This document shows, one piece after another, positions 1 through 64,000 of a stretch of DNA of 64,000 bases. Both the position numbers and the translations under genes were made by a program. This stretch comes from Lingula anatina (lineage: Eukaryota > Animalia > Brachiopoda). Position 1 is the stretch's first letter. Every line of letters begins with the position of its first letter. Under the pieces are notes generated by a model. That model ran no database searches and was not told the origin of the DNA. It saw only the letters and a program-made list of their open reading frames with translations. The stretch spans positions 16,058,001 to 16,122,000 of the forward strand of contig CM120646.1 in NCBI GenBank assembly GCA_051362555.1, given 5' to 3'.

Positions 1-249
1 TGAACGACAACGAGCAACGATTTGAAATAAATCATTGCCACCCTTGCTGGTTTTAACGCTGCACCTTACATCAAATAACGGACCGCAGGATTTTCAGTTG
101 GCAGCAGTTAAGCTCGTTGATTGATGGCTTGAAATATAATAAACAATAGAATTGTGAACGGTAAGACGAAATAATCGATATTGCATGTTGCAGAAATACG
201 TAACATTTGTCATGACAAGCAGTACTGTTCAGAATGAGAAGCATCGTAC

Positions 250-1344
250 CTTGGCAACAAATGTCACGGTTAAGTTGGCGTTCACCGAGTTCAGAATAAT
301 GCCTATGGCGCCCTGCTGTTCATTCAGGACAGTGAAGTTAACGCCACTGGAAGCGTTTGTATCCAGCAGGTCCTGGATGCTGTCCCCGTGCCGCGAGGAA
401 ATGTTTATCACTATCTGGGTGTATTCACCTATGTTAACCCGATGTGATGGTGGTCCGATAACCACAGGGGGAAAATTACCTAGAAAACAATCCGAGGTGA
501 ACAGTCACAGTTACAAGTAAAAACCATATTTGATTTCAATAGGATAAACAAAGCAAATGGAGACACGACGCATTAAACAATATTGTTGTTAAATTCCGTT
601 CCTGAAATGTACTCCCAGGAGCTGTTAGCTATATATAGTTTAGACATTTAATTTCAATATTACGATTATGATTCATTTGATGCTTTAAATTTTGAAAGAA
701 ATTCAGTGATAAATTGAAAGCGCGCACAAACGTACCCAAATCTGCTACTGCTGCGTCAAACGCGACTTTCTCGGTTTTTGTGCTTTCGCCAAACGTTAGA
801 TCACCAGTCTGTGCTATGTCAAACAGACAAGGGGTGTAATCACCACACACTTCAAAAGCCTGCTGCTGTAGAGTCACATTATAAAAGGTAAAGTTTTCTG
901 TAAACATTGGGACGAAGTCTGGGTCATTGTATGTGGCATAGTCGTCGCCGTCTGCATAGCAGAAAGCACTCCCTGTTGGTCCGGAACCGTTGGTTACCAT
1001 CCCTGTGGATCATTAGGTTTATAAATACATTAGATTACATTGTTCTTAGAAACTCTTTTTGTCAAAAAGCGGATTAAGACGGGTTATTACTTTATCAAAA
1101 CCGAGTTTTTACATATGAGATTACTGTATTGTACAAAAATATCTAACCTCTTTTAATGAAACCCTATCTAACCTTGCGGCGAGGACAGTCAAAATACACC
1201 CCCCCCCCCTCCCCGCTCTAACACATATCGGATCTACTCAGCTAAGAGTGTCTTTTGGATGTGTAAGGTCGACTAATTGTCATGCAAGAGTGCAATCTCT
1301 CTCTCTCTCTCTCGATCGAAGCATATCAGAAAACGTGACATCAA

Positions 1345-1402
<58 letters not shown>

Positions 1403-4400
1403 AGGAGAGAGAGAGATGGCCCAAAGAAGTAGTTTTTTCAGTGTGGTCATGCTTTGCTAATATTCTTACACGTCAAACCAAAGAGTTTGTAAAAATCTTC
1501 TTCAGGTGATGTTATTGGTATTGCTGTGCCATTGAACGGTGTGAAATCGTCCGCCATATCTCCGTTCATTACTCCCACAAGCCCCCGCGTGCTATAGGAA
1601 AAATTGCTGGGGACATCAAGGACGACGGTCAACATACCCTGCAGGTAAGAGTCCATAATAATGTCAATTTAAAAATAGTTCACGCAAAACAATTATAGAC
1701 AATGTGACATGAATAGCCACTTATAGCTTTGACTAATAAACAGCGTTTATGTTATCTAATGCTTTATGTTTTAATTATTTAGATGTTGAAAAGGTATCTC
1801 TTCCATTAGTTCAAATACCTGGTGTCATATAAATGTACATGTACAAGCATGTACAAGACAAAACACAAATGCATCATAACCGTAACTATTCACACAACAC
1901 TCACATGTATGGCTTTCACAATGATGGCAATCCCGATATCGTATAACGCCTCTACGGAGTTGTTGTCCGACTTGGAGAGCAGTACACTTGCTGGGAGCAA
2001 AGGATGCGTACTGGGTTGGCTTGTATAGTTGCCAGTGTCTTGCAACGTGCAGTTCACATGCAGCTCCAGCTCTGACTGCGTGTTGTTTTTCAGGTTCATT
2101 TGGATACCTGACTGGTTGGCTACCTGTATGGCGACTGCGGTCAGTATCGTTGCCTGTCCAGTGCCTGGAATATGCGTTAAAAAGCTTATGAATTGGATAC
2201 TAAACGTAGGCATTAAAAAAAAACCCTGTTTGATAAATGGGGTTGGGGTGGGGGTTGGGGGTGGGGGTGGGGGGCTTTTACTTAAAAATTGTCAAATAAA
2301 TATCATTTCAAATTGCTTTTTATACCTTTGTGTGCTGTGAAGTTCAATTTGTGAAGTTCAATTTATAAAGCTGTCTTATTTTTGCATAATTTAAGTGATT
2401 CATTTAAATGCGACAAGCAATTTCGTTTTTATTTTTTATAATATGCTAATTTATGTATTTCCAATGTAAGTCCTGACACTGATAGTCCAGCTTACCTTGG
2501 GCCTTGGTCATTCTGCCTTGCATTTGCAGTTCACCATCATTTACGTCCACCAAAATGAATTCACCTTGGCCGTTAAAAGTGTAGTTCATACCGTCCAAGG
2601 TCATCAGGTGTGGATCTCCCCATATAAGAGCTGTTTGACCGAAAGTAAAAAAAAACACTGTAATACCATTAACGTAAATGGTCTGCTCAATAATTGTGCT
2701 TTATGAGTTGCGTTTTGCTTTATGATTTACCCCTTACACAGGATGTGTTGTTTTTCTATTTTAAAGACGTCACTATTTCATTTACCTCTGCTTGGTTGTG
2801 TATAGCCAGTACAGTCTCTTGGCGGCCTGTGGTAGTAATAGAGCTGACACAGACCGTAAGACAGAACGCAACAGTTCTCGAAGGCAGTTCTATCGTCGTT
2901 CTCGGTCTGGAGAATAAAACGAATTCAATACTATCTACTGCAACGCAAGGGTTCACGATATGTTAATCGATTAAACCAATTGGAAAATAAAATCACTTAT
3001 TTCTTTACAGCTAATATTTTGTATTAGTGATTGAAAGTGGGTGCGATTGTGTTTCTCACCTCAAACCTACCGGCATGAATATTATTAAATCTTCGGTCAC
3101 TAATGATGTCGGTGAAAGGGGACGAAAACAAACGGAAAATATCTTACCGATGCTACAACCAAGGCACCAGCCCGCGGCGCGTTCGTCAACAGAGAGCCAA
3201 AGTTCTTTGCCTCTGGATCATTTTCATAGCAGCACATCTGCCTCATGCCGGATTTCAGGAAAACTGTCGTATAGCACACCGTATGCCGGGTGGAATTCTC
3301 AAAACGGTAACTGAAAGTGAAATATTTAAGAACACGTAATTTTTTATAACATAAAAAACCTTGATTATTTAAGGAACAGGTTTTAGCCAGAAGAAATGAA
3401 CCTATCTTGAAAGATACAAGAATTAATCTTAAGTAAATGATCATGAGGATAGTTGAAAAGCTACGGGATTGTTGTATGTGTACACAGGGAAATACTCACC
3501 GTCTGTCATTCGATGCCTGTCCCTCCTGGCAGGGACAAGGATCTGTGATTGTATTCTCGCGAGAATATGACGTATTGGCCTCGTCCCGCCACCACTTGTA
3601 GCACTGTAACCAAGGTTCCGCTGTTCCACTGGAGTTGTCTAAGCGGAACGTGAAGGTGCCGATCTCTCCTAGTAAGAATATAAAGAGGTACGCTTATTTC
3701 ACATGTTGCCAGAATACCATCATAAAAACAAGAAATAATGAAAAGACACTGGTTAATGCCGTATAATTACAATTTCAACTATCATTTAAAATCGTCAAAA
3801 TTGCAGTTTCAAGAAGTGGAATCGATACTTCGTCTGCGTAATAGTAGTATTAAAATTCATTTTCGTTTTCCCGTGCGTAATTGATATAATATAGAAACAT
3901 TCCAATTTTTTGCCTTTTCCTTTAAGAAAAAATTTCAATTGTAGACCTTTTACACTCTTTTTTTTTCAGAAAAGTTCACTATTCTGTAACATATTTATAT
4001 GTAATATAAATTATTTCGATAAAATGACTCAAAAACCTCCTTTATTTACCCAGTTCACTGTAAATATGACGCTAAATCCTTCGTAGACTTATTTCCTTTT
4101 TAATAGAAACAGTCTTATGTTTTTATTATCAGCTAATAAAAATTAACATTCAGTACTATCAATACTTCATTTTAAAAAGAAACAAAAATAATACGACTGT
4201 CTTACCAGTATTACCAATTGCTGTATCTGCGTTAATCATACTAGATCGGCCGCTAGAAGGAATGTTTGCATAGTTTGCATACGTAGTGTTAGATCCGTCC
4301 CCGGCACTGAAGCCCGCCACGGGCAGATCACGTGTGTCCAGAGAGAAGGATCCGTATGTAGCCACACTGTAATCTGCAAGGGGTATTGCATTTAGCATAT

Positions 4401-7400
4401 GAAAAACCTTCTTTAAAAAGGAAATTATTTGGAACCACATTGCGTAAGTATTACGTAAATACGTAGGCTTATCCATGCTATCAACGACAAAATTTGTTGT
4501 GAATATACAGTTAAGGCATTGATACCTAAAACAATAAATGCTAAATTAGCCACTAAGTCTTTTAAAAATCACTTTTATAGTTGCGATGAGACATTGACGA
4601 CCTACTTTTAGCATTTTTTGATTATCAAAATTTACTTTGTCAGTTGTATATCAATATTCCATAAAACAATTGTGCTTTATTTTTTCCATTTATAAATTAT
4701 ATTTCAATTAAATCAAATTAATGAAACACATTTCCTTTGACACGCATACCTTCGAAAAACCAATTGATGCCGCCGTTGGGGTATATGAATTTGACTGCAG
4801 AATATTGTCCGTCAGTCGCCAAAACTGCTTGGAAATGGTTTACCTATAAATTTTACGCAGTGATTATCCACAGCACAGATTATTAGTCATATATACATGT
4901 ACATTAACCATCAATTATTTTAAAATTTATTACTGCACTTAATGAACAAATAAACGTGAAAATAGTAGACATTCGCTTGGCATTCCAAATAATTAGTAAA
5001 ATATCAGATTTATTGTCCATTGTATTTTTGTAAAACCGTATACATTTCAAATGTTATATTAAAAATACGGTGGGCATGCCCGTGAACAAAATAATGAACA
5101 AATAGTTAAAATCATAGTAACGTACCACAGATTTCTATGTGGAATGTGTGAAAATAATTACGAACTGACATTTTTTTATGAAAAGTGATATATAAATAAA
5201 ATTACCGGTAAACCTGGTGCTTCACTGGCACATCGAGAGCACCATGAGTTGGCAGCACAGTTGGTTGAATTGAAATCCCAGAGTTCATAGCAAGAGCAAC
5301 CTGTGTATGGCGGGAGATACGTCCAAGTGACCACCAGTACCCACAGGGCAGAGAAACCTGCAAGCACACGTTAAGATAAAACAACACGTCATACTTGTTT
5401 TGAAACACGAACCACTTAAGTGTACTTTTGTAGAGTAAAAGTTTCACAGGGAAAGTGACGATAGTGTCACTGTTCCATTGTACCTGTAGTTGGTATTTAA
5501 GGAAGGGAAGTACAGGTACATGTAATTGTAGTGCACGTACTAGTCACTATACTTACTAGGAGGAAGTTGGAGCGTGGTGTTATTTCGAACATTTAGTGAC
5601 ACTCTTTGGATAATTTCATCAGTGCCATTCTTCCCATCTCCCTTTTCATACGTTTGGTAATACACCTGGGGGATACGAATGAACAAAACATCAATAACAC
5701 CGCTGTTGTGCGAATGGCACTAGTTTCCGTGTGGTGTCTTCAAGGTGAAGATCAGGATAGTGATTTCAAGAGATATCAATACGATGTCTTTCACAGTGCC
5801 ATTTACTAACATTTCAAACACGGGCCGGTCAAATTGTAACTTACAAAACGTACCAAAACATGTAAAAGTGTTGACTGTCTTTTAAGGAGAGACTTGTCTT
5901 TGAAAACCGCAACGTACAGTAGGGCACAGACCTGCGGCGGGTGAACGATTTCCTACACGCCTTACCTCAGTCTTTCTCTGGTTATCAAAACACTCCAACG
6001 AGGAAGCATCACTTCGCGACCAGAATGGCGCTACTGTCGCTTCTGTGTTCATCCAGCTGCGGGAGCCGAACCTTGAAGGCCACACGTTCTTCCATTTGTT
6101 GTTGAATTGAAGAATACCGTTGTCACATATCTAAATGCAAAGTATGGCAATGTCAAAACATTAGATGCTACTAAATGCAATCAAAAACAAAAAATGTTAC
6201 TTAAAAATTCACTGGTGATTTTAATACTACATTGGAAATTTATGAGAGTGTCATGTGTATTTGATAAACACATCAAATGTATACCTAATATTGTCACATG
6301 ACAGAATGAATCATAAGCGCTTTATGGTAGAGAATGGGCTGATAATACTTGACAGCTGACAATCACTGCCTTTTTATTTTTATTTTATTTTCTGGCGAGT
6401 CGACAGCATTGCAGTGCTAAAATGTTTCTAAAAAAAAAGTCCCTTACGTGAACTCTATCATGTCTGGCGTTGTAGATTGGAAACCCTTCTTCCAAAGTCT
6501 TCACCTCAAGACATCGGAGTTGCCAAGATCTCCAGGTGTCCATTCCTCCAGGCGGAGAACGCATAGTGTAATCACCTGCAGCTGTCCCGAAAGGATACAG
6601 TTTGGTATCACTGAGCATGCCGAAAGTTGTGCTACTATATGGTGTTGTGTCTGTACCTGTGGTAACAGTGGATGCTGTGATGTCTGCATAGCTTGTAGAC
6701 GTAGGGGTTGCTGTTTCCGTTTCAGCTGTCATATTATTTGTCACGGAAAGCACTGATGTTCTTGCATTTGTTGTCCCAACAAACGTTGTTTCTGTACCAG
6801 ACGTTGTTTGTATATCTGTTTTAAAAGCTGAAGTTGTTGCTAATTCAGTTGTCACAGAAAACTCAGCACTTGCCGTACTATAGGCCGTAGTTTCTGCATC
6901 GGTTGTCATGGGAGCCGTTGTTGTTGCTACATCGGTTGAAACAACACACTTTGCAACTGTTTTTGTTGTCACAGATGGCACTATAGTTACTGCATCAGTC
7001 ATTACAGTAGACGTAGTTGCTGCTGCATCAGTTGTCACAGTTGTTTCTGCGCTAGTTGATAAAAGAGTCGTTGTGGTTCCTGAATCAGTCGTTACTGTTG
7101 TTATTGTATCTGTCGCTACTGATGTTACAGCATCAGTTATTAAGTCAGATGTTGTAGTTTCTGCATCAGTTGTTAAGGTTAACGTTGTACTAACTGCGTC
7201 AGTCGATACTGTAGACGTTGTTGTTGATGACTCGGTTTTCACAGTTGTATCATCATCCGTTGTTAAAATAGACGCTGCAGTTTCGGCATCAGTTGTGGAA
7301 GCAGACGTTGTAGTTACTGCATCAGTCGTTATAGTAGACGTTCCTGTTGCAGCATCAGTTGTCACAATTGTTTCTGCGTTAGTTGATAAAACAGACAATG

Positions 7401-10400
7401 TAGTTTCTACTTCAGTCGTTACTGTTGACGCTGTTTTTGATGCATCAGATGTCACTGTTGTTTCTGCATCATTTGATAAAACGGACGTTGTAGTTTCTGC
7501 ATCAGTTGTTGAAGCAAACGTTGTAGTTATTGCATCAGTCGTTACTGTAGACGCTGTTGTTGCTGCATCAGTTGTCACAGTTGTTTCTGCGTTAGTTGAT
7601 AAAAGAGTCGTTGTAGTTTCTACATCAGTCGTTACCGTAGGTGTCGTTGTTATTGTATCTGTTGCTACTGATGTTATAGCATCAGTTACTAAATCAGATG
7701 TTGTAGTTTCTGCATTAGTTGTTAAGGGAAACGTTGTTGTAACTGCATCAGTCGTTACTGTAGACGTTGTTGTTGCTGCATCAGTTGTCACAGTTGTTTC
7801 AGGATCAGATGCTAAAACAGACGTTGTAGTTTCTACATCAGTTGTTGGAGCAGACGTAGGTACAGCATCAGTCGTAACAGTAGACGTTGTTGCTGCGTCA
7901 GTTGTCAAAGTTGTTTGTGCGTTAGTTGATAAAACAAACGTAGTCTCTGCATCAGTTGTTGAAGAAGATTTTGTATTAACTGCATCAGTCGATACTGTTG
8001 ACTCTGTTGTTGCTGCTTCTGTTGTCACATATTTTTCTGCATCAGATGTTACATCAGACGTTGTAGTTTCTGCATCACTTGTTAAAGCAGACGTTGAAGT
8101 TACTGCATCAGTCGTTACTGTAGACGCTGTTGTTGATGCCTCGGTTTTTACAGTTGTTTCAGCATCAGTTGTTGAAATAGAAGTTGTAGTTTCTGAATCA
8201 TTCATTAATGTAGACGCCGTTGTTGATGCATCAGTTGTCACAGTTGTTTCTGCGTTAGTTGATAAAACAGACGTTGTAGTTTCTACATCAGTTGTTGCAG
8301 CAGACGTAGGTACAGCATCAGTCGTTACAGTAGACGTTGTTGCTGCGTCAGTTGTCTCAGTTGTATCTGTGTTAGTTGATAAAACAGACATTGTAGTTTC
8401 TGAATCAATCATTACCGTAGACGCTGTTGTTGAAGCCTCCGTTTTTACAGTTGTTTCAGCATCAGTTGTTAAAATAGAAGTTGTAGTTTCTGAATCATTC
8501 GTTAATGTAGACGCCGTTGTTGATGCATCAGTTGTCACAGTTGTTTCTGCGTCAGTTGATAAAACAGACGTCCTAGTTTCTACATCAGTTGTTGGAGCAG
8601 ACGTAGGTACAGCATCAGTCGTAACAGTAGACGTTGTTGCTGCGTCAGTTGTCTCAGTTGTATCTGTGTTAGTTGATAAAATAGACGTTGTAGTTTCTAA
8701 ATCAGTCATTACTGTAGACGCTGTTGTTGAAGCCTCGGTTTTTACAGTTGTTTCATCATCAGTTGTTGAAATAGAAGTTGTAGTTTCTGAATCATTCGTT
8801 AATGTAGACGTTGTTGTTACTGCATCAGATGTTACAAAATTTTCTGCGTCATGTGATAAAACGGACGTTGTAGTTTCTGCATCAGTTGTTAAAGCTGATG
8901 ATGTAGTTTCTGCATCAGTCGTTACAGTAGACGTAATTATCTCTGCATCAGTTGTCAGAGTTGTTTCTGCGTTAGTTGAAAAAAAAGTCGTTGTAGTTTC
9001 TGTATCAGTCGTTACAGTAGATGTCGTTGTTACTGTGCCTGTTGATACAGATGTTTCAGTATCAGTTATTAAATCAGGTGTTGTACTTTCTGCATCAGTC
9101 GGTAGGGTAAAGGTTGTCGTAACTATATCAGTCGTTTCTGTAGACGTTGTTGTTGATGCCTCGGTTTTCAGAGTTGTTTCAGCATCAGTTGTTAAAACAA
9201 ACGTTGTAGTTACTGCCTTAGTCGTTAACATAGACGCCGTTGTTGCTGCATCAGTTGTCACAGATGTGTCGGGATCAGATGTTAAAACAGACGTTGCAGT
9301 TTCTGCCTCAGTTGTTAAAGCAGAAGTTGTAGATACTGCATCAGTCTTTACAGTAGACGTTGCTGCTGCATCAGTTGTCAAAGTTGTTTCTGCGTTAGTT
9401 GATAAAACAGTACTCTCTGCATCAGTTGTTGAAACAGGTTTTGTAGTTACTGCATCAGTCAATACTGTTGACTCTGTTGTTGCTGCTTCTGTTGTCACTG
9501 ATATTTCTGCATCAGACGTTACATCAGACGTTGCAGTTTCTGCATCACTTATTGAAGCAGACGTTTTAGTTACTGCATCTGTCGTTACTGTAGACGCTGT
9601 TGTTGATGCCTCGGTTTTAACAGTTGCTTCAGCATCAGTTGTTGAAATAGAAGTTGTAGTTTCTGAATCATTCATTAATGTAGACGCCGTTGTTGATGCA
9701 TCAGTTGTCATAGTTGTTTCTGCGTTAGGTGATAAAACAGACGTTGTAGTTTCTACATCAGTTGTTGCAGCAGACGTAGGTACAGCATCAATCGTTACAG
9801 TAGACGTTGTTGCTGCGTTAGTTGTCTCAGTTGTTTCAGCATCAGTTGTTAAGGTTAACGTTGTAGTTACTGCATTAGTTATTGAAGTAGAAGTTGTAGT
9901 TACTTCATCAGTCGTTACAGTAGACATTGTTGCTGCATCAGTTGTCTCAGTTGTTTCTTCGTTAGTTGATGAAACAGATGTAGTCTCTGCATCATTTGTT
10001 GAAGCAGACGTAGCTACTGCATCAGTCGTTACTGTAGACGTTGATGTTGATGCCTCGGTTTTTACAGTTTTTTCAGCATCAGTTGTTAAGGTTAACGTTG
10101 TAGTTACTGCATCAGTTATTGAAGCAGACGTTGTAGTTACTTCATCAGACGTTACAGTAGACATTGTTGCTGCATCAGTTGTCATAGTTGTTTCTGCGTT
10201 AGTTGATAAAACAGACGTCGTAGTTTCTACATCAGTTGTTGAAGCAGACGTAGGTACAGCATCAGTCGTTACAGTAGACGTTGTTGCTGCGTCAGTTGTC
10301 TCAGTTGTTTCAGGATCAGTTGTTAAGGTTAACGTAGTAGTTACTGCATCAGTTATTGAAGTAGAAGTTGTAGTTACTTCATCAGTCGTTACAGTAGACA

Positions 10401-13400
10401 TTGTTGCTGCATCAGTTGTCTCAGTTGTTTCTGCGTTAGTTGATGAAACAGATGTAGTCTCTGCATCATTTGTTGAAGCAGACGTAGCTACCGCATCAGT
10501 CGTTACTGTAGACGTTGTTGTTGATGCCTCGGTTTTCACAGTTGTTTCAGCATCAGTTGTTAAGGTTAACGTTGTAGTTACTGCATCAGTTATTAAAGTA
10601 GAAGTTGTAGTTACTTCATCAGACGTTACAGTAGACATTGTTGCTGCATCAGTTGTCATAGTTGTTTCTGCGTTAGTTGATAAAAGAGTCGTTGCAGTTT
10701 CTGCATCAGTCGTTACTGTAGACGCTGTTGTTGATGCATCAGATGTCAAAGTTGTTTCAGTATCAATTATTAAATCAGAAGTTGTAGTGTCTGCATCATT
10801 CATTACCGTATATACTGTTTTTGATGTTTCAGTTGTTTCTGCGTCAATTGACAAAACGGACGTTGTAGTTACTGCACCAGTTGTTGATACAGACTTTGTA
10901 GTTACTGAATCAGTCGTTACAGTAGACGTTGTAGTATCTGCATCAGGTGTCAAAGTTGTTTCTGCGTTAGTTAATAAAACAGACGTTGTATCTGCATCAG
11001 TTGTTAAAGCAGGTTTTGTGGTTAGTGCGTCAGACGTTACAGTAGACGTTGTTGTTGCTGCTGCATCAGTTGTAACAGATGTTTCAGCAATAGATGTTAA
11101 ATCAAATGATGTTGTTTCTGCATCAGTTGTTGAAGTAGACGTAGTTGTTTCTGGATCAGTTGTCACAGTTGTTTCTGCGTTAGTTGATACACCAGACGTT
11201 GTAATTCCTGCATCAGTTGTTGAAGTAGAGGTTGTAGTTACTGCATCAGTCGTTACGGTAGACGTTGTTGTTGCTGCATCAGTTGTCTTAGTTGTTTCTG
11301 TGTTAGTTGATAAAAGAGTTGTTGTAGTTTCTGTATCAGTCGTTACCGTAGATGGCGTTGTTACTGTCCCTGTTGATACAGATGTTACAGTATCAGTTAT
11401 TAAATCAGATGTTGTACTTTCTGCATCAGTCGTTAAGGTTAACGTTGTTGTAACTGTATCAGTCGTTACTGAAGACGTTGTTGTTGATGCCTCGGTTTTC
11501 AGAGTTGTTTCAGCATCAGTTGTTAAAACAGAGGTTGTAGTTTCTGCATTACTCGTTACTGTAAACGCCGTTGTTGATGCATCAGTTTTCACAGTTGTTT
11601 CAGTATGAAATATTAAATCAGCCGTTGTAGTTTCTGCATCAGTTGTTGAAACAGATGTTGTAGTTTCTGCATCAGTCGTTACTGTAGACGCGGTTGTTGA
11701 TGTCTCGGTTTTTACAGTCGTTTCAGCATCAGTTGTTGAAATGGATGTTATAGTTTCTGGATCATTTGTTGAAGTAGACAAAGTTGTTTCTGGATCAGTT
11801 GTTGACATAGACGTTGTGGTTACTGTATCGGTCGTTACAGCGGACGTTGTAGTTTCTACATCAGTTGTTGACATAGACGGTGTGGTTACTGTATCGGTCG
11901 TTACAGCAGACGGTGTTGTTGCTGCATCAGTTGCCACAGTTGTTTCAGTATCAGTTGTTAAAATAGATGTTGTAGTTTCTGCAGCATTCGTTAATGTAGA
12001 CGCCGTTGTTGCTTCATCAGTTGTTACAAAACTTTCTGCGTCATGTGATAAAACGGACGTTGTAGTTTCTGCATCAGTTGTCAGAGTTGTTTCTGCATTA
12101 GTTGATGAAGCAAATGTTGTAGATTCTGCATTACTCGTTACTGTAGATGCTGTTGTTGATGCATCAGTTGTTAAAACAGACGTTGTAGTTTCTGCATCAG
12201 TTTTTGAGGTAGACGCTGTAGTTACTGCATCAGTCGTTACAGTAGACGCTGTTGTAGCTGCATCAGTTTTAACAGATGTTTCAGCAATAGATGTTAAATC
12301 AGATGTTGTTGTTTCTGCATAAGTTGTTGCAGTAGACGTAGTTGTTTCTGGATCAGTTGTTACAGTTGTTTCTGCGTTAGTTGATGAAACAGACGTTAAA
12401 TTTCCTGCATCAGTTGTTGACATAGACGTTGTGGTTACTGCATCGGTCGTTACAGCGGACGTTGTTGTTGCTGCATCAGTTGTCATAGTTGTTTCAGCAT
12501 CAGTTGTTGGAATAGATGTTGTGGCTTCTGCAGCATTCGTATATGTAGACGCCGTTACTGCTTCATTAGTTGTTACAAAACTTTCTGCGTCATGTGATAA
12601 AACGGACGTTGTAGTTACTGCATCAGTTGTTGAAGTAGAGGTTGTAGTTACTGCATCAGACGTTACAGTAGACGTTGTTGCTGCATCAGTTGTCACAGTT
12701 GTTTCTGCGTAAGTTGATGAATCAGATGTTGTAGATTTTGCATTACTCGTTACTATAGACGCTGTTGCTGATGCATCAGTTGTCACAGAATTTTCACCAA
12801 CAGATGTTAAGTCAGATATTGTAGATTCTGCATCACTTGTTGAAGTAGACGTAGTTGTCTCTTGATCAATTGTCACAGGTGTTTCTGCGTTAGTTGATAA
12901 AACAGATGTTGTAGTTTCTACATCAGTTGTTGACATAGACGTTGTGTTTACTGCATCGGTCGTTACAGCGGACGTTGTTGTTGCTGCATCAGTTGTCATA
13001 GTTGTTTCAGAATCAGTTGTTGAAATAGATGTTGTAGTTTCTGGATCATTTGTTGAAGTAGACGTAGTTGTTTCTGGATCAGTTGTTGACATAGACCTTG
13101 TGGTTACTGTATCGGTCGTTACGGCGGACGTTATAGTTTCTGCATCAGTTGTTGACATAGACGTTGTGGTTACTGTATCTGTCATTACAGCAGACGGTGT
13201 TGTTGCTGCATCAGTTGTCACAGTTGTTTCAGTATAAGTTGTTAAAATAGATGTTGTAGTTTCTGCAGCATTCGTTAATGTAGACGCGGTTGTTGATGAC
13301 TCGGTTTTTACAGTTGTTTCAGCATCAGTTGTTGAAATGGATGTTATAGTTTCTGGATCATTTGTTGAAGTAGACGTAGTTGTTTCTGGATCAGTTGTTA

Positions 13401-16400
13401 ACATAGACGTTGTGGTTACTGTATCAGTCGTTACAGCGGACGTTGTAGTTTCTACATCAGTTGTTGACATAGACGTTGTGGTAACTGTATCGGTCGTTAC
13501 AGCAGACGTTGTAGTTTCTGCATCAGTTGTTGACAAAGACGTTGTGGTTACTGTATCGGTCGTTACAGCGGACGTTGTAGTTTCTACATCAGTTGTTGAC
13601 ATAGACGGTGTGGTTACTGCATCGGTCGTTACAGCGGACGTTGTTGTTGCTGCATCAGTTGTCATAGTTGTTTCAGCATCAGTTGTTGGAATAGATGTTG
13701 TGGCTTCTGCAGCATTCGTATATGTAGACGCCGTTACTGCTTCATTAGTTGTTACAAAACTTTCTGCGTCATGTGATAAAACGGACGTTGTAGTTACTGC
13801 ATCAGTTGTTGAAGTAGAGGTTGTAGTTACTGCATCAGACGTTACAGTAGACGTTGTTGCTGCATCAGTTGTCACAGTTGTTTCTGCGTAAGTTGATGAA
13901 TCAGATGTTGTAGATTTTGCATTACTCGTTACTATAGACGCTGTTGCTGATGCATCAGTTGTCACAGAATTTTCACCAACAGATGTTAAGTCAGATATTG
14001 TAGATTCTGCATCACTTGTTGAAGTAGACGTAGTTGTCTCTTGATCAATTGTCACAGGTGTTTCTGCGTTAGTTGATAAAACAGACGTTGTAGTTTCTAC
14101 ATCAGTTGTTGACATAGACGTTGTGTTTACTGCATCGGTCGTTACAGCGGACGTTGTTGTTGCTGCATCAATTGTCATAGTTGTTTCAGAATCAGTTGTT
14201 GAAATAGATGTTGTAGTTTCTGGATCATTTGTTGAAGTAGACGTAGTTGTTTCTGGATCAGTTGTTGACATAGACCTTGTGGTTACTGTATCGGTCGTTA
14301 CGGCGGACGTTATAGTTTCTGCATCAGTTGTTGACATAGACGTTGTGGTTACTGTATCTGTCATTACAGCAGACGGTGTTGTTGCTGCATCAGTTGTCAC
14401 AGTTGTTTCAGTATAAGTTGTTAAAATAGATGTTGTTGTTTCTGCAGCATTCGTTAATGTAGACGCGGTTGTTGATGACTCGGTTTTTACAGTTGTTTCA
14501 GCATCAGTTGTTGAAATGGATGTTATAGTTTCTGGATCATTTGTTGAAGTAGACGTTGTTGTTTCTGGATCAGTTGTTAACATAGACGTTGTGGTTACTG
14601 TATCAGTCGTTACAGCGGACGTTGTAGTTTCTACATCAGTTGTTGACATAGACGTTGTGGTAACTGTATCGGTCGTTACAGCAGACGTTGTAGTTTCTGC
14701 ATCAGTTGTTGACAAAGACGTTGTGGTTACTGTATCGGTCGTTACAGCGGACGTTGTAGTTTCTACATCAGTTGTTGACATAGACGGTGTGGTTACTGTA
14801 TCGGTCATTACAGCGGACGTTGTTGTTTCTACATCAATTGTTGACATAGACGGTGTGGTTACTGTATCGGTCGTCACAGCAGACGGTGTTGTTGCTGCAT
14901 CAGTTGCCACAGTTGTTTCAGTATCAGTTGTTGAAATAGATGTTGTAGTTTCTGCAGCATTCGTTAATGTAGACGCCGTTGTTGCTTCATCAGTTGTTAC
15001 AAAATTTTCTGCGTCATGTGATAAAACGGACGTTGTAGTTTCTGCATTAGTTGTCAGAGTTGTTTCTGCATTAGTTGATGAAGCAAATGTTGTAGATTCT
15101 GCATTACTCGTTACTGTAGATACTGTTGTTGATGCATCAATTGCCACAGATGTATTAGCATCAGTTGTTAAAACAGACGTTGTACTTTCAGTTTCAGCTG
15201 TTGAAGCAGACGTTGTAGTTACTGCGTTAGTCCTTACAGTAGATTTTGTTGCTGCATCAGTTGTCACAGTTGTTTTTGCGTAAGTTGATGAAGCGGGCGT
15301 TGTAGATTCTGCATTACTCGTTACTGTAAACGCCGTTGTTGATGCATCAGTTTTCACAGTTGTTTCAGTATGAAATATTAAATCAGACGTTGTAGTTTCT
15401 GCATCAAATGTTGAAACAGACGTTGTAGTTTCTGCATCAGTCGTTACTGTAGACGCGGTTGTTGATGCCTCGGTTTTTACAGTTGTTTCAGCATCAGTTG
15501 TTGAAATGGATGTTATAGTTTCTGGATCATTTGTTGAAGTAGACGTAGTTGTTTCTGGATCAGTTGTTGACATAGACGTTGTGGTTACTGTATCGGTCGT
15601 TACAGCGGACGTTGTAGTTTCTACATCAGTTGTTGACATAGACGGTGTGGTTACTGTATCGGCCGTCACAGCAGACGGTGTTGTTGCTGCATCAGTTGCC
15701 ACAGTTGTTTCAGTATCAGTTGTTAAAATAGATGTTGTAGTTTCTGCAGCATTCGTTAATGTAGACGCCGTTGTTGCTTCTTCAGTTGTTTCAAAATTTT
15801 CTGCGTCATGTGATAAAACGGACGTTGTAGTTTCTGCATCAGTTGTCAGAGTTGTTTCTGCATTAGTTGATGAAGCAAATGTTGTAGATTCTGCATTACT
15901 CGTTACTGTAGATGCTGTTGTTGATGCATCAGTTGTAACAGATGTTTCAGCATCAGTTGTTAAAACAGACGTTGTAGTTTCTGCATCAGTTGTTGAGGTA
16001 GACGCTGTAGTTACTGCATCAGTCGTTACAGTAGACGCTGTTGTAGCTGCATCAGTTTTAACAGATGTTTCAGCAATAGATGTAAAATCAGCCGTTACTG
16101 CTTCATTAGTTGTTACAAAACTTTCTGCGTCATGTGATAAAACGGACGTTGTAGTTACTGCATCAGTTGTTGAAGTAGAGGTTGTAGTTACTGCATCAGA
16201 CGTTACAGTAGACGTTGTTGCTGCATCAGTTGTCACAGTTGTTTCTGCGTAAGTTGATGAATCAGATTCTGCATTACTCGTTACTATAGACGCTGTTGCT
16301 GATGCATCAGTTGTCACAGATGTTTCACCAACAGATGTTAAGTCAGATATTGTAGATTCTGCATCACTTGTTGAAGTAGACGTAGTTGTCTCTTGATCAA

Positions 16401-19400
16401 TTGTCACAGGTGTTTCTGCGTTAGTTGATAAAACAGACGTTGTAGTTTCTACATCAGTTGTTGACATAGACGTTGTGTTTACTGCATCGGTCGTTACAGC
16501 GGACGTTATAGTTTCTGCATCAGTTGTTGACATAGACGTTGTAGTTACTGTATCGGTCGTTACAGCAGACGTTGTAGTTTCTGCATCAGTTGTTGACATA
16601 GACGTTGTGGTTACTGTATCGGTCGTTACAGCAGACGTTGTAGTTTCTGCATCAGTTGTTGACATAGACGTTGTGGTTACTGTATCGGTCGTTACAGCAG
16701 ACGTTGTAGTTTCTGCATCAGTTGTTGATATAGACGTTGTGGTTACTGTATCGGTCGTTACAGCAGACGTTGTAGTTTCTGCATCAGTTGTTGACATAGA
16801 CGTTGTGGTTACTGTATCGGTCGTTACAGCAGACGGTGTTGTTGCTGCATCAGTTGTCACAGTTGTTTCAGTATCAGTTGTTAAAATAGATGTTGTAGTT
16901 TCTGCAGCATTCGTTAATGTAGACGCTGTTGTTGATGCCTCGGTTTTTACAGTTGTTTCAGCATCAGTTGTTGAAATGGATGTTATAGTTTCTGGATCAT
17001 TTGTTGAAGTAGACGTAGTTGTTTCTGGATCAGTTGTTGACATAGACGTTGTGGTTACTGTATCGGTCGTTACAGCAGACGTTGTAGTTTCTGCATCAGT
17101 TGTTGACATAGACGTTGTGGTTACTGTATCGGTCGTTACAGCAGACGGTGTTGGTGCTGCATCAGTTGTCACAGTTGTTTCAGTATCAGTTGTTAAAATA
17201 GATGTTGTAGTTTCTGCAGCATTCGTTAATGTAGACGCTGTTGTTGATGCCTCGGTTTTTACAGTTGTTTCAGCATCAGTTGTTGAAATGGATGTTATAG
17301 TTTCTGGATCATTTGTTGAAGTAGACGTAGTTGTTTCTGGATCAGTTGTTGACATAGACGTTGTGGTTACTGTATCGGTCGTTACAGCAGACGGTGTTGT
17401 TGCTGCATCAGTTGTCACAGTTGTTTCAGTATCAGTTGTTAAAATAAATGTTGTAGTTTCTGCAGCATTCGTTAATGTAGACGCTGTTGTTGATGCCTCG
17501 GTTTTTACAGTTGTTTCAGCATCAGTTGTTGAAATGGATGTTATAGTTTCTGGATCATTTGTTGAAGTAGACGTAGTTGTTTCTGGATCAGTTGTTGACA
17601 TAGACGTTGTGGTTACTGTATCGGTCGTTACAGCAGACGGTGTTGTTGCTGCATCAGTTGTCACAGTTGTTTCAGTATCAGTTGTTAAAATAAATGTTGT
17701 AGTTTCTGCAGCATTCGTTAATGTAGACGCTGTTGTTGATGCCTCGGTTTTTACAGTTGTTTCAGCATCAGTTGTTGAAATGGATGTTATAGTTTCTGGA
17801 TCATTTGTTGAAGTAGACGTAGTTGTTTCTGGATCAGTTGTTGACATAGACGTTGTGGTTACTATATCGGTCATTACAGCAGACGTTGTAGTTTCTGCAT
17901 CAGTTGTTGATATAGACGTTGTGGTTACTGTATCGGTCGTTACAGCAGACGTTGTAGTTTCTGCATCAGTTGTTGACATAGACGTTGTGGTTACTGTATC
18001 GGTCGTTACAGCAGACGGTGTTGTTGCTGCATCAGTTGTCACAGTTGTTTCAGTATCAGTTGTTAAAATAGATGTTGTAGTTTCTGCAGCATTCGTTAAT
18101 GTAGACGCTGTTGTTGATGCCTCGGTTTTTACAGTTGTTTCAGCATCAGTTGTTGAAATGGATATTATAGTTTCTGGATCATTTGTAAAAGTAGACGTAG
18201 TTGTTTCTGGATCAGTTGTTGACATAGACGTTGTGGTTACTGTATCGGTCGTTACAGCAGACGTTGTAGTTTCTGCATCAGTTGTTGACATAGACGGTGT
18301 GGTTACTGTATCGGTCGTTACAGCAGACGGTGTTGTTGCTGCATCAGTTGTCACAGTTGTTTCAGTATCAGTTGTTAAAATAGATGTTGTAGTTTCTGCA
18401 GCATTCGTTAATGTAGACGCGGTTGTTGATGCCTCGGTTTTTACAGTTTTTTCAGCATCAGTTGTTGAAATGGATGTTATAGTTTCTGGATCATTTGTTG
18501 AAGTAGACGTAGTTGTTTCTGGATCAGTTGTTGACATAGACGTTGTGGTTACTGTATCGGTCGTTACAGCAGACGTTGTAGTTTCTGCATCAGTTGTTGA
18601 CATAGACGTTGTGGTAACTGTATCGGTCGTTACAGCAGACGGTGTTGTTGCTGCATCAGTTGCCACAGTTGTTTCAGTATCAGTTGTTAAAATAGATGTT
18701 GTTGTTTCTGCAGCATTCGTTAATGTAGACGCCGTTGTTGCTTCATCAGTTGTTACAAAAATTTCTGCGTCATGTGATAAAACAGACGTTGTAGTTTCTG
18801 CATCAGTCGTTACAATAAACGTTGTTGTTCCTGCATCAGTTGATAAAAGAGTCATTGTAATTTCTGTAACAGTCGTTACAGTAGATGGCGTTGTTACTTT
18901 GCCTGTTGATATAGATTTTTCAGTATCAGTTATTAAATCAGATGTTGTACTTTCTGCATCAGTTGTTAAGGTTAACGTTGTCGTAACTTCATCAGTCGTT
19001 ACTGTAGACGTTGCTGTGGATGCTTCGGATTTCAGAGTTGTTTCAGCATCAATTGTTAAATCAGACGTTTTTGTTTCTACATCACTTGTTGAAGTAGACG
19101 TAGTTGTTTCTGCATCCGTTGTCACAGTTGTTTCTGCGTTAGTTGATAAAACAGACGATGTAGCTTCTGCATCAGTCGTTACTGTAGACGCTGTTGTAGA
19201 CGTAGTCTCTGCATCAGTTGTTGAAGCAGATTTTGTAGATACTGCATCAGTCGATACTGTTAACTCTGTTGTTGCTGCTCCTGTTGTCACAGATATTTCT
19301 GCATCAGATGTTACATCAGACGTTGTAGTTTCTGCATCAGTCGTTACAGCAGATATTATTGTTGCTGCATCAGTTGTCACAGATTTTTGAGCAACAGATG

Positions 19401-22114
19401 TTAAGTCAGACGTTGTAGTTTCTGCATCCCTTGTTGAAGCAGACGTTGTAGTTACTGCATCAGTCGTTACAGCAGACATTGTTGGTACATCAGTTGTCAC
19501 AATTGTTTCTGCTTTAGTTGATAAAATAGAAGTTGCAGTTCCTGCATCAGTCGTTATAGTAGACGTTGTTGTTGTTGCTTCAGTTGTCACAGATGTTTCT
19601 GCACTAGTTGATAAAACAGACGTTGTCTCTGCATTAGTTGTTGAAGCAAATTTTGTAGATATTGCATCAGTTGTTACTGTTGAAGTTGTAGTTGCTGCAT
19701 CAGTCGTTACAGTAGACGTTGTTGTTGCTGCATCAGTTGTCACAGATATTTCAGCAACAGATGTTAAATCAGACGGTGACGTTTCTGCATTAGTTGTTGA
19801 AGCAGACATAGTTGTTTCTGGAACAGTTGTTACAGTTATTTCTGTGTTAGACGATAAAACAGACGTTGAAGATCCTGCATCAGTTGTTGACATAGACGAT
19901 GTGGTTACTGCATCGGTCGTTACAGCGGAAGTTGTTATTGTTGCACCAGTTGTCACAGTTGTTTCAGCATCAGTTGTTAAAATAGTTGTAATTTCTGCAT
20001 CATTCGTTAATGTAGACGCCGTTGTTGCTGCATCAGTTGTCACAAAAATATCGGAGTCATATGATAAAACGGACGTTGTAGTTACTGCATAAGTCGTTAC
20101 AGTAGACGTTGCAGCATCAGTTGTCACAATTGTTTCTGCGTTAGTTGATAAAACAGGCGTTGTAGTCTCTTCATCAGTTTTGGAAATAGACGTGGTAGTT
20201 ACTGCATCAGGTGTTAATGTTGACGTTGTAATTGCTGCATCAGTCGTTACAGTAGACGCTGTTGTTGCTGCATCAGTTGTTAATGTTAACGTTGTCGTAA
20301 ATGCATCAGTCGTTATTGTAGACGTTGTTGCTGATGCCTCCGTTTTCACAGTTGTTTCTGCATCAGTCGTTACAGTAGACGTTGCTGCTCCAGCAGTTGT
20401 TAAAGTTGTTTCTGCACTGGTTGATATAACAGACGTTGTAGTTTCTGCATTAGTCTCTAATGTAGACGCCGTTGTTTCTGCATCAGTTGTCACAGATGTT
20501 TCTGCGCCATTTGATAAAACAGACCCTGTAGTTTGTGCATCAATTGTTGATGCAGATGTTGTAGTTACTGAATCAGTCGTGTCTAAAGACGTTGTCATGA
20601 AATAGGTCGCAGATGAAACTGTTGTTACTGTATCAGTTTCTACAGATGTTTCAGAATTAGTTATTAAATCAGATGTAATAGTTTCTGCATCAGTTGTTAA
20701 GGTAAATGTTGTAGTAAATGCATCAGTCGCTACTGTAGACGTTGTTGTTGCTGCATCAGTTGTGACGGATGTTTCGCCACCAGATGTTAAATCAGATGAT
20801 GTTGTTTCAGCAACTGTTGATGCAATAGATGTTGATTCGGCATCAGTAGTCACAGAGGATGTTGTTGTTGTTGTTGCACCAGTTTCCACAGAAGATGCTG
20901 TTTCCGTATCAGTTATTGGAGCAGATGTTGTTTCTGTGACAATTGTCAAGACGGGAGTCGTTGTTGCACCTGCCTTAGTGGTCTCAGAAGATGTTGTGTC
21001 AGTATCAGTTATCACAGAAATTGTTGATTCTGTGTCATTTGTTACAACAGCCGTTGTTTTCATGTCATCAGTCATAGGAGACATTTCTGTTGTTGCATCA
21101 GTTATCAAAGTAGACGTAGATTTTGTATCACTTGGTACTAAAGTTGATGTTGTCTCTGCGTTTGTCGTCACATTAGTCGTAGTTATTTCTGTGTCAGTTG
21201 TCATTAAAAAGGTGGTTTCTGTATTAGTTGTAACTACAGGCGAAATCGTTGGTTCTGCATTGGTTGTCATAGATGACGATATCGCTTCTGCATCTAGTGT
21301 CACAGAAGATGTTGTTTGTGCCTCAAATGCCACATCAGCTGTTGCTACTGTTGTTGTAGGCATGGTCGTTGTTTCAACGTCAGCCGTTGCTATTGTCGTT
21401 GTAGGCGTGATCGTTGTGACTTCATCAGTTGTTGCTAGTGTTGTTGTAGGCATGGTCATTGTTACATCATCAGTTGTTTCTAGTGTTGTTGTTGTAGGCG
21501 TGATCGTTGTGACTCCATCAGTTACTATCGTTGGTGTCGGCATTGTCGTTGTTACAACATCAGCTGTTGCTACTGTTGTTGTGAATAATGCACCTTCATC
21601 CGTTTTTCTTATCGATGTCTCCACAATCGTTTCCTCTTTAGTCGACGCATAAAAATATGTGTTTTTAGTAACCGTTGCTTCTAAATTCGTTTCGAAATAC
21701 ATGTCCCCTGCTGTTGATATTTCAGTTAATGAATCAAATTGAGGTCTACTTTCAGGAAACATTGTGGCCAGAGCAGTGTTGGACACAGGGTCAGTTGAGG
21801 AGTAGTCTAAAGTAGAAGTCCAAGAGTTTATCACAGATACTGTGTCTGGTTCAGAGGCCGTGCTGTCAGCCCAGCCCGGTGCCGTGGTAGTAGAAGACGA
21901 ATGAAGTGCTGTCACTGAATTCCCGGCCGCTGATGTAGGTGCCATATTGGTGCCACTGGTATCGTCTACAAAACCTGGCAGGGTGATCATCGTTGATTCC
22001 CCTGTACCCTGATCTGTATTAGAAAATAAGTTATAATCTCAGATTTGTATCTTATCAACGAGCTACTGTCAACGTTAATTTTCAGCATTATATAATAATG
22101 ATATTTTGTATGTT

Positions 22115-22154
<40 letters not shown>

Positions 22155-25100
22155 TTGTAAAATGCACTAATATTAAATGGGCCGGTGCAATGAAATACAA
22201 TGAACTCGATATCATGTGGTTTAACCGTCTTTTAGTGCTTGGACACTATTTTCTTTTGAGATTTTAACTCAGACTCCCTTTCTGCTTCAAGTTCTGGATA
22301 TACAGACTTGACATTTAATATGGAATATTTTTTTCGAAATAATTTTTTATCAGTTTTTTCCTATTTTGCGGACTGATAAATGAAAATAAGGATTAAAATC
22401 GTGTTTTAATAACTTTAAATTATATATTTGATGTCATTGAGACATCAGTTCATTAATGGAATTCGCCAGAGAAACAAACAAAAACACATTGCCTATTCTA
22501 TGTCATGCGACTCCCATTAAAAGAGATATTTTGGATCTCCATAGTTTCCAAATTATCGTCTGTAAAAGGGTAATACGCTCCACAAAAGACCCTCATGTCA
22601 GTTGCTAGTCACAGTAATGGTCGTTGTTACGCCTGGCCTCTTCGTGGCTGTTGCCAGCGCTCTCAAGCGGCAAGGCATTTCTTGAGGGTAGGTTTTTAGA
22701 GTTCAATCTGGAATAGCATTCTAGGCATCGGTCTGAAATAGTCCAATCTGGTCCAGTTTTGTTGTAGGACATGTAGGCAGTTGATTGGTGAGTAATGGTC
22801 TACCGAAATATTGTCTATGTGGTTCAAATGTGGCGATTTTGATGACCAGGGTAGCTGCTCATCCCCTTGGTTCTGTAAGTTATCTGCTATTAAAAGTGCT
22901 CTGTGTGAACCTGCAACCTCATCGTGCAACCTAGAATTGTTCCTAAGGTGCCCCCTATCAAATGATAGTCAAGTGGTTCCGAGATTATCCCTTTATTTGA
23001 TCTGGTTCAGGTTTTCGTCGATGACTACCATTGGTGTTTTGGCACCAATGTGGAATCTACTCCAAATACTGACGCTGTCAATCACCCTTGTCACTTTAGA
23101 CACGGCATATGCTTCGTCGTAGGCCTCTTCTGGATATCTGTAAACTCTGTTTTGACTAATTGGGCGTTACAGGTGAAATCTGACCTCAATAAAGAAAGCC
23201 ACGCAGTTTCAGTGTTCTACCCAGAATCGTTCATGGCCCCCAATTCATTAGAGAAACAGACGACGATGTTTTGCTGTATACAGTGGGTACCTCAGAGGTC
23301 ATTAGGTGTTCTTACCTGCTTAAACCAGTTTGGTGTTCGCTAAGGGCTTTGAAAAACGCATTTTAGTGGCAAATTACCCCTCGTTCTGAACGGACTAAGT
23401 GTTTTTTGTTTAGTTGCAGCAGCGTATCCCGAAAGACAGTGGGTCCTGTACCCTGTAGGTAAAATGTTGATACATTGGGGGTGACCTCTGTGTAGGTACA
23501 TCAGTCTGGGCATTACTCTATAAAACTGTGGGGACCGTTCCGTTTGGCGCTATGATCTGTCTGGTGATGTCCGTCTTTTTCGCGCCATTCTGCCTTAGAT
23601 TAACAAATTTGTAATGCACTTCTTGACTCATCTTACGCACTGCAAAACTGGCCGCTTGCATGCAAAATTTCAAATTTTTCTATGCAGTAGTTGCTGAAAT
23701 ATGGATACTTTTTTGACAGAACCAAGCTTTGCCTAAGCCAAGCTTTGATCAGCCCAAAGGAACACTACCCAATTAAATCACTGCAAATTACATAGTGTAG
23801 CAGCGCAACATGCATGAAAGTCAGTTAATTGGTAGTGACACACATGACTGCATACTTTTACATTCACAAATCTTATATGAAATCGGAGTTTTTTGAAAAA
23901 AGAACGTATTTTTACCTAGGTATACCTTCGAAACTGAAATATTCCATATTAAATGTCAAGTCTGTATTATTCCATTACGGGGGTTTCATGTACGGAACGG
24001 TTTCATGTACTCCGCGTCACAACAATTATAAAAAGAATTTCAGTTTCATTTCCCCTATTATGTAGTATGACTTTGTGATAATTGAAAAGTATTTTAGAGT
24101 GGAATAGATATACTGAATAATTAAAAAAAAAAAACTTGGCACAAAGGCAACTGTAACTAGGGGAACTGCGGCTGGGTGTATCATAAAGAAGATAAGAAGC
24201 TTAAAAGAATCATAAAATCACTTTAAGTCGTGTTATTGGCTTATAAAATGCTAGTCAGCTTGCAAAACGGACAGGAGTTCATATCATACTTGTGCTCGGT
24301 TGCAATTTCCATTTAAAATATAGAGCACCTAAATTTATTCATTGTTATGAAGGGCAAACACCTGTACATCTTAACATTTTTTATTAAACAAATCTCATTG
24401 AAGTTTTTCTTGTTTAAAGTAAGTGCCTTTTATGCATGGTGCGGCGGTTATTGTGTACAGATCCTATGCTATTACGTGTAATCCCCGTATACCTGTCACC
24501 CCTGGAGTGTGAGGATAGCCGAAATTCAAGCACGCGCCCATTGACACTCCTTAAAGCCCACTCCAGGTGCCAACTTCTGGTGGTGTGTATTGACCGCATC
24601 GCTTAACGACACTACAACAGACGTGAGATCATTTCCGAGTGAGCCCCGATTGAGTTTACTCACGAAAGCAACGCCGCTTTGTCTCCAGGTGATGTACAAG
24701 AGAAGGTGTTTAGATATACCCTAGCTATCGATGTCTTCTAAATAAGCTTTCACTTTTACAGATCGGATATAAATGTAAACACAATAAATGATATTGCAAG
24801 TGCGCCGATCATTTGTTCTTTCGAGAGTCTAATAAAGAATCTGCCTTTTTTTATATCATACAGCCGTTCGATATTTCGAAACAAAATATAATTGTCTACT
24901 GATTTTTGACGAATTTTTAGCATTGTGTAAAACACAAAACTTCAGGGGGGTTTGGAGAACCGGGTAAGGGTTTTTAATATAAAAGTTATGCGTTGTCAAA
25001 CATCATATTCAAATTTGCCTTGGGCCGGCTTTTATACTCTTTGCTGGGTCCTGGAGTACATGTAGGTATTTTTGGCGTTACTTTTGAATCAAAACTGAAG

Positions 25101-26007
25101 ATTTGTCATTAAAATAACCGTTTAGTTTTTGTATCTAAGAAATAAATAAGTTTGATTGAAATGCATCTATAGTCTAAATTATTTACTTTGTATGAATCAA
25201 AACAAACAAGCATTTTCATGGTATAGTGCGGACGCATCCAATTCAGTCGAGATCACCTTTAACAAGTAGATATGAGAGTTAATCTTTTTTTCTTGTGGTA
25301 ACTACTGACCCCATTGATTTCAGTGTCGTCATACTGCCATAAATACATCACCTTGGTGCTAGAATGTGTAACAGTAACACACAGGGTAGGAATCAAGTAG
25401 AAAGTCAATACATAACCAGACCAGTGCGATGACCAAATATTAACACTGATGTAATCAATCAAGTCTACAATTTAATCCCCCTATTCCCCTGCGACAATGT
25501 TTGCTGAGACACACTTAATGCCTATCATCGTAGCTACAATCGATAGTGTTGATGCGTATACAGTGAAATGACAATATCAAAAACGTTGAGTATTCATCCA
25601 AAATTAGAATTCTTGGAAAATTGCATATAATAATCAATTCGCCTTAGGAGAACAAGTTCGTAAACCAAAAAGTGAAAACGCCAGAATCCACCTCCAGTGT
25701 TGGAGACTTGGTGAGGTGTGGGCGGAGAGGCTACCAAGCAAATTTGGACATGCGCATTGTGTCAAGAAAACTGAGATTTAACTCAACGGCTGGAAGTGGC
25801 AGATACATAATAATAATAATAATAATATTTATTTCTTATATAGCGCATTCCATTTTTTACATTTCAATGCACTTTACAAATAATTAAAAAAAGTCTAAAA
25901 ATAACAATACATGAGAGGAAGAAGCAATCTACCATCAAATTCTGTTGTCAGTTTTGGGGTTAATTTTTAGACGACTGAGATTTAACCGGCTAATGTTCTT
26001 TCTACAA

Positions 26008-26067
<60 letters not shown>

Positions 26068-28559
26068 AATAAATAAATAAATAAACAAATAAATAAACAA
26101 GTAAAAAATAAAAAAATGAAGCATAATTTTTTCCGTCATAAAGCTTAGCCTACGACACTACTTTAGCATTCTACTGAGCAAGCTGAAGTTGCCCATCGAA
26201 TCAAAGTAAACGAGATAGTATAAAAAATAATTCCAAATAGGAAGAAACCATTAATGCATTCTCGCTGTCAGCCAGTTTAATTGTGCATTATCAATTTAGT
26301 TTTTACCGGGAACTTTACGTCTACATCGTTATGAACGCGTTTCACTGTTTGGTCGCCTGTAAAGAACGGACCTTTAGTAACCCTCGAAATAAATCCTCAA
26401 TTTCCTCAAACAAAAAGCGTCCTGTGTAAGAGTGCAAGTCCTGATGTGAACGTGACCAATGTGACATAATTCTACCGACTATCGCCAGACCTACACAGAA
26501 AGACCATTGCACACAATGTTTTAAACCACAGTAAATAATACGGATTTATTGCAAGAAGGAATGTCGAGTAGTTAAGCGCTCTGCTTTATACAAATATACA
26601 TGCATTTAGTTTTACCATTAAGAGGGAGTCTGATTTCAACGCCAACTGTTAAGGCAGGGATATCCCTGTAGGGATTTTCTCATCGCTTGCTGTTCTAATT
26701 GCCAGTCAACGAGGCTTTCATTTACGGCTATTACTACCTGAATGCACATTTTTCTTGATTAATTTCACCTTTTATGTTCTTATACACATTATATCCACTT
26801 CGATATCACGGTTAATAAGGCAGCATGGTTTGTACGTAACATGTGGTTAAAATTTATATGCAGGTTAAAGGAAGTTTTTAAATGTTATACTGGATTTTCA
26901 ATTTTTGTCTAGTTGACGACGTTGCGTCTGTCTCGGAGACTTAACTGTGTTACTGAGATTACAGATTACGCAACAAGACTGAGAAAAGTTCACCTGTATT
27001 TTCAGTAGACCTACTGAAGTCTCCGAGAGGGAAAGGCAACATCGTGACCTAAACTAATATTATACGTCCAGTATAAAAAAATGCTTTATGTGATGCACGA
27101 CTGGATGACTATTATACATACAATTGTGAACAGATTAATTTTCTGTTGGTTTGTCATAATTCATGAGTGAACCTTATATTCACCATTTTTAAGGCTTTTG
27201 ATAAGCAATTAAAATATTCTAGCTCTCTTTGTAAGGAGCATTGAGATTATAATGGTATTCCCCCTAAAAATAAATTATTATTGTAATTATTATTATCTGA
27301 TTTGAAAGACCAAATCTATGAGCATTTTTAAATTAAAATTTGAACTGAACCCTACGCTTATATATTGCAATAACCCGTAAAATTTCGACACGTTATGAAA
27401 TAATTTAAAAGTTACGTTTATTTAAGTTAATTTAAGCTTGGCTTCAGGATTAAATTCGATAGAAAATACGTCATATTTCCCCGTTGTCATGGAGACGATC
27501 AAGTTTGGTCAAAGACGTCCGACTAGACCCTGGGTGTGGTGCCGATATCGATAACGGTAATATTTTTGGGCCTTGTATTTTATCACATTCAATTTGGGTA
27601 CGCGTTCCTTTTTCGGATAAAAGAATATGCCTCTGATTGTATTTTATCTCCATTTGTATGATGTCGCTTTGGATATGTTGATGTCTACATGTATATACAG
27701 TGCTATCAATCGATAGCTAAACGGCACCACACTCCTCCTAACAACGGGAGTGGATGCCTTTATTACTTTGAGTATTACCGCTTTCTCGTTTCGCTGGGTA
27801 ACAATGTCCCAAAGCTCAATATTTTTCATACTTCAACTTGTACTTGCCCTACTTAATATTACCAACAATTAACATCTAAATGTAAGTTGATTACATCTGG
27901 GCTATTTTAAGGGCGGGAGAAATATAACATGTATTCACTAAAAAGGTATCATTGAAAAATTGTTGAAAATTTTGTTATATAACTGTTGTGCAATTTGAAG
28001 TATTATTAATACCGTGACATGATCCACGATCATGAATATCCCATCAAAAACTTGTTTTGAGTGTGTTTTTAATAGGGATGTGCTATAGAAGTGTAGATAT
28101 TAACGATAGCGTAAGAATCATTGTCCAATAAATAGTATGCAACCCTTTTGAAAATCGCCCCATTTACATATTCAGCAGACTATCAATTAATTTTAAGAAA
28201 TGTATTGCGCGTCGAAAAGCCAAAGGCTGGAAATGGCAGATACATGAGAGGAAGAAGCAATCTACCATCAAATTTTGTTGTGGTTTGGAACGAAAATACC
28301 GAAAAAAAGGAGGTTAAAACCTCTCGTAGAACATTAGCATATCAAAATGAATCCCCTCATCTCACTCAACCATATTAAGTCTCTATTTTAATGGAAGTTC
28401 TCACAGAGCTTACATAATTTTTATAATGAAAAATTAATTAAAATAAACGTTACCGGAAAACGTTATGTCGGTCGCTTGGTTTGCTGCTCCTTGAACAAAC
28501 ACAATTCCCGTGAAAAAACACACAATAATCTCCCATCTCTGCAACCAGGTAATTGTCAT
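250..28559 (-). CDS. Giant MUC4-like mucin (signal peptide, ~5,100-aa Thr-rich region, NIDO, AMOP, VWD); 3'-partial, continues beyond left edge
   Basis: Phase-consistent GT-AG exons read by eye: 28454-28559 (MTITWLQRWEIIVCFFTGIVFVQGAA signal peptide), 6448-22013, 5966-6130 (ICDNG...VAPFWS), 5557-5665, 5206-5357 (WVLVVTW), 4750-4843 (VNHFQAVLATDG, NIDO), 4206-4373 (AGFSAGDG), 3500-3668 (CYKWW...CPC, AMOP), 3148-3310 (QMCCY), 2786-2906 (CC...C..YY..RP..C..Y), 2496-2630 (WGDPH...LDG..YTFNGQGEF, VWD), 1905-2164, 1470-1638 (TRGLVGVMNGD..DDF), 736-1002 (C.FD..TG), 250-479 (NFPP). The link from the signal exon to the giant exon is phase-compatible but less certain. Confidence 0.88.
1296..1414. repeat. 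Compound microsatellite (CT)n ... (GT)n(GA)n in mucin intron
   Basis: Directly visible dinucleotide runs. Confidence 0.9.
6448..22013 (-). CDS. Single 15,566-bp coding exon: Thr/Ser/Asp/Ala/Glu-rich mucin domain plus start of the NIDO-associated region (LYPFG..AGD)
   Basis: Uninterrupted 5201-aa ORF in the track; acceptor aatacag|AT at 22014 and donor CAC|gtaagg at 6447 bound it in phase with neighbouring exons. Confidence 0.9.
6900..21000 (-). repeat. Coding tandem repeat array: ~33-bp (11-aa, S-x-x-TTDA-x-TTT) base unit, 66-bp and 246-bp higher-order units, and a 1179-bp tandem duplication
   Basis: 66-bp period at 16499/16565/16631; anchor motif tgttgaaatgga at 16969, 17281, 17527, 17773, 18151, 18463 (spacings 246 + n x 66); antisense ORF pairs 12944/14123 and 13337/14516 are offset by exactly 1179. 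Confidence 0.9.
22116..22156. repeat. (TTTA)n microsatellite
   Basis: Directly visible. Confidence 0.85.
22620..23590 (-). mobile_element. Decayed Tc1-family DDE transposase (fossil) in mucin intron
   Basis: Minus-strand translation through stops gives FFIEVRFHL*...RVYR.PEE.Y...SVSIWSRF..GAKTPMVVIDENLN...LHDEVAGSHRA...LPWSSKSPHLNHIDN...MPCRLRAL, matching the Tc1 consensus FSDESRF / SVMVWG / QDNA.PHRA / WP..SPDLNPIEN / MPRR. Termini not resolved. Confidence 0.8.
25809..25906 (-). mobile_element. 3'-end fragment of a LINE/SINE-type retroposon with ATACAT target-site duplication
   Basis: Minus strand ends in tgtaaagtgcattg...gcgctatataagaaataaatattattattatt; flanked by atacat at 25803-25808 and 25907-25912; an uninterrupted copy of the flanks lies at 28225-28280. 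Confidence 0.65.
26008..26100. repeat. (AAT)n(AAAT)n microsatellite
   Basis: Directly visible. Confidence 0.9.
26885..27076. mobile_element. MITE-like element with ~58-bp imperfect terminal inverted repeats
   Basis: ttatactgga (26885) pairs with tccagtataa (27067-27076); tctcggagactt (26931-26942) pairs with aagtctccgaga (27017-27028); no coding capacity. Confidence 0.55.
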
Positions 28560-31272
28560 TATTGAACTGAAAATACTAAATCCACTGCCTCTAAGGCCGC
28601 CGGTGTAATTCTCATTAAAGACAGGAATGGTGTCGGAGATTAATTCAATGGATTGCGGTGTTAAGCACGCAGACGATGGCTACTTTCTGCCCCAAGATTC
28701 AATCACGGCATACTTTAATCTCGGCGACTGTGATCCGAGCGACATCAGCGTAGTGAAAACATGCGCGCCGTACACTTTACTGGCAGCGGGTCTCATTACG
28801 AACACTTCATTTCAAATGATTATCTTTATTTCAAACCAAATACAAATTAATGAAACTGGATGTATATCAAATAGTGGTCATTTCATTATTAAATATTTAC
28901 AAAAATCTTGAAACCAAAATGACCACTTAGATCTCTGGCTGAAGGCGACTCACTTGACTGTATTTCGATCATTATCAAATATTTGTCTTTATTCAGAATA
29001 AATATATGACTGTGCGAGTTGTTTGATAAACTGCAGCTAACTTTTTAAAACCGTGTTATTTTTTTTTACCTTATATGTATGCGGAGAGAGACGAGTGCAA
29101 GCCTAAATCAAAGCAGCTCGTTTATTTTTTAATTTTAAATTATGAATCAATATAAGAAAAAACATGCAATATGACGGGTGCATAATGAATCACAATAATC
29201 GGACATGACATTGAGTCAAATGACTGGGTAAAGTTAACGTATATATGCAAATGGTTTCATTGTATTACAAGCATCTAACACAATGTGACGAATATAGATT
29301 AATGAACGCTTTTATTTAATCGGAGTATTGATCAATTCGAACATTAAACCCGTGAAAGAGCAAATATGTTTAGGGAATTCCGTAGGCGGTTGATCAAAGA
29401 CACCTACATCTAGTGCCACACGTGACCTTAATGCTGCTCCATCTGTCGGCTGTCACTGAAACTAGTATTCACTTGAATCACTGGGTATTGAAATACTTAA
29501 TAAAATCCATGCATTTGTGAACGACGGTGTTTCCACGAACGAAAAGAGATAGAGAGGGGGAAAAGAAGTTATTTACCACATATTTCGTCAGAAAGTCAAA
29601 AATGACCATATTATTGGAATCTTCAATCAAGTGGCGTATATTTGTGAGTTAAAAATATTTTCAGCAAAGTTTTGACGTACACTGAACATGGCTGTTCCCT
29701 TTCCGAGCACATTATTCTTTCTTTTGGGAATGTGATCTAAGAATGCAATACAGAAGTGACATCCAAAACATGGTGTATTCCTACCTGTTGTGCAATAGAC
29801 TGTATTTCGTCAGAGCTTAAGAGAAAACAACAAGAGAAATAGGCCCACTCATTAGTCTGCCATTTTTACCGACCCCAACCTCCGCCAAATTCCACGAGAC
29901 TTTGAGCTATCTCGGATGATTCCCATGATGCTGAATTTGAAGTTGAGTAATTTTTATCTCTATCTTTCTCCAGTATCATTTCCTTTCCATGTGCTGTATG
30001 TTAGAATCATTATTCAAAAGCAAGATAGATCTGACAGACAAATCAAAATTATTTTTAAAAATTCGCTCTTACTGGTTTGTAAATTAAATATAAAAGAACT
30101 ACCCAAGGATAAAACTTTCAAGATTCAAGTCTTCATTTTTTTGTTTTTGTTTTTTTAATAAACTGAGCCATTAATCAGTGAGAAAAACATCTGCATTTCA
30201 AAACATATGTGCTATTTCAAATGCATTGCATCTCAAGGGACTACGCATGCTTGAACTGTACATTGCCCAGATTTGTCGTAACTTGAATCCTTTCATCCTT
30301 CTACTTTTTCTCGATTTCTGGCATCTTTGTTTACAGCAATAACTGTGACTAAAAACTAGTGTTACGTCACTCTTCGTATCTCTGTGGCGGCATTTCTGCA
30401 CAATATTGCAAGATTAAGGGATACTGGTACCTGTATATTCCAAAACAACGTATCTAATATGTATGCAGTTTATAATGTGTCTGACGCAAAATAATACGTT
30501 GGTGTGACTAATTGCCTCTCTTTTAATATTTGTATCGGTCACGACGAAAAAGGCCGCCTTATACTATGTACATAAAATATTTGGCCGAAAAAGTTACATA
30601 AGAGAGTCATCACAATATCAATTAACATAAATATTAAATGACAAGATGATGTTCATCAAAAATATTAATAGCACATATTTTCTGTCTATCATTTTGTAGA
30701 AAAGAGATCATTTATGTCAGTCATTTGACGAGAGAAGAGAAAGGACTTTTCTGTGACGGCTACATTTACGTATAATTTTGGGGCACATTGTCCCGTAACT
30801 GACGTGTAACGCATTCAAGGTAAGAGAGGGCTATGAAAACAGAATAGACTGACAGACGTTTGGTTCGTCTAAACTGATAAAGGGCATTTTCTTCAATTTA
30901 CAAATCCCTAACAATAATGATATAGTTAATATTTAGAAACGTGTGTGAACAAGCGTAATGTCCGGATCTAACAGAGCCTAAAAGATAATTAAATCATTGG
31001 CTTAGAAGTAGTTGTGGAATTTTATTATTACACTATGTATAGCCAGCAGAATACACGTACTAAAATATATAACTTCAAATTGTAATTGCTCAAGCTACAC
31101 CGTCTGCAAAAGTGCCCGAATTGTAACCTTAATTTCTGTAAAATACGATTGGATGATTAATCTTCACAGTGATGTTAAGGGCTCAACAATCTTACTAAAA
31201 AAATCACACTGTATGTACTATCACGTTAATTTATAGCTATATGTTTCCCTCTCTCGCCTGCAGAAGTCGACG

Positions 31273-33176
31273 ATGACGACCCTGACAAATATTTGTCTCA
31301 TAGCTGCTATTGGTGTCCTGTCATGTGACGCAGCTTCGATCCCTCTCTGTGAGTATCTATACAAATATGATTTAATTCGTCAATTATTACTCATAAAAAT
31401 ACCGTTCTACGGCTTATAATGTGCTCTGTAAAAGTAAAAGTCAAGTCATTACCGATTAGCTAATCTGGTCCTTCCTGATGTTGATATTATCTTTATCTCA
31501 GTCTGGATGTTAGAGTTTACTGGCAACTTATCTTCAATATCGGCACGCCTCCGCGATTCCAGTACAACCTACACATGCTACCGAAACCTGCATGCTTGTA
31601 ATGGCGACAAGTTTCCAAGCTTTGAAATCATGGTATTGCACGCACTATTGCTCTACTCACATGGTATTGCTCTACTTTAAATCAGAGCATTATGTACTGC
31701 ATATCTGAAATATATCATTCTCATTGAGATTTGCGCAGATCCCGTTTAAATGATGTAAGACAAACCGATACTGTTGTCGTAGCAGTCGAAACAACTGCCG
31801 CTCCAGAGGCAGAAACTACTGCCGCTACAGCCGTAGAAACCACTACCGGATCAGTTGCCGAAACTACGACCGCTTCAGCAGTAGAAACTACTGCCGGTGC
31901 AGCCGCAGAAACCACCGCCGCTTCAGCAGTAGAAACTACTGCCGATTCAGACGTCGAAGCTACTGCTGCTTCAGCCGTAGAAACTACTGCCGGTTCTGCC
32001 GTAGAAACCACTGCTGCTTCAGCCGCAGAAACCACTGCCGGTTCTGCCGTAGAAACCACTGCTGCTTCAGCCGCAGAAACCACTGCCGGTTTTGACGTAA
32101 AAACCACTGCTGCTTCTGCCGTAGAAAGCACTGCCGGTTCTGTCGTAGAAGCCACTGCCGGTTCTGCCATACAAACCACTGCCGCTTCAGCCGTAGAAAC
32201 CACTGCTGGTTCTGCCGTAGAAACCACTGCTGCTACAGCCGTAGAAACCACTGTGGCCTCAGCCGCAGAAAGCACTGCCGGTTCTGCCGTAGAAACCACT
32301 GCTGCCTCAGCCGTAGAAACCACTGCCGGTTCTGCCGTAGAAACCACTGCTGCTTCAGCCGTAGAAACCACTGCCGGTTCTGCCGTAGAAACCACTGCCG
32401 GTTCTGCCGTAGAAACCACTGCTGCTTCAGCCGTAGAAACCACTGCCGGTTCTGCCGTACAAACCACTGCTGCTTCAGCCGTAGAAACCACTGCCGGTTC
32501 TGCCGTAGAAACCACTGCTGCTTCAGCCGTAGAAACCACTGCCGGTTCTGCCGTAGAAACCACTGCCGGTTCTGCCGTAGAAACCACTGCCGGTTCTGCC
32601 GTAGAAACCACTGCTGCTTCAGCCGTAGAAACCACTGCCGGTTCTGCCGTACAAACCACTGCTGCTTCAGCCGTAGAAACCACTGCCGGTTCTGCCGTAG
32701 AAACCACTGCTGCTTCAGCCGTAGAAACCACTGCCGGTTCAGCCGTAGAAACCACTGCCGGTTCTGCCGTAGAAACCACTGCCGCTTCAGCCGTAGAAAC
32801 CACTGCCGGTTCTGCCGTAGAAACCACTGCCGGTTCTGCCGTAGAAACCACTGCTGCTTCAGCCGTAGAAACCACTGCTGGTTCTGCCGTAGAAATCACT
32901 GCTGCTTCAGCCGCAGAAACCACTGCTGCTTCAGCCGTAGAAACCACTGCCGGTTCTGCTGTAGAAACCACTGCTGCTTCAGTCGTAGAAACCACTGCCG
33001 GTTCTGCCGTAGAAACCACTGCTGCTTCAGCCGCAGAAACCACTGCTGCTTCAGTCGTAGAAACCACTGCCGGTTCTGCCGTAGAAACCACTGCTGCTTC
33101 AGCCGCAGAAACCACTGCTGCTTCAGCCGTAGAAACCACTGCCGCTTCAGCGGAAGAAACTACTCCTGTGCGCTAA
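31273..33176 (+). CDS. Secreted low-complexity Ala/Thr/Val/Glu/Ser-rich octapeptide-repeat protein (mucin-like, no globular domain), ~490-510 aa
   Basis: Exon 31273-31348 encodes the signal peptide MTTLTNICLIAAIGVLSCDAASIPL, preceded by a good acceptor (ctcgcctgcag) and ending T|gtgagt (phase 1). Phase-compatible acceptors for the repeat exon lie at 31783 (tgttgtcgtag) or 31729 (cattgag); stop at 33174-33176; AATAAA at 33389. Exact acceptor unresolved. Confidence 0.78.
31783..33170 (+). repeat. 24-bp coding tandem repeat, ~58 units, (G/A)SAVETTA
   Basis: gccgtagaaaccactgc recurs every 24 bp. Confidence 0.95.
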
Positions 33177-34465
33177 TCTGCAGTGTTATTCCAAACCGGC
33201 TTTCATTCCCTCTCCAAAATCCTAAATTGCATATCTTATTGACAGAGGTAGCAGTTCACAAACACCATGGGTTATTACACAATGCAGGAAAAACGTTTCA
33301 TTTTAATACTCAGTTTTGAACTCGACTACTAATTTTTTCCACAAACAACATCCCCGGGACGCCACATACAAGTGTTTCAGTAATTTTAAATAAATTAGCT
33401 TTCACGCCTGCTAGCAACTCTCTACCAGAGTTAATGCTATTTTTTCTCTAGCTTTTCACAGATATTTCGCTGGTTATTCACTAGCTGTGCACACATTTGT
33501 CCAGTACAAACCTTTTCCACAACATTGATGCCATCATTCTGTCTGGCTTCATGTAGATTGTAAGACTTACACATGCTAAACTTTTCGCGGCTGAGGACTT
33601 TTCGTTTTTAATTCACGTTCTTCGATCTGTGCCTCTACCATTTACCACATACTGGATGTTATTGACAATATATGTAATGCATTTTGAGTCAACCGGTTTG
33701 GTTTTAGTGATGTAAGGACTCCATTAGAACACTGTTGACTCGTTTACTTTCCGAGTTCTTTTGACATCCTAAAAAGAGCGTATTGGAATAAGGTCCCATC
33801 TACAAAGACCTGTGTCGTACATTTGGTAGAGTGCGTTCATACAACTTGCGTAGTAAAACGACCAAAGTGAACACTTTAACAGAAAAACTTAATACTAGAA
33901 ACTGGTCTGAATTTGAAGACCATAGGTTTGATCCATTTTAAGATAACATGAAAAAATGCTGCCCTTTACTATTAGCCGTTTCTTTCTTTTTATAAAAACA
34001 AACCAATATGTCATTTCATTTGTCTACTGTTGATTCAAGCTAGGTGAGAGCGGACTAAATATTTCGGTCTTAACTCATTTTGGGAAACGGGTCATTGACT
34101 GAAAACAAAATCAAAAGGCATCAACGTTCATATAGCGAATAACTCGCAGAGAATTTAATTTTTTTCGACTACAGCATTTTATCAATGATATAAACTAAAC
34201 ACAATCTTCTTCAATATATGATACGGTTTATTTTACGTTTGGCATAATCACAGATACACTTTCCCCTTGCTCAAAATATTACAATGTTTGCTTCGAATTT
34301 CTGGCTTAGAAAATGTTTTCATCCTAACAATTAATAAAACGGCCATTATGGCACTTGAATCCTTAAAAGTTTAAACTTTTCAAGTGATTCACTATTTCAA
34401 ATCGCTCAAATCATTTTTACAAATCAAACACCAAGCTCAGTCCTTCCATTTAAGTACGTCTCATG

Positions 34466-36292
34466 TCAGGATTCATAGTTTTCAGTTTGCATATCGTTCA
34501 GTCCTAAGATTTCATTCTGATCGTAATTCCTGTCATAGTGTTCCACCGTCATCTCTGGGTCTGGCTCTGGAGCATACACATTCTGTGGAGAAATAAACCA
34601 AAGAGGGCATCATGAGACAGCATCACATCTTCAGAAATTATACGGAATCCAATATCATAATGAAGCCACCAAGATGGACTCCCTCTCGCAACCCCCCACC
34701 CAAAAAATAAATAAATAAATAAATAATAAAGTTAATTTGTTTATTAAGCAAAAATGATTTATGTTCATTATATTTCATTTATGATATAAAAAATCACGAC
34801 AGAGTGAATTAGAGAGACAGTCCTGACGATGTATCTACAGTTACTTTTTTGTTGGATTGAATGAAGTGAAACTTTTTTAACCACAAAATTAATCCAACAT
34901 GCTCAAAATAAAAATAAAATATTGTTATATCTCAATAGAAGTAACATAATACTGACAAGAGTTCACTCTCTTTGGTCTGGAATGTATTCCGTAGACTATC
35001 ATATTAATTGTTCCCAGTTGGGTTATTAAATACTGGGCCTTTGCCACCATGCTAATTTTTTATATAAGCTGGTTATAAATATCCTTTAATAAATTAATCA
35101 CTGGTAATTTCTTGTCTCTATGAACGTTTTTCAGAAATTGGCAAAATCAAAAGCACAAACATGATGAATATCTCCATCATGAACCCAGTGGAAGAATTAT
35201 TCCACTTACCTGAATGTAACTATTACCAGCAGGGTCATCCAAAATAACGTGCACACCTAACCTCTTGCCACTTATGATCTACAATGTACAAAAATAAGTC
35301 CCATTTCTGCTGCAGAGACTGTGCATCCCTATTATTAGCTTTAAACATGAAAGCCACATGACTGACTACTGGATTTGACATTTAGAAACTAAGTGATACT
35401 AGATTCTTCACAGAGACAAGGCTAATCAGGACTAGTGGGCATTTCAAGTAATTTTTCGATCATCTACAGACTTCAAAAAAGTGGTTTTGGGACCACTTGT
35501 CCCAGTGACCAATGGACTAAATAGTCTAAGGCACAGTCTGGACAATACAAATCAATATATATCTTATTTAGAGAAAATTTTAGAGAAGTCTGGCAGACAC
35601 TCTTCAGTCTTGCTTTGTGCTGTGGTTGATTTTTATACTTTCAAGAACTCACCTCTTCCAGCCTGGCACAAAATTCCTGCACCTTGGTCCTAGTGTCAGA
35701 CTGTGAACTATCTCCTGATATAAAGGGATTTTCTTCTCCTAGCTGAAAAGGTTATATCCAATTTTAAATTAAGTGTTTTGTCTTTTCATTCATTTAATAC
35801 AGGTTTGTATCAAATTAATTTGAATGAATGAAAAACTGCATATTCCTTGTAAAGAATATCTACAGAAACAATTCAGACTAGAATATAAGAGGTAATACTG
35901 CCTCCTGGGTAGGTACCACCAGCTGGATTAGGTAATTAAAGGGATCACCTTAATAAATGTAAAATAATTAAAACAAGCTATGCAGACTTTTCGATGCTGG
36001 CATATAATACCTGATGCAAATATCAAAATATAACTTAGGCAGCACAAGCTAGCACCAACTTATAGTTTATAAAATACAGTAGTTACCCCTAAACCAAGAA
36101 CTGGAAAAAGGGGATCAACCCAGAGTTTAGCTTGTTCTTCTTTTTCAATTTCTGTTATAACTTTAACCTTTTACCTTGACATGTGAAAAGAAATAAATTG
36201 TTATTTGAGAGACTGAGTATGCTGCCCAAAAGTTTTTTGTTTACATGTACACTGTCTTTTCAATTTGTTAAGTCTCTCTCTCTCTCTCTCTT

Positions 36293-36333
<41 letters not shown>

Positions 36334-39300
36334 CACACATAAAAAATACAGAAATACAGAAACCTATTTACCTGCCCCTTGATATCAGTGAGGATGCCCT
36401 CTACAGTGGTGAACTTTCCTCCCAGAGTGCCGTGCTCCAATGTGAGTTCTAACTCAGGAATCTCAAGTCCACATGTGTCAGACTGAAACGGGGAGAAAAA
36501 TCTGGTCATTTCCCAAATTAACACCCCACTACACAAGCCATTTGGTCAGTTTAATGGACATGTGCATACTAGGTTTACACTAGGATACAAAGCCTTTCAG
36601 AAACTCATCTTGGGGATTTCAGTCAAATCAGAAAATCAAACCAAATCAATCATGTAACAGAAGAACAACACCCTAAGCACTAAACTTAAAAGCACTATTA
36701 TTACTGATGCATCTCTGAAGATCTACTACTTCAGAGATGCATCAGTAATACTACTTTTTTCTTTAAGATCTATATGGTGAATTGACATGAAACTTTAAAT
36801 CACCAAGCAAATAATGAACTCAAAATATAATTAGTGCAATCCTACCTTCAACAGATCCCTGGACAGGTCAGAGGGATCAGTCAAATGAAGCGATATTTTA
36901 ATGCCTTTAGGTTCAATCCCAGCACCTCCCTTCACCTCATTGTCTTTGGCGCCACATACATCACACACGGTGGCCATGATAACAACCTGCTTGAAGTTTG
37001 GAATATCTGGACTATGTTAAGGAGATATTATATATGATATTGTATGAAGGCCGTTAGTAATATTTCTGTATTACATGTAGCAATGGAACAGTCCTTCCCC
37101 AACTTACTACCTATAGTCACGTCTTCCCTGTCACGTGGAAAATGTGTGGAAAAATTGGCAATGTCTTTAATTTATGTCAGGAAAAACCTCTTTAACTTAT
37201 CAGTAAAAAAAAAATAAACTGAAAAATAAATAACCAATGGCAATGATAAAGGAGGTGGACTAGACCTGGCCAGCACAATACAGCTCAATCTGTTACAGTG
37301 CTCTATTACATCCAGAACTGCAGTGCATGCTATTACACTATGAGAAATTGACACGTGGTACTAGCATCTGATTGTATTTAATATGATATGAATGATGTTG
37401 ATCCACAAGGATACCCACTAACTTCATGTTAGTATCACAAGGACTGTTACAGTTTGGGCAGTTACTGCGGAACTGGAGCACCTAGAAAACGAAATTAAAA
37501 ATCAGTTCAACCATGAAAATCACTGATAAAACATGTCTATCAATGCTTGCATGGTTACTATGAGATAAAAAAGGCGAAGCTATTATATAAAGTTCATTGT
37601 TGCTAATTGTAATTTTTAAACAGGTTAAAATGAAATTCAAACTGGAGTCCTAGACAAATAAACATTAAACAATTTTTAATTTATAAGACTTCTGTACATT
37701 CTAAATGCCTTTTTAAAATTTTATACTCAACTCCATCAAGTGATACATTTGTGTCAATAAAACAGAGCTCAAAACAAATTACCTCATCTTTTAAATTGGC
37801 TTCCGCAGCTGCTTCTTCTGCTTCTGGTTCTATGTTCTCTGTGGCATCATCAGGCTGAAATGGCAAACACCCACAAGTCAATAAAAGTAACATAACAGGT
37901 CAAGTTCCCACCCCTGCAGCAGCCTTGTCAATACCAATTTGAAATGAAAAAAAAAAAAAAAAACTATAACCTGTATACAAACATTCCTTACTCCACAATA
38001 ATATTTGACACTGCTCTTGTTTTGCATAAATTTCACGACCCGTACTTCTCTTCAGATAAGTTGTACAAATCAATGACACAGTTGTATTAATCTACATTTA
38101 CTTTGAATAATAACATATTTGTGATCATACCAGGATCCCCAGAAGTTTATTTTGTTCCAGATTCCTGGTATATTTTGTAACTGTGAGTCCAGGGTCAGCC
38201 TTGGGAGCACTGGGATTCTCAATATAACTGTTTCCACTGGGATCATTAACAAGCTGTAAGATGAAATATTTTCCATTTACACATTTATGTCCTACACTGT
38301 GGATCCACTCTTACTGAACACATTGTTTTTTTCCCCAATATACAAAACATATTATTCTCATCTACATAAAAATGAAAAATAAGTTACAATTTTTCTTTCT
38401 AAAATTTCACATTTATAAAGCTCTAATTTTTAATCTGGCAAAAATAATAGCTTAGATACACTTGGACAAGTTATTTCTTAGAGAACAGCCTCATGGTATT
38501 TGCACAAGATCAGTCCTAGGGTTACTATCCATATGTAAAAGCAGACGCAAATCTTTGGAAAGGCTGACTTGTTAAAACAATCATCTTGTAAACAACATAT
38601 CACAGTCCTGGTTTTTTTTATCACGGTGAGAATTTAAAAGATATATTTTCACTATTGTACAAATATGGGCCTTAACTTCTCACTGTCAACATATAATGAC
38701 TTACAAAAATGAAGGGTTTCTCCAGATCTTTTAATTTCTCCAACTTGGTAATAAATTCATCTATTTTGGCTGCAGTATCTGGATCTATTGCCTGAAAAAA
38801 AAAAAAAGGACCAATGACATTTATATCAAATGTAAATGTTTTACAAAGCAAACAAAGTAAAGCAGAATTATGCTGGGGACACCATAAAGGAAGTAACCTT
38901 AAATATATCCTTTCTCATTTGAAAGTCACTATTATACCAGTCTGATAATCGCAATTGTCTTACCTTCCGTACTGGCTGGTTCTGCTGTAATCCATCCACG
39001 GCTCTAGTGATCACCCCTTCTACTGTAGTTAGCACTAAAACCAACCAAGTTTTATTTTATTATTCTTTTTTAGAGAAAGTTTATACTAAAAGATATCTTG
39101 ACCCAGGTGTCACCACCGACTCAAGATGAGACTAATTCAGGATACCAAGATTGCTGATGTATAGAAAGCCAATTCTTCACAAATTAGTGCTCACAATTTG
39201 GAACTACCCCACTTATTCCAAGGTATCATTCTGTGAAGAGTTACTAGTTTTATCATAACATTAAAAAAACAAAAAAAACTTTGTAACACGAATACAGCTT

Positions 39301-40588
39301 AATTTTCAGAACTTGAGATTCATTTTCTGTCAGTGCCACTTCACATAATGACCATATTTTAAGTATCTGGATTGCAATTTTTTACTGACAAGAAGGATAA
39401 AGCTCTGAAAACATTTTCATGTCGTGAACCAGTTTAAGACTTCTATCAGTCAGTTGAGTTAAGGTTACTTGCTATCCAAGTTTAGCATGTTTAGCCAAGT
39501 CCAAAAATCTTTTTTTTTTTTTTTTTTTGTGAAACAAAGACACAGAACTTACATCCTTTGTTAGGTGGAGCCTCAAATTCCAGACTCGGAATGGACATGG
39601 TTGCAGTGTTGGATAGCACCACCTGTCTGTTCAAGTCCTGAAACAAGACCAATAATGTTTTTTTTATTATCATTCGAAATGTGTTGCAGATTAAATCAAT
39701 TGAAAAAGTTGTATAAAACATATTAAATCATAAAGAACAAAGCAAAGGTTCAAAGACTGTTTGGTTTAAAGTAATGTGATCCTTTCGTGAGAATAATTGA
39801 TATTTGCCAGCTTTCAAACAAGTGGAGATCTAGAGTCTCTTCAAGTGAAAGTGGCCCCCTAAGAGTTTCTGTAACTTCTCCACCTGTTTAGCTGCCACCG
39901 TGAGCTTCAAGATGACCCCTCTCTCCTGTATGGGCCCTGCAGACTGAATCTCACTGTCCTGGTGACCACACTGGTCACAGCTGAACGACGACACAATCAC
40001 ATCCTTGAAAAATGGAATCTTGGTTAACATCAACCTGGTGGTGCCCTGGAGAAGTTATAAAACAGAGATTGTTTAAAAATGGCCTAGATAACTCCTTGTA
40101 TAAATCACTCTTGCAGTGCTCATGTAGACAATGAAAAAGATCAATATTGAAACCATTATATGATGATGGTAACAATGACAACACTTTAAAATTACAAACT
40201 GGAAAAAACAAAAGAGATGCTTTCCTAATCATAAAGAACACAATAAGTTGAACAGGTCATTAATATCTTACATGTATATTACACAAATATATAGATATTT
40301 CTTTAAAATCTCTACATTTTTCTGTACATGACAACCCATGGATATTTATTTCATTATTCTAGAAAAATAGCATCTTCATCTCGCAATATAGCCCTCTTTC
40401 ACTCTCACATCATGTAAACATATAATAAAATGGTGCCCTGAAAGAAATACAGGGTACAGTACCTGTTCATGGCAATTCAAACACAGACTTTCTATTTCAT
40501 GGAACGGAGCATCATCATCTGGGTTGATATTCAGGAAAATTGGTCCATTTTTTTCTGCCAATGCCTGCTCCTCCGTGTTTTCTGACAT
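34466..40588 (-). CDS. ZPR1: Zinc finger protein ZPR1
   Basis: Exons 40463-40588 (EIESLCLNC), 39884-40045 ([25 protein letters not shown]), 39553-39637 (DLNRQVV), 38964-39034 (LTTVEG), 38705-38791, 38131-38253 ([11 protein letters not shown]), 37783-37854, 37415-37481 (CPNC), 36846-37006 ([23 protein letters not shown]), 36372-36482 ([11 protein letters not shown]), 35653-35742, 35210-35278 ([11 protein letters not shown]), 34466-34582 ([11 protein letters not shown]). All phases consistent; two C4 finger/A-B modules. Probable 5' UTR exon ending at 41137. Confidence 0.96.
36273..36328. repeat. (CT)n / (AC)n microsatellite
   Basis: Directly visible. Confidence 0.9.
36699..36750. repeat. Perfect 22-bp inverted repeat with 8-nt loop in ZPR1 intron
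   Basis: tattactgatgcatctctgaag (36699-36720) / cttcagagatgcatcagtaata (36729-36750). Confidence 0.9.
37007..37414 (-). other. U12-type (minor spliceosome) GT-AG intron in ZPR1
   Basis: 5' site GTATCCTT (37414-37407); branch site TCCTTAAC (37023-37016) 9 nt before the intron end; no polypyrimidine tract. Confidence 0.9.
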
Positions 40589-41219
40589 GTTGGCAAAAGA
40601 ACCTTTATTTTCTTGCCTTTGTCTTTTACTGATTTTTTCCTGTAGTATAGTTAAAAATAAAATGCAATTGGTCCTGTTGATTTATCTCCATATGACAAAC
40701 CTGTACACATGCACAGCACACTACTTGTAGAGTAATACTTAACATGTAAGTCATATCTTTTTAAGTTTTATCTATATGAAGACATTTGTGTGCTTTATAT
40801 TTATATGAATTCAGATATGAAAACATGTGTGTGCCCTAACTAAAGTTCATATATCATTTCTGGCCATATTATTAAAATCGTTTAAAACACTTTGCCGGTA
40901 CACTATGGTACACTAGTGTCGTATTCTTAAGTCGTTTTCTATGGTTTTATGTTCATAGACCCATCAGGGTGATAGCTGAGCGTGGTATACAGGTTCAGGA
41001 CTCGAGAACCTTTTCTCGAATCGTCTTACTTTGCAATGTTTACTACTACATTTACTACAGTGGTTTACAAGGTACGCCTTTAAATTGACCCACAGCGATA
41101 CGTATGTACTCAAAATATTAGTGAACAAACCCATACCTGTTCTGAACTCCTTTCACATACAGTAGCTGTTAACTCAAAATGACATTGCCAGTTTGTTTTC
41201 GCTTAAAGGTCAACAGCTT

Positions 41220-41400
41220 TTTAAAACACATGTGGAACCTCCGGCCGGAAGTTAAATTGCTTTCCCGGAAGTACTAAGTACGCAGCCGCAATCGGTACCA
41301 TGTGATCTGTTATAACCAATCTAAATCAATGTAGGTATGCACATGGCCGAGGCTGCAATTGCACTGAAACTTACAAAATCAAGAAATTATTAGTAAGACT
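41220..41400. promoter_or_regulatory. Putative bidirectional promoter shared by ZPR1 and TOMM40
   Basis: Head-to-head genes (ZPR1 UTR donor at 41136, TOMM40 ATG at 41446); two CCGGAAGT ETS-type motifs (41245-41252, 41265-41272), CCAAT (41316-41320), ACATGGC YY1-like motif (41341); locally CpG-rich. Confidence 0.7.
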
Positions 41401-41445
41401 CTCTGTGAAACAACTCGATCAAGCCGCATAATCTCAGAGCACGAT

Positions 41446-48178
<6,733 letters not shown>

Positions 48179-50555
48179 CCTTTCTTGGACACAGTGCCCT
48201 CTATTGTGCACAGGTGGCAACTAGAATGTTTAAATGCTGCATGAACATGACACTTAGGAAATTGTTGTATATTATTGGAGAGAACTTGAGTTGTGGATAG
48301 AAATATATGTGACATTTTAAGGATGTTACTCTCTTGTCAGAGGACAGCAGGGTAATAGGGCATCTTTGTTTTTTTATGCACCAACAGAGCTGTATGTCTT
48401 CTTTCAGAAAGATGTAACAGTGTCTGGCATTCTCACTGCTTTTTTACTGCCAATACAAAATGGACCCATTTTTCTTGGGTTAGAAGTTGATATTTTTACA
48501 GTGTATTCGTATTTAAAAATTATAAATTAAGTATGTTGTTTCATAATGGCATGTGAGATAACAGACAAATTGCCAAAGGTAAACACATGAAGTGCTTTTG
48601 AACGGGTTCTTCTGCTCATCTTACTTATGCCGAGATATATGATAGAAGATAAACCAGAGGGGAAAAATGTATATTATGTATTATTCTTAGAGCAATTGAT
48701 CATCACAGTAATGGAAACCAGACAGGTATGATATTGGTCACAGGTTTATGAATTTGTTAAGAGCCAGCTGAAGTACGCATTTGGAATAAGTTTTGTTTCA
48801 GTATTGCTGTAATGATTATATATATTATATAAGTTTCCCACAAAGTGATATATATATGCCTTAATTGAAAACCAACCTTTATTACTTTATCACCATGTCT
48901 GTCACAGGAAAGTGCAGAGATATGCCAGTAACTCAGTAAGCATTTTTTTTATCATTTTTTATCCCAGCAAGATCTGAAAGTTGTTGTGCATGGCTGTAAA
49001 GTAAGATCCTATTAAGTGTCAGTTATTTGGGAAAAAAACATTTGAGATGCCTACTTTAGGGTATACTTCACATAAGACATAATCTCCATGTACTTGAGAC
49101 CAAAATTGGCCAAAATTTTTTATCATGTGGATAGTACATTGGTAGTTGCCTACTTAGAAGATAATATTTTGGGCCGTTTTCTTCAAAGTATGATATGTCT
49201 GATGTGATGGACTGACAGTTAACAACTATTATAGCAAACCACTCCACCTTTATCCTGAATAGTAATTAAGATGTTCTTAACTGTGTGGCTGTGTCCTATA
49301 GTCAAATTGAGAACCTTGGAAAATCTTACTTTTGTGCTCTTTTCAAGCTTGTTCATATTGTTTGTTGATTTGTTTACCGTATAAAATGCTAATATAATGC
49401 GTATATAATGTATAAGTTTTCATACACATGAAAGAAGTTTAAATTAAAGATAAGATATAATTATTATTATTGTTATTATTCAGTGCTGATTTAATACTTT
49501 TAATTGCTGGATTATATATCAGCATTTCAATATTCATTCCATTTCAAAACAATATAATTATTCAACCTAATATTACATTGTTCCAGCTGATATACTTTCA
49601 TATCTGCCTTTGTTATGCTAATGACTTGCCTTTTAAAACCAATTGTAATACACTTTTCTCTTTATATGGCTAGAAGGTGAGGGTAAATTGTCTGTCATCT
49701 TATATTCCTGTCTTGAAGAGCGACATTGCTCTGTTAAATATAATCTAAAAGATCAGAAAGGTTTATTAAGTTAACACGTAATTAGCACGCATTTGTATAA
49801 AGGGGTTTTATTGAAATGTAAATGATGCATATTAAATTTAATTTGCCTGTAAAACATTAGTTAATAGTTAGTCCTTATTCATTGTGAATTTTGCTTGTAT
49901 ATTACAATTCCAGAGTGACTGGCTTATGAAGCGTTCCTGCTGTCTCTACACTGGTGCATAACCAAAAAAAAAAAAAAAAAAAATCTTTGTCGCGTTCTTT
50001 TTTTTGAAAAGAAAAAGACAAAAATAATAATTGATTTTGTGTGAATCAGGGTAAGTACACATGAACCAAGGAGGAAGTCTACTGTTTCGGCATTACAGCT
50101 GCCACTTTTTTTTTTTACCAACACTCTATTATTATTATTATTATTTTTTTTTTTAGCAGTTTACTACTGCACTAAAACTAGAAGAGACACGGATGCAATA
50201 AATAAAGTCATGTATGGCGGATCCAATTTTTTTCTATAAATTTCCATGCATCAGTATTGACGTATCATTTATGCCTGATAATTTTCAAATCCTTTATCTT
50301 TTTAATATATATATGTAAACTTACAAACTTTAGGATAAGTTTTCCAGGGAACTTACAGTGTAAGTACTTCACTTATTCACCAAGGCAGGTCTACACGGTT
50401 ATTCATATAGTCGGAAATTGCTAACCTAAGATAAAAAATATACAAAACTACTTAGGTAGTTGTAATACAACATGTTAACGTGCCAAAATTATTTTTATCA
50501 CGCGAGGATCCCATAGCTGACCGTGTATAACTATTAACACCCGTGGAACAACGAG

Positions 50556-50628
50556 GGCTCCGTGGTGTAGCGGTTATCACATCTGCCTAACACGCAGAAG
50601 GTCCCCGGTTCGATCCCGGGCGGAACCA
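50556..50628 (+). tRNA. tRNA-Val-AAC: tRNA-Val (anticodon AAC)
   Basis: 73-nt cloverleaf: A box TGGTGTAGCGG, anticodon arm TCTGC-CTAACAC-GCAGA, B box GGTTCGATCC, discriminator A, followed by a TTTTT Pol III terminator; one C3-A70 mismatch in the acceptor stem. Confidence 0.95.
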
Positions 50629-52030
50629 CTTTTTGTTACATCGCAGCGTTACTGTAATTCGAAATCCGATTGTCGGTTCATAGTGGTTTGGAGACTTGTG
50701 GGTCCCAGATAATAAGATGCAAAAGGACATGAGTTATAAGAAGAATACCAGCGGGTCTGTTCTGTGGGAAAATTAATTTCAGATCTGAAATAAACACAGA
50801 AGTGAAATTGGTATTATGTCTGCAACATCTGGAATTATATTGAATCTTCACCCAAAAATATATGAAGTTAAGATCACTGACAAAAGTAAATATAAATGGG
50901 AAGCACACACTTTAGGGTTAAATTTTGAGCTGTTGTCGAAAAGTCCACCAGACCCACCCAATGCTGCCCCCTCTTCTCTTCCACACAACCCTAGTAAGCG
51001 TACTTGTAGGCAGATTCGGTCTTATAATAACATAATATGATGATATAATATATTAAAACAACGGCTCCATCCTATTTCAGTCATCCTGAATTTTCAAATG
51101 CCCCGTATCAGAAAACGACTGCCACAACCGTACGTGCCATAAAATCGGCGTTAAATGAATGGTTTTATACACCTATTTAATTTTCTTCTCTTATTATAAA
51201 TTGCATTCTATTTGTAAACATTGATAATTGAAATCTGTGTCGGAACAATTGAGTAAACAAATAATTAAAGACAGCATTAAATGCTTGTGTAATAAATTCA
51301 CCAAAGAACCCAGTAATTGCATATTTGACTTTGTCTATACAAAATAATTAACAGATTGAATAAAAATACATTTTAAGCAATGCATTTAGTTAAAACATCA
51401 AATTCTAATCAATTTCCCTTTCTCTTCTTTATGAAAAAATGGGTATTTTTTTAAGGAAGTTTTCTTATTTCCATTAAGTCATCATACCAAGGGACAAACC
51501 GAATTAAACACTGTCAACCACATAATAGCTTTACGCTGCACCGTCTTCAAAATTTTGGACGTAATTTGGTCTACTTATCTGCCCCGTTTATGAACGATCT
51601 TGAACTATAAAGTATTTCGATATACAACTATAGCGTACTGTATATATGCTACACCAAGCTTATTACAACTGAATAGTTCATCGCAACAAAATTTTAAAAA
51701 TCAACGTCTAGATATCTTCATACAAATTCTTGAATGCATTTCATTTCCACATATATCCACACCACACCTAACCCATAACAACAATTTTATGATTTTTATA
51801 ACCCAACATTCCTTATAGTTTTTTGTCATATTAAATTTAAAAAGTTAACATATATTTTCATTTTTGTTGTCGGCGGTTTATGAAAAACATCACGAACACA
51901 TTCCATTATCAAGCGCAACTTCTCAGATTAGAAGTCCCGAATTTGTTATCCATAATTAAACAGTTATAATAATAATGATAATAATAATAATTGGATGTTT
52001 TCAATATACACATGAATTATTATAAAGTAT

Positions 52031-55000
52031 TCAAACAAAATCTCCGCAGAATATACAAAATTTGTTCAAAAGGTAATGACACAGCGTCCCGGGCTTTGTG
52101 GCTCTTGTAAAACTTTGGGAGAACTTATTATACAAATGCACAGCAAAAGACTCTCTTTGCAGAACGCGTTGGAGGTCAGGAGTGTTTTTATCGATGAAAC
52201 ACTTCGTTTTCACTTTTCTATACTCTATCGGGTAAAATGACTTCTGATATAAGCCTCTCACAATGCAAGACTTATTGCTTTGCAAATCCTCAGCACTGCT
52301 GACATCACACATCCAAGTGGGATGTCTTCTCGCTACGCGCGTGAGGAGACTTGGTCCGTTCGCCTCCCAGACATTCTGATTATAGCTATCTAGGAATTCT
52401 TTTATACACTCCCGGAGAAAAGGGTTGTGCTTGTCAAACTTGAGAACTGCTCCATTTAACACAGTATGATCACTGTTTTCCCATGCAGTTACATTATTCA
52501 AATCTTTCAAACTCTTAACTAAAATAACGTCAGTGTCCATATAAATGCCGCCATGAAGATAAAGCAGTACTATTCTGATCAAATCTGTCTCGTGGCTATA
52601 CCAAAATCGTCCTTTTGAAATAACCGGTATTTTTTTCAAAAAGGTTTTTGATCGTTCTGTAAAAGTGTGTGGATCCAATCTTTGCACATTTTTTAGTAAC
52701 CCTCTGAGAGTATAATTTCTGACCTCAACATGAAAGCCCGCTTCAGTGAACGCAGAAACCTTGTTTTGTGACAGAGAATTGCTTAAAATGCGTACTTTTG
52801 CATTGGGATGGTGGTAAAAAATACTCTCGAGCGAACGGCGATTCCTTTGCGTTACTTCACTTGTTGTGTAAACCTGAAAAAACGTCAATGCAGTTCTTTC
52901 GTTTGTCATTAAAGGTTTAAGAGGCACTATCCCAAATGTAATCGCCGTTTCTCGCAATCCAGAGAATTTCCGTATCTCGTGCCAGAGGGTGGCGCGAAAG
53001 TGCATGTGAATTTCATGATTTGGGTTCATTTCTGGTTTGTCCCAGTTAAAGTTTTCCAACCCCTTGTATGACGTCATCTTTCTGTCCACCGTTACTGTAT
53101 GGAAAAGTTTCGCTAAACCTTCTGTGCGATTTCCTCCTCCTCCGGGTAAGAACGCCGTTTCCACAAAAACAACTGGAATTCCCATGGCAACGCATGGAAG
53201 AGCGCTATGGATGCGTGACGTCAAAACCAATTTTGCACGTGAATATTGTTCCATTAAACGGCGCGCTTCTTCATACCGTTCTATTCTGTCAAATTTCATC
53301 GAAAAGGGCAAGTTATGAGTGACCCTAATAATTGATTTTCTTATGTGAGAAGGAACAATTATTTCTACAGCTCGCCAATCCACGTCAACGACAAACACGT
53401 CCTCTCTTTCTGTAACCGGATTGGGATTGTGCATCAAAAGTGTCAAACAGGCCGACATATACACTGAAATATTCTGCTCGCGTAAAACTTTGACCGTGTT
53501 CTCGTCACGAGCACCTACGGATCCATGTTCTTTGAAGTAATTATTCCCAGGCACAGTTAATAGCTTCTTCCGGAAATTTGGTCCAAAATACATGGATAAC
53601 ATTAAAGGCTTAAGATTAATATTTGGCGGCCATATCATGTCACCGGCGTTATACCATGCGTTTAGAAATATTGTAATTGATTCATTTGGTTTCTTGGTTT
53701 GGCCGGACTTTTTTCTTAGATGAGCTCTAGTATCTTCAGCTTCAAATTTGTCATCTCCGGCTTGGCTCAAGTAAAAGGATCTATTATTTATATTATCGAG
53801 CTTTCTGTTTCTATTTCTAATGTTTTCCGTCACATTGACAAGTTTCTCAGTAATGTCCGGCTGCCCGTATGTCTCAATGCACGTGACGTCCCATGTGTCA
53901 CGGTCCACAAATCGGTCAGCAAAAGGAAGAAACTGGATCGCAGCTAGGGTCTGAATCTCATCTCCGGCGTTGATATCTTTCGCCACAGTGACTCGATGGT
54001 CAAAGCTTAAGACACCATAAAGATTATCTGGTAAAAATTTGAATACAGGCTCCTTGGCAGTCATTTTAACTTGTTTGTTATCTACCTGACTAAGAACTTT
54101 TGAACGCCACAAAACTGAATCGGTGTGCCAGTTTTGGATCTGACTTCTACTATGACTATTGTAAGTTGACTGAATCACAACCATGGTATTTTTGACGAAA
54201 GGAGAACGTCGTTCAAACCTGGATATTGAAAATATACTTTCATTACCCACCCATTCACCCTTGAAATATTCATCGGGTAACGTTGAGGTCAATATTGACG
54301 GTAAATCTATGAACAGTCCACCAAATGTCCAGAGTGAGAGCAAAACACTTATTTCTTGCATGAGCACTTGAAATTTACGACCCATGAGCAATTTGAAGAT
54401 TGCAGATTTGGAAACAAAATCATCCAGGGGAGTATTCTTTGCTAAGACAGGTAGTAGTAAACGAAGAACTTTGGAGTGTTTAGGTAGCTTGTCTTCTATT
54501 TGATCCATACATTCACTGCTTCCACACATGAATATTACACTCCTTGCCGGATTGAACTGGTTAAATGTTTTTATTTTATCCATTAGCGGTAGAGGAATTG
54601 GGGTGTAGTGAGACCACACCATGACAACGTCTGAGGTCGTATTTGAATATGGGCCAAATTGATGATGCGCTGTGAGTAAAGTATCCTCTTTATAGAATGT
54701 TGAAAAGGATGATTCGGACTCGTCAGTTATTGGCATAACAGTAGGTAAAACGCGAGTAAACCGACGAGGAGGGCCCTGATTCTCCGGGTGGATGGTTGCA
54801 CCTTCAGATGACTTGACGGGCCGTGCCTTCGCCCTCAAATTTCGACTTGCTAAACCTTTTTCTTTTGCTGGTGATACGAACCAACTGGCGTTGCCAAAAC
54901 AAAGCTCATCACCTGGGTGTTTGGCTTGATCCCTAGATAGGCCATCTAGAAAGACACAGGTTGGTGTAGAACCTAATATATTCTTTGAGTCAGATGTTCC

Positions 55001-57393
55001 AACTGATATTTACTTATACAAATTACCCATACTCAACATCGTGCACATAGTATAATATAACAAATTATTCAGTTCAATGAAATATTGAAATATAAATACC
55101 ATGAATTGCTTTCATTTTAGAGATAAAACTAATATAAAGAAGTGGACATTAAAATATTTATGAATTAGGCTTCAAAGTTGAATCAAAATTAATTACTGCA
55201 GAGGGATAAAGCTACTTTAAAGCCGTTTACTGCCTTTAAAAGTCAGAACCCTACTATTTTTGGGTAAGAAATTGAAATGAGATTTTGCTTGATGGGTGGG
55301 ATCCCCCCATAATTCGTTTTAATATTTAATCAGTTCTGTCTTTCATGATACCATCCAGTTGGGAAAGGTCTCTCCCAATTACTTTATTAGTGGCGTTTAT
55401 AACACTGAGAAGTTTTTTCCCGTTCCTCCAATGTAGCCTTACCATACCAGCTGGTAATACCAAACGTTTAGATGCTCTCAATAAAACAGCTCAAAAAATG
55501 ACTAAAAACGGTCTCATTATCTGTAAATGTTCTAAGTGAAAAGTGCAGCCTTTGTCTTGCTTTCCTTGTGAAAATGGGGATTTTCACTGTAAAAAAAGTA
55601 CGCTGTAATCCGTCCTTTATTTAATTCCGTCAGCTTCGGGCCATTTTCAGATATATCATTTCCCTGTATGTCAGTATGTTAATACGTACTGCTCTGGGTG
55701 ATATTTTGCTGCCACCTCATTTTTGCTACCCATTACGGTTATTTCCAAATTCATTTATATCATATGAAAATAAGCTGAACAAACAAAAATTGCGGATTTA
55801 TATCCTTGTTAGTCACCAGACATACTTATTTAGACATGCAGAGAATGAGTAAAAAAACTTAGTGGAGAACGGATTTGAAAATAAATAGCTTAAATAAAAA
55901 GCAGACAAGAACTTCATAAAATATGAGACAGCAGTTCTTGGGCATAGTAAGGTTTCACAAGACAGCCAGCCTAGTCTTGATGCTCTAAATGGTCGTCACA
56001 CCCTCTAGAATTTGAGATCTCAATAATGTTGTCTATAGGTTTTATATTTTGGATTCTGTCTTCTCCATAGTAACCAATGGCCATTTGACAAATATGAGCA
56101 CATGTCACCGGTTGGCAGCCCCAAAGTTAAGAGAGGGGTGTGCACTTGCAATATTCCTCAACACCTTTTGCTTGCAGCATGGCAATGCTACTCTCTTACA
56201 GCCCACTTGGTAACGGAATTTATAAACGAAAACTACATTCTGCTCATGGACCAAACCTACAAAAGCACAACTGAACTTCTTCGAGACGAATTGTGGAGAG
56301 TTGTATATAGGAGAAACCAATACCCAGCAAATTTACAATAGTTGAGACAAGCTTTGACACAAGAGTGGAACACAATCCCCCAGCAAAGATCAGTGGCACT
56401 AGTGTACAACATGCAACGCCACGTATTGGGTCTTTATCGTACATGTGGGGGTCACACCCGCTACTGATGGGTACAATTCTATACTTGTCTTAATAAAGAA
56501 ATGTAAAAAGAATTTTGAAAGTTTGAGTTCATTTTCAGGGGCTACATTAAAAATACCCAGGAAGTGTGTTTTTTGTTTCCTTTGCATGTCAGGGCATAAA
56601 ACATTTTGTATCTGCAATGATGATACAAGTAAAGAATAAAGAAAAGTTGACATTTGTGGCAGTGTATTGTTGGACATAAATACCGAGAGAAAGCACTCGC
56701 ATTTCATCGAAAATAAAAATCCTAAAAGCAAATAAAGCGTATATCGCCACGGTCACATAACACCTTAGGTATGTAGCCTATATAGGCCTATAAGTCAAAT
56801 GTTAAATTACCTGTATATTTCAAGCTTTTACTTTAGCTCCCATTAAGAAATAAATTACATCAAGTCAAGCCGCTTAAATATCTTAAAGCAATAATAACTC
56901 ATTGTTTTGGCCAAAAAATGAATTTTCCTGGAGTAAACATCAATTTTCCCATACTTACCAATGGCTAATGAATCCATTTTTACATTCAAAGATGGTCCCT
57001 GGTTTTTTTCTAAAAAGTTTGGTTTTTTGTTAAAATCTCTTAAGAGATTTTAACAGAGTATAGACATCAATGGAGGTCACGTGGTCTAAAGACAAGTTCA
57101 GATATCAGAATAATAGTTATAACTGCTGTTTTTGTGGTAAAACAGAATAAATTATATTTCTATGAGTTATTCACAAGGTTTTTATTGTGAAATATAGATC
57201 TCATACGAAGAGTTATTATCCCTTTAACCGATAACATGCGTAGAATTCTTATCGGGGACAGATATAAGTCCATACGCTTACCTTCGAAATAAAAAAGAAA
57301 TGCTGAAATGTAAACAAACGAAGCAGTCACCAATACACACAGCAAGAGCAGTGAGGTTCTTCGTATTCTACATCCACCCACTTTGACCCTCAT
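52031..57393 (-). CDS. Type II membrane multi-domain glycosyltransferase (~1008 aa): degenerate GT32-like + polysaccharide pyruvyltransferase-like + GT32 alpha-1,4-glycosyltransferase (A4GALT/A4GNT-like)
   Basis: Exon 1 57282-57393 (MRVKVGGCRIRRTSLLLLCVLVTASFVYISAFLFYFE, basic tail + TM, G|gtaagc) splices in phase to exon 2 52031-54945 (ctttctag|AT). Motifs: NTPLDDF and LWTFGGLFIDLP; NAGDEIQTLAA, VGARD, SACLTL, LVLTSRIHSALPCVAMGIPVVFV; ETDLIRIVLLYLHGGIYMDTD, LNGAVLKF, NGPSLLTRV, FYPI, AVHLYNK. Confidence 0.88.
55830..56467 (+). mobile_element. Decayed, internally deleted Tc1-family transposase (fossil) in the glycosyltransferase intron
   Basis: Translation ...ELLRDELWRVVYRRNQYPANLQ*LRQALTQEWNTIPQQRSVALVYNMQRHVLGLYRTCGGHTRY* ends with the Tc1 C-terminal signature GGHTRY (stop 56465-56467). 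Left boundary approximate. Confidence 0.8.
56923..57155 (+). repeat. Dispersed ~230-bp repeat, copy 2
   Basis: Similar to 47210-47435, same orientation. Confidence 0.75.
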
Positions 57394-57555
57394 CTCTGTA
57401 CATGTAGATATTACCCGACAATGTACAATGAAAAAAAAAGTCTTTTTCGTTTCAGTGGACGCCGTTTGCCAGCTTCGTCCCCACTGTGCAGGCCAGGCGT
57501 CTGCAGCCACCAACAGCTAAAACTGTTCAGGTTGAAGGACGCTGTAGGCTAAATG

Positions 57556-57699
57556 TACCCTCTACCAGGGCGACATACTGATTTTCCACAGATATTCACC
57601 GATACATGTATGTCTCTAGATAAATAGACAGTCATTTTGGTCTGATGTCGATTCAGCAAAAAATGCCCACAATAATAACCGCGGCCCTGGTAGAGGGTA
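57556..57699. mobile_element. 144-bp MITE with perfect 16-bp TIRs and a near-perfect 9-bp flanking duplication
   Basis: taccctctaccagggc / gccctggtagagggta; flanks ggctaaatg (57547-57555) and gggtaaatg (57700-57708); absent from the paralogous region near 61505. Confidence 0.8.
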
Positions 57700-58619
57700 G
57701 GGTAAATGTGGGACTGCCTTGTTCGTATGTTGCCTTGTTGTAGTGCTTCTGTTATTGGCAGTCTATGAGTTCATGTTGCGCCATTCCAAGTTTACTTTAA
57801 GGACATGAACATCTATCCCGAAGCTTTCTTTGAAATGCAGAACGATACACGGAACCCTATATTTTTCTTTATTTTTGCATTGCTGATCAAAAGATTGACA
57901 ACAGGTATATAGACAGGTGGCATTGGCTTCAGGTGTAGATTCATTCCTGTTGAAGTACCTTGAAGCGTATAATGTACATGTAGATAGCACACGGTTAAGG
58001 GATAATAGCCTGCCCGCTGCAGATAAGACCAACAGAACTATTGTAGTTACCAACAAAGATATGACGAACAACCATGTCCAACAACCACGTCCTACAGATG
58101 ACTTAATGGACTCTGCCCTATGCCCAAAATTTCGACCTACATAAAATTTCTCTTTTGCTATAATTATATACCACCAGTCTGGCGTTGCCAAAAGGTAGCA
58201 ACGCCGTGTAAAGGTCCACTGAAGGCAAGTGATAAACTCACTCATTTACAATGTACATATTATGTTTATATAATCAGTCATTGTTATCATTCGCTTTGCT
58301 TCTGTCTTGCATGAATATTTATCATTCTCTGTATAACTAAGTAAGCATGGGGCAAATGCATATCTGATAAGTAGAAACTACTGCATTACAATTAGTATTT
58401 AAATGAGTTGCTGCCACTGTGGCATGCAGATAGATTCCCTGTAGATATTGGGTATAAATGCTGAATGCTTGGACTTAATAAAGGACTTTTAGACTTGGAA
58501 CTGAAGATGTGAGTTTGTAGTTATATTCCCTCTCCCATGCATCAGTGACAAGTAAAATATTAGAAGAACCTGGGTAGGGTGGAACATGGACCCCTACAGC
58601 CGGCCGTCCAACATCAGCT

Positions 58620-61530
58620 ACTGTAGCTCTCCACCTTGGCGGTTTGCTTTAACACTCGAAATTAAACAGACTGGAGTATTAGTCTAAGATATTTCTTGAG
58701 TCAGATGCTTCAACTGATATTCATTTGCACAAATTAGCCACACAGGCAATCAACAATGTCCAGTTGTATTAACGATATTAAATACCTAATTAAATATTTC
58801 GCTTTCATTTCATCGTATTTTATTGGGAGAGACCATTTTCTGTGTTTATCTGAGTCTAGACTCGTTTTGCTCTAGTGCATTGAGCGGTGTTGCGCTGTAT
58901 CTATACAGTAATACATGTACCAGATCGGCCGAAGCCTCCTTTTCACCTTTATTTTCCCAAACTACATCGATCTGTTGACAACTGACAAGTGTTAGCAATA
59001 CCTAAGGGCAGTTGGAAAATAGTAGCAGTAGTTTGAATATGTTTTGAAATTTCCTCCTTTTTAGCCAGGTTTGGGAGTTAATAAGCTTCGTGACCACGTG
59101 GTCTGGTGACGACATACAAGCCACCGGAGGAGAGAGCCTGCTTGTTAAGAAAGCTGTCAAACTGAGCTACCATTATCAACCTGTAAGATGACTTTTCAAA
59201 CTACTGAAAACAATTCATACCTATTCACCTGTCTTACCTGAGGGGTTAAGATCCTCGTAAAGTCAAGTGCCCGTCTATTCAATTATTTCACTGGCGGTTA
59301 TCCCAACTAGTATAAAATACTGCATTCGAATGACTTGAGGGTATTTTGATCATTTTAATGATTTAAAAATATGAGGTCCATGTTATTTTACCCCGAGTAA
59401 AGCTAGCTTGCTCAATATACCTTTTCATGTGTTGGCTTTACAGTGTATTGCTGATATGGGTCACATATGAAATCAAGACCGAGCTGGCAATACCGAAATC
59501 TAGAACCTAGGGTATGTTATTTGTGAAAATCAATTTGTCAATAAATTGGAAAATACACATTCCATAATATGTAAAAACAGTTTTTCTCTTTTCTGGCATT
59601 ATAAAAGGATAAGGAGTTTGGTAACTCAAGCCTCAGATTTGTGAATGTGAGCACGAATGCCCAGATTGGCGATTCGAGCCACGGATTTAGCATTGACATG
59701 AATAATTTACCCTCTACCAGGGCCACAGATTGATTTTCCACTAGGTATTCACAGATATGTCTCTGGTTAAAATTGAAGGTAATTCTCTGCATTGTACAAT
59801 GATAAATTCTACATATATACTGTAAGTGCCAGATTCCTTGCTTTAGATTTACAAGGTGTAAGTGCTAGATTCCATGTTTTAGATATACAAGGTATGAGTA
59901 GTTTTCATGACTTGCGTGAGTAGCGCACCTGTTTTGAATGTAACCGAGTCATAACGCTACAGGATTTTGCACAAGTAGGGTCTCTCCTGCATTTTACCGT
60001 TATTTCCAACGTTGTATGGTGTATTGTTACAGTTCTACGGAGAAATCATAACGTAAGTCTTTATATTATCAAAATATATTTGAGCATTGTATTTATTAGT
60101 TTTCTGTATAAATGATAAAGGTAAAATCTTGGTATATTAGCTAGAGCACCTGGTAGGGTGTGGCCATTAGTATGAAATACAGTAAATGTAAAATACGCGA
60201 ACGCATTAGTATAATTGTCAACTGTAAAGCCTTGCTGTAATTCAGTATTTAACGTTTTAATTAAAATTGTATTATGGTAATTGTATTATAAGGTAAATTT
60301 CATATTATTTGTGCTTATTGAATAGATAACAGATTCAAGTCTCGCTATATAAAGCCGACTTTATGTAATGTTCAATATATCTAGTAAAATACAGTTATGT
60401 ATTTGATGTATGTAATTTAAATATTCAGATGTACATGTATAAGTATTTGTATAGTTTCCTTTATTTATTTATTTATTTATTTATTTATTGTTTTCTTTCC
60501 TAGATTATGTACCTTGCTTGCTGACTTGCTGACTTGATGATTTGCTGATACACTGACTTATCCATTTGCTGTACCGACATAAGAGATGTGAATGGCAAAA
60601 TGTTAACTGAACTGAACGTTGAAATAAAGCATGAGTTACATATATTCTCCACTGTCTCAACGATTTCACATATACTATGCAACCCGGGTAAAGGGTATGA
60701 AAAATGCAGAATGGTTTCTCTTTCCTCCATCAAATAAGATTGGTATAACTGGCACTTATGTCTATGCTCGTAGAAGATTATTCTCACTTTTCTCACAGAT
60801 GAAAATATGACCTTTTGAACTCATGCAAACGTGTGCGAGAGGTGAAACATGACTCCTCCTTTCTTGTTAAATGTTGGATTATTCAGCAGTTCCTAAATAG
60901 GTTTACTTGCACATGGGACTATTTCTAGCCGCATGACAATATATAAGGCAACCAGTCCATCCATCTGCTAAATGTCTCGTGTTGAGACCGTAACGTCGGT
61001 CAGTTGCTAAAGGTAAGTTCCAGTATCAGAGTTATACATACATTTCATTCCAATTCTAATGGATGACTATAAACATTCAATCATACGTAAAGTGTAAATT
61101 AAGGGTTTAATTACATGTACATTTCAGCTGAGACTTCGTCTGCTTTAATAGCTCCATCACCAAGGTAACCTGTTAAAATATCTATAAGCGCGATATCATG
61201 CGCACTGCATGTGTAAAGATACTAGAACATATGGTTACCTTCGAATTCAAAAAGACGCAGTAAAATGTTGACAAATGTAGCAGTCGCCAATAGCCTCAGC
61301 AACAGCAGCGAGGTCGTCCTTTTCCGACGTTTACACACTTTGACCCCCATCTCTACAGATATTAGGCTACCCCGCAATGTACAATTAATTTTTTTCCTAA
61401 ATTCTTTTTACGTTGAATGAACGCCGTTTGCCAGCTTCGTCGCCAACGTACAGGCCAGGGCGTCTGCAGCCACCAACAGCTAAAGCTTTTCAGGTTGAAG
61501 AACGCTGTAAATGTGGAAGTGCGTTGTTAG
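58620..61530 (-). pseudogene. Partial tandem duplicate of the 5' end of the glycosyltransferase gene (upstream region, exon 1, intron end, first ~13 codons of exon 2); its exon 1 could alternatively act as an alternative first exon
   Basis: 61239-61350 is a 112-bp paralog of exon 1 (MGVKVCKRRKRTTSLLLLRLLATATFVNILLRLFEFE, G|gtaacc); 61350-61530 matches 57393-57545 and 57700-57725; 58680-58745 matches 54970-55035; 58620-58660 gives SSVKANRQGGELQ* versus SRDQAKHPGDELC. Confidence 0.75.
59708..59770. mobile_element. Truncated second copy (left end only) of the 57556-57699 MITE
   Basis: taccctctaccagggc..a...tgattttccac...tattcac.gata..tgtctct matches the left half of the MITE. Confidence 0.65.
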
Positions 61531-62540
61531 CGAGGGTGTCATATATAGCTGGTGCTAGAGCACTCTCACGCTAGACTCCACCGTTCCCCTTGCGTGATAT
61601 CCATGTAATTATTGCAACATTCGCGACTGGTTCTTCCAAAACAGTTTTATGAAAAATTATGTAAAGCGCTCACAGCATCACATCAATGCAAATAAAGTAT
61701 TGTTTAATGTTATCAACTCCAAACAGTGTCCTGATCCCCCCTTCGATTTCTGAAAAAAAAAAAAAAAACAAAACACCAATGGTCCCCTCTTGAAATTAGG
61801 GGGCCACGAAAATGGTCAAGACTAACCAGGTAAAAAGCATATTAGTGAGATGCGTGTAAAAATAAAATATGCCTTATTTGCATTTACTTGCATTTTACCT
61901 TTCATATACAACTACCAAGCGCCGTGAAAACAATCCTGTAGCGTTACCTGTAAAAAACTCGTATTTACACGAGTGACGGCCTCTTTCTCTCGACACTTTC
62001 TTTCTCCTCTTAATTGCGGTTAAACGTAATCGCCTTTGTTAGCGCTTCCTACTACATATCCTTGACACCGTACTCGGCACCAGTAGGCTAGGGACCTGTC
62101 CAGATGTGGAACAAGACTACAGATATGGATATCAGGGATTTTGGAGGAAATTGTTTGTTTGAAAGTTACCGTCTATTGAAGTGAATAACCCATTGAAATG
62201 TGGGGTAATTTAACATAAAAGACGATCAAATCAAAAGGAAATAGCTTAAGACAATCCCCTGGTTTCCTTTTGGAGTGCTTTCACCTCGTTTGAATCAGTT
62301 AAATAGCTGTCTTGGTCATGGAGAAAATCCAAAACCGATAACGGTATTTTTTCCCCAAAAATGGCGCAACAGCGTCATTCGTTGGACACTGCACTTCATC
62401 CCTGTCTTAAATTGGCCTTTGGGAAGTATGTTTTTTTTATAAAAACCTATAAGAATAGGCCATTGTTTCTATGCCTTTGGTCGTTTTACTACTACTACTA
62501 CCCTTAAGTTCCTTTCCAAAGTTCGGATGTTCTGCTTTAA

Positions 62541-62719
62541 GTCTGCATTCCCACAGAGTTTTAGATCGATCTATCCCCCTGAAATGTCTGTCCCGCCTAC
62601 TAAAAGCTGTAAGGGGGTAATTAACTATAGTGCACGCTCGGCTGACAGCAATTTAGCGTGAACCCCCAGGGACTTAGACGGATCCAGACGGATCGATCTA
62701 AATTAGTGGGAATGCAGTC
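62541..62719. mobile_element. PIF/Harbinger-type MITE candidate
   Basis: TIRs gtctgcattcccac / gtgggaatgcagtc (13/14 match), inner inverted tttagatcgatc / gatcgatctaaa, and TAA on both flanks (62538-62540, 62720-62722). Confidence 0.65.
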
Positions 62720-64000
62720 TAAGGCTTCCCGTAGACCAAAACCAGATTGCCCACACCACAGCTAGCCAATACACCCCATACCATGACTTATGTGGGGTGC
62801 GACTTGTCGGCCAGAGGCAGAAAATTTTGAAAGGCACTTCTTTCCAGCTGTTTTTATTTGAACCCTAACGCGTCCATCGTTTTTGATAACACTGAACCTG
62901 CTTTAAACTGGGAACAGTACCATTTCCCAGTTGTTGGCCGGTGTCCTTGCCATCTGACTCGACGTAGCGGTTCCTGGCAGTGATCACTGGTCTCCTAACA
63001 GCGTGTCTGTAGACATTTTACTACGTAGAGTTTTCTGGTATTCAGTGTGATTTCATGTGTTAATTTATTTTAACACCTGTTTTAGTACAGTTCACACTAA
63101 AAGTAGACCATGCCAATAGGCCTACATGATTGCATCGCTTTATCGACTGACTTGTCTTCAATGAAAAGTTTTCTGGACTAAAAGTTGTACTCACAATTGT
63201 TCCTAATGTACTTCCTCGTGTTCTGTACAACTTGTTTCAAGATAAAACATTGTTAGTCATTGTGCTCGAATGTGCCAGACACATCAAACACATAGCACTG
63301 GAGGCTGTCTCACCTGTAGCATTAACGATATTGTTAATGTCCACATTTTCCAATGGCATATCCGATCATTTTAATTATTTGCAAACGCAAGAAACTCATG
63401 AGATACGACAGAATCCCTTTGGTAATCCCACGTGTAATCTATTCATGTGTGCACGAAAATTTCACAAATCACGTTATTTCGTAGGATGGACGTGCTTGTG
63501 CCAAAGGTTATGGAGGGGGACAGTAAAACCTGTAATGCCTTTATACGATTTTCCGATATGACTAAAAGCGACAAAAGCATGTTGAAGGTAGGCCTAAACG
63601 GTTTAGTTCCCTGTAATCTCTGAAGCTCAGACCGATGCAATACACCTTTTGTATAATTAGCGTTGAAGTTGCATTGATGTGTCTTGATATTAATTAAATT
63701 CTCGTGAAGAAAATCAAAAGCGAAACGAGGAAGTAAAATGTAGCCTATTTACGTGGATTTCGCCAAAGCAATAGGCCTACTTTTCTTAAAGGAAGCTAGA
63801 TCTGTATAAAAATTGACTATGTCTCCAAGCTAATTGAATTAATTAATGGAACGACAAATACTTCTAATGTACTTTCGAAGCGTAAAACAATCATAGTATA
63901 TTGACGTTTTGAAAATAAAGAAGTCTCTTGGTTGAGTAGCATGGAGAAGGAACCAACATTGTAGGCTACAAATAGTCCAAAAGCCTATTTTATAGAAAAA

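Follow-up and report, generated by a model that had tools for sequence, protein, structure and literature searches.

Does this locus of the brachiopod Lingula anatina encode an animal enzyme that caps glycans with pyruvate? The initial annotation had read it as one open reading frame with a type II anchor, fusing a polysaccharide pyruvyltransferase-like domain to an alpha-1,4-glycosyltransferase. The gene lies on the minus strand of the window, the 64-kb stretch of DNA analyzed here, and is modeled as two predicted exons, 57393-57282 and 54945-52031, with a product of 1008 aa (Table 1). The single-frame model had to be given up: the membrane anchor sits apart from the luminal domains in a separate exon of 112 nt, whose frame reaches a stop at codon 78 if read through without splicing, and a phase-1 GT..AG intron (57281-54946) puts this exon in frame with exon 2. 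The splice is a predicted one, no RNA read among the aligned runs (depth 1-2) spanning the junction. Every motif that had been pointed out is carried in a single frame by a stop-free stretch of 992 codons (52031-55009, minus strand), and coding exon 2 comprises 970 codons without interruption. The protein is likely membrane anchored in the Golgi, with a predicted type II topology; it has 11 N-glycosylation sequons and a single anchor at aa 12-37, which depends on the predicted splice, and the N terminus is hydrophobic in a similar way in the Lingula relatives P0002 and P0003. The membrane anchor is followed by a degenerate GT32-like domain, then the PF04230 domain, and lastly an intact GT32 domain. 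Thus, the proposed joining of a pyruvyltransferase-type domain to an intact GT32 domain stands, but a third, degenerate domain had been missed.

The neighboring genes in the window, split by introns, encode a MUC4-like protein (NIDO/VWD/C8), ZPR1, and a eukaryotic porin. A bacterial gene or contamination is ruled out by these intron-split eukaryotic neighbors, by the Lingula proteins that are the top relatives, and by RNA reads of the same species label on the gene. The idea that the adjacent giant mucin gene supplies the enzyme's substrate was set aside as unsupported, proximity being its sole argument.

Table 1. Predicted features of the gene, in window coordinates
Feature	Position	Strand	Evidence or remarks
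Exon 1, predicted	57282..57393	-	Signal-anchor aa 12-37 (hydropathy 2.53) after a short, basic tail on the cytoplasmic side; splice donor GT at 57281
Intron, predicted phase-1 GT-AG, 2336 nt	54946..57281	-	Contains MITE-like repeat
Exon 2	52031..54945	-	Stem and all three luminal domains; TGA end
Degenerate GT32-like domain, GT-A fold	54029..54643	-	D-L-P replaces GT32 DxD
Polysaccharide pyruvyltransferase domain, PF04230, GT-B-like	52931..54025	-	Pfam score, motifs, predicted fold
Low-confidence loop, ~60 residues, inserted in pyruvyltransferase domain	53693..53869	-	pLDDT <50 at model residues 288-346
Intact GT32 domain, PF04488 and PF04572	52034..52897	-	D-x-x-R and DxD (52537-52529); 74% identical to Lingula P0001

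The three Pfam families named in the initial annotation were all recovered above cut-off: PF04230 in the central domain (54.4 bits against a gathering cut-off of 25.3; E 2.3e-14; profile positions 1-277 of 280) and both PF04488 (55.7 bits; cut-off 23) and PF04572 (84.7 bits; cut-off 22.3) in the C-terminal domain. The motifs likewise lie where they had been placed, with NAGDEIQ (53971-53951), VGARD (53518-53504), SACLTL (53455-53438), and TSRIHSALPCVAMGIPV (from 53221) in the central domain and GGIYMDTD (52552-52529), with DTD as the DxD, in the GT32 domain. Validated pyruvyltransferases are defined by NxGD, Rxxx(S/T), and H motifs (PMC10629545); the motifs given there and in PMC10435577 (NxGD, Rxxx(S/T), and R-x-H) are present here as N363-x-G365-D366, R517-x3-T521, and R615-x-H617 in the 1008-aa numbering, and R644 is also conserved. 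By motif match rather than superposed coordinates, the domain keeps the residues equivalent to D106/R217/R337/H339 of the Schizosaccharomyces pombe enzyme Pvg1p. Across 207 aligned domains, these positions are conserved in 192 (D), 197 (R), 191 (R), and 199 (H) cases, figures that are inflated because the homologs were gathered mostly with this domain as query.

The predicted structure points in the same direction. The model of the isolated domain (pLDDT 84.7) has a two-Rossmann fold, and among 48,161 structure chains its closest matches are Pvg1p (PDB 5AX7; Z 13.6, rmsd 4.7, 248 aligned), bearing out the comparison that had been suggested, and Klebsiella WbbZ (PDB 6X1L; Z 12.4, rmsd 4.4, 214 aligned). 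The best glycosyltransferase, at Z 10.0, comes next after these two solved pyruvyltransferases. Foldseek E-values were weak (5e-4, with an epimerase close to level); a profile search of the PDB sequences returned Pvg1p as the sole match below E 1 (E 0.0035), and a search of the same sequences with a single sequence gave no significant match. The domain shares only 14-15% identity with Pvg1p and WbbZ, which, with the high rmsd and the Z of 8-10 reached by GT-B transferases and epimerases, leaves some room for a pyruvyltransferase scaffold that moves another group, or for an ordinary GT-B glycosyltransferase. We consider either quite improbable, as every family motif is kept and two pyruvyltransferases stand above all glycosyltransferases in the structural ranking.

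The same choice can be weighed on the transporter side. The homologs collected include genes of a sponge (Halichondria), two cnidarians (Xenia and Hydractinia), and two sea stars (Patiria and Acanthaster), whose proteins have the same domains with an added N-terminal phosphate-translocator (TPT) domain. This domain occurs in 45 of the 166 proteins of the first homolog set and is retained even where the C-terminal GT32 is missing (P0126, P0135, P0140, and P0158). Were the central domain to move another group, the fused TPT would import a nucleotide sugar or other phospho-donor; consistent with this, its feature-based neighbors include nucleotide-sugar transporter clusters, and 76 of 86 fused transporters have Phe at a site that is Asn in plant PEP translocators, Phe there disfavoring PEP in plant TPT. 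Against it, all four phosphate-binding residues (K/Y/K/R) of the solved TPT are kept in 58 of 81 fused domains, which score best on PF03151 and TIGR00817, under the TIGR cut-off. An intact transporter site accompanies an intact pyruvyltransferase site in 55 of 73 proteins versus 3 of 8 without one (Fisher p 0.04, ignoring kinship), a link that keeps the expected direction but loses significance once relatedness is taken into account (6 independent pairs, p 0.25). Because of the PF04230 score, the residues matching Pvg1p, the fold ranking, and the TPT fusion in relatives, it is likely, on sequence and model grounds, that the central domain transfers pyruvyl.

The two flanking domains appear to differ in activity. 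The degenerate domain matches the C-terminal GT32 in hhalign (P 98%, E 3e-13), and its model residues 30-228 align with a GT-A structure (Z 15.2, rmsd 3.3, 183 aligned). In most long relatives it stands ahead of the pyruvyltransferase; it has a DxD in 6 of 131 relatives and is likely noncatalytic. The C-terminal domain, with GT-A matches at Z 14-15.6 for model residues 614-897, is a predicted retaining alpha-glycosyltransferase, the label alpha-1,4 deriving only from the Pfam name. GT32 enzymes form alpha linkages, and GT32 and GT8 are both families of retaining alpha-transferases. A4GALT and A4GNT, the GT32 enzymes with which this domain shares the PF04488 and PF04572 matches, the DxD, and the GT-A fold, are single-domain enzymes, unlike the window protein.

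The initial annotation had combined these activities in the order add a sugar, then pyruvylate. In its strict form, which we regard as unlikely, this proposal has the central domain pyruvylate the very residue, an alpha-linked sugar, that the GT32 domain attaches. In its favor, both sites are intact in the window gene and, among the 100 relatives scored, in 33; the glycosyltransferase partners identified belong to GT32 or GT8 and lie on one side of the pyruvyltransferase or the other in separate clades, and bacteria have pyruvate on alpha-linked sugars (PMC6801904). The order is weakened, however, because 54 of the 87 relatives whose pyruvyltransferase site is intact lack the GT32 DxD and because animal pyruvate is found on beta-galactose, as in the two animal structures described in reviews (Microciona and Aplysia); the acceptors of Pvg1p and WbbZ are beta-Gal as well. 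Conversely, 12 of 13 relatives with an altered pyruvyltransferase site keep the DxD, an anticorrelation that on independent pairs has the same direction and is not significant. Furthermore, D-x-x-R and DxD occur together in none of six named nonbrachiopod animal proteins.

The closest relatives are three Lingula proteins of 63-67% identity (LOC106160056, LOC106160055, and LOC106160029, each a RefSeq "uncharacterized protein"), which form one clade with the window gene (support 99-100) and share its domain order. All three domains are 65-74% identical to those of Lingula P0001, the stem 50%, and the window gene is either a distinct Lingula paralog or comes from a related species. Close nonbrachiopod relatives include P0005, P0011, P0015, P0019, P0051, P0053, and P0127. 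A single clade of brachiopod and other animal genes was rejected both under LG+G4 (AU p 0.012, 81 rows) and under a mixture model (AU p 0.0009, 41 rows), in tests on quick trees with the clade defined after tree inspection. The relatives include a foraminiferan transcript, possibly of prey origin. In a scan of viral sequences, 14 loci matched at 24-41% identity, and the top BFVD matches, offered as a lead only, are glycosyltransferase fusions of giant viruses (E 3e-19 and 2e-12). A GTDB scan with a single domain, which detects close relatives only, found none among 45 pattern matches, and the named matches contain no protein of Aplysia or another mollusc.

The TPT domain is absent from the window protein and from a six-frame search of the window (best E 0.31). 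If no PEP reaches their Golgi, brachiopods might use the GT32 activity only, or this copy might be a weakly expressed redundant paralog. Several observations fit: two of the three Lingula RefSeq models reach only the early part of the GT32 domain, a fourth model breaks off inside the pyruvyltransferase domain, some relatives have lost the pyruvyltransferase site (P0004, P0021, and P0131), and expression is low. Nine RNA runs were found by species label and seven aligned to the stretch; three have reads on the gene, in all 18 at at least 99% identity from about 6% of each run, and in this small read sample X5 has no reads and X4 and X9 have none on the coding exon. Nonetheless, we hold this reading to be very improbable, given the uninterrupted 970-codon exon, catalytic residues that are all intact, and a pyruvyltransferase domain 71-75% identical between brachiopod paralogs.

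On balance, we favor, with somewhat better than even confidence, a Golgi enzyme in which a PEP-dependent pyruvyltransferase acting on glycans is fused to a predicted retaining alpha-glycosyltransferase, with the GT32 domain as an exchangeable accessory. In such a scheme, a TPT-family exchanger, a separate protein in the brachiopod and fused in the sponge, cnidarian, and sea star relatives, would bring PEP into the Golgi lumen. The central domain would hold PEP through R517, R615, H617, and perhaps R644, and D366 would position the diol of a terminal sugar, most likely galactose, for formation of the pyruvate ketal and release of phosphate, leaving a negative, chain-terminating cap. The degenerate domain may serve as a noncatalytic scaffold or acceptor-binding module. 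The C-terminal GT32 would add alpha-linked Gal or HexNAc to the same glycan class, as an accessory and exchangeable activity, and need not provide the sugar that gets pyruvylated.

Known systems offer partial precedents. Pvg1p shares the type II topology (predicted in the window protein), the PF04230 fold, and the D/R/R/H active-site residues, but it is a single-domain protein of 401 aa with 15% identity to the window protein, which has two extra GT32-type domains. It depends on the separate Golgi PEP transporters Pet1p and Pet2p, whereas the animal relatives have a TPT-family transporter fused to the enzyme. WbbZ has the NxGD, RxxxT, and H motifs and is partnered by WbbY, a bifunctional polymerase; in this pair a glycosyltransferase is accompanied by a pyruvate cap that ends the chain. 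Unlike the window protein, WbbZ is bacterial, is not joined to its glycosyltransferase, and is 14% identical. Paenibacillus/Bacillus CsaB (TIGR03609) belongs to the same Pfam family, with equivalent Arg and His PEP residues, but acts on lipid-linked ManNAc, and the window domain, at 15.7 bits, falls below its curated cut-off of 213.1. The notion that the cap may stand in for sialic acid is an analogy from fission yeast.

In agreement with the initial annotation, no characterized animal pyruvyltransferase was found in the literature searched; genome papers might carry these genes in their supplementary tables under the Pfam name. At 850-1270 aa, the proteins described here would have fallen outside a published family survey that kept only sequences of 250-600 aa, a filter that we infer is why they went unnoticed. 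As regards products, the claim of pyruvylated glycans in animals is upheld by a sponge proteoglycan and by the glycolipids of Aplysia nerve, but the snail galactans also cited are absent from the review examined. Since 1993, a role in the species-specific adhesion of sponge cells has been ascribed to a pyruvylated trisaccharide. For brachiopods, cnidarians, and sea stars, the literature searched does not mention pyruvylated glycans.

More broadly, and more tentatively, at a little short of an even chance in our judgment, marine animals may possess an undescribed Golgi pyruvylation pathway built on one multidomain family. Its sponge, cnidarian, and sea star members would each combine PEP import and transfer to glycans in one polypeptide, and this enzyme would make the pyruvylated galactose epitope of the sponge aggregation factor; brachiopods would have gained their form, without transporter and with active GT32, in a separate event, perhaps from a protist lineage. 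A fusion of transporter and enzyme that serves a non-nucleotide donor in the Golgi would be of interest to glycoengineering. If the family acts as proposed, glycans with an anionic cap are to be expected in brachiopods, cnidarians, and sea stars, and, because related genes occur in a sponge, cnidarians, and sea stars, the family is a candidate, open to testing, for the enzyme that makes the long-known pyruvylated glycans of sponge cell adhesion. Its named, expressible members include a protein of Halichondria panicea, a species classic in glyconectin work.

The minus-strand gene at 52031..57393 encodes a predicted 1008-aa protein in which three Pfam families exceed their cut-offs (PF04230, 54.4 bits; PF04488, 55.7; PF04572, 84.7). 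The motifs named in the initial annotation were all recovered at their positions, in a single frame of a 992-codon stop-free stretch, and the C-terminal GT32 domain is intact. The same annotation had included the membrane anchor in a single ORF; we find it outside the 992-codon ORF, in a separate predicted exon of 112 nt. A third domain, N-terminal of the pyruvyltransferase domain, is GT32-like: its profile matches that of the C-terminal GT32 (P 98%, E 3e-13; two control pairs both gave P <1%), and its predicted model (pLDDT 81.4) aligns to GT-A folds at Z 15.2. This pseudo-GT32 has D-L-P where a DxD is expected, a motif kept in only 6 of 131 relatives. The order is therefore anchor, pseudo-GT32, pyruvyltransferase, GT32.

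The proposal that the central domain has a pyruvyltransferase fold held when the domain was modelled alone (pLDDT 84.7). The fission yeast pyruvyltransferase Pvg1p ranked first of 48,161 chains (Z 13.6, rmsd 4.7, 248 aligned). Second came 6X1L, identified as WbbZ in PMC10629545 (Z 12.4, rmsd 4.4, 214 aligned), with glycosyltransferases and epimerases below at Z ≤10.0. Foldseek also placed Pvg1p first, but the match was weak and an epimerase almost tied. A profile search recovered Pvg1p at E 0.0035, and the ESM Atlas returned PF04230 clusters at 0.90-0.91. The family motifs are NxGD, Rxxx(S/T) and H (PMC10629545), and the active-site residues are D106, R217, R337 and H339 of Pvg1p with their CsaB equivalents (PMC4872226, PMC10435577). 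To these correspond, by motif match, D366, R517, R615 and H617, conserved respectively in 192, 197, 191 and 199 of 207 aligned domains (those of >230 residues, cluster members excluded). The domain does not belong to the CsaB equivalogs.

To assess the role of the GT32 domain, 100 relatives were scored, after setting aside nine proteins of GT8 type and those whose C-terminal match was weak or short. Both sites are intact in 33, the pyruvyltransferase site alone in 54, the DxD alone in 12 and neither in one. Six of the animal proteins with a name are not from brachiopods, and D-x-x-R and DxD occur together in none of these. In other clades a GT8 domain stands on the N-terminal or the C-terminal side of the pseudo-GT32/pyruvyltransferase core, or there is no C-terminal domain. 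Since the sites vary separately and such clades exist, the two activities are separable, although the relatives were gathered mostly with the pyruvyltransferase domain. Two groups of relatives (P0025, P0074, P0110, P0125; P0085, P0118, P0123) carry GT8 in place of the C-terminal GT32, or N-terminally, and P0024 has an extra C-terminal methyltransferase-like domain. GT32 enzymes form alpha linkages. The pyruvate structures reported from animals are instead on beta-galactose (4,6-Pyr-beta-Gal in Microciona, 3,4-Pyr-beta-Gal in Aplysia; PMC6801904, PMC6994554, PMC7828597). On account of this mismatch and of the separability, the model of the initial annotation, in which one protein strictly adds a sugar and then pyruvylates it, ranks second and seems rather unlikely. 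We lean modestly towards a model with the pyruvyltransferase as core and the alpha-transferase as accessory. Some pyruvyl transfer, common to both models, is probable.

An exhaustive search returned 2775 representatives at E ≤0.001. The best 150 of these, with the first 26 matches and the window protein, gave a set of 166 typed with local HMMs. Forty combine a phosphate-translocator (TPT) domain with pseudo-GT32, pyruvyltransferase and a C-terminal domain, five have the first three without the last, 33 lack TPT, and the remainder are shorter or stand-alone; part of the C-terminal matches are GT8. A longer-protein profile search gave 73 matches. Named four-domain members among them are proteins of Halichondria panicea, Xenia sp., Hydractinia symbiolongicarpus, Patiria miniata (two) and Acanthaster planci. 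No TPT domain occurs in the gene under study, and a search of the 64-kb window detected none. The TPT domain of the relatives has a match in the solved translocator of Galdieria (E 6e-17), and all four phosphate-binding residues (K204, Y339, K362, R363; bioRxiv 10.1101/169169) are present in 58 of 81 domains. Because the Golgi transporters Pet1p/Pet2p deliver PEP to Pvg1p in fission yeast, the fusion may be read as a donor importer joined to its transferase. However, 76 of 86 fused TPT domains have Phe where plant PEP translocators have Asn, which counts against so simple a reading. The transporter site is intact in 55 of 73 proteins with an intact pyruvyltransferase site versus 3 of 8 without (Fisher p 0.04), the GT32 DxD shows no such association (p 0.26), and neither association is significant on independent pairs.

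P0126, P0135, P0140 and P0158 form the sister group of the animal clade with four domains. They have TPT, a DxD-keeping first GT32-like domain and pyruvyltransferase but lack the C-terminal GT32, and may represent the older architecture. Among P0007, P0008, P0009, P0200, P0204 and P0208, several paralogs come from ENA contigs of equal length (1.7 Mb and 4.6 Mb) and cluster beside the sponge protein, a pattern suggestive of local expansion with mixed loss of transporter or catalytic sites. A similar pyruvyltransferase domain is seen in giant-virus glycosyltransferase fusions (BFVD A0A3G4ZUI3, A0A481Z2T3; viral-scan loci L001-L014). In quick, unrooted trees of the pseudo-GT32 and pyruvyltransferase region, built on a hand-picked subset, sponge, cnidarian and sea-star proteins form one clade with further sequences (support 96-97). 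Outside this clade, the brachiopod genes group with a transcript of the foraminiferan Bolivina and other sequences (support 81 under LG+G4, 97 under a mixture model). AU tests of a grouping named after the tree was seen reject placing both sets of animal sequences together (p 0.012 with 81 rows, p 0.0009 with 41). Two entries into animals would fit this topology, as would an ancient duplication followed by reciprocal losses.

The intron-split genes in the window (MUC4-like, ZPR1 and a eukaryotic porin) and its tRNA-Val mark it as animal DNA (scan of 131 of 166 candidate ORFs). The three top-ranking relatives of the gene come from Lingula anatina (63-67% identity).

Features of the window
Feature	Position	Strand	Remarks
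MUC4-like mucin gene	632-22038	-	5217-codon stop-free Thr-rich tandem-repeat exon (6385-22038), then NIDO, VWD, C8 exons
24-nt-unit tandem repeat, ~1.4 kb	31721-33176	both open	plus-strand reading would be a further Ser/Thr-rich or an Ala-rich repeat exon
ZPR1 zinc-finger gene exons	36294-40054	-	
Porin (VDAC/Tom40 family) gene exons	42189-47843	+	
146-bp satellite, ~12 copies	44182-45924		between porin exons
tRNA-Val(AAC) gene	50556-50629	+	
MITE-like element	56883-57227		in intron; 23-nt terminal inverted repeats, central palindrome
Exon 1	ATG at 57393, 112 nt	-	basic tail, hydrophobic segment aa 12-37
Small inverted-repeat element	57556-57699		close upstream of exon 1

The predicted intron runs for 2336 nt from its GT donor (57281) to its AG acceptor (54946), and its removal keeps the protein in frame; unspliced read-through meets a stop at codon 78. 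Among nine RNA runs chosen by species label, about 6% of each of X1, X2 and X3 gave 25, 9 and 13 reads within 51400-56600; counting those with 99% identity or better leaves 12, 4 and 2. X5 had none there. Over the coding exon, X4 and X9 had no reads and X7 had a trace. These reads point weakly to low expression. Exon-read orientation fits a minus-strand transcript in X1 and X3 and is mixed in X2; a small number of X1 reads fall in the intron. Paralogs account for the reads at 90-95% identity, and manual translation of one loose end gave a match to the relative P0002. The MITE-like element is a high-copy repeat, as thousands of RNA reads match it at 90-95% identity with varied flanks.

Full-text searches covering the main text of articles outside subscription journals yielded neither a characterised animal pyruvyltransferase nor a description of the pseudo-GT32/pyruvyltransferase/GT32 architecture. 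PMC8724618, in its available text, treats pyruvylation solely as a substituent, and a 2019 review restricted its sequence survey to 250-600 aa. H. panicea glyconectin is partly sequenced, and glycans of this kind have sulfated and/or pyruvylated hexoses; the texts consulted gave no direct statement of pyruvylated H. panicea glycans. The chemistry is of a known kind; the animal enzyme, the core with its pseudo-GT32 and the fusion to a transporter make up a variant that is so far uncharacterised.
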